Below, piece after piece: positions 1 through 57,153 of a stretch of 57,153 bases of DNA (position 1 is the stretch's first letter; each line of letters opens with the position of its first letter). A model generated the notes under the pieces. That model did not search any database and was not told the origin of the DNA. It saw only the letters and a program-made list of their open reading frames with translations. A program made the translations under genes and the position numbers. The stretch lies in contig JACZYA010000002.1 in the NCBI GenBank assembly GCA_022571295.1, positions 1 through 57,153 of the forward strand. Reading direction: 5' to 3'. The stretch is from Acidobacteriota bacterium (GTDB taxonomy: Bacteria; Acidobacteriota; Terriglobia; Acidiferrales; 2-02-FULL-67-57).

Positions 1-1
1 G

Positions 2-820
2 CTCGCGGGCGCTGTGGTCGGCGAAGCCGAAGTGCGCAATCTCTCCCTCGAAGAGGCCCGGAATTTTGAAGCCGAGGTGGGCGGCGGAGTAATCGGCGAG
101 GTCGGAAGCCAGCGGGTCGCGGTCGGCAAACTCTCCTTCCTGCACGAACGCGGTGTTCAAAACCTCACAGCCCTCGATCGGGAAGCTGCTGCGCTTCAGG
201 ACGATGGGCATACCGTGATCTACCTGGCGATTGACGGCAAGCTCGCGGCGATCCTCGCGGTTTCGGACCCCATCAAGGCGGAGACGCCATCCGCGATCAA
301 ACGGCTACACGCGCTCGGGCTGCGCATCGTCATGCTCACGGGAGACGACGAACGCGTCGCAGAATCGGTCGCAAGGCGGCTGGGAATCGACGAGTTCGCT
401 GCCGGATTGTCGCCGCGCGACAAGCTCGATCGCATCCTTGCCCTGCGAGAAGCGGGACACTGTGTCGCGATGGCCGGCGACGGCATCAACGATGCGCCCG
501 CACTGGCCGCCGCCCACGTGGGCATCGCGATGGGAACCGGGACCGACGTCGCGATCGAGAGCGCCGGCATCACGCTCCTCAGCGGCGACCTGCGGGCGGT
601 CGGAAAAGCCATCGCATTGAGCCGCGCCGTGATGCGCAACATCCGCCAGAATCTCTTCTTCGCCTTCATCTACAACTCACTGGGGGTTCCGCTGGCGGCA
701 GGCGTGCTCTATCCCGTTTTTGGATTGCTGCTCAGCCCCATCATTGCCAGCGCCGCCATGACCTTCAGCTCGGTCTCAGTCATTACCAACGCCCTCCGCC
801 TCCGCAAGCTCCCCTTGTAG
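2..820 (+). CDS. Heavy-metal translocating P1B-type ATPase, C-terminal fragment (the gene begins upstream of the window)
   Basis: The frame is open from the window edge. Motifs 'MLTGD' and the hinge 'GDGINDAPALA' are present, followed by two C-terminal TM helices (FFAFIYNSLGVPLAAG...). Metal specificity cannot be read because the CPC region is outside the window. Confidence 0.9.
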   Translation, partial: LAGAVVGEAEVRNLSLEEARNFEAEVGGGVIGEVGSQRVAVGKLSFLHERGVQNLTALDREAAALQDDGHTVIYLAIDGKLAAILAVSDPIKAETPSAIKRLHALGLRIVMLTGDDERVAESVARRLGIDEFAAGLSPRDKLDRILALREAGHCVAMAGDGINDAPALAAAHVGIAMGTGTDVAIESAGITLLSGDLRAVGKAIALSRAVMRNIRQNLFFAFIYNSLGVPLAAGVLYPVFGLLLSPIIASAAMTFSSVSVITNALRLRKLPL

Positions 821-943
821 TCGTCGTCAGGGAAGTGACTAGCTTTCCTTCGGCAAGGCACAAGGCCTTGCCCTGCCCTTTGCTGGCGGCACAGACAGGT
901 AGGGCAGCGGCTTGTCCCCTGCCGCTTGCTCAATAATCGGTGG

Positions 944-963
944 GGCAGACATTCTTGTCTGCC
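944..963. repeat. GC-rich hairpin repeat (ggcagaca-ttct-tgtctgcc), a member of the GGCAG(G/A)C palindromic family
   Basis: Perfect 8-bp stem with a tetraloop in the 300-bp intergenic region after the ATPase. Related gcctgyctgc/gcaggcaggc hairpins lie at 29879-29926 and 42381-42440. Confidence 0.5.
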
Positions 964-1119
964 ACCCGGGCACCGCGCAGACCGCCGCAGAGCGGGGCAG
1001 GCAGGAATGTCTGTGTTACCGTTGTTCTTGTACGTCTCAGGTAGCGGCGAAGAAGCCGCATTGTCCCGCCTGTCCTGAGCGCAGTCGAGAGAAGGCTTCT
1101 TCGTCGGTTTGTCTCACCC

Positions 1120-1644
1120 TCAGCTCGAAGGAGCATCCAGCAGGTCTTGCAGGAACTGCATCACCGAGAGGCCGTCCCACTCCAGCGGGCCGATGACTTT
1201 CCGCACCAGCAGGCCATTCTTGCTGATGATGTAGGTTTCCGGGTACATGAAGGTGCCGTAGAGGGTGGAGATGCGCTTCTCCGGGTCGTGGTGGTTGGGG
1301 AAGGTGATGCCGTGTGTGCGCAGGAAATTTTCGTAGGCGGCGCGGCTCTCGTCCACGCTGATGCCCAGCACCACCAATCCTTCCTCTGAAAGTGATTCGT
1401 GCAGCCGCTGCAGCGACGGCATCTCATCCACGCAGGGCGGGCACCAGGTGGCCCAGAAGTTCAGCACCACCACCCGCCCGCGCAGGGCCGCCAGCTCGGT
1501 CGCCTGCCCGTTGAGAGTAAGGGGGAAGTTGGGCGCCGGTTGCGATTCGCGCGGAGCTTCAAAGTGGGTGCGCGGCGCCACCAGCGCGGCCGTCAAAGCC
1601 AGCCCCACCAGGCCGAGCACCACAGGGGTGATTTTGTCTTTCAT
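1120..1644 (-). CDS. TlpA/ResA-like periplasmic thiol:disulfide oxidoreductase (thioredoxin fold)
   Basis: N-terminal membrane anchor MKDKITPVVLGLVGLALTAAL and active site 'WATWCPPC'; 174 aa. Confidence 0.85.
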   Translation of the reverse strand: MKDKITPVVLGLVGLALTAALVAPRTHFEAPRESQPAPNFPLTLNGQATELAALRGRVVVLNFWATWCPPCVDEMPSLQRLHESLSEEGLVVLGISVDESRAAYENFLRTHGITFPNHHDPEKRISTLYGTFMYPETYIISKNGLLVRKVIGPLEWDGLSVMQFLQDLLDAPSS

Positions 1645-1733
1645 GCCGGGTCTTTCACGTCGGTTTCAAATCCGCTATACTTTTTGACTTCGCGAGCTTA
1701 CTTCGCTTCCGGGGGGTCTTTCGTTCACTGCCA

Positions 1734-2774
1734 ATGGTCGTCCCGCACGTCAGTGTCATTGTAGCCGCCCGGAACGAAGAAGCCAATGTCTCCGCCGCGG
1801 TGGAGTCGCTGGCGGCGCAGACTGTGCCGGTGGAGTTGATTGTCGTTAACGATTGCTCCACTGACCGCACCGGAGCCATCCTGGCCGAGCTGAGCGCAAA
1901 GCTGCCGCAACTGCGCGTAGTCGAAACCCGCGGCTTGCCGGCAGGTTGGATCGGCAAGAACCACGCCCTCGCCCGCGGGGTGGAGGAAGCCCGCGCGCCC
2001 TGGCTGCTGTTCACCGACGCTGACGTGCGGCACGCACCCCGCGCGCTTGAAAAAGGTCTGGCGCTGGCGCGGGAGACGGGCGCCGACGTGGTTTCCTTTT
2101 CGCCCCAACAAGAGATGCGCACTTGGTGGGAGCGGGCCGTGATTCCGCTCGTCTATTGCCGCTTGGCGGAAGAGTATCCCTACCACCAAGTGAGCGACCC
2201 GCAGCAGCCGCAGGCGGCTGCCAACGGGCAATGGCTGCTGGTCAGGCGCGACGCTTACCAGACTGCGGGCGGCCACGCTGCCGTTCGGAGTGAGATTCTG
2301 GAAGACGTGGAGCTGGCCCGCCGCCTGAAACGCTCCGGCTATCGCCTGCATTTTGCTTTGGGCGCAGGCGTGGCACGCACGCGCATGTACCGCCGGTTTG
2401 GCGAGATGTGGGAAGGCTGGTCGAAGAATCTTTTCCTTCTCTTCCAGCGACGCAAGCGCGCCGTGGTTGCGTCACTGGGGGGCGCTGCACTGGATGGGCT
2501 GGCCGCGCTGCTGTTGCTGCTGGGTCTGGCCGGGATGCAAGGGGGAGGGCCGCCAAGTTCACTGATTTTTCTTTCCGGTGCGGGCGTGATTGTTTTCCGC
2601 CATGCCCGCTATGCGCAGGCGCTGCGCCGGAATTGTTTTCCGTGGTGGTGCATCTTTTATTACACCGTGGGCAGCATTCTTTTTGCGCTCTTGCTGGTTT
2701 CCTCGGCCGCCAAGCACCTGAGCGGGCAGCCGCTCAAATGGAAAGGACGCGACTACGCCGTTACCGCCAGATGA
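1734..2774 (+). CDS. Membrane-bound family-2 glycosyltransferase
   Basis: N-terminal GT-A fold ('VSVIVAARNEE', 'VVNDCSTDRT', 'FTDADV' DxD) followed by C-terminal TM helices. Its stop overlaps the next gene's start (ATGA at 2771-2774). Confidence 0.8.
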   Translation: MVVPHVSVIVAARNEEANVSAAVESLAAQTVPVELIVVNDCSTDRTGAILAELSAKLPQLRVVETRGLPAGWIGKNHALARGVEEARAPWLLFTDADVRHAPRALEKGLALARETGADVVSFSPQQEMRTWWERAVIPLVYCRLAEEYPYHQVSDPQQPQAAANGQWLLVRRDAYQTAGGHAAVRSEILEDVELARRLKRSGYRLHFALGAGVARTRMYRRFGEMWEGWSKNLFLLFQRRKRAVVASLGGAALDGLAALLLLLGLAGMQGGGPPSSLIFLSGAGVIVFRHARYAQALRRNCFPWWCIFYYTVGSILFALLLVSSAAKHLSGQPLKWKGRDYAVTAR

Positions 2775-3190
2775 TCTACCTGACGCGCAAGATTGAGTTC
2801 TCCGCCTCGCACTACTACTGGAACCCCGAGTTCACGCCGGAAGAAAACCGGCGCGTCTTCGGCAAGTGCGCCAACCGGCACGGGCACGGACACAACTACG
2901 TGCTGGAGGTGACGGTGGCGGGCGAGCCCGACCCCGTCACCGGCATGGTGCTCGACATGAAAGAGTTGAAGCAGATTTTGGAGCGCGAGGTGATGGAAGT
3001 CTTCGACCACAAGTTCATCAACCAAGAGGTGTCGCAGCTCGACGGGAAGATTCCCACCAGCGAGAACATCGCCTGCATCATCTGGACCCTGCTGGAAGGA
3101 AAAGTTCCCGGCGGGCGCCTGCATCACATTCGCCTCTACGAAACTCCGGACTTGTTTGTGGACTACTATGGAGGCAACGCCGCGCGATGA
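2771..3190 (+). CDS. 6-pyruvoyl-tetrahydropterin synthase family protein (COG0720), paralog 1
   Basis: 'MIYLTRKIEFSASHYY...[20 protein letters not shown]'. The Cys-x5-HGH spacing resembles eukaryote/cyanobacterial PTPS rather than E. coli QueD (Cys-x3-HGH, from memory). The start was chosen at the internal ATG that overlaps the GT2 stop. Confidence 0.85.
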   Translation: MIYLTRKIEFSASHYYWNPEFTPEENRRVFGKCANRHGHGHNYVLEVTVAGEPDPVTGMVLDMKELKQILEREVMEVFDHKFINQEVSQLDGKIPTSENIACIIWTLLEGKVPGGRLHHIRLYETPDLFVDYYGGNAAR

Positions 3191-3609
3191 TCTACCTCAC
3201 CCGCCGCTATCGCTTCAGCGCCTCCCACCGGCTGCACAGTCCGCGCCTGTCCGAAGAGGAAAACCAGCGCGTCTTCGGCAAGTGCAACAACCCGGGCGGC
3301 CACGGCCACAACTACGTGCTGGAAGTCACGGTCAACGGCAAGCCTGACCCCAAGACGGGGATGGTGGTGGACTTGGCCCAGCTCGACCGCTTCGTGGGGG
3401 AGGAGGTTCTGGAGCGTTTCGACCATGCCTATCTGAACGCCGATGCCGAGAGTTTCGGCGACAAAGTGCCCACCACCGAGAATCTCTGCATTGATATTTT
3501 CCACCGTCTGCGGGCCGGGTTTGTCGCCGTGCCGGTGGCGCGGGTGCGGTTGGAAGAGACCAGTTTGAATTCGTTTGAATACCGGGGCGAGGAAGGAAGG
3601 ACACCATGA
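3187..3609 (+). CDS. 6-pyruvoyl-tetrahydropterin synthase family protein (COG0720), paralog 2
   Basis: '[49 protein letters not shown]' is very close to mammalian PTPS 'SASHRL...FGKCNNPNGHGHNY' (from memory). There are ATGA overlaps at both ends. Confidence 0.85.
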
Positions 3610-4214
3610 AGACTGATCGGACCGAAGTGGAATTCGCCGGGTCGGAGAACGCGGCCGAAGAGATCGCGAGTCTGTACGGGCGCATCCTGGCGTTGCTGGG
3701 GGAAGACCCGGAGCGGGACGGCTTGCAGGGAACGCCCCAGCGGGTGGCGCACGCTTTGCGCTTCTTGACCAGCGGCTACCGGCAGAACCTCGACAAGGTC
3801 ATCAACGCGGCTTACTTTTCGGTTGCGTACGACGAGATGATCATCGTCAAAGACATTGAAGTCTTCAGCCTGTGCGAGCACCACCTGCTGCCCTTTTTCG
3901 GCAAGTGCCACATCGCCTACATTCCCGATAAGAAGGTAGTGGGGTTGAGCAAACTGCCCCGGCTGGTAAACTTTTATGCGCGGCGGCTGCAACTCCAGGA
4001 GCGTTTGAGCAGCCAGATCGCGCAGGCCATCTGGGAGAAGCTGGAGCCGCAGGGGGTGGGGGTGATTGTGGAAGCGCGCCACCTGTGCATGCTGATGCGC
4101 GGGGTGGAGAAGCAGCACTCCACTGCCATCACCAGCGCCATGCTGGGCAGCTTCCGCGACAACCCGCAGACGCGGCAAGAGTTCCTGGCCCTGGTGCAGA
4201 AGAGTAATGGCTAG
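3606..4214 (+). CDS. folE: GTP cyclohydrolase I (type IA)
   Basis: '[21 protein letters not shown]' and 'RLQLQERL' motifs; 202 aa; ATGA overlap with the upstream PTPS. Confidence 0.93.
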
Positions 4215-4312
4215 CCGCCCGCTGGAAGCCCTTTGCAATTGTGCGGCCCTGTGTTATCGTACTGGCGGATGAAACGAGGAGAATAGGAAAGGAGAAAGGC
4301 TCAGGCAACGCT

Positions 4313-4582
4313 ATGGGTCTGGCGCAGGAAAGCAAGTCAGCGGTGATCGGTCAACATCGTCTCCACGCGAGCGATACCGGCTCGCCGGAAGTGCAGATTG
4401 CGCTTCTGAGCGGGCGCATCAACGGTCTGACCGACCATTTCAAGACCCACGGCAAGGACCATGCGTCCCGGCGCGGTTTGATTCAGATGGTAAACCGCCG
4501 CCGGCGCCTGCTGGATTATTTGAGGAACAACGACCCCGGGCGGTACAAGCAAATTGTTGAGAAGCTCGGTTTACGGAAGTAA
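4313..4582 (+). CDS. rpsO: 30S ribosomal protein S15
   Basis: 89 aa: '[48 protein letters not shown]'. An SD-like aggaaaggagaaagg lies upstream of the ATG at 4313. The longer track ORF from 4241 was rejected. Confidence 0.95.
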
Positions 4583-4590
4583 GACGGCTC

Positions 4591-4683
4591 CCGGCGGGGC
4601 AGCCTGCCAGCCAACAGTTTGTCGGCCCCACCAGCAAGGCACGGGTAGCAGCCCGCAGACGCAAGCCAGCCGGATGATTTTTT
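4591..4683 (+). terminator. Candidate rpsO terminator/attenuator: a long imperfect GC hairpin followed by a T6 run
   Basis: ccggc...gccgg closes an imperfect hairpin at about 4591-4673. It is followed by atga + tttttt (4678-4683), inside the 265-nt rpsO-pnp spacer. Confidence 0.3.
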
Positions 4684-4847
4684 GAGTTTTCAGCAGATGG
4701 TTTCCGGCGCAGGGTGTAGCACAGGTTTTTCCGCTCTCGATTCCACTCCTGCATTCATCTCAAATTCAATCAGACAGGGCAGCGGTGCCGCACTGCACTC
4801 TCCTTTTAGGGTGAGTGTAGGAGGCGGCGCTGGTTGCCGGAGGAACT

Positions 4848-6965
4848 ATGACAAAGCAAGTAGTAATTGACATCGGCGGACGTCCGCTGACAATTGAAAC
4901 CGGTCGTCTGGCCAAGCAGGCCAATGGCAGCGTGCAGGTGCGCTTTGGCGACACGGTAGTTTTGGTTACGGCCTGCATTCAGACCGAGCCGCGGCAAGGG
5001 CTTGACTTCTTTCCGCTCACCTGCGAGTACCGCGAGTACCAGTATGCCGCCGGCCGGATTCCGGGCGGCTTCTTCAAACGCGAAGGGCGCCCGAGCGAAA
5101 AGGAGATCGTCACCTGCCGGTTGATGGACCGACCGCTGCGGCCGCTGTTTCCGAAAGGGTTTCGCAACGAGACCCAAGTGATCGCGATGGTGCTTTCGGC
5201 CGACACCGACAATGACCCGGATGTGATCGCGCTGGTGGGCGCTTCGGCTGCGTTTTATATCTCCGACATTCCTTTCTTCACTCCCATCGCCTCGGTGCGG
5301 GTGGGATTGGTGGACGGCGCTTTGGTGTCCAACCCCACCTACGCGCAGCAGGTGGACAGCCTGCTGAACATCGTGGTGGCGGGATCGAAAGAAGCCATCG
5401 TGATGGTGGAAGCGGGCGCGGCGGAAGTGACGGAAGAGACCATCTTGGACGCTTTGCAATTCGCCCACGAACAAATCCGCAAGATCGTCGCCGGCATCGA
5501 GGATCTGCACGGCCAGATCCAGCCCAAGAAGTGGGAGGTGGCCGAGCTGGAGGTGAATCAGGAGTACTACCAGCAGATCGCCTCGCAATACGGCCAGCGG
5601 CTGGCGGACGCCTGCAACACCGAGAAGCACTCCAAAAAGGAAAGTCACCAGTTGGTGACTGCGCTCAAGAAGGAACTGGCGGAGTCCATCCCGGAAGAGG
5701 AGGAAGACCGCCGCAAGGAGGCGTCGCGTTACTTCTCCACACTGCGGGAAGAGATTTTCCGCCGCGATGTTCTGGAGAATAAGCGGCGTCCGGACGGCCG
5801 CGCCTTCGACAAGGTGCGCGCCATCAGCTGCGAAGTGGGGGTGCTGCCGCGCACGCACGGCTCGGCGCTCTTCACTCGCGGCGAGACCCAGGCGTTGGTG
5901 ACGGCCACCCTCGGTACCAAAGAGGACGTGCAGCGGCTCGACCTGCTGGCGGAAGAGGACGCCAAGAAGAAGTTCATGCTGCATTACAACTTCCCGCCGT
6001 TCTCGGTTGGCGAGGTCAAGTTCCTGCGCGGGCCCGGCCGGCGCGAGATTGGCCACGGTGCGCTGGCGGAGCGGGCCTTGCGGAAAGGCATGCCGAGCGA
6101 GGATGACTTCCCCTACACCGTCCGCGTGGTCTCCGACATTTTGGAGTCCAACGGCTCATCTTCGATGGCGACCGTGTGCGGTGGCTCGTTGGCTTTGATG
6201 GACGCCGGCGTTCCGGTGAAAGATCAGGTGGCCGGGATTGCCATGGGTTTGGTGATGGGCGAAGGCGGCAAGTACGGAATCCTCACCGACATCGCCGGAG
6301 CTGAAGACCACTACGGCGACATGGACTTCAAGGTGGCGGGCACCGCCAAGGGCATCACCGCCTTGCAGATGGACATCAAAGTCGGCGGCGTGACCTCGGC
6401 GATCCTGTCCGAGGCTCTCCAGCAGGCCAAGAAGGCCAGGCTGGAGATCCTCGACATCATGAACCAGACGCTGAGCAAGCCGCGCGAGGCCATCTCGCCC
6501 TATGCTCCCCACATCTTCACCTTGACCATCCCCCGGGACAAGATCGGCGGGCTGATCGGGCCGGGCGGGAAGGTCATCCGCGGCATCGTGGAGGCCACCG
6601 GCGCCAAGATTGACGTGATGGACGACGGCAAGGTGAACGTCTTCGCGGTGGACGAGGAAGCGGCCAAGCAGGCCATGCAAATGGTCCAGGACGTCACCGC
6701 CACCGCCGAGGTGGGGAAGACCTACCTGGGCAAGGTGGTGCGGCTGGTGGATTTCGGCGCTTTCGTCGAAATCTTTCCTGGCACCGACGGGCTGCTGCAC
6801 ATCAGCGAAATCGCCGAGCAGCGCATTCGTGATGTCCGCGACGAGCTGAAAGAAGGCGACCAGGTGATGGTCAAAGTCTTGACGGTGGAGGGTAACAAGA
6901 TTCGCCTTAGCCGCAAAGCGGTGCTGCGCGAGCAGCGCGCGAAGGAGCGTAGCGGCGCCAGTTAG
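4848..6965 (+). CDS. pnp: Polyribonucleotide nucleotidyltransferase (PNPase)
   Basis: 705 aa with two RNase PH domains and KH and S1 domains ('GKVVRLVDFGAFVEIFPGTDGLLHISE'). GGAGG lies 5 nt before the ATG, and the rpsO-pnp order is conserved. Confidence 0.97.
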   Translation: MTKQVVIDIGGRPLTIETGRLAKQANGSVQVRFGDTVVLVTACIQTEPRQGLDFFPLTCEYREYQYAAGRIPGGFFKREGRPSEKEIVTCRLMDRPLRPLFPKGFRNETQVIAMVLSADTDNDPDVIALVGASAAFYISDIPFFTPIASVRVGLVDGALVSNPTYAQQVDSLLNIVVAGSKEAIVMVEAGAAEVTEETILDALQFAHEQIRKIVAGIEDLHGQIQPKKWEVAELEVNQEYYQQIASQYGQRLADACNTEKHSKKESHQLVTALKKELAESIPEEEEDRRKEASRYFSTLREEIFRRDVLENKRRPDGRAFDKVRAISCEVGVLPRTHGSALFTRGETQALVTATLGTKEDVQRLDLLAEEDAKKKFMLHYNFPPFSVGEVKFLRGPGRREIGHGALAERALRKGMPSEDDFPYTVRVVSDILESNGSSSMATVCGGSLALMDAGVPVKDQVAGIAMGLVMGEGGKYGILTDIAGAEDHYGDMDFKVAGTAKGITALQMDIKVGGVTSAILSEALQQAKKARLEILDIMNQTLSKPREAISPYAPHIFTLTIPRDKIGGLIGPGGKVIRGIVEATGAKIDVMDDGKVNVFAVDEEAAKQAMQMVQDVTATAEVGKTYLGKVVRLVDFGAFVEIFPGTDGLLHISEIAEQRIRDVRDELKEGDQVMVKVLTVEGNKIRLSRKAVLREQRAKERSGAS

Positions 6966-6994
6966 CTAGGAAACTTCTGCGAAGAAGCGAGAAC

Positions 6995-7023
6995 GGCCGG
7001 CGGCAACCCCGTCGGCCTTTTTT
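6995..7023 (+). terminator. Rho-independent terminator of pnp
   Basis: ggccggcgg-caacc-ccgtcggcc forms a 9-bp stem with one G-U pair. It is followed by tttttt. Confidence 0.7.
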
Positions 7024-7041
7024 GTGTAGGATTACTCCCTC

Positions 7042-7938
7042 ATGCAGCCACGGCATTGGTTGGCGTTTGGCCTGCTGGCCTTGATCTGGGGCACCACCTG
7101 GCTGGGTATCAAGTTCGTGGTGCGGGAGATGCCCCCGCTCACCACCGCCGGTGTGCGCTTTGCGGTGGCGGCGCTGCTGCTGGCCGCCTTTGCGCGCTGG
7201 CAGGGGCGGTCACTTTCCTGGAGCCAATTCCGCCGCCAGGAGCGGCGCCTGCTGCTTCTGCTCTCCGTCATCATGATTGGCCTCCCCTACGGCCTGGTTT
7301 TCTATGCCGAGCAGCACATCTCCTCCGCTCTCACCGCCATCCTGTTTTCGTCTCATGCCGTCTTTGTTCTGCTGTTCGATTCGCTGCACTCCCGGCGCAA
7401 CCTGTTCAGGGGCGGGCGACTGGCCGGTTTGTTGTTGGCTGCCGGCGGGATTACGTTGATTTTTCTGCCGCGCTTGAGCGGTTCGGCGGCTGAGTTGTCG
7501 GGGGTGGCGGCGGTGCTGGGACTTGCGCTCTCGAGCGGGCTGGCGGCAGTCCTGGCCAAGTACGGCGCGCACGATATTGACCCGGTGGTGGGCGTCACCT
7601 GGCAGATGGCGGGCGGAGCGCTGTGGCTGCTGGCGGTGGGATCTGTGCTGGAGCGGCCTGGATGGGAAAGCTATTCGCCCCAGGCATGGGGGGCGCTGCT
7701 CTACCTGATTGTGTTTGGTTCTTGCGTAACCTTCGTGCTTTACTACACGCTTCTGAAGCGCATGGCGCCGGTGCAGCTTTCGACTTTGACCTTCATCGAG
7801 CCCATGATTGCCGTGGCGGCCGGATGGCTGGTGCTGGGGGAGCGTTTGGGCGGTTATTCTCTGCTAGGTGCGGTGATCGTGCTGGCGGGAGTGGTGCTGG
7901 TGCACCGGGAGGAGTCCACGCCTTTCGCCGGTGGATGA
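7042..7938 (+). CDS. EamA/DMT-family transporter
   Basis: 298 aa with about 10 TM helices in two EamA-like halves. Confidence 0.8.
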   Translation: MQPRHWLAFGLLALIWGTTWLGIKFVVREMPPLTTAGVRFAVAALLLAAFARWQGRSLSWSQFRRQERRLLLLLSVIMIGLPYGLVFYAEQHISSALTAILFSSHAVFVLLFDSLHSRRNLFRGGRLAGLLLAAGGITLIFLPRLSGSAAELSGVAAVLGLALSSGLAAVLAKYGAHDIDPVVGVTWQMAGGALWLLAVGSVLERPGWESYSPQAWGALLYLIVFGSCVTFVLYYTLLKRMAPVQLSTLTFIEPMIAVAAGWLVLGERLGGYSLLGAVIVLAGVVLVHREESTPFAGG

Positions 7939-7943
7939 GTTGA

Positions 7944-8744
7944 GTGATGTCGATAGCACCGTTCATTGCGTTCCTGGTTGCACTGGGGTTGGTGGCCGGC
8001 ACCTTCGGAGGTCTGCTGGGCTTGGGCGGGAGCATCCTGCTGGTGCCGGTGCTGACGATGGTGTTCGGATTTCCGATGGCGATCGCGGTGGGAACGGGAC
8101 TGCTGTGCGTAGTCGCCACCTCCTGCGCCGCCGCCAGCGTGTACGTCGAGCGCGGCTGGGCCGACGTGCGGCTGGGCATGCTGCTGGAATTGGCGACGGT
8201 GCTGGGAGCCATCAGCGGGGCGCTGGTGATGCCGCTGCTCTCGGAGACGCTGTTGAAAGGTTTGTTCGGTGCTTTCATGCTCTATGCTGCCGTGTTGTTG
8301 TGGCGCCGCCCGCCGGGCGAGTCGGAGGAAGTGGGGGAAACTCTTCCTGCCTACCGAGTGCGCAACCGCGCGCTGGGAACGGGCGTGTGCTACGGGGTGG
8401 GTGGCGTTTCGGCCATGCTTGGCATCGGCGGCGGGCCGATTCAGGTGCCGTTGATGTATCTCGGCATGGGCGTGCCGTTGAAGATGGCGGCTGCCACCAG
8501 CAGTTTTCTGATGGGGATGACAGCGGCAGCGGGCGCGTTGATTTACTACGGACGCGGGCAGGTGATGGTGGCGCTGACCGCGCCGCTGGTGGTGGGCGTG
8601 TTCCTGGGAGCGCAGTTGGGCTCGCGCCTGGCGCACCGGGTTCGCAGCCGTTGGGTGCACGTCCTGTTGATCCTGGTGTTGCTGGCCCTGGCTGTGATGA
8701 TGTTGGGTGAAGCTTTCGGTTTTTCCTTGCGAGGACTGGCATGA
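7944..8744 (+). CDS. TauE/SafE-family anion (sulfite-type) exporter
   Basis: 266 aa, polytopic, with Gly-rich helices ('GGLLGLGGSILLVPVL', 'GIGGGPIQVPL'). The start is GTG 7944 or ATG 7947. Confidence 0.8.
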   Translation: MMSIAPFIAFLVALGLVAGTFGGLLGLGGSILLVPVLTMVFGFPMAIAVGTGLLCVVATSCAAASVYVERGWADVRLGMLLELATVLGAISGALVMPLLSETLLKGLFGAFMLYAAVLLWRRPPGESEEVGETLPAYRVRNRALGTGVCYGVGGVSAMLGIGGGPIQVPLMYLGMGVPLKMAAATSSFLMGMTAAAGALIYYGRGQVMVALTAPLVVGVFLGAQLGSRLAHRVRSRWVHVLLILVLLALAVMMLGEAFGFSLRGLA

Positions 8745-9088
8745 GTTCCACCGGCCCCTACCGCTGGATTGCCGGGACGCTGCGCTGGGGCTCGTACCTG
8801 TCGGCGCTGCTGCTGGCGGTCGGTGTGGTCTGGGTGGCGCTTGATCCCTCGGTTCCGATTCAGGTCGGACCGGGGATGCCTTTTCGCATACTGGGCGAGC
8901 AGTTGATGACGGGCAATCCCTACGCACTCATGCAACTCGGTCTGCTGGTGCTGCTGGCGACGCCGCTGCTGCGCGTGGTGGTGGCCGCCGGGACTTTCTG
9001 GCGCATCCGGGAGCGGCGCTACACTGTGGTGGCGCTGTTGGTGCTGCTGAGTGTGGCGGCCAGCGTGTGGCTGTCCGGCGGCCGTTAG
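8741..9088 (+). CDS. Small membrane protein, DUF1634-like (usual partner of TauE genes)
   Basis: 115 aa with about 3 TM helices; ATGA overlap with the TauE gene. The family assignment is from memory of the TauE-DUF1634 pairing. Confidence 0.6.
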
Positions 9089-10353
9089 GCGGCAGCGCGG
9101 CGGATGCGGGCGCCGACGGCGCGCAATTTTCCCTCAAAGCCTTCGTAGCCGCGGTCAAGGTGATAGACGCGATCGATTGTGGTTTCGCCTTCGGCTGCCA
9201 GGCCCGCCAGCACCAGCGAAGCGCTGGCGCGCAGGTCGGAAGCAATCACACCCGCGCCCGACAGCGGCGTGCGCCCGCGCACAACCGCTTGCCGGCCTTC
9301 CACGGTAATGGCCGCGCCCATCCGTACCAGCTCCGGGACGTGCAGGAAGCGGTTCTCGAAAATGCTCTCGGTGATGCGGGTCGTGCCTTCGGCCTGCGTC
9401 ATCAGCGCCATGTACTGCGCTTGCATGTCGGTGGGGAAGCCGGGGTATTCTTTGGTGGTCAGGTCGGCGGGCCGCAGCCGTTCGGGGCGGGCCACCACTA
9501 CGCAGCCACGTTCTTTCTTTGTTACGGTTAGGCCGGCGGCTTCCAGTTGCCGCAGGACGGCGTGCAGGTGCTCGCAGTCGCAGTTGCTTACCTCTAGTTC
9601 TCCGCCGGTGATGGCCCCGGCCAGGATGAAGGTGGCGGCCTCGATGCGGTCGGGAATGATGCGGTGCGTGGTGCCGTGCAACTTGGTGACGCCGCGCACG
9701 CGGAGGGTGGAAGTTCCGTCGCCTTCAATCTGGGCGCCCATCGAGCGCAGCAGGCGGGCCAGGTCAGTCACTTCCGGCTCGCGCGCGGCATTTTCCAGCA
9801 GGGTTTCGCCTTCCGCCAGGCATGCGGCCATGAGGATGTTTTCCGTCCCGGTTACGGTGATTTTGTCGAGGCGGATGCGCGCGCCGCGCAGGCCCTTGGT
9901 CTGGGCGTTCACGTAGCCGTGCTCGACCGTGAATTGCGCGCCCAGTTTCTCCAGTCCTTTCAGATGAATATCAATCGGGCGGGCGCCGATGGCGCAGCCG
10001 CCCGGCAGCGACACCCGCGCCTCTCCGGTGCGAGCCAACAGCGGCCCCAAGGTCAACACCGAGGCGCGCATGGTTCGGACCATCCGGTAGGGGGCTTCGG
10101 GTCGGACGATGCGCTCGGCGCAGAGTTTCAGTTCGCCGTCGGGCTGCAAGTCAGCCGGCTCGGCGGCAACGCCCATGTGCTGGAGAAGATCCTTCATGGT
10201 GAAAATGTCGCGTACGCGGGGCACGTTGGTCAGGTGGAGCGGCTCGGAAGAGAGCAGCGCAGCGGCCATTGCAGGCAGGGCGGCGTTCTTGGCACCGCTG
10301 ACGGTGATGCGCCCCCGCAGTGGAACTCCGCCTTCAATCACAAACCGGTCCAT
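9085..10353 (-). CDS. murA: UDP-N-acetylglucosamine 1-carboxyvinyltransferase
   Basis: 422 aa: '[27 protein letters not shown]...' with the EPSP-synthase-like fold. It is the last gene of the minus-strand nagZ/amiE-SSS-murQ string. Confidence 0.95.
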
Positions 10354-10388
10354 AGCTGGGTCCTACGATACACCAACAGCAGGTCGAA

Positions 10389-11288
10389 TTATTTTTCTCC
10401 GAGGGTTTGGGCGACGTGGCCGTGGCTGCGGCGGAGGCGGCGCTGGGCTTCTGTGCGGGTGCAACCGAGCCGGCTCATCACAATCGCCGCTTTCAAGTTT
10501 CCGCCCGAGCGCTGGATTAATCGGCGGGCTTGGGCCGGAGAGCATCCGAGCGCAAGTTGCAAGATGCGCTGGCCGCGGCGGCGCAGCTTGGCGTTGCTCA
10601 TCTGCACGTTGACCATCAGGTTGCGATAGACGTGCCCCAGGCGCACCAGTGCCGCCGTGCTCAGCATGTTCAGGACGAGTTTTTGCGCCGTGCCTGCTTT
10701 GAGGCGGGTGGAACCGGCTATGACTTCCGGGCCGGTGGCGGGACAGATGGCTATCTGCGCGCGGCGCGCCACCGGCGAGCGCGGGTTGCTGGTGACGGCG
10801 ACCGTGAACGCGCGTTGTTTGCGCGCCTGTGCTAGCGCGCCCACGGCATAAGGGGTGGCGCCGCTGGCCGTGAGCACAACTACCACGTCTCCAGCCCGCA
10901 CGCCACCGCGACGCAGGTCGCGCGCCCCGGCTGTGCGTGAGTCCTCTGCGGCTTCCGAAGAGCGGAACATCGCCCGGCGCCCCCCGGCCAGGATGGCTTG
11001 CACTTTGCGCGGCGAAACCTGGAAGGTGGGCGGAATTTCCGCTGCATCCAGCACGCCCAAGCGCCCGCTGGTGCCGGCGCCGAGGTAGAAGAGCCGCCCC
11101 CCGCGTTGTAGAGATGCGACGATGGCATCCACCGCGCGAGCGATGTGCGGCAACTGTCGGCGGACCGCCGCGTGTACGCGGGCGTCCTCCCGGTTCATCA
11201 CTTGCAGAAGTTTTCTGGTGGAGAGCCGGTCCAAGTGCGTGGTGCGGGGGTTGGGGCGCTCGGTGACAGGGAGCGATGCGCGTTTCAT
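10389..11288 (-). CDS. murQ: N-acetylmuramic acid 6-phosphate etherase
   Basis: 299 aa with a SIS domain and 'YLGAGTSGRLGVLDA'. The start ATG overlaps the upstream symporter stop (ATGA). Confidence 0.9.
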   Translation of the reverse strand: MKRASLPVTERPNPRTTHLDRLSTRKLLQVMNREDARVHAAVRRQLPHIARAVDAIVASLQRGGRLFYLGAGTSGRLGVLDAAEIPPTFQVSPRKVQAILAGGRRAMFRSSEAAEDSRTAGARDLRRGGVRAGDVVVVLTASGATPYAVGALAQARKQRAFTVAVTSNPRSPVARRAQIAICPATGPEVIAGSTRLKAGTAQKLVLNMLSTAALVRLGHVYRNLMVNVQMSNAKLRRRGQRILQLALGCSPAQARRLIQRSGGNLKAAIVMSRLGCTRTEAQRRLRRSHGHVAQTLGEK

Positions 11289-13042
11289 CCGAAGGTTTCC
11301 CAGCCGCGGCGAGTGAAGTCAAAGTAGAGCAGCAGCGCGGCGGTTATTGCGCCCGCCAGCAGAAGCAAGCCAAGTGTCCAGAATCCCAGTAACAGTTTGC
11401 CGGTGGCGAAGAGCGCCAGATAGACCATCGCCCAACCCAGCACCCAGGCGCGCAGATTGGCCCAACCCGCAGCGGTGCTGCGCACCTCGGGAGCCTGTGC
11501 GGCCACGGGTCGCCAACCGGTGGCAGCCGGGCGCACGCGGCGATAGAAGTTCAGCAGGTGGTCGGCGGGCTCGGGCCGCGTCAGGAAAGTCACCGTCAGC
11601 CAGACGGCGGTGCAGACCGCGGTGGTGGCGAGCATGTTCTTCGCAAAAAGCAACTGCTCGCCGCCCGCGAAGGGCACCCAATGGCGCAGCGCGAGCGAGG
11701 TGAGGAAGGCGGCGATCATGGCGGAGATTTCGCTCCAGGCATTGATGCGCCACCAGTACCAGCGCAGCAGATAGACTGCGCCGGTGCCGGCGCCGATCAT
11801 GAGCAGCAGCGCCCAGGCGCCTCGGATGGTTTCCAGGTAGTAGGTGACGCCGCCCGCCAGCAGCATCAACAGGATGGTCGCTACCTGCGCCGCGCGCAGG
11901 TGATGCTGCTCCGTGGCGTGCGGGCGGAGGAAGCGGCGGTAGAAGTCGTTGATGATGTAGGACGCGCCCCAGTTCAGGTGAGTGCTGATGGTGGACATGT
12001 AGGCGGCCAGGAAAGCGGCCAGCATCAGCCCGCGCAGGCTGGCGGGCAGGTGGTCCACCATGACGAGCACGTAGCCGGCTTCCTTATCGGCCAGGTCGGG
12101 GTAGAGAACCACGGAGGCGAGCGCCACCAGAATCCACGGCCAGGGGCGCAGGGCGTAGTGGGCGATGTTGAACCAGAGCGTGGCCCAGAGCGAATGCTTC
12201 TCGTCCTTAGCGCAGAAGATGCGCTGCGCCACGTAGCCGCCGCCGCCCGGCTCGGCGCCGGGATACCAACTGGCCCACCAGTTCACCCCGATGAAGACCA
12301 AGAAGGCGGTGAGCGGCATCCAGGCGGAGTCGGTCGCCGGCAGGAAGTCGAGCAGCGAGCCGCCGCCGGCGTTGGCGGCCTCCAGTGCGAGAAGTTTGGT
12401 CTTTAACGCTCCCAGGCCGCCGACGGCGGCGACGGCGAAGTAGGCCAGGGCGATGGTCATGCTCATCATCAGGACAAATTGCAGCAGGTCGGTGATGAGC
12501 ACGCCCCACAGGCCGGCCATGGTGGTGTAGACGGCGGTCAGGGCCAGGCAGAGCAGCACGGCCGTAAGGCGCGAGAGGCCGAGCGTCAATTGGAAGACTT
12601 TGGCCATGGCCAAGTTGACCCAGCCCATGATGAGGCAGTTCATCAGCACGCCCAGGTAAAGGGCGCGGAAGCCGCGCAGGAAGGCCGCCGGGCGGCCAGC
12701 GTAGCGCAGCTCGATGAACTCTACGTCGGTCAGCACACCGGCGCGGCGCCACAAGCGAGCGAAGAAGAACACCGTCATCATCCCGCTCAGCAGCAGCGAC
12801 CACCACAACCAGTTGCCGGCGATGCCGAAGCTGGCGGTCAGGCCGGTCACGGCCAGCGGGGTGTCCACGGCGAAGGTGGTTGCGACCATCGAGGTGCCGG
12901 CAATCCACCAGGGAACGCCGCGGCCGGAGACGAAGAAGTCGGCCAAGCTGCGCTGCGCGCGGGCGCGCAGATACCAGGCGATGCCGAAGGAAATCAGGAA
13001 ATAGGTACCCAAGCAGAGCCAGTCGATAAGAGAAAGTTGCAC
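11285..13042 (-). CDS. Sodium:solute symporter (SSS) family transporter, candidate amino-sugar/MurNAc importer
   Basis: 585 aa with about 13-14 TM helices and a GTG start. It lies between the NagZ-AmiE fusion gene and murQ. The substrate is inferred from context only. Confidence 0.8.
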   Translation of the reverse strand: MQLSLIDWLCLGTYFLISFGIAWYLRARAQRSLADFFVSGRGVPWWIAGTSMVATTFAVDTPLAVTGLTASFGIAGNWLWWSLLLSGMMTVFFFARLWRRAGVLTDVEFIELRYAGRPAAFLRGFRALYLGVLMNCLIMGWVNLAMAKVFQLTLGLSRLTAVLLCLALTAVYTTMAGLWGVLITDLLQFVLMMSMTIALAYFAVAAVGGLGALKTKLLALEAANAGGGSLLDFLPATDSAWMPLTAFLVFIGVNWWASWYPGAEPGGGGYVAQRIFCAKDEKHSLWATLWFNIAHYALRPWPWILVALASVVLYPDLADKEAGYVLVMVDHLPASLRGLMLAAFLAAYMSTISTHLNWGASYIINDFYRRFLRPHATEQHHLRAAQVATILLMLLAGGVTYYLETIRGAWALLLMIGAGTGAVYLLRWYWWRINAWSEISAMIAAFLTSLALRHWVPFAGGEQLLFAKNMLATTAVCTAVWLTVTFLTRPEPADHLLNFYRRVRPAATGWRPVAAQAPEVRSTAAGWANLRAWVLGWAMVYLALFATGKLLLGFWTLGLLLLAGAITAALLLYFDFTRRGWETFG

Positions 13043-13046
13043 GCGG

Positions 13047-16010
13047 CTACTCGTTCCGTGTTCCGGGCGCTGCTGCGGCTGCGGTGTCAGCCGGTGCCAG
13101 CCCCAACGCTTCTACCACCGCGTCGTGCACCCGGGGACGGAAGTGGCGGATGCGCCGGTTCTCGCGGGTGGGGTGGACGCGGTTGGTGAGCAGGACGACG
13201 AACAGTTCTTTTTCTGGGTCAATCCAAATAGAGGTGCCGGTGAAGCCGGTGTGGCCGAAGGCGCGTGGGGAAAAGTATTGGCCGGCGGAGGCGTAGGCGG
13301 GCGGATCGGAGGGGGTGTCCCAGCCCAGGGCGCGGGTGGATTCAGGCAAGTTCTGCCGGGTGGTGAACAGTTCGATGGTGCTGCGCTGCAAGATGCGCCG
13401 GTGGGCGTAGATGCCGCCGTTGAGCAGGAGCTGGCAGAACGCAGCCAGATCGCGCGCGGTGGAGAACAGTCCGGCGTGGGGAGCGACGCCACCCATCACC
13501 CAGGCGTTTTCGTCGTGCACTTCTCCCTGCACCACGCGGTTGCGAAACTCGCGGTCGTCCTCGGTGGGAGCGATGCGGCTGCGCCAGGCGGCGGGCGGAT
13601 TGAAGAGAATGTTCTTCACGCCCAGCGGGCCGAAGAGATTCGCGCGCAAGAATTCGTCCAGCGATTGGCCGCTGAGGCGCTCGATGATTTCGCCCAGCAG
13701 AATGACGCCCAGGTCGCTATAGACGGCGCGCGAGCCGGTGGGATATTCAAGTGGCAGCGCATAAACGCGCTGGAGGAGTTCCTCGCGACTCTCCACCTCT
13801 TGAAAGAAGCGCAGGTAGCCGGGCAAGCCGCTGGAGTGGGTGAGCAGGTGGCGCACCTGAATGCGGCGCTTGGCCGCCGCGTCGGCGCCCTGCGCCAGCT
13901 CGGGCAGGAAGCGCGTGATAGGCGCATCCAGCGGTAGCACCCCGCGCTGGTAGAGCAGCATGGCGGCGGTGGTGGTGCCGACCACTTTTGTCAGCGAGGC
14001 CAGGTCGTAGAGCGTGTCGGCGCGCACGGGCGGGGCATTGGGCTCGTAGGTGAAGCGCCCGAAGGGATGCAGCGCCACCAGGCGGCCCTGATGGCCGACG
14101 GCCAGCACGCCGCCGGGCGTGACGCCCTCGGCCACGGCGTCGTCCAACAGGGAAAAGACCGGGGCAAAGTGTTCTTCGTCGCTGGGGCGGGGCGCGGCCA
14201 GCTCCAGAGGTAACGCTGACCGAACCAGTCCCGCGCCTCGATCGGCTACGCCGGGTATGGTGACGGGGAGCTTGCCGCCGATGGCGGTCTGGCCGAACAG
14301 CGCGCGGACGGCGGCGCGCTCGGCCACCGCGGCGGTGCTGAAGGTGGCGAGCACGGTGCCGGCGTCGGGGAAGCGTTCGGCCAGGTAAGGGCTACCGAGA
14401 ATCACTAGGACAGTGGGCTTGCCATCGGCGAGCACGCGCTCCACCAACTCCGCCAGTTCGTCAGGGAAGCCCAGGTCTCCCTTGCCGCTCGCCACCCGGA
14501 CAAACACCGCCACCATGCTCCAGTCGTAGAGGTCGGGCGAGGGTAGCTCAACTTCCTCGGGCGTGAAGTAGAGAGGGTCGGCGCGGACGGTGAGCAGGGA
14601 ATCCACACGTAGCTCGATTTCTTTCTCCAGCACCCTACCGGGAAAAGCATTGGCGTCGGCGGCCAACAGGAGGAGAAAGCCGCGCCGGGGTTGGGTGGAA
14701 TCCAGGGGGAGCAAGCCGGCATGGTCGCGGAGAAGGGTGATACCGCGGTCGGCAGCCTCCAGCGCTTGCTGCTCAAATTCGGGACTCGCCAGCACGGCTT
14801 CCAGCCGGTTGAGTTCCACCTGGGTTGAGCGGTGGAGGTTCAAGCGCGCTTTGGCTTCCAGGATCCGCCGCACGGATTCGTCCAGGCGTGTCTGGGTGAG
14901 CCGGCCGGATTCAACCGCGCGCTTGAGGGCGGCGAAGGCGACTTCCGGTTGGGGCGACATGAGAATGACGTCGGCGCCGGCTTCGACGGCGCGGACGGCG
15001 GCCTCGCCGGCCCAGTAATTTTCTGTGATGGCGTTCATCGTCATGGCGTCGGTGATGATGAGGCCGTCGAAGCCCAGCTCCCGGCGAAGCAGGTCGGTGA
15101 GCAGCGCGGACGAGAAGGTGGCCGGCAGTTGCGGATCGGGCTCGAGGGCGGGCACGATCAAGTGCCCCGGCATGATGGCGCTGACGCCGGCGGCAATGGC
15201 GGCGCGGAAGGGAGCGAGCTCGACTGCGTCCAGCCGGGCACGGTCAACGGTAATCACCGGCAGACTGAGGTGGCTGTCAGTGGCGGTGTCGCCGTGGCCG
15301 GGGAAATGCTTGGCGGTGCAGAGAGCGCCGTTTTCCTCGCAGCCGCGCACGAAGGCGGCCACCATCGCGGCCACCTGCTCGGGGTCTTCGCCGAAGGAGC
15401 GGATGTTGATGACGGGGTTCTCGGGATTGTTGTTGACGTCGGCCACCGGCGCCAGCACCCAGTGCACGCCCAGTGCGCGGGCTTCGATGGCGGCGGCGCG
15501 GCCCAGGGCTTCGGCATACTTGGGATCGCCAGTAGCGCCGACGGCCATGTTGTGCGGGAAGACGGTGGTGGGGTGGACGCGGAAGCTGGCGCCGCGCTCG
15601 AAGTCGCCCGCCACCAGCAAGGGCGTGCGCGCCAATTGTTGCAGGCGATTGGTCAAGCGGGCCAGAGCATAGACTTCCGTCAGCTCGATCCCGCTGGGTT
15701 TGCGGGGCCGGGTGGCGACCACGAAACCGCCCACGTGCAGTTCCCGGACCTGCTGAGATAGACGAGCAAATTCCTCACTCTTGTTGTTGGAAAAGGCGCC
15801 GAAGTAGGGCACCATCAGGAGCTGCCCGACCTTTTCCTCTAGGGTCAGGCGCTTGAGGGTGCGCTCGACCCAGCGCCGGGCGGCGCGGGGAAGCTGCTTG
15901 CCGGAGTCGGCTTGGGCGAAGGCAGGGGTCGCGCTTAGTGGCAGCAGGAGAAAGAACAACAGCAGGCAGGCGGTGCGTCGCAGGCGAGACTCCACTGGGG
16001 CGTGAACCAC
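13047..16010 (-). CDS. Secreted bifunctional fusion: GH3 beta-N-acetylglucosaminidase (NagZ-like, N- and C-domains) + serine-hydrolase/beta-lactamase-fold domain (AmiE/YbbE-like MurNAc-L-Ala amidase)
   Basis: 987 aa with signal peptide '...LLFFLLLPLSATPAFAQ'. GH3 motifs are 'KHFPGHGDT' and 'LIITDAMTMNAI'. The C-terminal domain has S-x-x-K 'ASLTKVVG', 'YSDLG' and 'GHTGFTGTS'. The exact GTG start is uncertain (16010 or 15995). Confidence 0.85.
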   Translation of the reverse strand: MVHAPVESRLRRTACLLLFFLLLPLSATPAFAQADSGKQLPRAARRWVERTLKRLTLEEKVGQLLMVPYFGAFSNNKSEEFARLSQQVRELHVGGFVVATRPRKPSGIELTEVYALARLTNRLQQLARTPLLVAGDFERGASFRVHPTTVFPHNMAVGATGDPKYAEALGRAAAIEARALGVHWVLAPVADVNNNPENPVINIRSFGEDPEQVAAMVAAFVRGCEENGALCTAKHFPGHGDTATDSHLSLPVITVDRARLDAVELAPFRAAIAAGVSAIMPGHLIVPALEPDPQLPATFSSALLTDLLRRELGFDGLIITDAMTMNAITENYWAGEAAVRAVEAGADVILMSPQPEVAFAALKRAVESGRLTQTRLDESVRRILEAKARLNLHRSTQVELNRLEAVLASPEFEQQALEAADRGITLLRDHAGLLPLDSTQPRRGFLLLLAADANAFPGRVLEKEIELRVDSLLTVRADPLYFTPEEVELPSPDLYDWSMVAVFVRVASGKGDLGFPDELAELVERVLADGKPTVLVILGSPYLAERFPDAGTVLATFSTAAVAERAAVRALFGQTAIGGKLPVTIPGVADRGAGLVRSALPLELAAPRPSDEEHFAPVFSLLDDAVAEGVTPGGVLAVGHQGRLVALHPFGRFTYEPNAPPVRADTLYDLASLTKVVGTTTAAMLLYQRGVLPLDAPITRFLPELAQGADAAAKRRIQVRHLLTHSSGLPGYLRFFQEVESREELLQRVYALPLEYPTGSRAVYSDLGVILLGEIIERLSGQSLDEFLRANLFGPLGVKNILFNPPAAWRSRIAPTEDDREFRNRVVQGEVHDENAWVMGGVAPHAGLFSTARDLAAFCQLLLNGGIYAHRRILQRSTIELFTTRQNLPESTRALGWDTPSDPPAYASAGQYFSPRAFGHTGFTGTSIWIDPEKELFVVLLTNRVHPTRENRRIRHFRPRVHDAVVEALGLAPADTAAAAAPGTRNE

Positions 16011-16078
16011 TCCTCCGCAAAATTACTTGACCCTGCCAGGGGCAGTTCGTATATAGCACAGCCGGAAGCGGGTTGCGA

Positions 16079-17314
16079 ATGCTTTTGCGCCGACTAAAAG
16101 CGGTGGCAGTGCTGGTAGCGCTGGTGCTGCTGGTGTTTCTGCTGCGCGGGAACCGGTGGTGGCCGCCGCCCCCCACCAGGGTGGCTCCGGTGCGAACCGG
16201 GATTGATGTGCTGGCAGCCGACGGCTTCGCGTTGCTGGCGGGCAAGCGCGTCGGGTTGATTACCAACCAGACCGGGCGAACGCGGGACGGCCGGCGGACG
16301 GTTGACCTGCTGGCGGCGGCGCCGGAGGTGAAGTTGGTGGCGCTATTTTCTCCCGAGCATGGGATGGAAGGTGTGCGAACGGGGCGCGTGGAAGATGGCG
16401 CCGACTCGGCCACCGGTCTGCGAGTGTACAGTCTCTATGGCCAGACGCGGCGGCCCACGGCGGAGATGCTGGGCGGGTTGGATGCACTCGTCTTTGATAT
16501 TCAGGACGCCGGGGTGCGCTACTACACCTACGTCACCACCATGGGCTATGCGATGGAAGAGGCGACGCGGCGCGGCATCGAGTTCGTGGTGCTCGACCGT
16601 CCCAACCCATTGAACGGGCGCGCGGTCGAAGGGCCGATCTTGGACGCCGACCGGTTGAGCTTTGAGGGCTACTTTCCCTTGCCGCTGCGCCACGGGATGA
16701 CGCTGGGCGAGCTGGCGCGGCTGTTCAACCGGAAAAAGAAGATCGGCGCGCGCTTGACGGTGGTGCCACTGGCGGGATGGCGGCGCGAGCAGTGGTTCGA
16801 CCAAACGGGGTTGGAGTGGGTCAATCCCTCGCCCAACCTGCGTAGCCTGGCGGGAAACACTTTTTATCCGGCGGTGGAGTTGCTGCGTGCGGGCGGAGTG
16901 TCGGTGGGGCGGGGAACCGACACGCCCTTCGAGTTGTTCGGCGCGCCGTGGATGGAGGCAGAAAAACTAGCGGGCTATCTGAACCAGCGTGGCGTTCCCG
17001 GCGTGCGCTTTGAACCGCTGCGCTTTCGGCCCACCGCTGACGTGCACGCCGACCAGGATTGTCAGGGCGTACGCCTGTTGCTGGCCGACCGGGAAGTGCT
17101 TGACCTCGGGCGGTTGGGGGTGGAGTTGGTAGCGGCGCTGCATCGTTTCTACCCACAGGATTTCGAATTGGCGAAGACCATCCGCTTGCTCGGCTCGGCG
17201 CGGACGCTGGCGCGGCTGAAGGCCGGCGACGATCCCGCTGACATCGCTGCCGGTTGGGAAGAAGAATTGGCGGCGTTCCGGAAGTTGCGCGCGCCCTACC
17301 TGCTTTACGACTGA
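16079..17314 (+). CDS. DUF1343 protein, NamZ/YbbC-like exo-beta-N-acetylmuramidase
   Basis: 'GKRVGLITNQTG', 'LFSPEHG', 'VYSLYGQTRRPT', 'FDIQDAGVRYYTY' and 'VLDRPNP' resemble B. subtilis YbbC (from memory). An N-terminal TM anchor is present. ATG 16079 is preferred over TTG 16073. Confidence 0.85.
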   Translation: MLLRRLKAVAVLVALVLLVFLLRGNRWWPPPPTRVAPVRTGIDVLAADGFALLAGKRVGLITNQTGRTRDGRRTVDLLAAAPEVKLVALFSPEHGMEGVRTGRVEDGADSATGLRVYSLYGQTRRPTAEMLGGLDALVFDIQDAGVRYYTYVTTMGYAMEEATRRGIEFVVLDRPNPLNGRAVEGPILDADRLSFEGYFPLPLRHGMTLGELARLFNRKKKIGARLTVVPLAGWRREQWFDQTGLEWVNPSPNLRSLAGNTFYPAVELLRAGGVSVGRGTDTPFELFGAPWMEAEKLAGYLNQRGVPGVRFEPLRFRPTADVHADQDCQGVRLLLADREVLDLGRLGVELVAALHRFYPQDFELAKTIRLLGSARTLARLKAGDDPADIAAGWEEELAAFRKLRAPYLLYD

Positions 17315-17380
17315 GGTCTCTCCTCGCACGCAAGAAGTTTTCTCCCTTGTTATTTCGAGGAGCCTGCTCGCGGCGGGTGA

Positions 17381-17441
17381 CGAAGAATCTCGTGCGTTGC
17401 TGACGGTCATGTAGGGGATTCTTCGCTTTGCTCAGAATGAC
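17381..17441. repeat. Inverted repeat (cgaagaatc / gattcttcg) carrying one copy of a dispersed 25-nt motif
   Basis: 9-bp arms at 17381-17389 and 17417-17425. 17417-17441 is the reverse complement of gtcattctgagcaaagcgaagaatc and matches 42350-42374 at 22/25 positions. It lies between convergent genes and so may act as a terminator. Confidence 0.55.
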
Positions 17442-17465
17442 AACAAACTGAGTTTTCGTGGAATA

Positions 17466-18854
17466 TCAGGGTTGCGTGGGAGCGCGGCGCTGCCAGAACC
17501 AGTAGAGCGGCAGGCCGGCGGCCATGAACAGCAAACCCAGCCCGGTTTCCATCGGGCTGTTGTATGCAATGTTGAGAATGAACACCGCAGCCACCACCAC
17601 GAAGGCGGCCGGCACCCAGGGATAGCCCAGCGTGCGGTAGGGGCGCGGCAGGTCGGGCTGCGTGCGGCGGAGGACGAGGACTGAAGCGGTGGTCATGCCG
17701 TAGAAAAGCCAGAGCCCGAAGATGGTGTAGGTGAAGAGCTTGTCGAAGGCGTCGCGGCTGTTTCCGAAGATCAGGATCAGCACGCAGGAAAAAATAGCCT
17801 GCAACAGCAGTGCCTTGGCGGGCGTGCGGTGGAGGGGGTGGACCTGTGCCATGAAGCGGAAGAAGAGGCGGTCGCGGGCCATGGCGTAGGGAATGCGGGC
17901 GCCGCTGAGGATGGCGGCGTTGAGGGTGGCAAAGGTAGAGATGAGCGCGCCCAGGGTGATGATGATTCCGCCCCACTCGCCCAGGAAACTGCGGGCCATC
18001 TCCTGCGCCACGCGCTCGGTGCCCTGCACGGTTGCGAGCGGCAGGATGTAGAAGTAGGCGGCGTTGACGAAGAGATACACCAGCATCACACCCAGGGTGC
18101 CGAAAATGAGTGCGCGCGGGATGTTGCGCTCCGGGTCGCGCACTTCCTCGCCCACCATGGTCAGGTTGTTCCAGCCGTCGTAAGCCCACAACGCCGCCAC
18201 CAGCGCCACCCCGAAGGCGCTGAAGGTGCCCACACCTTTGGGCGCGGCGAAGAAGGGCTCGAAGGCCGACGGGGCTGCGTGTCCGAGGACGAAGGCCAGC
18301 GCCGCCAGCGTCAGGATGATGGCTACTTTCATCACGGTGAACACGGTCTGCACCGCGCCGCCCAGGATGACGCCCAGGTAGTTGATGACGGTCAGGCCGA
18401 TGATGGCGGAGAGCGAGATCACTTGCGCGCCGGTGAGCGACCAGGTGGCGAAACCCAGCGGCAGCCGCAGCATCTCCTCGTGCAGGGCGCTGAAGAAGTA
18501 GCCCAGGAAAAGCGCGAAGGCGGTGGCGATGGTGGCGATGGAGCCGGTCTTGCCGATGACGAACGCTTCCCACCCGTAGAGGTAGCCCCAGAGCGGCCCG
18601 TAGGCGCGCCGGAGGAAAACGTACTCGCCCCCCGCTTGCGGCATGGCCGCGCCCAACTCGGCGTAGCTCAGCGCGCCGGCCAGCGAGAGCAGACCGCCCA
18701 CAATCCAGACCAGGAAGACCAGTCCGACCGAGTCCACTTGCCGCGCGATGGAGGAGGGGACGAGGAAAATTCCCGTGCCGATGATGGTGCCGGTCACGAT
18801 GGAGCCGGCGCCCCAAATACCCAGTCCGCGGATCAGTTGCGGTTGTGTGCTCAT
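17466..18854 (-). CDS. APC-superfamily amino acid permease
   Basis: 462 aa, 12 TM helices, 'GAGSIVTGTIIGTGIF'. The start overlaps the stop of the upstream symporter (ATGA). Confidence 0.85.
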   Translation of the reverse strand: MSTQPQLIRGLGIWGAGSIVTGTIIGTGIFLVPSSIARQVDSVGLVFLVWIVGGLLSLAGALSYAELGAAMPQAGGEYVFLRRAYGPLWGYLYGWEAFVIGKTGSIATIATAFALFLGYFFSALHEEMLRLPLGFATWSLTGAQVISLSAIIGLTVINYLGVILGGAVQTVFTVMKVAIILTLAALAFVLGHAAPSAFEPFFAAPKGVGTFSAFGVALVAALWAYDGWNNLTMVGEEVRDPERNIPRALIFGTLGVMLVYLFVNAAYFYILPLATVQGTERVAQEMARSFLGEWGGIIITLGALISTFATLNAAILSGARIPYAMARDRLFFRFMAQVHPLHRTPAKALLLQAIFSCVLILIFGNSRDAFDKLFTYTIFGLWLFYGMTTASVLVLRRTQPDLPRPYRTLGYPWVPAAFVVVAAVFILNIAYNSPMETGLGLLFMAAGLPLYWFWQRRAPTQP

Positions 18855-20323
18855 GCGTCCTCCGGTGCGGGCCTGATGATACTAAGAAGCCAACCGACCA
18901 GAAAAGTTGCCAGCGTACCCACCAGCACGTACCAGGTCCAGGCCAGGTTGGTAAAGAACTTGACGTAGAGCAGCAAGACGAGCCCGGCCAACATCCCGGC
19001 GGCCGCTCCGGTGGGCGTGGCGCGCGGCACCAGGCGGCCGAGCAGGAAGAGTCCCAGCAGGGAGCCGTAGGTGATGGAGGCGATGGCTAGCCCGGCTTCC
19101 AGCACCGAGCCCCAACCGCGCGCTAGCATGGCCAGGGCAACCAGCACGCCGCCCCACGCCAGCGTCACCCAGCGCGAGCGTCGCAGCAGTTGCGCGGGAC
19201 TAACGGTGCCGCTGCCGAAAAGACGGTGGAAGTCAACTACGGTGGAAGCCGCCAGTGAATTGAGGGTGGAGCTGGAAGTGGACATGGCGGCGGCCAGCAC
19301 GCCCGCCACCATCAGCCCGCTGAGGCCGGTGGGCAGGTGCGTCACCATGAAGGTGGGGAAGATGCGGTCGGGGTTGTCGAACGCCACGCCCGGCTGCGTG
19401 CTGTTGAGTTGGTAGAAGACATAGAGCCAAACGCCGATCAACAGGAACAGGACGAACTGCCCGAAGACAATGAAACCACTGGCGATCAGCGCTCGGCGGC
19501 TTTCGCGCAGGTTGCGGGCGGCCAGCAGGCGCTGCACCATGAGCTGGTCGGTGCCGTGGCTGGCCATGCTGAGGAAGGTGCCGCCCAGCAGGCCCGCCCA
19601 GAAGGTGTAGGTTTTGTCCCAGGCGAAGGAGAAGTCCAGGAAGGTCAGCTTGTCCGCCGCCAGGCTTTGAACCAAGGCATAGGGGACCTGCTCGAGCAGC
19701 AGCCAGAGTGAAACCAGGCCGCCGCCAATGTAGATGAAGAACAGAACCACGTCGGTCCAGATAACGGCCTTCATCCCGCCCAGGAAGGTGAAGAGCAGCG
19801 TCAGGCTCATCACCACCAGTACGGCGGTGAGTTCGGCCACCCGCACCTGCCGGTCGGTGAAGAGGCCGATCACGCGCGGCAGCACCAGTTGCACCACGAT
19901 GGCGATGGCCCACAGGCGCACCGCGTCGGCCAGCGCGCGCGTCACCAGGAAGAGCGCCGCCGCCAGCTGCCGCGTGACCTCCCCGAAGCGCCGCTCGATG
20001 TATTGGTAGGCGGTCAGAAGCTCCCCACGGAAATACTGCGGCAGCAGCAGGAAGCTGATCAGGAAGCGGGCAACGATGTAGCCCAGGGCAAGTTGCAGGA
20101 AGGCCATGTTCGAGCCGTAGGCCAGGGCGGGGATGCCGATGATGGTCAGGGTCGAAGTCTCGGTGGCGACGATCGAAAGCGAGATGGCCCACCAGGGCGT
20201 GGTGCGGCGGCCGAGGAAGTAGTCGTTGATGTCGTGCTGGTGTCGGCGGAAGTAAGCGCCCAGCAGGGTGACGCCGGCCAGGAAGGCAACAACGATAATC
20301 AGGTCGAGCCGGCCAAAACCCAA
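18851..20323 (-). CDS. Sodium:solute symporter (SSS) family transporter
   Basis: 490 aa, polytopic. The TTG start is preceded by GGGAGGGA at 4-nt spacing. Confidence 0.8.
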   Translation of the reverse strand: MGFGRLDLIIVVAFLAGVTLLGAYFRRHQHDINDYFLGRRTTPWWAISLSIVATETSTLTIIGIPALAYGSNMAFLQLALGYIVARFLISFLLLPQYFRGELLTAYQYIERRFGEVTRQLAAALFLVTRALADAVRLWAIAIVVQLVLPRVIGLFTDRQVRVAELTAVLVVMSLTLLFTFLGGMKAVIWTDVVLFFIYIGGGLVSLWLLLEQVPYALVQSLAADKLTFLDFSFAWDKTYTFWAGLLGGTFLSMASHGTDQLMVQRLLAARNLRESRRALIASGFIVFGQFVLFLLIGVWLYVFYQLNSTQPGVAFDNPDRIFPTFMVTHLPTGLSGLMVAGVLAAAMSTSSSTLNSLAASTVVDFHRLFGSGTVSPAQLLRRSRWVTLAWGGVLVALAMLARGWGSVLEAGLAIASITYGSLLGLFLLGRLVPRATPTGAAAGMLAGLVLLLYVKFFTNLAWTWYVLVGTLATFLVGWLLSIIRPAPEDA

Positions 20324-20439
20324 GCAGTCCCTCCCGTCGCCCGGCGCTTGAGATGCACGCGGAGTCTACTGGAAGCGCGGCACACAGGCAAGGTTGCATG
20401 AAGCGGCCAAGTGCTGTGCTATGCTAACCGGAAATTGCG

Positions 20440-21378
20440 ATGGGTTTTTTTCTCGGCATTGACGGCGGCGGCAGCAAGACCGAGTGCGTGTTGGGGGACG
20501 CCTCGGGCGCGGTGCTGGCGCGCGCCGTCGGAGCCGGTGCCAACCTGCGCCGCACCGACGCTACTTCGCTGCGGCAGCTTCTCAGCGATTGTTTCCGGGA
20601 ATTGCGCCGTTCCGCCAGCCTGCACGCGTTGGACTGCGATGTGGTCTGCGCGGGTTTCGCCGGTGCAGGACAACCGGAACCTCAACAGATGGCACGCGCG
20701 GTGTTGGCAGAACTGCTGCGCCCCCGCTGGCTCTACGTGCTGGGCGACATGGAAGTAGCGTTGGAGGCGGCTGTGGGCGGCGGCTGCGGCGTAGTGTTGC
20801 TGGCCGGCACCGGTTCGATTGCCTACGGCCGCAACGGCAAGGGAGAGGTGGCGCGGGCAGGAGGCGAAGGCCCGGCGGTGGGCGACGAAGGCAGCGGCTA
20901 CGCTATCGGGCGCGCTGCCGTCGAGGCCGTTCTGCAGGCCGGAAAAGACCGCGCGCCAGAGACACGCTTGACCAAGCCCCTCTGCGACGCCCTGCGCGTT
21001 TCCCGTCCGGAAGAATTATCCCAGCGCATCTCGCCCGCCAATGCCGCCGAGTTGGCGGCGCTGCTTCCCGTGGTGGTTGAGGCGGCCAGAGCGGGTGACA
21101 CCACCGCCCGAGAGATTTTGCGGCAGGCAGGGGAGGTACTGGCCGGGGTGGCGGTGAAGGTTTTGCAGCAGCTCGATCTTTTGATCGGGGATGTGCGGCT
21201 GGCAACTAGCGGCGGCGTCTTTGCGGCCAGCGAGGAAGTGTTCAACGGGGTGCGCACTGTTATCGCGCGGGTGGCGCCGCGCGTGGGTGTGGAGAGGCTG
21301 GTAGTGTCTCCGGCCGAAGGGGCCTTGCGGCTGGGCCAGCGGCTGTGGCTGGAGGAAAGCGCCGGGGGTCGTAAGTAG
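20440..21378 (+). CDS. BadF/BadG/BcrA/BcrD-type ATPase, N-acetylglucosamine/MurNAc kinase-like
   Basis: 'FLGIDGGGSKTECVL' and 'LLAGTGSIAYG' are ASKHA-fold phosphate loops; 312 aa. Confidence 0.8.
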   Translation: MGFFLGIDGGGSKTECVLGDASGAVLARAVGAGANLRRTDATSLRQLLSDCFRELRRSASLHALDCDVVCAGFAGAGQPEPQQMARAVLAELLRPRWLYVLGDMEVALEAAVGGGCGVVLLAGTGSIAYGRNGKGEVARAGGEGPAVGDEGSGYAIGRAAVEAVLQAGKDRAPETRLTKPLCDALRVSRPEELSQRISPANAAELAALLPVVVEAARAGDTTAREILRQAGEVLAGVAVKVLQQLDLLIGDVRLATSGGVFAASEEVFNGVRTVIARVAPRVGVERLVVSPAEGALRLGQRLWLEESAGGRK

Positions 21379-21383
21379 AAGCG

Positions 21384-22160
21384 ATGGCCGACGTGGAAGA
21401 ACGCGTCCAGCGAGCCGAGCGCGGCGGGGCGGACGAGATTGCCTTGCTGCTGCATGACCCGGCGCAAGAAGTGCTGGAAGCGCTGCTGCGGAATCCCTCG
21501 CTGAGCGAAGAGCACCTCTTGATTTTGCTCAGCCGCAAGAACCTCCCGGAGGAGTTACTGAAAGCCGTCGCCGGTCATCGGAAGCTGGCCGAGAGCCAGC
21601 GGGTGAAGGCGGCGCTGGTGCTCAACCCCAAGACGCCACGGCTGCTCTCACTCAAGTTGATGAAGTTCCTCTACCTGTTTGACCTAGTGCGGGTGAGCCT
21701 CCAGCCGGCGGTTCCGACGGAGATCAAGCGGCTGGCCGAAAACCAGGTCATCGGTCGGTTGAAGCAGTTGCCGTTGGGACAGCAGGTCAGCCTGGCGCGG
21801 CGCGCTTCGGCGCGGGTGGCAGCGGCGTTGTTGGGCCAGGGAAACCCGCCGGTGATTGCGCCCGTCCTGGACAATCCCTATCTGACCGAAGCGGCCGTGC
21901 TTTCGGTGCTGCGACGGGAGGAGCTGCCCGGCGCGGTCGTAGAGGTGCTGGCGCACCATCCCAAGTGGTCGCAGCGCTACGACGTTCGGGTGCAACTGGT
22001 GCGCCACCCGCTCACACCGCTGGCGGTGGCGTTGGGTTTCCTGCCCGCGCTCAAGCCGGAAGACCTGCGCGTGCTGGTGGAGGACAAGAGCATGAACCCA
22101 GCCCTGCGGGACTACCTGCGGGCTGAAGTGGATCGCCGCCTGCGCCGTCGCCACCCCTAA
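21384..22160 (+). CDS. Hypothetical alpha-helical repeat protein (leucine-rich-repeat-variant/HEAT-like)
   Basis: 258 aa with recurring 'NP..(S/T)P..L..L' units (NPSLSEEHLLILL, NPKTPRLLSL, NPYLTEAAVLSVL, HPLTPLAVAL). It starts 5 nt after the kinase gene. Confidence 0.5.
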   Translation: MADVEERVQRAERGGADEIALLLHDPAQEVLEALLRNPSLSEEHLLILLSRKNLPEELLKAVAGHRKLAESQRVKAALVLNPKTPRLLSLKLMKFLYLFDLVRVSLQPAVPTEIKRLAENQVIGRLKQLPLGQQVSLARRASARVAAALLGQGNPPVIAPVLDNPYLTEAAVLSVLRREELPGAVVEVLAHHPKWSQRYDVRVQLVRHPLTPLAVALGFLPALKPEDLRVLVEDKSMNPALRDYLRAEVDRRLRRRHP

Positions 22161-22876
22161 GGTTTTTGGGTGGGGCGGAGCAAGACTTCGCTGACAAAGC
22201 TCTGCGGCTCCTGTTCCAGCAGCCAACCCACCACCCGGGCCACGTCACCGGCTTGCAGCATTTTTTTCGGGTCCTTGCCCGCGTGGGGGGTGAATTCCGT
22301 GTGCACACTGCCCGGACAGATAACGCTGACGCGGATGTGGTAGCGGCGCAGGTCTTCCGCCATGCAGTAGGTCAGCCCTTGCAAGCCCCACTTGGAGGCG
22401 CAGTAGGCGCTGCCGCCCGCAAAGGCGTTCTTTCCCGCCAGCGAGCTGATGTTGACGATGTGGCCGCTCTGCTGCTGGATCATCTGCGGGATGACGGCCT
22501 TGGAGCAGTAGAAGACGCCGCGCAGGTTGGTGTTGAGTTGCCGGTCCCAGTCGGCCTCCGAGAGCCGGTGCACAGGAGCATAGACGCCCACCCCGGCGTT
22601 GTTCACCAGCACGTCCACCCGCCCGCCCCAATCCAGCAACTCTTGGAAGGCAGTTTCGACTTGGCGGGCCTCCTGTACGTCGCAGGCCAGGGCCCGCACG
22701 GCGGGAGCTGCGCCTTCGAGCTTGCGGGCGGCTTCCTGCAAGAGCTTTTGGTTGCGGGCCAGCAGGCCCAGACGATATCCGCGCCGTGCCAGCTCTGCCG
22801 CCACCTCGATGCCGATGCCGCGGCTGGCCCCGGTGACGATGGCGACCGGAGATGAATTTCCCGACGATGCGCTCAT
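22157..22876 (-). CDS. Short-chain dehydrogenase/reductase (SDR)
   Basis: 'VTGASRGIG', 'NNAG' and the 'YCASK' catalytic YxxxK. The start was moved to ATG 22876, which is preceded by AGGAGG. Confidence 0.88.
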   Translation of the reverse strand: MSASSGNSSPVAIVTGASRGIGIEVAAELARRGYRLGLLARNQKLLQEAARKLEGAAPAVRALACDVQEARQVETAFQELLDWGGRVDVLVNNAGVGVYAPVHRLSEADWDRQLNTNLRGVFYCSKAVIPQMIQQQSGHIVNISSLAGKNAFAGGSAYCASKWGLQGLTYCMAEDLRRYHIRVSVICPGSVHTEFTPHAGKDPKKMLQAGDVARVVGWLLEQEPQSFVSEVLLRPTQKP

Positions 22877-22989
22877 GGAATCCTCCTGTGCGCTGGAAGC
22901 GAATTTCCCAGGAAACATTTTGCCCCCAAGCGTCATCTTACCAGTGAGGAGGGCGTGTGCGGAGGGCCGCCGCGAGAGGAAACTAGCTC

Positions 22990-23018
22990 TTGCGCCCTGA
23001 GCGTGCGATGCCTATAAT
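22990..23018 (+). promoter_or_regulatory. Sigma-70-like promoter candidate for the 23093 gene
   Basis: TTGCGC - 17 nt - TATAAT, read directly, about 75 nt upstream of the start codon. Confidence 0.4.
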
Positions 23019-23092
23019 CGCCCGCTGTGCTGGGCGAAGAATCTCTCCCGGATGGTCTGGAAGCATATAGGAACGTAAGGAGGCAGGAACGA

Positions 23093-24421
23093 ATGACACG
23101 GCAACCAACCCTTCTCTCCACCTTGGCGGTTGTAATTCTGTTGGCAGGAGGGGCCGGGCAGCTTTTTGCCCAGCAGGCCCCACCCTACGGGGTGGAGGAG
23201 TACAACGCCTACGTGGCCACCGCCCGCGCCCAGAATCCGGGCGAGCAGTTGCAGGCTATTGATTCTTTCCTGCTGAGGTATCCGCAATCGGTGTTGCGCG
23301 CGTTTGTCTATCCGACCCAGGCCCAGGCCGCCTTTGGGCTGAAGAATTACAATAAAGCGATGGAGGCCGTGGACGCCTTCTGGGGATTGGATCGTGCGCA
23401 GGTTACAGAGACGTACAGGCAGTCCAAGTACAACGACTCCCAGATCGAGAATTCTTATTTCAGCACCCTGATTTTGTTCACCTACAGCTTCCTGCAAACG
23501 GTGAGCAACGGCACCGCGCCGCCGGACGCATTGATGACCAGGGCCGCTGAGCGGGCCGGGGAGGGCCTGCGACTCCACGCACGCCTGTATGGCCCGGCCC
23601 AGCCGCCGGCCGATGCCGCAGCGCGGCAGCAATTCGAGCAGCAGAAACAGCAGCAGGAAGCCGCCTTCCACAGCGTGCTCTCGTTCGTCGCTTGGCGCGG
23701 CAAGGACTACACCCAGGCGGCGCGTGAGTACACCTACCTGGTGGAGAAGAACCCCAACCAGGCCGTGCCCAATTATCGGCTGGGATTGTCCCTGTTGCAG
23801 AAAAACTCGCCTGACTACTTGCATGGGTTCTGGCACGTGGCGCGGGCGATTGCGTTCAATGTGGGCCGCAAGGACGACGTAAAAGAGTTTCTGACTAACC
23901 GCGTGGCGGCTTACCAGCAGGTGGTGCCGTCCTGTATTGAGGGTGATGTGGCCGACATCATCACCCAGTCCACCCAGTCGGTGCATCCCCCGGCGGGCTG
24001 GTCGCTGGTGGGCGCCGACCAGGTGAATGCCGTCCGCCAAGACATGAGCGTCCGGCGCATCTTCGACGACTTGCAGGCCGGCGGTGAGGCCGGGCGCTTG
24101 ATGTGGCTGGCCAGCTGCGGCACGGAAATTGGAGCGGACGAAAATGCCCAGCCGCAAATGGCGGTGTTGCTGGTGGAAATCGCCCAGTCGGAAGAGAATC
24201 AGGTGACCCTTAGGGTCGCCGCCGGCCAGGAGGCCGCTGACTCCAAGACCCCGAACATGGAATTAGTCTTGGACGATCCCGCCGCGGCGGACGGTCTGAA
24301 GGCGCAAGATGTGGTGCGGATTGCCGGCCAGTTGGACAGCTACCAGAGCGGACCGCCGTTTATCCTCCATCTTTCCAAGGGAAAGGTCACGAAAGCCGAC
24401 GACATGGTGGAAGAAGAGTAG
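23093..24421 (+). CDS. Secreted hypothetical protein (N-terminal TPR-like helical region)
   Basis: AAGGAGG precedes ATG 23093. The signal peptide is 'MTRQPTLLSTLAVVILLAGGAGQLFAQQ'. I recognise no catalytic motif. Confidence 0.6.
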   Translation: MTRQPTLLSTLAVVILLAGGAGQLFAQQAPPYGVEEYNAYVATARAQNPGEQLQAIDSFLLRYPQSVLRAFVYPTQAQAAFGLKNYNKAMEAVDAFWGLDRAQVTETYRQSKYNDSQIENSYFSTLILFTYSFLQTVSNGTAPPDALMTRAAERAGEGLRLHARLYGPAQPPADAAARQQFEQQKQQQEAAFHSVLSFVAWRGKDYTQAAREYTYLVEKNPNQAVPNYRLGLSLLQKNSPDYLHGFWHVARAIAFNVGRKDDVKEFLTNRVAAYQQVVPSCIEGDVADIITQSTQSVHPPAGWSLVGADQVNAVRQDMSVRRIFDDLQAGGEAGRLMWLASCGTEIGADENAQPQMAVLLVEIAQSEENQVTLRVAAGQEAADSKTPNMELVLDDPAAADGLKAQDVVRIAGQLDSYQSGPPFILHLSKGKVTKADDMVEEE

Positions 24422-24541
24422 CTTACGAGTGTTTGGGGAGGCGTCCCGGCAAGGTGCCGCCGCTCCCTGAGAATGAGAATTCGGCTCCCTTTCGCCGTTG
24501 GCGAGAGGGAGCTTTTTCTTTTGCGCTCGGGCCGGGCGGAT

Positions 24542-24760
24542 TTACCGGCGGCGATGGTTGCGGCTGAACTTGTAGAGATCCATCTTCCGGCTCAAGGTAT
24601 TGCGGTGGATGCCCAGGACTTTGGCGGTGCGGAGTTGGTTTCCGCCGTGGCTGTCGAGAGTTTTTCGAATGAACCGCTTTTCAAACTCCTGCAACGCTTC
24701 GTTCAGAAGAATCCCGCGTCCCACCAATTGATTGACCAGAGCCTCGAGTTGGTCTCTCAC
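24542..24760 (-). CDS. Small Fis-family helix-turn-helix DNA-binding protein
   Basis: 72 aa ending '...FEKRFIRKTLDSHGGNQLRTAKVLGIHRNTLSRKMDLYKF', like Fis or the NtrC C-terminal HTH. GTG start at 24760 after GGGGAGGGG. The longer track ORF overlaps purC and was rejected. Confidence 0.7.
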   Translation of the reverse strand: MRDQLEALVNQLVGRGILLNEALQEFEKRFIRKTLDSHGGNQLRTAKVLGIHRNTLSRKMDLYKFSRNHRRR

Positions 24761-24825
24761 GGTCGCCCCTCCCCTGAACCGCTTAGTGAATTTCGCCTTT
24801 CTGCTCCCCTCACAAATACTGCTAG

Positions 24826-25761
24826 CTAGGTTCCTGCTGCCGGCGCGGGCAGCTCCCGGCCCGTCAACCGCCGGTAAGCTTCGCGGTAGCGCTGACGGGT
24901 CGCCTCGATGATGTCCGGAGGTAAAGAAGGCGCCGGAGGCTGCTTGTTCCACCCGCTCTTCTCCAGGTAGTCTCGCACCAGTTGTTTGTCGAAAGGCGGC
25001 TGCGACCGGCCGGGCTGATACCCATCGGCGGCCCAGAAGCGCGAAGAGTCAGGGGTCAGCACCTCGTCCACCAGCAGTAAGCGTTGGCTGCCCTCCGACC
25101 CCACTTCGTGGCCGAATTCAAACTTGGTGTCGGCCAGCAGCAGGCCCCGGCTGCTGGTGTAGTCAGCCGCTTTCCGGAAGATGCCGAGTGAAAGGGAGCG
25201 CAGCTCTTCGGCCAGTGCGCCGCCCACTTGCTGCGCCATTTGGTCGAAGCTGATGTTTTGGTCGTGGCCGCTGGTGGCCTTGGTGGCCGGGGTGAAAATC
25301 GGCTCCGGCAACTGCTCGGACTCGCGCAGTCCCGCCGGCAGTTGCACGCCGCAGATGCGGCCCGTTTGGCGATACTCCTTCCAGCTTGAGCCTGCCAGGT
25401 AGCCGCGCACCACGCATTCAATCGGAACCACTTGTGCGCGCCGCACCAGCATCGCCCGGCCGTCCAGTTGCGCGCGGTGGCGGCGGGCCGCCGGCGGGAA
25501 CTCGTCCACGGTGGCGGTCAGGAAGTGGGTGGGCACTAGGTCACGCAGAAATTCGAACCAGAACACGGAGAGCTGGGTCAGGACACGGCCCTTGTCGGGA
25601 ATCCCGGAGAGAAGCACCACGTCAAAGGCGGAAATGCGGTCGCTGGCGACAATCAGCAGGCGGTCGCCCAGGGCATAGAGGTCGCGGACTTTGCCACGGG
25701 CGAACGGCTCGACGCCGGGCAACTCCGTCTTTAGCAATAAAGTGTGCAGTGTAGCTTCCAC
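24826..25761 (-). CDS. purC: Phosphoribosylaminoimidazole-succinocarboxamide (SAICAR) synthase
   Basis: 311 aa: 'RGKVRDLY', 'ASDRISAFD' and 'LLLADTKFEFG'. The GTG start position is uncertain. Confidence 0.92.
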   Translation of the reverse strand: MEATLHTLLLKTELPGVEPFARGKVRDLYALGDRLLIVASDRISAFDVVLLSGIPDKGRVLTQLSVFWFEFLRDLVPTHFLTATVDEFPPAARRHRAQLDGRAMLVRRAQVVPIECVVRGYLAGSSWKEYRQTGRICGVQLPAGLRESEQLPEPIFTPATKATSGHDQNISFDQMAQQVGGALAEELRSLSLGIFRKAADYTSSRGLLLADTKFEFGHEVGSEGSQRLLLVDEVLTPDSSRFWAADGYQPGRSQPPFDKQLVRDYLEKSGWNKQPPAPSLPPDIIEATRQRYREAYRRLTGRELPAPAAGT

Positions 25762-25860
25762 GGTTGTGAGGACGGCGGCATTCTAGTCAACCAGGGAGGA
25801 AAGTCAATGGAAAGGAAAAGCGAAGGGAAAAACTTTGCACACGCGCTCTGAAGCGCCCGG

Positions 25861-29634
<3,774 letters not shown>

Positions 29635-29878
29635 ACGCGCCTCCCTGTCACCAAATTCAGATGCAATCCGAGAGCGAGGAGGGTTATTCCCGGAGAACGT
29701 TTGGCAGGCCAAAATGGCTCCAGCCACAAGATGTAGGCGCTACGTTGCGGAACAGCGCAAATCCTAGCACAGCCCCAAGGGCTTGTAAAGAAAATGAGTG
29801 AAAAAGTGCGGCGCCTCTCTTGCGCTCTCCGGCCTGCCCCGCTTCTCATTTCCACCTCCACCACAGTCCGGAAGAGGT

Positions 29879-29926
29879 GCCTGTCTGCCCCGCCTACCCG
29901 CCACGGCGGGCAAGCCGCAGGCAGGC
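29879..29926. repeat. GC-rich imperfect hairpin repeat (gcctgtctgc ... gcaggcaggc)
   Basis: 10-bp outer stem (one G-U pair) enclosing a cccgc-cacg-gcggg inner hairpin. It has the same architecture as 42381-42440. Confidence 0.5.
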
Positions 29927-29954
29927 GCAGCAGGCCTCTGTGGCAAACCGGCTG

Positions 29955-32158
<2,204 letters not shown>

Positions 32159-32259
32159 TGTTTCACCGTCCTTCCCCGCTTTGAAGGGCGGGTGCAGAGC
32201 ACCTCTTCCAAGCTGTCTTTTCTCTTAGGCCCCGGACGGGGCAAGCCCTTACTTGTTGC

Positions 32260-32979
32260 TCAGCCGACCTCCACTGCTTCGCCGGCCTTGGTTTCCTCCA
32301 CGATGCGGCCGTCGAAAAGGTGGATGGCCCTCTCCGCGTGCTTGGCGTAGCGGGTGTCGTGGGTCACCATGCAGACGGTGGCGCCGTCCTGATGCAACTC
32401 GCGCAGCAGCTCCATCACCGCCTCGCCGTTCTTCGAGTCCAGGTTCCCGGTGGGCTCGTCCGCCAGCAGGATCAGCGGCCGCCCCACCAGCGCCCGCGCC
32501 ACCGCTACCCGCTGTTGCTGACCGCCGGAAAGCTGGCTGGGCAAATGCTTGGCCCGGTGCCCCATGCCGACTTTGTCCAGCGCTTCACCCACTCGCTCCC
32601 GGCGCTCGGCCGCCGCCATGCCGCGATAGGTGAGCGGCAGCTCGACGTTCTCGAACACGCTCAGGTCGCCGATCAGGTTGAAGTTCTGGAAGATGAACCC
32701 GATCTCCTGGTTGCGGATGCGGGTGCGCTCCGCCAGCGAGAGCTCGGCCACCGGCTTCTCATTCAGCCAGTAACCCCCCTCGGTGGGCGAATCCAGCAGA
32801 CCCAGCAACGAGAGCAGCGTGGACTTGCCGCAGCCCGAGGGGCCGGCAATAGCGACGTACTCGCCCTGCCGGAGCTCCAGGTGGATGCCAGCCAGCGCGT
32901 GCGTTTCCACCTCATCGGTGTAGAACACCTTGGTCAGGCCCTCGAGCCGAATCAAGGGTTGAGCGGATGCGTTCATCAT
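32260..32979 (-). CDS. ABC transporter ATP-binding protein (MacB/LolD type)
   Basis: 'GPSGCGKSTLL', 'LSGGQQQRVAVARAL' and 'LLADEPTGNLD'; 239 aa. Confidence 0.93.
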   Translation of the reverse strand: MMNASAQPLIRLEGLTKVFYTDEVETHALAGIHLELRQGEYVAIAGPSGCGKSTLLSLLGLLDSPTEGGYWLNEKPVAELSLAERTRIRNQEIGFIFQNFNLIGDLSVFENVELPLTYRGMAAAERRERVGEALDKVGMGHRAKHLPSQLSGGQQQRVAVARALVGRPLILLADEPTGNLDSKNGEAVMELLRELHQDGATVCMVTHDTRYAKHAERAIHLFDGRIVEETKAGEAVEVG

Positions 32980-33012
32980 TATTTTTTCCTCCGTCCTGCT
33001 TCTGGTGCGAAA

Positions 33013-34266
33013 TCAATTCAACCGAATGCGGTCAAAAGCGTCCCAGGCGGACGTATCCGACAGAATCACCTGGTCGCCCACTTGCAAACCTTCCACAATC
33101 TCAAAGGTGGTCACCGAGCCGCGCCCCAGTTTCACCCGCACGCGCACGGCGGTCTTGCCATCCTCCAGCAGCTTGAACAGGCCCACCGTGCTGTTGGGCT
33201 GGCCGTAAGCCGGGCGGCCGAGGTAGAGCACGTCTTCCAAGCGCTCCAGCTCGATGGTGCCGTCCACGCTCAGGTTGGGTCGCGTGCCCCTCGGATATGG
33301 CCGCTCCAGCGAGACGTCCACCGTTACAGTACCGCCTTGCGCCGCCGGATCCACGCGCATGACGCGGCCCGCGACCACGCCGTTGCGAGTGTCGATGGAA
33401 ACCGGCAGGCCAACCCGGATGTCCCGCGCCTGCGTCTCCGGAATCCGGAGCTCGGCCTTCAGTTGCCCCGGCACGGCCACCCGCGCGAGGTTGAAGCCGG
33501 GCGTAACCTGCTGTCCGACTTCCACCGGCAGTTGCTGCAAGATGCCTGCAATGCCGGCCCGCACCCGCAGCGCCTGCACCTGCCGACGGCGAAGGTTATA
33601 AAGAGCGCGGCGCTGCTCCACCTCCGCCTGCTTGGCCTCCAACTGAGCTTCGACTGACTTGGAGACGATGGCCAGGCGCTGCTGCTCAAGCTGGTGGCGC
33701 GTCGTCAGCGAATTGGCTCGGGCCGTGGACTGCCTGACAATCAATTCGGAAATCAGCCCCGCGTTGGCCAGCTCCTGGTCGCTCTCGGCCTGGAGCTTAG
33801 CCTGGATGTAATCCGACTCGATGGCGGCGGCGCCCGCCCGCTGGGTCATCGCCTGACTTTCAAGCTGGATGCGCAGGTTCGCGTACTCCGCTTCCGACCG
33901 CTTGAGGTCCATCTTCGCGGCCAGGGCAGTCTGCACCAGTTCGGGATTACTCAACTCGAGTATGACGGTGTCGGGCTGCACCTCCGCGCCGGGCAGCACC
34001 ACGCGCCGTTCCACGCGGCCTTCGGTGACCGCGGGAATCCAGCGAATCTCCTCCGGCACCAGCGTGCCCGTGCCTCGCACCTGGCGAATCATCTCCCCTC
34101 GCTTTACCGTGTCCATCCAAACCGTGGCTCGCTCCACGCTGGGAGCGGCGGGTTCCAGACGAGAAAGTCCCAGGGTGATCAGCAAAACCACAACCAAGCC
34201 GCCGGTGCCGTAAATGATCCGGCGAATCCGCTTCTTGCGGCCTATACCCTTGCGCTGAATATCCAT
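33013..34266 (-). CDS. Periplasmic adaptor (membrane fusion protein, HlyD/MacA family)
   Basis: N-terminal TM helix, long coiled-coil hairpin (LQAESDQ...EAKQAEVEQRR), and barrel-sandwich and beta-barrel segments. Start ATG 34266 follows GGAGG. Confidence 0.85.
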   Translation of the reverse strand: MDIQRKGIGRKKRIRRIIYGTGGLVVVLLITLGLSRLEPAAPSVERATVWMDTVKRGEMIRQVRGTGTLVPEEIRWIPAVTEGRVERRVVLPGAEVQPDTVILELSNPELVQTALAAKMDLKRSEAEYANLRIQLESQAMTQRAGAAAIESDYIQAKLQAESDQELANAGLISELIVRQSTARANSLTTRHQLEQQRLAIVSKSVEAQLEAKQAEVEQRRALYNLRRRQVQALRVRAGIAGILQQLPVEVGQQVTPGFNLARVAVPGQLKAELRIPETQARDIRVGLPVSIDTRNGVVAGRVMRVDPAAQGGTVTVDVSLERPYPRGTRPNLSVDGTIELERLEDVLYLGRPAYGQPNSTVGLFKLLEDGKTAVRVRVKLGRGSVTTFEIVEGLQVGDQVILSDTSAWDAFDRIRLN

Positions 34267-34616
34267 AGTCATCCTCCACAGAAAGATAGGCAAGCGCTGT
34301 TCCATCGTGGTCTGGAGTTCAACCCGCTGAATACACTTGGGTTAATAGCTGGGTGGCCGCCGTAGCGGGCGCGAAAGTGTCCGCTTCTGCGACCGAGCTG
34401 TCGCGGAACCGAACACCCATTTCCAACCGGCCGCAAGCACCGGACCCGGCAAAACCTTCTTCCTTCCAGAGCCGCTTCCTAGCCGAGAGTAAGGTTGCCG
34501 ACACTTTGGCGGGAAGCCGTTTGGCCGCGAACCCCTCCAGAACTCCCACCGCCCCCGTCCACGACCGCTACGCGTCTCTCTTCTCGCTACCTCACATTAT
34601 TCAATCATGGCTCTTT

Positions 34617-35870
34617 TCATTGCTCTGATTTCTCTTGCTTGTATCTTCGCCGTAGCTCCTCAGCCTTGGTTCTGATCTCAGTTAAATCCCGCCGCATTTC
34701 ACTCCACCCATACCAAAGCGCATAGTCAGGGTTGGCGTGGAAGGTGCCTTGGAAAGCTCGCATGCGGTGTTCGAGGTGCATCACAAACAGCCTTTGCTCA
34801 ATTGAAGTAGGGGCATCGTGAAAGGTGAGCAAGTCGGGAAACGCGTACGGATAATTCTCGGGCTTTTCCAGGACGCCGTCTTTGTACAGCCCCGCCACGA
34901 TGCGGATGGCCTCGGCCAGCAGACGGTCCGTTTCCTGGATCATTTGGTCGCCTTTCTCCAACTCCGCCCGGGCAAAATTGGACGAATGGCACTGGTTGCA
35001 AGTTCTGAGCATCTTGTCGCGTTCCCTCTGCCAGTCTTCCTGGGTGAGGCGTATCACATCGGCCTGCTTGATCACCTCCAGCCGCGCGGTGGGGTTCCCT
35101 TCGGGATCCAACACGCCCAGTGCTTGCAGAATCGTGGTGCGGTCGGCCGCCCACTGCGTGTCCTCCGGCAGGGGCAGGCGCACCGCCAGGAAGCCCCACG
35201 CGGTGCGGACCTCATGGTTGCCCTCCTGCATGTGGCAGGTTTGGCAGGTGGGAGCGGCCACGGTTTCGGGGAGTATCCCGCTTTGCTTCAGCAGGTACCG
35301 CACTCCGTGTTTGGACCCTGAATACATCTCCCACTGCGGATGGTCGAATCCCATGTGGCAGGTCCGGCACGCTTGCGGCTGGCGGGCTTCTTGGACGGAA
35401 AAGAGATGCCGGGTGTGGCAGGCATCGCAAGAAGCGACGCCAAACCCCGCCCCCTGTGCCTTCAGCTCCCGAATCTCTTCCTCTGTCTTCAACCCGATCT
35501 TGTGGCAGCCGCCGCAGCCTTTCATCCCCTCGATCAAGACCATCGGCTGCCAGTGGGTGGTCGGCATGGCTTTCATTGCCGCCCAGGCCAAGGCGTGCTT
35601 TCCGGCCTTGAATTGCTCGACCTGGATGTCGTGGCAAGGGGCGCAGGTCTCTGGTGTGGGGATCTGCACCTGGGCCACATCCTCCGCCGACGTGTGCTGA
35701 TCCCCGTGGCAGACCGAGCAATCAATCCCGCTCTGGCTGTGCTTGCTCAGTCGCCAGTCGGAAACAATACTGGGCGTGACTTTTTCGTGGCAACTCGCGC
35801 AATCCTGAGCTGCTGCCGGCAGAACAACGAACAAGGTCACCAGGAAACTGAGAAATGCTCTCGCGGCCAT
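34617..35870 (-). CDS. Secreted octaheme c-type cytochrome, hydroxylamine-oxidoreductase (HAO)-like family
   Basis: Eight CxxCH motifs (CASCH, CSVCH, CAPCH, CGGCH, CDACH, CRTCH, CQTCH, CNQCH), a signal peptide and a heme-free helical C-terminal region. ATG 35870 follows AGGAGG at 7-nt spacing. Confidence 0.7.
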   Translation of the reverse strand: MAARAFLSFLVTLFVVLPAAAQDCASCHEKVTPSIVSDWRLSKHSQSGIDCSVCHGDQHTSAEDVAQVQIPTPETCAPCHDIQVEQFKAGKHALAWAAMKAMPTTHWQPMVLIEGMKGCGGCHKIGLKTEEEIRELKAQGAGFGVASCDACHTRHLFSVQEARQPQACRTCHMGFDHPQWEMYSGSKHGVRYLLKQSGILPETVAAPTCQTCHMQEGNHEVRTAWGFLAVRLPLPEDTQWAADRTTILQALGVLDPEGNPTARLEVIKQADVIRLTQEDWQRERDKMLRTCNQCHSSNFARAELEKGDQMIQETDRLLAEAIRIVAGLYKDGVLEKPENYPYAFPDLLTFHDAPTSIEQRLFVMHLEHRMRAFQGTFHANPDYALWYGWSEMRRDLTEIRTKAEELRRRYKQEKSEQ

Positions 35871-36076
35871 GGGCACACCTCCTACTCCAGGCTAAACCAA
35901 CAGAGGCTTTGCCGGAGAGTAACGAAATCCCGCTCTCCCGGCAGAGCGGGGCTCCATAAACTCTTCAGTTGCTTCCCATTGTAAGCCCACCAGCGGCTTC
36001 CATCATAGCTTTCTTCATTCGGCCCGCTGGCCTACAATGTGCAGCTGGCCTTAGCCGCGCGAACGAGAAACGACCG

Positions 36077-36889
36077 ATGATGGATTCCTTCGCCCACCTC
36101 CACCCGATTGCACAGGCTCTCCTGGCTACCTGCTTTACGTGGTTCCTGACCGCGCTCGGGGCCGCGGTGGTCTTCACGGCCAAAGACCTGAGCCGGAAGG
36201 TTCTGGACGGCTTGCTGGGCTTTGCCGCCGGAGTGATGATCGCCGCCAGCTACTGGTCTCTGCTGGCACCCGCCATCGAAATGTCAAAGGGAAACGACCT
36301 GCCGAAGTGGTTTCCGGCGGCAACCGGATTCCTGCTGGGAGGGATCTTCCTGCGCTTGGTGGACTGGATCCTGCCGCACCTTCACATCGGCTTCCCGCCC
36401 GAGGAAACCGAAGGAATCAAGACCGGATGGCGCGGAACCATCCTGATGATTTTTGCCATCACCATGCACAACATCCCTGAGGGGCTGGCGGTGGGAATAG
36501 CCTTCGGGGCGGTGGCCGCCGGCTTTCCCGCTGCCACCCTGCCGGCCGCCGTCGCGCTCACCATCGGGATCGGGATTCAGAATTTCCCCGAAGGACTGGC
36601 GGTCTCCATGCCGCTGCGGCGCGCGGGCATATCCCGCGGGAAGAGTTTCTGGTACGGGCAACTCTCCGGCGCGGTGGAGCCTCTGGCTGGCGTCATCGGC
36701 GCGGCTGCGGTTCTGGTCTTCCAGCCCCTGCTGCCCTACGCCCTGGGCTTTGCCGCCGGCGCCATGATTTTCGTGGTGGTAGAGCAGGCGGTGCCGGAGT
36801 CCCAGCGGGGCGGGCACACCGACCTGGCGACGCTGGGCGCGATGCTGGGCTTCACGGTGATGATGATTCTGGACGTGGCCTTCGGATAA
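36077..36889 (+). CDS. ZIP-family divalent metal transporter (ZupT-like)
   Basis: 'HNIPEGLAVG' and 'GIQNFPEGLAVS' motifs with about 8 TM helices. The start was moved to ATG 36077. Confidence 0.85.
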   Translation: MMDSFAHLHPIAQALLATCFTWFLTALGAAVVFTAKDLSRKVLDGLLGFAAGVMIAASYWSLLAPAIEMSKGNDLPKWFPAATGFLLGGIFLRLVDWILPHLHIGFPPEETEGIKTGWRGTILMIFAITMHNIPEGLAVGIAFGAVAAGFPAATLPAAVALTIGIGIQNFPEGLAVSMPLRRAGISRGKSFWYGQLSGAVEPLAGVIGAAAVLVFQPLLPYALGFAAGAMIFVVVEQAVPESQRGGHTDLATLGAMLGFTVMMILDVAFG

Positions 36890-36900
36890 TTCAGAGACTC

Positions 36901-37680
36901 ATGCGTCTCATGCACCAATACAGCGGCTTGTGCGCGTCGTCATACGACCTTCTGCTTCCGGAGGAGGAGATTGAGGACACCGGCTTCTTCCGCAACGCCA
37001 TTGAAGAAAACGGGCAACCGGCCCTCGAGATTGGCTGCGGAACGGGTCGCTTGATTCTAAAGTTTCTCGAGGATGGGTTAGACGTTGAAGGTGTGGATTC
37101 CTCTGGTGAGATGCTCGCAATCCTCCAGCGCAAAGCAAAGGAACGCGGGCTAAAAGCCTGTACGCATGAACAGTTGATGCAGTCGCTGGATTTGTCGCGG
37201 CGCTACCGGACGATCTACGTACCGGTTGCATCGTTCATGCTGGTTCCACAGCTCGACCAAGCGGCCCGTGCCCTAAGCAGATTCCACCATCACCTGGAGT
37301 CGGGCGGGAAAGTGATGATCCCGTTAATTCTCCCCTGGAAAGAGGATATTGCCACTAGTGCCGCCCCGGCGGGAAAATGGCGCTTGAGGCGTGAAAGCAA
37401 TCAGCAAGAAGACAATCAAACCGTTCGCTGTTGGGAGCTTGCTACCTACGATTTCCAACAGCAACTGAAGTTGTCCCAGCTCCGCTTTGAAGTAATAAGC
37501 GATGGGCAAATACGCGCCACCGAAGAACGCCAATTTTCCTTGCGGTGGTACACCCAAGAGCAGTTTGCGAGTATGTTGCGACAGGCTGGGTTCTGCGACA
37601 TCCATGCTGTCCGCGATTACAGTCTTCAACCCGCCCAACCTGATGACGCATCATTCAGTTTCATCGCCACAAAGCCATAG
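36901..37680 (+). CDS. Class I SAM-dependent methyltransferase
   Basis: Motif I 'ALEIGCGTGRL'; 259 aa; substrate unknown. Confidence 0.8.
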   Translation: MRLMHQYSGLCASSYDLLLPEEEIEDTGFFRNAIEENGQPALEIGCGTGRLILKFLEDGLDVEGVDSSGEMLAILQRKAKERGLKACTHEQLMQSLDLSRRYRTIYVPVASFMLVPQLDQAARALSRFHHHLESGGKVMIPLILPWKEDIATSAAPAGKWRLRRESNQQEDNQTVRCWELATYDFQQQLKLSQLRFEVISDGQIRATEERQFSLRWYTQEQFASMLRQAGFCDIHAVRDYSLQPAQPDDASFSFIATKP

Positions 37681-37750
37681 GCCAAGCGCCCTTTCCCGTG
37701 AAGTCTTAAGACTGAACTCTGCTGCCGCGCAAACGGGCATCCGCGGGAAA

Positions 37751-38914
37751 CTACTGGTTGCTCCCCGGCGCGACCGGCACCGAAGCCTGCGGATCGTTCG
37801 CCAGCAGGAACTTCCGGCTCAGCCCGCGGTACACTTTGCCGGCGACCTCGGCGGCTTTCCCGCCGCTGAAGCTGCGCCCGCCCCGCAGCAGCACCACCAC
37901 CGCCACTCGCTTGCCGGTGGGCAGCTCGCCGTAGGAAGCGAACCAACCCAGCTTGGCCCGCTCGCCCGCGCAGGTTCCGGTCTTGCCCAGGATGCGCTCG
38001 TCGCCCTCCGCGCTCGAGCGCGCGGTGCCGAAAATGACCGCTGCCTGCAATCCCGCGCGCAGCTCCGGCAGCCAGCGCTGAATGGGCAGGTGCCGCTTGA
38101 CCCGCGGCTTGAAGCGGCCCCCTTGCTCTTTCGGACGCGGAACCTGAAGGTAGTAGAGCGTGCCGCCGTTGGCAAAGGCCGCCATCATGGCGGCCAGTTG
38201 CAGCGGCGTGGCTTTGACCTCTTCGCCGAAGCTGGAGAGCCGTCCTACGCCGCCCTTGGCCGGCGGCTGGGCAGGAAACGCGCCCGGATACTCGTCCTCC
38301 ATCAGGTAGCCGGCCCGCTCGCCGAAACCCAGCCGGCGCGCGTAGGCCGAAACCTTCTCGAAGCCCAGGCGCTTGCCCAAAACTTCAAAGAAGCGGTTGT
38401 TGGAATAGGCCAGCGCTTCGGTGAGGTTGATGGACTGATAGGCTGACACCCGCAGCAGCGTGTCGCCCGTAATCAGCCCTTCCTCCAGCGCGCCCAACGC
38501 CACCGCCAGCTTGATGGTCGAGCAAGGCTTGAAGCCGGCTGAGAACGCCAGCGGCTGGTTCACCACCGTAAGCATGCGCCCGGTCTCGGCCTCCACCACC
38601 ACCACGCTGCCGTTGGTGCGCCCCAGCGCCTGCACGGCCACCGCCCGCACCGCCGGGTCTTCCCCCTCCATACGATCCTTTCTGGTGGGGTTCACATAGC
38701 TGGGAACGCTGAACCGCACCCGGCGACGCCGGCGGCGGGAAGAAGTCTTCTTTTGGCTCTGCGCTGCGGCCGCAACCAAGAGCGGCTGGCCCCGACCACG
38801 GCGGGGCTGGCCGGCGGCCTCCTGCGCCGGCAGCGGCGCGCTTCCCGCCAACAAACCGATCAGCAAGCAGAGAAGCAGAAAGTCACCGCACCGCCGCCGT
38901 TGTCTCCCCTGCAT
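37751..38914 (-). CDS. Penicillin-binding transpeptidase-domain protein (single-domain, membrane-anchored)
   Basis: SxxK 'CSTIK', SxN 'YSNN' and KTG 'GKTGTC'. An N-terminal anchor and a basic Arg-rich linker are present. Confidence 0.8.
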   Translation of the reverse strand: MQGRQRRRCGDFLLLCLLIGLLAGSAPLPAQEAAGQPRRGRGQPLLVAAAAQSQKKTSSRRRRRRVRFSVPSYVNPTRKDRMEGEDPAVRAVAVQALGRTNGSVVVVEAETGRMLTVVNQPLAFSAGFKPCSTIKLAVALGALEEGLITGDTLLRVSAYQSINLTEALAYSNNRFFEVLGKRLGFEKVSAYARRLGFGERAGYLMEDEYPGAFPAQPPAKGGVGRLSSFGEEVKATPLQLAAMMAAFANGGTLYYLQVPRPKEQGGRFKPRVKRHLPIQRWLPELRAGLQAAVIFGTARSSAEGDERILGKTGTCAGERAKLGWFASYGELPTGKRVAVVVLLRGGRSFSGGKAAEVAGKVYRGLSRKFLLANDPQASVPVAPGSNQ

Positions 38915-39035
38915 GACTCGAAATACCCTACGCCCTCAATAGTTCACCGCCAGCGGTGCCGCCCCGGAAAGCACATTGATTCTAGGAAAGCCCCCCAACC
39001 TACACAAGGTCTATTTGAAAGACTGGGGCGGGAGC

Positions 39036-40094
39036 TCAGCCGAACTTGGCCTGGACCTTGGCGGGCTTCTCTTCCTTGGCGGCCTCTCCGGATTGCTCGG
39101 GCAGCGGGAGTCCCAATTTCTCGCGCAAGGCGCGGTCCAGCTTCTGGCACGCGTCCGGGTTGTCGCGCAGGAAGAGGCGCGCGTTCTCCCGCCCCTGGCC
39201 GATGCGCTCGCCGTTGTAGCTGAACCAGGAGCCGGACTTCTCCAGCAGACCGTGGAGCACGCCCAGGTCGAGCAGGTCGGTCTCGCGCGAAATCCCTTCG
39301 CCGAAAATCAAGTCGAACTCCGTTTGCCGGAAGGGAGCGGCCAGCTTGTTCTTCACCACCTTGGCGCGCGTGTGGTTGCCGATGACGCGGTCGCCGTCCT
39401 TGATGGCCGCCACCCGGCGGATGTCCACCCGCACGTCGGCGTAGAACCGCAGCGCCCGTCCGCCCGGCGTGGTCTCCGGGTTGCCGAACATCACTCCGAT
39501 CTTCATCCGTAGTTGGTTGATGAAAATCAGGCAGGTCTGCGACTTGCTGACCAGCGCCTTCAGCTTCCGCATCGCCTGCGACATCAGCCGCGCTTGCAAG
39601 CCCATTTGCGGGTCGCCCATGTCGCCTTCCAGCTCCTGCTTCGGCACCAGCGCCGCCACCGAGTCCACCACCACCACGTCCACTGCGCTGGACTGAATCA
39701 GCGTCTGCGCAATCTCCAACGCCTCGTCGCCGCTGTTGGGCTGCGACACCAGCAGGTTGTCCACATCCACGCCCAGCTTGCGCGCGTAGACAGCATCCAG
39801 GGCGTGCTCGGCATCGATGAACGCCGCCATCCCGCCCTTCTTCTGCGCTTCGGCAATCACGTGCAGCGCCAGCGTGGTCTTGCCGCCCGCCTCCGGACCG
39901 AAAATCTCTATTACGCGCCCGCGCGGCATGCCACCCACGCCCAGCGCCGCATCCAACGACAGGCAGCCGGTGGAAATCACTGTCACAGGAACCAGCGCAG
40001 ATCGCTCCCCCAAACGCATGATGGACCCTTTGCCGAAGTCCTTTTCAATTTGCGCAATCGCCAAATCCAGGTTCCGCTTTCGCTCATCCGCCAT
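39036..40094 (-). CDS. recA: Recombinase A
   Basis: '[16 protein letters not shown]' and '[17 protein letters not shown]'; 352 aa. Confidence 0.97.
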
Positions 40095-40108
40095 CGTTTT
40101 GCCCTCGT

Positions 40109-40375
40109 TTAGGATTCAATTTGCGGAGTGTCGTCCTCCGCATCCAACGCTTCGCTCATTTCTTCTTCCATCTGCTCCAGCAGCGTCCGCGCTTGCTGCT
40201 CGTCTTTCTTGCTCACCCACAAACCGATTTCTCCCAGCACGCCCGCCGGCAGCACTCCCAGGTCGCGATTGGAGAAGCATTCGATCCCGCGATCCAGCAG
40301 AACCTGTTCCATCATCTTGGCCTGCAACAGGTTCAGCCCTGCCCAGACCCGCACCGTCTTTTCCTCGCGCTCCAT
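40109..40375 (-). CDS. Small DUF2007-like protein (putative signal-transducing fold)
   Basis: 88 aa, a beta-alpha-beta-like core plus an acidic tail. It starts 10 nt after the extended VKOR frame ends and lies 14 nt upstream of recA. Confidence 0.5.
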
Positions 40376-40415
40376 CGTTCTCTTCTACCGCGCCTGCCAC
40401 AGCAGAAGCAAGAGG

Positions 40416-40434
40416 GCCACGTTCACGACGTGGC
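40416..40434 (-). other. SECIS-like hairpin immediately downstream of the in-frame UGA of the VKOR gene
   Basis: On the minus-strand RNA, GCCACGU-CGUGA-ACGUGGC forms a perfect 7-bp stem with a 5-nt loop that has G at loop position 2. The stem starts 7 nt after the UGA. This is geometry only; no covariance model was run. Confidence 0.35.
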
Positions 40435-40441
40435 TGAGCAG

Positions 40442-40807
40442 TCACAACCCGCACCAACTCTTCAGCCGCGCCACCAACGCCCAGATCAAATACGGCGCCA
40501 GCAGCACGCTCGCCGCCGCCAATCCCAGCGTCAGCAACCACAACCACTCCGGCAGCCGCCCCGCCAGCGCCAGCAGCGCCGCCGTTCCGGCCAGAAGATA
40601 AAACCCCACTCCCAGCAGCGCATTGGGCACGCCCAACAGGCGCGCGTAGGGCGTGCGCAGGATCGTTACGCAGGCCTGCTCCTCCCGGCGACAGAATACT
40701 GTTGGAACCCCCCGCGCTGCCACGCGCTCAAAATAAATCAGAGTGAAGTAAAGGGAGATGGCGCACCCTGCCACCGCCAACCCCAACAACCACCACCACA
40801 GTGTCAA
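40442..40807 (-). CDS. Vitamin K epoxide reductase (VKOR) family protein, as the conventional ORF ending at TGA; probably continues to 40386 (see finding)
   Basis: TM1, loop Cys pair 'FCRREEQAC...LRTPYARLLGVPNALLGVGFY', TM2 and TM3. The ORF then ends '...LKSWCGL-TGA' in the middle of the CxxC active site. TTG start after AGGTAGG. Confidence 0.75.
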   Translation of the reverse strand: MTLWWWLLGLAVAGCAISLYFTLIYFERVAARGVPTVFCRREEQACVTILRTPYARLLGVPNALLGVGFYLLAGTAALLALAGRLPEWLWLLTLGLAAASVLLAPYLIWALVARLKSWCGL

Positions 40808-40871
40808 TCGAACCTACCTGGCCGTGCGAAACGGCTGCTGCGGAGCCTAACGCCGCAGAAAAGTTGCGGGC

Positions 40872-42050
40872 CTAGCGTTCCACCGCCAGGGCGACAGCAT
40901 TGCCTCCGCCCAAGCACAACGCGGCCACGCCGCGCTTGGCGTCGCGCGCCCGCATCTCGTGCAACAGCGTCACCAGCAAGCGCGCCCCGGTGGCGCCAAT
41001 GGGATGCCCCAAAGCGACCGCCCCGCCGTTCACATTCACCTTTGCCGGGTCCAAGCCCAGCTTGCGGGTCACGGCCAGCGCCGCCACGGCAAACGCTTCG
41101 TTCAACTCGATCAGCTCCACGTCCTCTTTCTTCCACCCGATTTTCTTCAGCAACTTCTCGAAGGCTTCCACCGGCGCCATCATCACCCACTTGGGCTCCA
41201 CGCCGCTCACCGCCTGGCCCACGATGCGCGCCATCGGCTCCCGCCCGTTCTTCTGCGCCCACTCCTCCGAAGTCACCACCAGCGCCGCCGCCCCGTCGTT
41301 TGTCCCCGGCGCGTTCCCGGCCGTGACCGTACCGTCCTTCTTGAAGGCCGGCCGCAGCCGCGCCAGCTTTTCCACTGAAGTATCCGCGCGCGGGCCCTCG
41401 TCCTTCTTGAACACAATCGGGTCGCCTTTCCTCTGCGGAATCTCCACCGGCAGGATTTGCGACTCGAACCGGCACTCCTGGGCCGCCGCCACCGCCCTGC
41501 GATGGCTCTCCACCGCAAACCGGTCCTGCTCCTCCCGGCTGATTTTATATTTCTCCGCCACCAACTCGCCGGTGTGCCCCATGTGAAAGTCCTCGTAGAC
41601 GTCCCACAGCCCGTCGCCGATCATCGAGTCTACTACCTGCCCGTGCCCGAGCCGGTAGCCCTGGCGCGCCTTGGGCAGCAGGTAAGGACAGTTCGTCATG
41701 GACTCCATCCCGCCGGCGACGAACACCTCGCCGTTCTCGCTCGCGATGGCCTGCGCCGCCAGCGCCACCGCTTTCAGGCCCGAGCCGCACACCTTATTAA
41801 TGGTCATCGCCGCTACCTGCGGCCGCAGCCCGCCGCGCAGCCCCGCCTGCCGCGCCGGGTTCTGCCCCAGCCCGGCCTGCACCACGTTGCCCATGATGAT
41901 CTCTTCCACCCGTTCCGGCTCCACCCCCGCGCGCGCCACCGCTTCCTTCACCACCAACGCCCCCAACTCGGTGGCGGCAAACGGCGTCAGCGCCCCCTGG
42001 AACTTTCCAATCGGAGTGCGGACAGCGCTCAGAATCACTGCCTGTTTCAC
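40872..42050 (-). CDS. Acetyl-CoA C-acetyltransferase (thiolase II)
   Basis: '[11 protein letters not shown]' acyl-Cys, '[19 protein letters not shown]' and 'CLGGGNAVA'. GTG start after GGGAGA. Confidence 0.93.
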
Positions 42051-42349
42051 GCTTCTCTCCCAGGAACTCCCGTAACCTCTTTAGTTTGCAGCCAAACGCG
42101 CTATCTGCGAACCAACTAACGGGGGAGGGGAGTATGCCCTCCGATCCCCTCTTTAACTCACTTAGCGGAAATAACTTAACCGCAAGAAACTAGTTTCCAT
42201 TTCATGCTTTTTTCGTGCTTCTGCTGGGACAACTCGTGGGCAAGATCCCATGCCTCTCCTCGCCTCCTCCTTCCCCTGAAAACGATTATAGGTTTCGCCC
42301 TCCGCCCGGTCAAGGAACCCCGCCTCCCGCGGCGTCGCTTTAGCTCAGT

Positions 42350-42374
42350 GTCATCCTGAGCGAAGCGAAGGATC
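42350..42374. repeat. Dispersed 25-nt motif gtcatcctgagcgaagcgaaggatc
   Basis: Matches the reverse complement of 17417-17441 at 22/25 positions (3 transitions). A degenerate relative lies at 1072-1096. Its 5' half forms the 3' arm of a local hairpin, gctcag(42343-42348)-tgtcatc-ctgagc(42356-42361). Confidence 0.55.
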
Positions 42375-42380
42375 TGTTTT

Positions 42381-42440
42381 GCCTGCCTACCGCTTGCCCA
42401 CCGCCCGCCTGCCGGTCGGGCAGGTGGCGGGCAGGCAGGC
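42381..42440. repeat. GC-rich imperfect hairpin repeat (gcctgcct ... aggcaggc)
   Basis: Perfect 8-bp outer stem with an inner cctgcc-ggtcg-ggcagg hairpin. It belongs to the same family as 29879-29926. Confidence 0.5.
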
Positions 42441-42476
42441 GGTGTTCATCCCCCCGCGTTTAAGAGACGAGAAGCT

Positions 42477-42583
42477 GTTGCATAACCTCCGTATGGCGGG
42501 TCAGGGCTTCAGCCCTGACATCCAAGGGCCAGGAAAAACAGGGGCTTTAGCCCCTGAGGTTCCACCGGGAGCGGTTATGCAAC
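42477..42583. repeat. 107-nt structured element: 11-bp terminal inverted repeats enclosing two perfect tetraloop hairpins (MITE-like, or a small structured RNA)
   Basis: GTTGCATAACC (42477-42487) pairs with GGTTATGCAAC (42573-42583). The inner hairpins are gtcagggc-ttca-gccctgac (42500-42519) and caggggc-ttta-gcccctg (42539-42556). Confidence 0.5.
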
Positions 42584-42702
42584 AAGCTCCAGTCCGGAAG
42601 AAGTGCTCTGCACCCGCGCGCGCCACCCGCCAAGTGCAAGCCTGTGGCACCCACCCCGGGGAATTTGTCTTGCCGCCGTGCTAAGATAACCCGCACCACG
42701 GA

Positions 42703-45681
42703 ATGGCTACCGCCAAAACAGTCATTAACCTCAACTCCGCCCAGCGCGCTGCCGTCGAACACCTGCACGGCCCCGTGCTGGTCATCGCCGGCGCCGGCAC
42801 CGGCAAGACCCGCGTAATTGTCGAGCGCATCGCCTACCTGCTCGACACCATCCCCGACCTCGACGGCGAAAACATCCTCGCCATCACCTTCACCCAAAAA
42901 GCCGCCGCCCAAATGGCCGCCCGCATCCGCGACCGCGGTGACCAGCGCGCCCAGCGCGTCGGCGTCTTCACTTTCCACGGTTTCTGCTACGAGCTTCTCC
43001 GCGGCCACGACCAGGCGGTGAAAATCCTCGAAGACGTGGACTACTGGATTTTCCTGCGCCGCCGCCTCGACCAGCTCGGCCTCGACATCTTCAAGAAACT
43101 TTCCGAGCCCGGCCGCTTCCTGAACGCCTTCCGCGATTTCTTCTCCCGCTGCCAGGACGAGTTGGTCAGCCCCGACGACTACAAGCGCTACGTCGCCGGC
43201 CTCGCCGCCACCTTCGAGCGCGAAAAAAATCAGTTGCCCGAAGACGAACGCGCCGAGCAAGAAGACGAACTCCGCCGCCAGCAAGAAATCGCCGGCGCCT
43301 ACGCCGCCGCCGAACGCCTCCTGCGCGAAGCCAAGCGCACCACCTTCGGCGGCTCTCTGCTCTCCGCCGTGCAACTGCTGCAATCCTCGCCCGACCTGCT
43401 GGCCAGCTACCGGAACCGCTTGCGTTACATCCTGGTGGACGAATTTCAGGACGTCAACATCGCCCAGATTACTCTGCTCGAACTTCTCGCCGACACCCAT
43501 CGCAACCTGATGGCGGTGGGCGACGACGACCAGGCCATCTACCGCTTCCGCGGCGCCTCCTACGCCAGCTTCCGCAAATTCGGCCAGCTCTATCCCGACT
43601 ACCGCCGCATTACCCTCACCCAAAATTACCGCTCCACCTCGCGCATCCTCCGCGTCGCCACCCAGCTCATCGCGCAGAACGGCCCCGCCCGCTTCGATCC
43701 GTACAAAAAAATCCTCGCCACCGAACCGCCGGGCCAGAAGGTGCGCTTGGCTGAGTTGGAAGATTCCTCGGAGGAAGCCGCCTACGTCCGCAGCCAGATC
43801 GAGCGTCGCCACAAAGAAACTGGAAGCTACCGCGCCTGCGCCGTCCTTTACCGCGCCCACCTTCACCGCACCGCGCTCATTGAAGAGCTGGCCCGCGCCG
43901 GCATCCCTTTTGTCATCCGCGGACTCTCCGTCCTCCCCAACGCTCTGGTCCGCGATCTGCTTGCCTACCTGCGCGTGCTGCACTCACCGCGCGACAACAT
44001 CAGCCTGGCGCGGCTGCTGGCCATCCCGGCTTGGGGATTGGAACCGGAGGCGCTCCTCGACCTCATCGCGCGCGCCCACCGCAACCGCTCCACCCTGGCG
44101 GAAGCGATTGAAAGTCTCCACCCGCGGGTTCGCGACCAGCAAACTCGTCTGGGCCACCTGCTCCGCCTGCTCGCCGACCTGCGCGCCCGCGCCTCCGCCG
44201 TCAACCTGACCAAACTGTTCGACCAATTGCTGGAACGCCTCGAGCTTCGCCTGTTGCCGTCTGACCCCGACAGCCCCTACCTCGAAACCTTTGCCGCCTT
44301 CCTCCACCAGTGGGAAAACGAGAAAAGCGAAACCAAGCGCCTGGCCGAATTCATCGAGTACTTCGACTACTTCGCCGAAGCTGGCGGCAGCATCTCGCTG
44401 CCAACAGAGACCGACCACCCCGACGCCGTCCAGCTCATGACCGTGCACTCCGCCAAGGGACTGGAGTTCAATTCCGTCTTCGTCCTGCGCCTCAACCAAA
44501 ACGACTTTCCCACCAAGCGCCGCCGCCCCCTCTTCGTCTTTCCCGATGCGCTGATGAAGGAAGCGCTCCCCCCGGGCGACTTCCACATCCAGGAAGAGCG
44601 GCGCCTTTGCTACGTCGCCCTCACCCGCGCCCGCCGGCAGCTCACCCTCACCACCCTCACCGGCGGCCGCAAGCGGCCCTCTGTTTTCCTGGACGATATC
44701 CTTCGAGACCAGCAGGTCGGGCGCCACGTCGAGCAGGTCGCGCCGGCCCCGGCGCCTGCCGACAGCGCAGAAGCGGATACAACGGCTGCATCTCGCACCC
44801 CGCCCCAGGCGCCGCTTTTCGCCGGCCGCCCGGCCGGCGCCGGTTACTCCCGCATCGCCCACTGGGCCGCCAGCGTCCCCGGCCCGGCGCCCGCCGAACC
44901 GCTGGCCCTCAGCCACTCCGCCATCGAAACCTACAAGAGGTGCCCCCTGAAATACAAATTTGCCCACCACTGGCAGCTTCCCGGCGCCGCCAACCCAGCC
45001 ATGGTTTTCGGCCAGATCATGCACCGCAGCGTGGTGGAATTTTTCCGGGCCCGCCAGCGCCAGCCGGCCTTGCCGCTCGAGGAGCTGCAACACATCTACG
45101 ACCAACAGTGGCGGCAAACCCACTGGCCCTTCCGCGACGCCTACCAGCAGGAAGGCTACCGCAGCGCCGGCTGGCAACAACTACAAACTTTCTACCAGCG
45201 CCACGCCACTCAAACCGTGCCCGTGCTCGAATTGGAGAAGACGTTCCACTGGCAGTGGGAAGGCGTGACCCTCACCGGGCGAATCGATCAAATCAACCAA
45301 ATCGGAAAACGCAAGGTGGAAATCATCGAATACAAAACCGGAGAACGGCGGCTCCCCGCAAAGGTTGAAGACAGCCTGCAACTTGCTCTCTATGCCTTAG
45401 CGGCCCAGCACCACTTGCAGTTGGTTCCCGAACGCCTAACCGTTTATAACCTCACCGCGAACGAATCCATCAGTTTCGCTCCAGCGGAAAAGAACTCCGT
45501 GCGCGCGCTCGACACCGTGCGCGATGTGGCCGCCCGCATTCGGGCACAGGAATTTCCCGCCCGCCCAGGTTTTCACTGCCGCTACTGCGACTACCGGCCT
45601 CTCTGCCCCGCCCACGAGCAGCACATCAACCCTGCGCCCCGTCCACCCGCCGCCGACAATCCAGCGGAAGAAACCAAATAG
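42703..45681 (+). CDS. UvrD/PcrA-type superfamily-1 helicase fused to a C-terminal RecB/AddB-type PD-(D/E)XK nuclease with a Cys4 (Fe-S) signature
   Basis: 'AGAGTGKT', 'VDEFQDVN' and 'TVHSAKGLEF'. The C-terminal part has 'YKRCPLKY', 'GRIDQI', 'EIIEYKTG', 'QLALYALA' and 'CRYCDYRPLC'. Confidence 0.88.
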   Translation: MATAKTVINLNSAQRAAVEHLHGPVLVIAGAGTGKTRVIVERIAYLLDTIPDLDGENILAITFTQKAAAQMAARIRDRGDQRAQRVGVFTFHGFCYELLRGHDQAVKILEDVDYWIFLRRRLDQLGLDIFKKLSEPGRFLNAFRDFFSRCQDELVSPDDYKRYVAGLAATFEREKNQLPEDERAEQEDELRRQQEIAGAYAAAERLLREAKRTTFGGSLLSAVQLLQSSPDLLASYRNRLRYILVDEFQDVNIAQITLLELLADTHRNLMAVGDDDQAIYRFRGASYASFRKFGQLYPDYRRITLTQNYRSTSRILRVATQLIAQNGPARFDPYKKILATEPPGQKVRLAELEDSSEEAAYVRSQIERRHKETGSYRACAVLYRAHLHRTALIEELARAGIPFVIRGLSVLPNALVRDLLAYLRVLHSPRDNISLARLLAIPAWGLEPEALLDLIARAHRNRSTLAEAIESLHPRVRDQQTRLGHLLRLLADLRARASAVNLTKLFDQLLERLELRLLPSDPDSPYLETFAAFLHQWENEKSETKRLAEFIEYFDYFAEAGGSISLPTETDHPDAVQLMTVHSAKGLEFNSVFVLRLNQNDFPTKRRRPLFVFPDALMKEALPPGDFHIQEERRLCYVALTRARRQLTLTTLTGGRKRPSVFLDDILRDQQVGRHVEQVAPAPAPADSAEADTTAASRTPPQAPLFAGRPAGAGYSRIAHWAASVPGPAPAEPLALSHSAIETYKRCPLKYKFAHHWQLPGAANPAMVFGQIMHRSVVEFFRARQRQPALPLEELQHIYDQQWRQTHWPFRDAYQQEGYRSAGWQQLQTFYQRHATQTVPVLELEKTFHWQWEGVTLTGRIDQINQIGKRKVEIIEYKTGERRLPAKVEDSLQLALYALAAQHHLQLVPERLTVYNLTANESISFAPAEKNSVRALDTVRDVAARIRAQEFPARPGFHCRYCDYRPLCPAHEQHINPAPRPPAADNPAEETK

Positions 45682-45708
45682 AAAAAATAAACGGACAAAA
45701 AAAGAAAA

Positions 45709-45740
45709 ACGAAAGGGAGCTCGTTGCCGAGCTCCCTTTC
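45709..45740. terminator. Strong bidirectional Rho-independent terminator
   Basis: cgaaagggagctcg-ttgc-cgagctccctttcg forms a perfect 14-bp stem. A long U-rich tract follows on the minus-strand RNA (plus-strand A-run 45682-45708), and a weaker T-rich tract follows on the plus strand. Confidence 0.85.
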
Positions 45741-45770
45741 GTGGTGTTTCTGTTGACCAGAAGTTCGAAG

Positions 45771-45851
45771 TTACCTCTTCTTTCTCTTCGCCTTCTTCTT
45801 GGTCGTCTTCTTCTTTGCTGCCTTCTTTTTCTTCTTCGCGCACTTAGCCAT
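45771..45851 (-). CDS. 26-aa extremely basic micro-protein MAKCAKKKKKAAKKKTTKKKAKRKKR
   Basis: ATG 45851 is preceded by GAGAGGAAAG and the ORF ends at TAA 45771-45773. AAG-biased codons fit a GC-rich host. It has its own promoter (45940-45968) and terminator (45709-45740). The 86-aa upstream extension in the track has no support. Confidence 0.6.
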   Translation of the reverse strand: MAKCAKKKKKAAKKKTTKKKAKRKKR

Positions 45852-45939
45852 ATCTACTTTCCTCTCTCGTAATTGAGAATTGTTTGCAGTTGAGCATGAA
45901 CTGCCACCGAACTTTGCGCGACTGCAAACATTATGCGCA

Positions 45940-45968
45940 TGTATAAAGTCCATCACCATCAATGTCAA
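45940..45968 (-). promoter_or_regulatory. Near-consensus sigma-70-type promoter of the micro-ORF
   Basis: On the minus strand, TTGACA (45968-45963) - 17 nt - TATACA (45945-40). The predicted 5' UTR contains a 10-bp inverted repeat, tgtttgcagt (45881-90) / actgcaaaca (45921-30). Confidence 0.5.
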
Positions 45969-46384
45969 GCAAAAAGTCAGAAAACTTTCCTGAATTATTT
46001 TTGCCGAGCGAGGAAAAATTTCGGGAAACATTCTTACTCGGTGGGAATTCCTGCAAAGTATCCGTCATACGTCAGCAAGGTGACACCGGGACGACGAACG
46101 CGCACTCGATGCACCGAAAACTTTAGAAATCCCACACCGGCACAACCATCCACCCCAAAGCGCGCAACGCAGCGCGCACCCGACTGCGGTTGCGAGAACA
46201 TTCGGGCATGCGACGCGAACAAGTGTGGAACCCGTACAACACAAATTTATCCTCGGGACCGAAGGCCCCGGGGAGCACCGGAATACTTTCCGCACCGCCG
46301 CCCACCTTTTGCCACGGTTTGTGCATCAAACTTTCCGGACGATTGATAGCCATGCGCGCTCACGACCCGTTTATACTGGAAGCC

Positions 46385-47377
46385 ATGAAAGCTCTCAAAC
46401 AAACCCGAACCGCGCGACCGGCGGCTGCGCTGGCCGGACTGCTGCTGCTGGCGGGCGGATTGAACCACGCAGCCAGCCAACAACCACCACCACCTACGGC
46501 CTCGGAGACATTGCGGGTGGACGTACGGGTCGTCAACGTGTACTGCACCGTGAAAACCAAAAAAGGCGCGCTGATCACCGATCTCGAAACCAGCGATTTT
46601 GAAATTCGCGAAGACGGAAAGAAGCAGGAACTCCGCTACTTCGTGCGCGAAACCGATCGGCCGTTGACCCTCGCCCTGCTGCTGGACACCAGCATCAGCC
46701 AAAAGGCTGTCCTCCCAATTGAAATTGAGACCGCCGCCCAGTTCTTCCGCCAGGTGCTGCGCCCTGTCGACCTGGCCCTGCTGATGTCTTTCGACGTCAA
46801 CGTGGATCTCCTGCATGACTTCACCTCTGACGTGGAGCAGTTGCAGGAATCCCTCCAGCTCGCCCGCATCAATTCTCCCGTTGACCTCGGCCCCTTCCCG
46901 CGCACCCGGACGGCCGGCACGCGCCTGTACGACGCCATCTATTTGGCTTCCCGGGAAAAGTTAGGCCCGGAAGTCGGCCGCAAAGCCATCATCCTGGTCA
47001 CCGACGGCTTCGATTCCGGCAGCTCCAAAAAGGAGAAAGAGGCCCTCGAAGCCGCCCACCGCGGCGAGATTATCCTCTACGCCATCGGTGTGGCCGACCC
47101 CCATTTCTACCAATCCCGTGGCGGCACTCTCATCGGGGCGAGTGTGTTGAAAAAATTGGCCCGCGAAACCGGCGGCCTCGCGGTCTTTCCCCGAAACCCC
47201 GAGCAACTGCGAAGAGCCTTTGAACAAATCGCCACCGAGCTCCGCAGCCAATACATCCTCGGATACACGCCCACCAATCGCGCGTACGACGGGCGCTTCC
47301 GCAAGATTGAAGTCAAAGTGAAACGAAAAGGATTGAAGGTGCAAGCTCGCCGGGGCTACTACGCTCCCACCCGCTGA
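46385..47377 (+). CDS. Secreted von Willebrand factor A (vWA) domain protein, acidobacterial VWFA-related type
   Basis: Signal peptide MKALKQTRTARPAAALAGLLLLAGG, 'QQPPPP' linker and the vWA MIDAS-region 'LALLLDTSIS'. The C-terminal part reads 'YILGYTPTN...FRKIEVKVKRKGLKVQARRGYYAP'. The start is 46385 or 46352. Confidence 0.8.
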   Translation: MKALKQTRTARPAAALAGLLLLAGGLNHAASQQPPPPTASETLRVDVRVVNVYCTVKTKKGALITDLETSDFEIREDGKKQELRYFVRETDRPLTLALLLDTSISQKAVLPIEIETAAQFFRQVLRPVDLALLMSFDVNVDLLHDFTSDVEQLQESLQLARINSPVDLGPFPRTRTAGTRLYDAIYLASREKLGPEVGRKAIILVTDGFDSGSSKKEKEALEAAHRGEIILYAIGVADPHFYQSRGGTLIGASVLKKLARETGGLAVFPRNPEQLRRAFEQIATELRSQYILGYTPTNRAYDGRFRKIEVKVKRKGLKVQARRGYYAPTR

Positions 47378-47449
47378 AACTCTTCTCCCCCGCGTGCCGC
47401 CTTGTTGGCCGCACTCCTACCACTCAAGCAAGAAAGAGGACGCTGGCGC

Positions 47450-48460
47450 TCAGTTGCCGGAAGGCGAAGGGGAGGCCGCCGCTTCCACGGGACTCGCGTA
47501 GTAGCCGGGCCGATGATGCACGTTCAGCTTCTTGCGCCGGGTCTTGATTTCGATCCGGCGGAAACTGCCGTCGCGCACTCGGTTGGTGGGAGTATAAGCG
47601 ATGGTGTACTGGTTGCGGAGCTCAGTGGAGATGCGCTGGAAGGAGCGCCCGACGTCGATGGTGTTGAAGGGACAATAGGAAATTCCGCCCGTCGCTTTGG
47701 CGAAACGCCTCAGGGTCTTGTCGCCCTGGCCGCCCATAACACTGCACGGATTTTGCAGCTCCATGGATTTCCCACTGTACTGAATCGGCGGCGCGCTGGT
47801 GCTGACGGTGAAGATGGTCACATCGTGCCGCCGCGCCATCTCCAACGCCTCCTCCCGACTCACGTAGCTGGAGGTGTCGTCGCCGTCGCTCAGCACGATC
47901 AACATCTTGCGGAAATTGTCCCCGGAGCCGTTCGCCATCTTCATCTTGGCCGCCAAATAGACGGCATCGTAGAGCGACGTGCCGCCGCCGGCGCGCAAAC
48001 TGCGAATCGCCTCGGCCAGGTCAATGGGATCGTCCGTCAAGTCTTGGATCATCACCGGTTCGGCGTCGAAGCCAATCACGAACGCCTGGTCGGTTTTCGG
48101 GCGCAGCACCGTGTGCAAAAAATCAATGGCAGCTTCCTGCTCGAACTGAAACCGGGGACGCACGCTGTTGCTGGTGTCAATCAGCATCCCGATGCGCAAC
48201 GGCAGGTTGGTTTCGCTGGAAAAATATTTGATTTCCTGTTTCTCGCCGTTCTCGAACACCGTGAAGTCGTCGGGCCCCAACCCGATGGTGTGGCGGCCGC
48301 GCCGATTGGTCACGCTGAAAACTATGTTCACCAGATCAACTTCCACCCGAATCGGCGGGGCCTGCTGCGGAGGCGGTGGCGGCTGTTGCTCCTGTGCCCG
48401 AGCGCACATAAGCCCCCCCGCCACCAGGAAACACAGGACGATGATGTTGGTTTGTTTCAT
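47450..48460 (-). CDS. Secreted vWA domain protein, paralog of the previous gene
   Basis: Same architecture as the previous gene: signal peptide, 'QEQQPPPPPQQ', 'IGMLIDTSNS' and 'YTIAYTPTN...FRRIEIKTRRKKLNVHHRPGYYA'. Confidence 0.8.
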   Translation of the reverse strand: MKQTNIIVLCFLVAGGLMCARAQEQQPPPPPQQAPPIRVEVDLVNIVFSVTNRRGRHTIGLGPDDFTVFENGEKQEIKYFSSETNLPLRIGMLIDTSNSVRPRFQFEQEAAIDFLHTVLRPKTDQAFVIGFDAEPVMIQDLTDDPIDLAEAIRSLRAGGGTSLYDAVYLAAKMKMANGSGDNFRKMLIVLSDGDDTSSYVSREEALEMARRHDVTIFTVSTSAPPIQYSGKSMELQNPCSVMGGQGDKTLRRFAKATGGISYCPFNTIDVGRSFQRISTELRNQYTIAYTPTNRVRDGSFRRIEIKTRRKKLNVHHRPGYYASPVEAAASPSPSGN

Positions 48461-48500
48461 CTCCCCCCTGACCTAATTATAGGAACCACGCCCCTTGGGG

Positions 48501-49460
48501 TCAACCAACTTCCGGCGGCTCCAATCCCAGCCACCGCAGCAACTCCCGCAACTCTTCGGGAAGCGGCGCTTTCACTTCCACCAGCGCATCGCTGCGCGGA
48601 TGACGAAAACGGATGCGTTGCGCATGCAAGAAGTTTCGATTCAGGGTCGGGCGGGAACGGTTGCCTCGGCGCAGCATCCGCGGTGCGCCGTAGAGTGTGT
48701 CGCCCACCACCGGATGACCCACAGAAGAGAAATGCACCCGCACCTGATGGGTGCGTCCCGTGTGCAGCAACGCTTCGACCAGCGTGAATCCGGAAGCGCT
48801 CGTCAACACCCGATACTCGGTTTCCGCTGCGCGCCCTTCCTGCCGCCGGGTGGTCATGCGCGTGCGGTGCACGCGGTCGCGCGCCACCCGCAAGCGAATC
48901 ACGTCGTGCGCCCGTGGCAGGCGGCCATGCACCAGCGCCAAGTATCTCTTGTCCACCTGCCGCCGGCTGAACTGCTCCGCCAGCCGCCGGTGAGCCTCGT
49001 CGTTCTTGGCCACCAACAACACCCCGGAGGTGGCTTTGTCCAACCGATGCACGATGCCCGGCCGCAACGGCCCGCCCACCGAAGACAACCGGCCGAAGTG
49101 GTGCAGCAACGCATTCACCAGCGTGCCCCGGTGAACGCCCGCGCCCGCGTGTACCACCATGCCGGCTGGTTTATCAATCGCCACCAGGTCGTCGTCTTCA
49201 TAGAGCACCGCCAGGGGAATCGCTTCCGGCACCGCCTCCAACGGCGGACGCTCGACAACTTCCACTGCCACCGTCTCCCCTCCGCGCAACCGCACGCTGG
49301 GCCGCGCCGCCTGTGCGTCGTTCACACTTACCCGCCCTTCGCGGATCAACTCTTGGATGCGGGTTCGGCTGGCGGTGGGAAGATGGGCGGCCAGGTAGGT
49401 GTCCAGACGCTGGCCGCGCACCTCCGGCGGCACGGCAAACCGCCGGACTTCGGTCGTCAT
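48501..49460 (-). CDS. rluD: RluA/RluD-family 23S rRNA pseudouridine synthase
   Basis: S4 domain (RLDTYLA) and catalytic 'HRLDKATSGVLLVAK'. ATG 49460 overlaps the lgt stop (ATGA). Confidence 0.85.
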   Translation of the reverse strand: MTTEVRRFAVPPEVRGQRLDTYLAAHLPTASRTRIQELIREGRVSVNDAQAARPSVRLRGGETVAVEVVERPPLEAVPEAIPLAVLYEDDDLVAIDKPAGMVVHAGAGVHRGTLVNALLHHFGRLSSVGGPLRPGIVHRLDKATSGVLLVAKNDEAHRRLAEQFSRRQVDKRYLALVHGRLPRAHDVIRLRVARDRVHRTRMTTRRQEGRAAETEYRVLTSASGFTLVEALLHTGRTHQVRVHFSSVGHPVVGDTLYGAPRMLRRGNRSRPTLNRNFLHAQRIRFRHPRSDALVEVKAPLPEELRELLRWLGLEPPEVG

Positions 49461-50251
49461 GGCTGAACCGAAAGGCTGGAACGGCGCTGCCGCCACCAGT
49501 ACAGCACACCCACGATAAACAAAGCCACGCTCAGCATCTGGGGAGAGGACACCGTGCTCTCAAAGAAGAACGGGCCGCGGGGGTCGTCGCGGTAGAACTC
49601 CAAAAAGAACCGCGCGGCCGGATAGAGCAGCAGGAAAGCGGCAAAAATCTGTCCGGGAAAACTTCGCCGACGCCAGAGCAGGAGCAGCGCGCCAAAAATG
49701 AGCAGAGAGAGAGCCGATTCGTAAAGCTGCGTGGGATGCAGCGCAATTCCCAGCGGCACTCCCACAATCTGGGCACTGTAGGGATTGTTAAAGGTGACGC
49801 CCCAGGCCGCCTCGGTGGGCTTGCCCCAACAGCAACCGGCACTAAAGCAACCCAGGCGCGCCAGCACCAATCCCAGCGCAATCCCCGGCGAGCAGGCGTC
49901 CGCCAGCGCCGCAAAGCTCGCCCCTTGCTTCCTGATGTAAAAGACCGCCACCGCGATGGCCAGCAGCAGGCCGCCGTAGAAGGTTCCGCCCGCTTGCAGG
50001 GTTGAAAAGGAAAAAATCTGCGCGGGATGCTCGGAATAGTAACGCCACTCGCCTACAATCATCAGCAGCTTGCTGCCCACCAGGCCGGCCAGCGCCATGT
50101 ACACGCCCAGGTTCCACACCATCTCGCGCGCCAGACCGGCGCGGGGCGCCAACCGCCCGGCGACGTAGATGCCGCTGAGCAAAGCCAGCGCCATCATCAA
50201 TCCATAGGTGTGCAGCGTAAAAGGACCCAGGCTGAAGATCTTCGGTAGCAT
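49457..50251 (-). CDS. lgt: Prolipoprotein diacylglyceryl transferase
   Basis: 'ARLGCFSAGCCWGKPT' and 'HPTQLYES'; 264 aa. Confidence 0.93.
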   Translation of the reverse strand: MLPKIFSLGPFTLHTYGLMMALALLSGIYVAGRLAPRAGLAREMVWNLGVYMALAGLVGSKLLMIVGEWRYYSEHPAQIFSFSTLQAGGTFYGGLLLAIAVAVFYIRKQGASFAALADACSPGIALGLVLARLGCFSAGCCWGKPTEAAWGVTFNNPYSAQIVGVPLGIALHPTQLYESALSLLIFGALLLLWRRRSFPGQIFAAFLLLYPAARFFLEFYRDDPRGPFFFESTVSSPQMLSVALFIVGVLYWWRQRRSSLSVQP

Positions 50252-50761
50252 TTACCCCTCCGAGGGAGCTTCGTGGCGCCGTTGCAGCACCTGATAAATC
50301 AGCGTGGCTGCCCCCACCACAATCGCGGCGTCAGCCACATTAAACGCCGGCCAGTGGTAGGAGCCCAGATGGAAATCCAGAAAGTCCACCACCCGCCCCG
50401 CCCGCAAGCGGTCGAGCAAGTTGCCCGCCGCTCCGCCCAAGATCAGCGCCAATCCCCACCCGGCCAGTTGGGGGGCGTGGTTGCGCCACAGCAGGACGAG
50501 CACCAGGACCATGGCCACCGCCGAAAAAACAATCAGCAGGGCGGCAGCCCAGACTGACTCAAAATGGGCGAAGAGCCCGAAGGCGGCTCCCCGGTTGTGC
50601 ACGTGCGTAAGATTGAAAAGCCCCGAAATGACGGTGCGGGTTTCGCCCAGCGCCAGTGTGCCAGCCACCAGCCACTTCGTCCCCTGGTCGAGAAGAAACA
50701 CAACCCCAGCCAGGAATAGCGATAGGGCGCGGACGTGCTTCTCACTAGTTGGCATCAACAT
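50252..50761 (-). CDS. lspA: Lipoprotein signal peptidase (signal peptidase II)
   Basis: 'NRGAAFG' and 'WPAFNVADAAI'; 169 aa. It abuts lgt with no gap and follows ileS, as in many bacteria. Confidence 0.93.
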   Translation of the reverse strand: MLMPTSEKHVRALSLFLAGVVFLLDQGTKWLVAGTLALGETRTVISGLFNLTHVHNRGAAFGLFAHFESVWAAALLIVFSAVAMVLVLVLLWRNHAPQLAGWGLALILGGAAGNLLDRLRAGRVVDFLDFHLGSYHWPAFNVADAAIVVGAATLIYQVLQRRHEAPSEG

Positions 50762-50768
50762 CTTCGCT

Positions 50769-53573
50769 TCACTTGCCCGCTTCAGCGGCCAGTGCTTCCA
50801 GCACCGGCGCGCAGCGCTCGCACACCGTCGGACACTCGGAAAAAGTTCCTACCAAGGGCGAGTAGTTCCAGCAGCGCTCGCACTTTTTGCCCTGTGCCGC
50901 GCGAACCGCGATTCCCAAGCCAGGCATCTCGCTCTGGACTATCGTGGGTTTTGTGTCGCTTCCCAGTTCCACCGCCGACACAATCAAGAGTGCCCGCAAC
51001 TGGTCGCGGTGGTTTCGCAACAACGCCGCCAACTCTCCCTCTGCGTGCAGATGAACTTCGGCGTCCAGCGAACCGCGAATGGTTTTCTCCTGCCGCGCGC
51101 GCTCCAACGCTCCCAGCACCTGACTGCGCACTTGGAACAAAGTCTCCCAGGCAGTGCGCTTGGCGGCCGGCAACCCGGCATCCAGTTCCTCTTTGGTGGG
51201 CAGTAATGCCAGGTGGACGCTTTCTTCTTTGTGTCCGTCGTCCGGCAGGGAGCTCCAAACCTCCTCGGCGGTAAAGGAGAGAATCGGAGCCAGCAAGCGG
51301 GCCAGGGCATGGGCGATACGGTACAAGGCCGTCTGCGCCGAGCGCCGCGCGGGCGACTTGGCCGCAAAAGTGTAGAGCCGATCCTTGAGGATGTCGAAGT
51401 AGGTAGCGCTCAAATCCACCACGCAGAAATTGTACAGGCGATGCCAGGCGCGATGAAAGGCGTAGCTGTCGTAGGCGGCGCGGCAGTCCTCCACCACTTT
51501 ACCCATCTGCGTCAGCATCCAGCGGTCCAGTTCTTCCATCTGCTTGCACTCGACCGCATCGGTGCGCGGGTCGAAGTCAGACAGATTGCTCAGACAGAAA
51601 CGAAACGTGTTGCGCACCTTTCGGTAGCCTTCCACCGCCTGCGCCAGCAAGCCCGCCCCGATGCGCATGTCGGCGTGATAGTCCACCGACGCCGTCACCA
51701 GACGCAGAATCTCCGCCCCGTGCTTCTCGCAGATTTCCCGCGGGGAGATAACATTCCCCAGCGACTTCGACATCGGGCGGCCCTCAGCGTCCAACACCCA
51801 GCCGTGCGTCACCACTGTGCGGTAAGGCGACCCTTCCTTCACCGCCAGTGCCACCAGCAACGAGCTGTGGAACCAACCCCGGTACTGGTCGCTGCCCTCC
51901 AGGTACACGTCCGCCGGCCAGCGGTTCTCCGCCCCGCGCCCGAGCACCGCCAGGTTGCTGGAGCCGGAATCAAACCACACGTCCAGAATATCGGTCTCCT
52001 TGCGGAAGCGGGTCTCGCTGCAGTTGGCGCAGCGCGTTCCCTGCGGCAGCAGGTCTTCGGCGGCGTGGCGATACCAGGCGTCGGCCCCCTCGCGCTTGAA
52101 CCACTGCACCACCTGGCGCAGCACGGTAACGTCGGTGAATTTCTCTCCACAACCCTCGCAGTAGAAAATCGTAATGGGAACGCCCCACACCCGCTGGCGG
52201 GAGATGCACCAGTCGGGCCGGGTCTCGATCATTCCGTGGATGCGATCCTGGCCCCACGACGGCACCCACTGCACTTTTTTGATTTCTTCCAATGCCCGCT
52301 GCCGCAGCCGGTTGTGCTCCAGGTTGATGAACCACTGCTCGGTGGCGCGAAAGATGAGCGGGTTATGGCAGCGCCAGCAATGCGGATAGGAGTGCTCGAT
52401 TTCCTCCGCGCCCACCAGATGGCCGCGCTGGCGCAGCAAAGCAATAATGTTGGGGTTGGCCTCGAAGATCTGCTGGCCGCGATAAGCCTCCAGCCCCTCG
52501 GTCAGGCGGCCCTCCACATCCACCGGGCAGTACACCTCCAACCCATACTTCTGGCCGGTCTCGAAGTCCTCGGCGCCGTGGCCGGGGGCGGTGTGCACGA
52601 TGCCGGTTCCCTGCTCCAGCGTGACGTAGTCAGCCAGCACCGCCGGCAGCGTTCGCTCCAGGAACGGGTGCTGGAATTTGAGCTGCGCCAACTCCTCGCC
52701 CGTCCAGGCGCCGGCCTGCCCGACAAAGCGATAGCCGGTTTCCTTCGCCACCCGCTCGACTAAGTTCTCGGCAATCAAGTAGTGGCCGCCCTTGTCCCGC
52801 TCCACCGCCGCGTAGCGCAGCTTGGGATGGAACGCCAGCGCCAGGCTGGCCGGCAGCGTCCAGGGAGTGGTGGTCCAGATGACCGCAAACACCTGCTCGG
52901 GAAACCCGGCCGGAGCCTGCCCGCCTTCTACCGGGTAGCGCACCCAGATGGACGGGCTGGTGCGCATCTCGTACTCGACCTCGGCTTCCGCCAGGGCGGT
53001 CTGGTCGTGCCAGCACCACAGCACCGGCTTCAGCCCTTTATAGACGTAACCCTTTTCCAGGAAGGTCAGGAAGGCATCGGCGATGACGAACTCGTACTCG
53101 TGGCTCATGGTCAGGTAGGGTTGGTCCCACTGGCCCAGGATGCCCAACCGCTTGAAGTCGCGCCGATGCAACTCCACGAAGCGCTGCGCGTAGGCCCGGC
53201 AGGCCTGGCGGATTTCCAGCGCCGACAGCCCCGCCTTGCGCGCGCCCAGTTCCCGGTCCACGTTGATCTCAATCGGCAGCCCGTGGCAGTCCCACCCCGG
53301 CACGAAGGCAGCGTTGTAGCCCGCCATCGAGCGGGTCTTGACCACCATGTCTTTGAGAATCTTGTTGACGGCCGTGCCCAGGTGGATGTCGCCGTTGGCG
53401 TAGGGAGGCCCGTCGTGGAGCACAAAGACCGGCGCTCCGGCCCGCGCCTGCCGCAAGCGCTGGTAGAGCCGCTGCTCTTCCCAGCGGGCGGCCATCTCCG
53501 GCTCTCGCACCGGCAGGTTGGCTTTCATCGGGAAGCTGGTGTGCGGCAGGTTGAGCGTTTTTTTCAGGTCCAA
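50769..53573 (-). CDS. ileS: Isoleucine--tRNA ligase
   Basis: '[13 protein letters not shown]' (HIGH), 'RPMSKSLGN' (KMSKS) and a C-terminal Zn-finger 'CERCW...CERC'. The TTG start gives '[20 protein letters not shown]'. Confidence 0.96.
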
Positions 53574-53763
53574 TGGAGCTTTCAGCTTTGCCTCTCTGAC
53601 GCGACCTAATGATTAGTAAAATCTACCCTCGCGTGGGCTCTCAATTGCTTATGGTACAATGAACTTCGGATAATGTCAGCGCCCCGGGGCAAGGCATCCC
53701 TTTGACTGCGCGAGCATCTATAATAAATATAAGGAGTATAAACGACCGAGGAGGGAGAGCGGG

Positions 53764-54876
53764 ATGAGCGCCGCAGCACCGCAAAAACCGCGCGTGAGAC
53801 GCTACCGGTTGCTGGAGGAAATCGAACCCTGGCACAAGTCTCTCCGCTGGACCCTGCGCCAAATTTTCCGCCCGGACAAGCCGCCCCTGCTGGCCCGCCG
53901 CGTTCCCGGACCGGCCCTCTACAAAATGCCCCGCCTGAACGCGGAAGTGGCTCCGTGGCATGAATCCCTTTTGGAGACGGTGCGGGAGCTCTACCGGCCC
54001 ACGAAGCTGCCCTTGATACCCCGAAGCTCCAAAAGCGTCGAGGTGGCCGAGGTCTGGGAGACCAAGTTTTACAAGGAACAGTTGCAGCAAACCCAAGCGG
54101 GCTCGCTCTTCGTGCATGCCATGCTGCTCTTTTTGGTGGCCTTTCCCTTCCTGCGGCAGGCGGCGCAGGCCGAGCAGCCCGAAATCATCGACCTTGTTCC
54201 CATTGCCGACATTTCGCCGTATAAGCTCACCCTGCCTCCTTCCAGGCAGAGAGCCGGTGGTGGCGGCGGTGGTGGCGCACGCAATCCGCTTCCACCCATC
54301 AGGGGAAAGCTGCCCAGGCGTTCTCTCCAAGCTCAACTGACGCCGCCGGTGGCGGTGCTCCGCAACCTGACCCCGAAACTGACGGCGGAACCCACGGTGG
54401 TGGTTCCCCCCAACATCCAGATTGATGCCCCGAACGTCCCGAACTTGGGCGACCCGCTAGCTGCCAGCATGATTCCTTCCGGCGGCCCGGGAGCCGGCGG
54501 AGGGATTGGCATCGGCTTCGGCGGCGGCCTCGGTAGCGGGCAGGGGCCCGGCGTGGGGCCCGGCTGGGGTGGCGGCGCCGGTGGCGGCGTCTTCCGCATC
54601 GGAGGAGACGTGTCCGCTCCGGCCTGCATCTACTGCCCCGACCCGGAATACTCCGAGGAAGCGCGCAAAGCCAAGTACCAGGGCACGGTGCTCCTCTGGG
54701 CCATCGTAGACGCAAGCGGACGGGCGCGCGAGGTCCGCGTAGTCAAGAGTCTCGGCTTGGGGCTGGACGAAGAAGCCGTGCGCGCCGTGCAGAACTGGCG
54801 CTTCCGCCCCGCAGAACGGAAGGGCAATCCTGTCCCGGTGTACATGAACATTGAAGTCAACTTCCGTCTCCTCTAA
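53764..54876 (+). CDS. TonB-family energy transducer with a duplicated N-terminal cytoplasmic motif and a Gly-rich spacer
   Basis: The C-terminal TonB domain reads 'YQGTVLLWAIVDASGRAREVRVVKSLGLGLDEEAVRAVQNWRFRPA'. There is one TM helix (LFVHAMLLFLVAFPFL). SD GAGGAGGGAG precedes the ATG. Confidence 0.85.
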   Translation: MSAAAPQKPRVRRYRLLEEIEPWHKSLRWTLRQIFRPDKPPLLARRVPGPALYKMPRLNAEVAPWHESLLETVRELYRPTKLPLIPRSSKSVEVAEVWETKFYKEQLQQTQAGSLFVHAMLLFLVAFPFLRQAAQAEQPEIIDLVPIADISPYKLTLPPSRQRAGGGGGGGARNPLPPIRGKLPRRSLQAQLTPPVAVLRNLTPKLTAEPTVVVPPNIQIDAPNVPNLGDPLAASMIPSGGPGAGGGIGIGFGGGLGSGQGPGVGPGWGGGAGGGVFRIGGDVSAPACIYCPDPEYSEEARKAKYQGTVLLWAIVDASGRAREVRVVKSLGLGLDEEAVRAVQNWRFRPAERKGNPVPVYMNIEVNFRLL

Positions 54877-55720
54877 CACTCGTCTGTTTCCCGGACTCGT
54901 CCTCGCCGGCGTCCTCGCCGGCCTGGTCTCTCCGCTCCCCACGCTCTCGCAAGGCGCCACCGCGACGCTGGAGTTTTTTGTTCAGGCCACTCCCTCCGGT
55001 GGGCGCCCGGAAAAAGTCATGCAGCATCCCTTTTATCTGCTCCGGCAAAGCCTGGCGGAAATCGAACGCTTGGCTCGCGGGCAAACCTCGGCACCGGACC
55101 GCGACGCTTTCATCAATGATTTGTCGCTCAGCGACGAACTCAAAGAGTGGATGAAGCGCACCGGCGTGGTTGACTTGCGCGGCGACCACTTCCGGCAGGC
55201 CCTCACAACCGACGACATCATGGCGGTGGAAGAGCTCCGCGCCGCCTACCTGGCCGCCAACATGAGCATGATCGGCCTCGGCTTTCCCCGCCCCAAGGTC
55301 AAGCTCTCCGACCGCACCAAAAACCCCGAGAGATGGGAACGTCGGCAAACCAAGTACTGGGAAAAAGTGCGCTCCTACCTGGAATTGCACCCGGAAAGCC
55401 TGCAACATTTGGACGAACAGTTGCTCGACCTCAACCCCGGCCAGGAGTGGGCCAAACTTGAGTGGCAGCACGAACGCGCCGTGCGCCGCGAAACCGAACG
55501 TCTGATCTACAGCCACTTCCTGGTAAGCCGCACCGAAACTTCCTTGCAAGGCTTCGCCCGCTTCAGCGCGGTGCCTCCCGGACGGTACTGGCTCACCAAC
55601 CTTTGGAAGGAGGCCCGCGCCGGGGACGTGCGGCTGCGCTGGGAGTTGCCGGTGGAGTTACGCCCCGGCCAGACCCTCACGCTCGAACTTAACAACGCCA
55701 ACGCCCGCTACCAGCCCTAG
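54851..55720 (+). CDS. Secreted hypothetical protein
   Basis: 289 aa. The only canonical start is TTG 54851, which overlaps the tonB end by 26 nt. A signal-like segment 'LVLAGVLAGLVSPLPTLSQG' is present. I recognise no family. Confidence 0.5.
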   Translation: MKSTSVSSNTRLFPGLVLAGVLAGLVSPLPTLSQGATATLEFFVQATPSGGRPEKVMQHPFYLLRQSLAEIERLARGQTSAPDRDAFINDLSLSDELKEWMKRTGVVDLRGDHFRQALTTDDIMAVEELRAAYLAANMSMIGLGFPRPKVKLSDRTKNPERWERRQTKYWEKVRSYLELHPESLQHLDEQLLDLNPGQEWAKLEWQHERAVRRETERLIYSHFLVSRTETSLQGFARFSAVPPGRYWLTNLWKEARAGDVRLRWELPVELRPGQTLTLELNNANARYQP

Positions 55721-55730
55721 CTTCCCTTCC

Positions 55731-55759
55731 TTGACAGTTTGGCGCTGCCCGAATAAATT
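55731..55759 (+). promoter_or_regulatory. Sigma-70-like promoter candidate for tRNA-Gln
   Basis: TTGACA - 17 nt - TAAATT, ending about 35 nt upstream of the tRNA 5' end. Confidence 0.45.
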
Positions 55760-55793
55760 GTAGTCTTGCGCCCAGCTTCCACAGACGTTTCGG

Positions 55794-55868
55794 CTGGGAG
55801 GTCGTCTAATTGGCAAGACGTCGGACTCTGGATCCGATAATCTAGGTTCGATTCCTAGCCTCCCAGCC
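55794..55868 (+). tRNA. tRNA-Gln (anticodon CUG), CCA encoded
   Basis: Folded by hand. The acceptor is TGGGAGG/CCTCCCA with a U1-A72 pair. The D stem is GTCT/AGAC. The anticodon stem is TCGGA/TCCGA with loop CTCTGGA. The T arm is CTAGG-TTCGATT-CCTAG. Discriminator G is followed by CCA. Confidence 0.9.
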
Positions 55869-55919
55869 AATCTTAAACCCATACCTAAATCAAAGCAGTA
55901 ATGTTGTACTCCGCAGCGC

Positions 55920-56537
55920 ATGCAGGCGCCGGGGGCGCAGACACAAACTCTTCCCTCCCGGTGTGCTTTTCCATACAGTAGGGTCCGCCAGCTTGACGTA
56001 CTGTGTAGCGGGGTCGCCAAGTGCGCGCCAAGGGAGAGGGGGCAAAGCCGCGTAGTCATCCTAGGGGTCGTTGTGTTTGTCCCGGTGCTGGCCGGCCTGC
56101 TGGCTGGCTGCGCGGGTGACTTCCAGCCCGTCCAACCCCTGGCGTTCAGCCATACCGTTCATGCGGGTGAATTCAAGATTCCCTGCCTGTACTGCCACAG
56201 CTACGCTCGCCGCTCACCGGTAGCAGGCGTGCCTTCCATGCAACGGTGCATGGGCTGCCATAACTGGATTCAATCCGACCACCCGGAAATTGCGAAACTT
56301 AAAGAGTACTGGGATCGGGAGGAGCCCATTCCCTGGATTCGCGTGTACTCCACCCCCGATTTCGTTCATTTCAATCACAAGCGGCACGTGCGCGCCGGAG
56401 TTGAGTGCCAAGCCTGCCATGGGCCGGTCGAGACCATGGAGCAGGTCAGCCGCGTGAGTTCGCTCGAAATGGGCTGGTGTCTCCAGTGCCACCGACAACG
56501 AAACGTATCGGTGGATTGCGCAACTTGTCACTACTGA
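55920..56537 (+). CDS. actA: Alternative complex III subunit ActA-like pentaheme cytochrome c
   Basis: Five CxxCH motifs (CLYCH, CMGCH, CQACH, CLQCH, CATCH) follow an N-terminal anchor/lipobox-like 'LLAGC'. The true start inside the ORF is uncertain. Confidence 0.75.
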   Translation: MQAPGAQTQTLPSRCAFPYSRVRQLDVLCSGVAKCAPRERGQSRVVILGVVVFVPVLAGLLAGCAGDFQPVQPLAFSHTVHAGEFKIPCLYCHSYARRSPVAGVPSMQRCMGCHNWIQSDHPEIAKLKEYWDREEPIPWIRVYSTPDFVHFNHKRHVRAGVECQACHGPVETMEQVSRVSSLEMGWCLQCHRQRNVSVDCATCHY

Positions 56538-56544
56538 GAAGAAG

Positions 56545-57153
56545 ATGAGCGACATCAAACGTCGAGATTTTCTGAAAATCATCGGGGTCACCGGCACAGG
56601 CGCGGCCATGACCGGCTGCTCGCAAGCGCCGGTGGAAAAGCTCATCCCCTATCTGGTACCGCCGGAAAATAACATTCCGGGCGTGGCGTCCTGGTACGCC
56701 ACCGTCTGCCGCGAATGCCCGGCCGGTTGCGGAATGCTGGTGCGAACGCGCGAGGGACGCGCGGTCAAGGTCGAGGGCAACCCCAAGCACCCCGTCAATC
56801 GCGGCCGGCTCTGCATCCGCGGGCAGGCCTCCCTGCAAGGCCTCTACAACCCTGACCGCATTCGCCAGCCCCTGCTCAGGAATCCCTCGGGCGAATTCCA
56901 ACCAATTTCCTGGCAGGAGGGGGGAAAGCTCCTGGCCGAGCAGCTCGGCGGTCTGCGTCGCCAGGGAAAGACCGACAAGGTCGCCTTGCTCACCCCGCCG
57001 GTAACCGGCAGCCTCGAGGGCTTGATTCAAGAGTGGACGGCCGCCCTCGGCATCAAGCAGCGGCTGGTGTACGAACCCTTTGCCTATGAGCCTCTGCGCG
57101 CCGCCAACCGCATCACCTTCGGGCGCGATGCCATCCCCCATTACAAAATCGCA
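56545..57153 (+). CDS. actB: Alternative complex III subunit ActB-like (molybdopterin-oxidoreductase-fold/Fe-S protein), N-terminal fragment running off the window
   Basis: This gene is not in the supplied ORF track because it has no stop in the window. I translated it by hand. It has the Tat signal 'MSDIKRRDFLKIIGVTGTGAAMTGC' and the Cys cluster 'CRECPAGCGMLV...GRLCIRGQ'. Confidence 0.8.
   Translation, partial: MSDIKRRDFLKIIGVTGTGAAMTGCSQAPVEKLIPYLVPPENNIPGVASWYATVCRECPAGCGMLVRTREGRAVKVEGNPKHPVNRGRLCIRGQASLQGLYNPDRIRQPLLRNPSGEFQPISWQEGGKLLAEQLGGLRRQGKTDKVALLTPPVTGSLEGLIQEWTAALGIKQRLVYEPFAYEPLRAANRITFGRDAIPHYKIA

Follow-up and report, generated by a model that had tools for sequence, protein, structure and literature searches.

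Selenocysteine is almost certainly encoded at the apparent premature stop of a Terriglobia VKOR gene

VKOR chains are the sole significant structural relatives, by sequence, in the PDB of the protein described here, and the VKOR from Synechococcus (3KP9/4NV5) is matched at an E value of 1e-5. The Synechococcus enzyme (3KP9, 4NV2, 4NV5, and 4NV6) consists of a four-helix core with a fifth helix and a fused thioredoxin domain. It has a loop Cys pair, Cys50 and Cys56, with Ser62 lying six residues past the second of them, and, where TM4 begins, an active-site pair, Cys130 and Cys133, of which Cys133 is the quinone-side Cys (PMC3800646; PMC4555120). The CXXC motif has been described as invariant among 327 VKOR homologues (PMC4555120), and a loop Cys pair together with a conserved Ser/Thr makes up the VKOR criteria of Goodstadt and Ponting, quoted in the same work (PMC4555120). 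Although E. coli DsbB belongs to a different family, it is likewise a four-helix membrane protein in which electrons pass from a periplasmic partner to a loop Cys pair, on to a CXXC motif, and from there to quinone, with the C-terminal Cys of the CXXC motif (Cys44) contacting the quinone (PMC4555120). Neither VKOR nor a Sec-containing DsbB is part of the 2026 inventory of 119 prokaryotic selenoprotein families (PMC13188914), and NCBIfam holds no selenoprotein model for VKOR; both agree with the remark in an earlier note on this DNA that VKOR is not known to be among the described bacterial selenoprotein families. Known bacterial CxxU and UxxC selenoproteins (SelW-, AhpD-, DsbA-, DsbG-, and Prx-like proteins, Trx, and Grx) have Sec in place of one Cys of a CxxC motif, and they come with abundant Cys homologues, a SECIS-like hairpin within the coding sequence right after the UGA, and a truncated annotation (PMC13188914). 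These features recur, with Sec as the proposed residue, in the gene described below; the known proteins are mostly soluble with a thioredoxin-like or AhpD fold, whereas the protein encoded here is integral to the membrane, quinone coupled, and of the VKOR fold.

The window, that is, the whole stretch of 57,153 nucleotides that was analyzed, contains on its minus strand a conventional ORF (40442..40807) that starts with TTG, encodes 121 amino acids, and has the C-terminal sequence ...LKSWCGL, followed by a TGA at 40444..40442. Past this TGA, the same frame reads LLSHVVNVALLLLLWQAR, a tail of 18 codons (40389..40441; GC3 of 0.94) whose homologue in Cys forms is the segment CYAAHAINxxLFVLL and which corresponds to TM4 of the VKOR fold, up to a TAG at 40388..40386. 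The full-length gene (40386..40807, minus strand) would accordingly encode 140 residues, namely, 121 amino acids, the proposed Sec122, and 18 further amino acids. The Pfam VKOR profile PF07884 matches the read-through protein over positions 1 to 133 of 134, with an E value of 2.8e-25 and 89.4 bits (cutoff, 27.5), and coverage is near complete only with read-through. Hydropathy gives hydrophobic segments at about residues 3 to 26, 57 to 85, 88 to 115, and 118 to 138, the fourth of which requires read-through of the UGA. These results bear out the description in the earlier note of a VKOR-like ORF with a TGA inside its catalytic motif, an 18-codon read-through to a TAG, and a protein that lacks TM4 unless the TGA is decoded.

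Compared with Synechococcus VKOR, the window protein shares the four-helix core and the redox residues, in that the presumably electron-shuttling loop pair Cys39...Cys46 (FCRREEQAC; 40670..40693, minus strand) aligns with Cys50/Cys56, the invariant Cys119 (40451..40453, minus strand) aligns with Cys130, and codon 122 aligns with Cys133, so that the TGA was rightly placed by the earlier note at the second redox Cys. C46 is invariant and C39 almost invariant among homologues, and T52 occupies the place of Ser62; the loop Cys pair and Ser/Thr of Goodstadt and Ponting are thus present as C39, C46, and T52. On the other hand, the window protein has only 140 residues and low identity to the Synechococcus enzyme, has neither the fused thioredoxin domain nor the fifth helix, and has its quinone-side Cys position encoded by UGA (40442..40444, minus strand), giving CxxU rather than CXXC. 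A literal CXXC is absent, the first Cys being C119 of the motif C119-G-L-U and the second position being the UGA, and the active-site motif would be complete only as CxxU, with UGA decoded as Sec, a decoding that is strongly supported. Elsewhere in the window TGA is an ordinary stop, since 20 of the 47 called genes end with it, and a scan of these TGA-terminated genes found no coding-like extension besides that of VKOR.

One account of an interrupted VKOR gene would be a recent nonsense mutation, a pseudogene, or a base-call error, in which TGC or TGT was turned into TGA in this copy. A single-base change would be enough, the shortened protein would be missing TM4 along with half of its redox centre, and Sec machinery was not seen in the window. 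However, the TGA recurs in 32 distinct sequences, 53 to 99% identical, that were drawn from independent MAGs and metagenomes and assembled independently. Across 36 loci of one Terriglobia clade (here referred to as group 1), the TGA, the 18-codon tail, and a 19-nt hairpin are all three kept; at the column of codon 122, TGA was found in 34/34 sequences scanned (the window and 33 loci) and TAA or TAG never, and the aligned codon is TGC or TGT in 93 other homologues. In the tree, the 31 distinct TGA-carrying tips form a single clade, and two contigs of other projects (L052 and L053), 98% identical, have the same TGA. A systematic base-call error is implausible across Illumina projects of different laboratories, and the loci keep their synteny with housekeeping genes.

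The region past the TGA also argues against decay. The tail is exactly 18 codons long and TM-like in all 33 Sec-type loci scanned, without a frameshift or an extra stop. It keeps the H-x-x-N motif common to the Cys homologues as well as the hydrophobic character of TM4, and its Ala, Leu, and Trp columns keep their residues despite varying codons, with synonymous variation outside the hairpin. The pN/pS ratio on nine tail codons does not separate the frames (0.45 in frame 0 versus 0.44 in frame +1) and was therefore left out of the evidence, to which it adds little. A pseudogene would be marked by sporadic occurrence and relaxed constraint past the stop; here the TGA is fixed in the whole clade and the downstream frame is conserved. 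The nonsense mutation or base-call error that the earlier note had offered as its alternative can for these reasons be set aside as practically excluded.

The UGA is followed, beginning 7 nt downstream, by the SECIS-like hairpin GCCACGU-CGUGA-ACGUGGC (GCCACGTCGTGAACGTGGC; 40434..40416, minus strand), which has 7 bp, a 5-nt loop with G19-U20 (numbering starts at the U of the UGA), and an energy of -10.1 kcal/mol, and which matches the perfect hairpin that had been described at this place. It is unique within the window, where 0.03 matches are expected with up to 3 mismatches allowed. By itself, the local fold falls short of significance (z = -1.77 over 81 nt), so that the significance of the hairpin comes from comparison with other sequences. 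In these, its 19 nt are invariant in 36 loci, and the invariant stretch ends precisely with the stem. At each of the hairpin positions for H, V, V, N, and V, a single codon is used in 32/32 sequences, and AGC encodes Ser in 25/25 sequences that have Ser, whereas at least two codons are used in 23/23 other fully conserved degenerate columns (Fisher p = 1e-5, with the sequences not being independent). Likewise, pS is 0 in the hairpin versus 0.42 to 0.55 in the flanks, and the wobble bases in the loop, C18 and G21, are fixed as well. Judged by these substitution patterns, the hairpin is demonstrably under selection at the level of the RNA. Downstream of the codon, Sec forms have a mean MFE of -12.8 and Cys forms one of -6.4. 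The group 1 hairpin shows no variation at all and hence offers no covariation as proof of pairing; the partner of every wobble base in the stem is the first position of a codon, where the encoded amino acid leaves no choice of base.

A conserved hairpin behind a stop codon could also mean that the UGA is a real stop, that the gene encodes a three-helix, single-Cys remnant of VKOR, and that the hairpin serves as an intrinsic terminator or another mRNA element in front of the next gene. In keeping with this, a consensus scan marks the hairpin as terminator-like, with 5 T among the 8 nt past the stem, and annotators called the 120-amino-acid ORF every time. An intrinsic terminator combines a G+C-rich hairpin with a U-tract, however, and here the hairpin is present and the U-tract absent: the longest T run past the stem is 2 in 25/30 sequences, and the T content at this place is due to Leu, Ile, and Val codons. 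Furthermore, the stop is always TGA, the 18 codons behind it keep frame, length, TM4 hydrophobicity, and the H-x-x-N motif, and no activity is known for a VKOR that lacks TM4 and the quinone-side Cys. As to annotation, 43/43 close database proteins were called as ORFs of about 120 amino acids ending in W-C-x-L, which is typical of the truncation of selenoproteins by automated annotation; the 121-amino-acid product of the window has no database record of its own. Together with the second set of VKOR genes described below, which is arranged alike but has another hairpin, this makes a genuine stop highly improbable.

In the bSECIS model, a loop of 3 to 9 nt and a stem of 4 to 16 bp are combined with a G within the first two loop positions and an MFE of at most -7.5 kcal/mol, and the consensus spacing from the UGA to the loop is 16 to 37 nt (PMC13188914). 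The loop CGUGA, whose second base is G and whose third is U, the 7-bp stem, and the energy of the group 1 hairpin all lie within these limits. Its loop begins 14 nt from the A of the UGA or 17 nt from the U, and hence lies just outside or just inside the spacing of the model depending on the counting convention. With regard to the fdhF-type SECIS of E. coli and the bSECISearch model, the group 1 hairpin is alike in having a small (5-nt) loop with G and then U and a 7-bp stem directly downstream of the UGA; it differs in its loop starting at 14 nt (model, 16 to 37) and in the absence of a bulged U. Rfam gave no match at the gathering threshold and matches only at chance level at permissive thresholds, bacterial SECIS elements being poorly modelled there.

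A second, distant set of VKORs (group 2), 29 to 36% identical to the window protein, ends in ...PCPL-TGA. It is represented by about 45 truncated proteins and, at the DNA level, by 8 distinct sequences, and the TGA stands at the same codon as in the window VKOR in 8/8 distinct sequences. The hairpin of this set, CGCGGC-GGUC-GCCGCG, differs from that of group 1, shows two compensatory pair changes, and lies 26 nt after the UGA, clearly inside the 16 to 37 nt of the model. Its GGUC loop is also the loop of fdhF. Cys relatives at the TGA column are P0211 and P0230, and in a Cys relative that is 79% identical to a Sec form (L146 versus P0211), the hairpin has decayed. One contig of this set (L143) also carries a gene of a UGSC-family (seleno)protein that is split by a TGA and then followed by a hairpin with a GGUC loop. 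Group 2 supports the Sec reading of VKOR independently. One of the group 2 proteins has a weak match to DsbB in NCBIfam.

As for the machinery, ARAGORN detected no tRNA-Sec in the 57-kb window or in any fetched locus. By tblastn with E. coli SelA, SelB, and SelD, no selA, selB, or selD was found in the window, and about 1.16 Mb of loci from both groups gave only a selD, in the Cys-type Terriglobia locus L023. This SelD gene itself has an in-frame TGA and a hairpin with the loop G at +23, and Sec decoding thus exists in Terriglobia. A protein database search returned many SelD proteins from Terriglobia, none of them linked to the MAGs that carry Sec-VKOR. A second selenoprotein gene was found neither in the window nor, convincingly, besides VKOR in 196 kb of group 1 loci.

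In other systems, read-through can be stimulated by a hairpin that follows the stop codon. It is conceivable that the UGA is read through without selenium, by a near-cognate tRNA-Cys or tRNA-Trp or under another recoding signal, and that the hairpin is a read-through stimulator and not a SECIS element. That no Sec machinery was found in the window or in the fetched loci of the Sec-type lineage, and that the UGA and the hairpin lie closer together than the consensus SECIS model has them, would fit this explanation. However, the position requires a redox-active residue, as shown by Cys in 93 homologues, and Terriglobia relatives decode Sec. The exclusive use of UGA and the small G-U apical loop with fixed unpaired wobble bases point to sequence-specific recognition of the SelB kind, and in group 2, the GGUC-loop hairpin type of VKOR recurs in a known selenoprotein gene that lies on one contig with it. 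Read-through without selenium is, in light of this, very unlikely.

Taken together, the findings make it almost certain that the apparent premature stop in this VKOR gene encodes selenocysteine. The evidence lies in the conserved in-frame UGA, the Cys/Sec pair (with 93 Cys homologues), the conserved flanks on both sides, and a stable stem-loop with a G-U loop, all of them standard bioinformatic marks of a selenoprotein gene, and together with the RNA-level selection on the hairpin it supports the suggestion in the earlier note of a candidate CxxU selenoprotein. From sequence comparisons, we put at roughly 0.88 the probability that the gene encodes a 140-residue, four-helix VKOR thiol oxidoreductase with the active site Cys119-Gly-Leu-Sec122, in which UGA is recoded as Sec. 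We also think it likely that VKOR is an unrecognized selenoprotein family with selenium at the quinone-reacting residue, that the switch from Cys to Sec was gained or lost several times in distant clades, each with its own type of SECIS element, and that the Terriglobia SECIS element is unusually close to the UGA and invariant in sequence.

In the mechanism that we propose, the UGA at 40444..40442 would be recoded as selenocysteine by the SelB/tRNA-Sec pathway, with the invariant hairpin from 7 nt downstream, within the coding sequence for TM4, as the putative recoding signal. By homology with Synechococcus VKOR and DsbB, electrons would pass from a periplasmic thioredoxin-fold or DsbA-like partner to Cys39/Cys46, then to the C119/U122 selenenylsulfide, and finally to membrane quinone. 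Sec122 would occupy the position of the Cys that lies against the quinone ring. A selenolate is expected to be a better nucleophile and leaving group and to form a redox pair of lower potential, which may make electron transfer to quinone faster or newly possible; the acceptor could be a low-potential menaquinone in these subsurface Acidobacteria. A gene for a DsbA- or thioredoxin-like partner was not found near VKOR within the window, where the closest one encodes a TlpA-like WCPPC protein and lies at 1120-1644, at a distance of 39 kb, nor was one found in the group 2 loci.

The database entries found for these VKOR genes are all truncated, at about 120 to 127 amino acids, and once the Sec codon is recognized, TM4 and the catalytic centre are regained and a selenoprotein-aware model of the family becomes possible. 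If our reading is true, it adds one family to the 119 of the prokaryotic selenoproteome in the 2026 inventory, most of whose catalogued families are soluble redox proteins, whereas Sec-VKOR is integral to the membrane and quinone coupled. It would also present a rare selenolate acting inside the membrane against quinone and, as Sec replaces exactly the Cys beside the quinone in VKOR and DsbB, a natural experiment on a debated step of these enzymes, namely, thiolate attack on versus charge transfer with the quinone. The natural Sec/Cys pair at 79% identity in group 2 offers matched enzymes for testing the quinone-side residue and the benefit of selenium, e.g., with low-potential menaquinone. 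Two SECIS solutions for one codon in one family, one of them invariant and 14 nt from the UGA, can serve as test cases for SECIS prediction and for the spacing rules of SelB.

Downstream of VKOR, also on the minus strand, lies a DUF2007 gene (40109..40375; Pfam PF09413), whose ATG at 40375 is 10 nt past the VKOR TAG. The gap between the two genes is 66 nt without read-through and 10 nt with it, as had been noted before. The gene order thiolase-VKOR-DUF2007-recA is also found in three other loci (L134 to L136), and the DUF2007 gene is a conserved neighbour that is probably cotranscribed with VKOR.

On the minus strand of the window, a VKOR ORF with a TTG start (40807..40442, 121 aa) ends ...ARLKSW-C-G-L-TGA, and the same frame stays open past the TGA for 18 codons (LLSHVVNVALLLLLWQAR), up to a TAG at 40388..40386. 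The Pfam VKOR profile (PF07884) covers the 140-aa read-through product over positions 1-133 of 134 when the TGA is counted as a residue (E=2.8e-25, 89 bits), and the fourth of the four hydrophobic segments in this product (118-138) is present only with read-through. A thiolase gene lies upstream, and a DUF2007 gene (40375..40109), with recA next, begins 10 nt beyond the VKOR end if the TGA is read through. Seven nucleotides past the TGA is a perfect hairpin, GCCACGU-CGUGA-ACGUGGC (40434..40416, minus strand), the sequence of which occurs only once in the window and the folding energy of which is -10.1 kcal/mol. All that the earlier note had read from the sequence about this gene, namely, its VKOR identity, the TGA, the open tail, the 10-nt gap and the hairpin, proved correct. 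Twenty of the 47 called window genes terminate at a TGA and, leaving the VKOR gene aside, a coding-like extension past it is seen in no case; TGA is thus an ordinary stop elsewhere in the window, and its genome-wide reassignment is therefore unlikely.

A protein search returned 43 relatives at 58 to 98% identity, all with called ORFs of ~110 to 145 aa that end W-C-x-L in the same column; remoter matches (133 aa) run on through C-R-I-C into the fourth helix. At the DNA level, 51 genome loci and 80 metagenome loci were compared. In the window and in 33 of the loci, which together give 32 distinct sequences and are here referred to as group 1, the second active-site codon is TGA and never TAA or TAG, and the tail after TGA comprises exactly 18 in-frame codons in every scanned locus (L[LAM][SG]HVVNVA[ILVM]L..LW...). 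The orthologue column that the earlier note had singled out holds TGC or TGT in a further 93 loci from Terriglobia and Blastocatellia, where Y[AT][AG]HAIN..LFVLL comes next. The TGA forms share 53 to 99% identity among themselves and at most 50% with the Cys forms, and a neighbor-joining tree groups their 31 distinct tips into a single clade. According to record titles, they come from Terriglobia, including Candidatus Acidiferrales, in groundwater, fracture and sediment MAGs, and the housekeeping neighborhood is kept (lspA-lgt-rluD-VWA-...-UvrD/PD-(D/E)XK helicase-thiolase-VKOR-DUF2007-recA-PBP). Two contigs from other projects (L052 and L053) are 98% identical to the window and retain the TGA. 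The earlier note had allowed for a just-broken gene, that is, a nonsense allele or a base-call error. This is excluded because the same TGA and the downstream frame are conserved across 32 distinct sequences, including these two contigs. Judged by its sequence, the window gene is a genuine, conserved gene for a predicted CxxU VKOR.

It is of note that one group-1 form is carried by a contig labelled Candidatus Xenobia (Vulcanimicrobiota) (L011, DATLZZ010000024.1); its VKOR closely resembles that of an Acidobacteriota contig (L008), which likewise has a thiolase gene end upstream, and its placement could reflect mis-binning or lateral transfer. In five loci with Cys-type VKORs (L023, L027, L031, L039 and L041), an ORF containing ...LEMIKFEHSVFALPFALTG... 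is found just downstream. We take this ORF to resemble a UbiA-type prenyltransferase and, if so, the Cys-type VKORs in those loci would be linked to quinone biosynthesis.

The 19-nt hairpin is identical in 36 of 36 group-1 loci, with variable flanks on either side. When the 32 distinct group-1 sequences are aligned by codon, each of the 23 fully conserved degenerate amino acid columns that lie outside the hairpin is encoded by two to five synonymous codons, whereas the hairpin codons CAC-GTC-GTG-AAC-GTG are each represented by a single codon in 32/32 sequences (5/5 versus 0/23 columns; Fisher test, P = 1e-5, indicative only, as the sequences are related). The hairpin Ser codon is likewise AGC in all 25 Ser-bearing sequences. 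Pairwise synonymous divergence is 0 within the hairpin, compared with 0.42 upstream and 0.55 downstream, and the invariant stretch starts and stops exactly where the stem does, with variable bases at position 10 on one side and at position 30, a wobble base, on the other. Covariation is not expected in this hairpin since each stem wobble base pairs with a first codon position that the amino acid dictates. Folding of the 42 nt past the codon gives a mean energy of -12.8 kcal/mol for the TGA forms (24 distinct sequences) as against -6.4 kcal/mol for the Cys forms (n=69).

A scan marks the hairpin as terminator-like, and the TGA could in principle be a true stop followed by a terminator; this is unlikely, as a U-tract is missing (in 25 of 30 sequences, no run of T is longer than 2) and the frame, length and TM4 character of the tail are all conserved. 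The unpaired loop wobble bases C18 and G21 are also invariant, which points to a loop that would be recognized sequence specifically, as SelB does with SECIS elements. Selenium-independent read-through of the UGA is an unlikely alternative; it fits poorly with this constraint on the loop and with UGA alone being used where a redox residue is needed. Taken together, we put the probability that the UGA of the window VKOR is decoded as selenocysteine (Sec) at nearly 0.9.

The bacterial SECIS consensus specifies a loop of 3 to 9 nt, a stem of 4 to 16 bp, a G at loop position 1 or 2, with G or U as the usual next base, a UGA-to-loop distance of 16 to 37 nt and a minimum free energy of ≤-7.5 kcal/mol (2026 review, PMC13188914). 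With its CGUGA loop, 7 bp and -10.1 kcal/mol, the window hairpin agrees with this consensus in loop, stem and energy. Its spacing is borderline: the loop starts 14 nt past the UGA (G19-U20 when numbering begins at the U), which is at the 16-nt minimum or slightly short of it. No Rfam model matched the hairpin. The loop is 4 nt closer to the UGA than in the selD gene of L023, which comes from a Terriglobia MAG (DATJAQ01) whose VKOR is of the Cys type. This selD gene (5025-6050, minus strand) lies ~4 kb from the VKOR gene and has an in-frame TGA at the catalytic position (5985-5987, KAAG-TGA-AAKL), followed by the hairpin GAGUCCAA-GGAUU-UUGGACUC with the loop G at +23; its product is a predicted Sec-containing SelD, which is evidence for Sec decoding among the relatives. 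In databases, many SelD entries from Terriglobia are short at the N terminus (319 to 322 aa versus 346 aa), consistent with a miscall at an in-frame TGA as in L023 and suggestive of systematic miscalling. The window and the loci of the Sec-type lineage contained no selA, selB, selD or tRNA-Sec gene, and a search of the window and 196 kb of group-1 loci for a further selenoprotein gene found none.

An exhaustive profile search gave 463 matches, among them other representatives likewise stopping at C-P-L (P0066, P0125 and P0185), and a follow-up search found ~45 more proteins of 122 to 131 aa ending ...PCPL. The Cys relatives of this distant set, group 2, include the 145-aa protein P0211 (...CPLCITGHIVNAAVFALL). 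Eight distinct members were compared at the DNA level and lend independent support to the Sec reading. In all of them the same codon is TGA, a TM4 tail of 18 to 22 codons follows, and the hairpin, CGCGGC-GGUC-GCCGCG (+24..+39), differs from that of group 1. Its GGUC is the fdhF-type loop. In the proposed stem, 93.8% of cells are paired, and compensatory changes are seen at two pairs, one from G-C to A-U and the other from C-G to U-A; the covariation score was matched by 14 of 500 shuffles, a weak statistic with only 8 sequences. In L148, a Cys form 79% identical to the Sec form L146, the hairpin has decayed to CGCCGC-GGTC-TTCGCG. Sec forms occur at no fewer than three places among Cys forms in the tree, which is the usual Sec/Cys exchange pattern of selenoprotein families. 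One group-2 Sec-VKOR (L153, 3385-3432; P0250 lineage, tail MLSHACHGMAAALL) does not form the GGUC hairpin in the register that the other members share, and its SECIS element, if any, differs in structure.

Another group-2 locus, L143 (GCA_975902685.1), carries a UGSC-family (seleno)protein gene (NF041046) 7 to 9 kb from the VKOR gene. Two adjacent called genes (17627-19270, minus strand; 97 aa and 438 aa) both match this family and are one gene of a known selenoprotein family, split in annotation at an in-frame TGA (GVGH-TGA-STCAP) that is followed by the hairpin CCGGC-GGUC-GCCGG. The organism therefore decodes Sec, using the same loop type as in its VKOR.

The residue replaced was mapped by phmmer against PDB sequences (Synechococcus VKOR 3KP9 and 4NV2/5/6). 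C39, C46, T52 and C119 of the window protein align with Cys50, Cys56, Ser62 and Cys130, respectively, and codon 122, the TGA, aligns with Cys133, bearing out the earlier proposal that it takes the place of the second redox Cys. In the Synechococcus enzyme, the loop pair gives electrons to Cys130-Cys133, and Cys133 lies beside the quinone ring (PMC3800646); human Cys135 and DsbB Cys44 are equivalent conserved quinone contacts (PMC4555120). Because the TGA aligns with the residue at the quinone-ring side, the proposed Sec would be the quinone-reactive residue. Selenolates are more nucleophilic and better leaving groups, and the Se-S couple has a lower potential. From this general chemistry, we infer a catalytic rationale in which Sec would favor electron delivery to the quinone, perhaps a low-potential menaquinone.

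The 119 prokaryotic selenoprotein families inventoried in May 2026 (PMC13188914) include none entered under VKOR, PF07884, vitamin K or DsbB, and NCBIfam release 20 has no selenoprotein VKOR model, only ordinary VKOR models that were matched below the cut-off; both agree with the view of the earlier note that VKOR is outside the described bacterial families. The deep-Sep paper does not mention VKOR as a selenoprotein, literature joining VKOR with selenocysteine, SECIS or UGA comprised unrelated work only, mainly on ferroptosis and nutrition, and a 2015 survey of 327 VKOR homologues treated CXXC as invariant (PMC4555120). We conclude that, as far as the searched literature reaches, Sec-VKOR is an undescribed selenoprotein family, its novelty being that an established enzyme fold and an established recoding mechanism are newly combined.

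Elsewhere in the window, the minus-strand gene at 1120-1644 encodes a TlpA/AhpC-TSA-like protein that carries a WCPPC motif and a hydrophobic stretch at its N terminus, probably a thiol:disulfide oxidoreductase. Among the 39 of 47 called genes scanned, no other thioredoxin-fold candidate was found; the gene lies 39 kb from the VKOR gene, a link to which is speculative. Multihaem c-type cytochrome genes of the Multi-haem_cyto and Cytochrome_C7 families (34617-35876, minus strand; 55920-56537, plus strand) hint at an anaerobic or metal-respiring lifestyle of the host. An apparent cell wall sugar recycling cluster (10389-21378) encodes a SIS-domain (MurQ-like) protein, two sodium:solute symporters, a NamZ exo-muramidase, an amino acid permease, a BadF/BcrA-type ATPase and a 987-aa fusion of a glycoside hydrolase family 3 domain and a beta-lactamase-fold domain.
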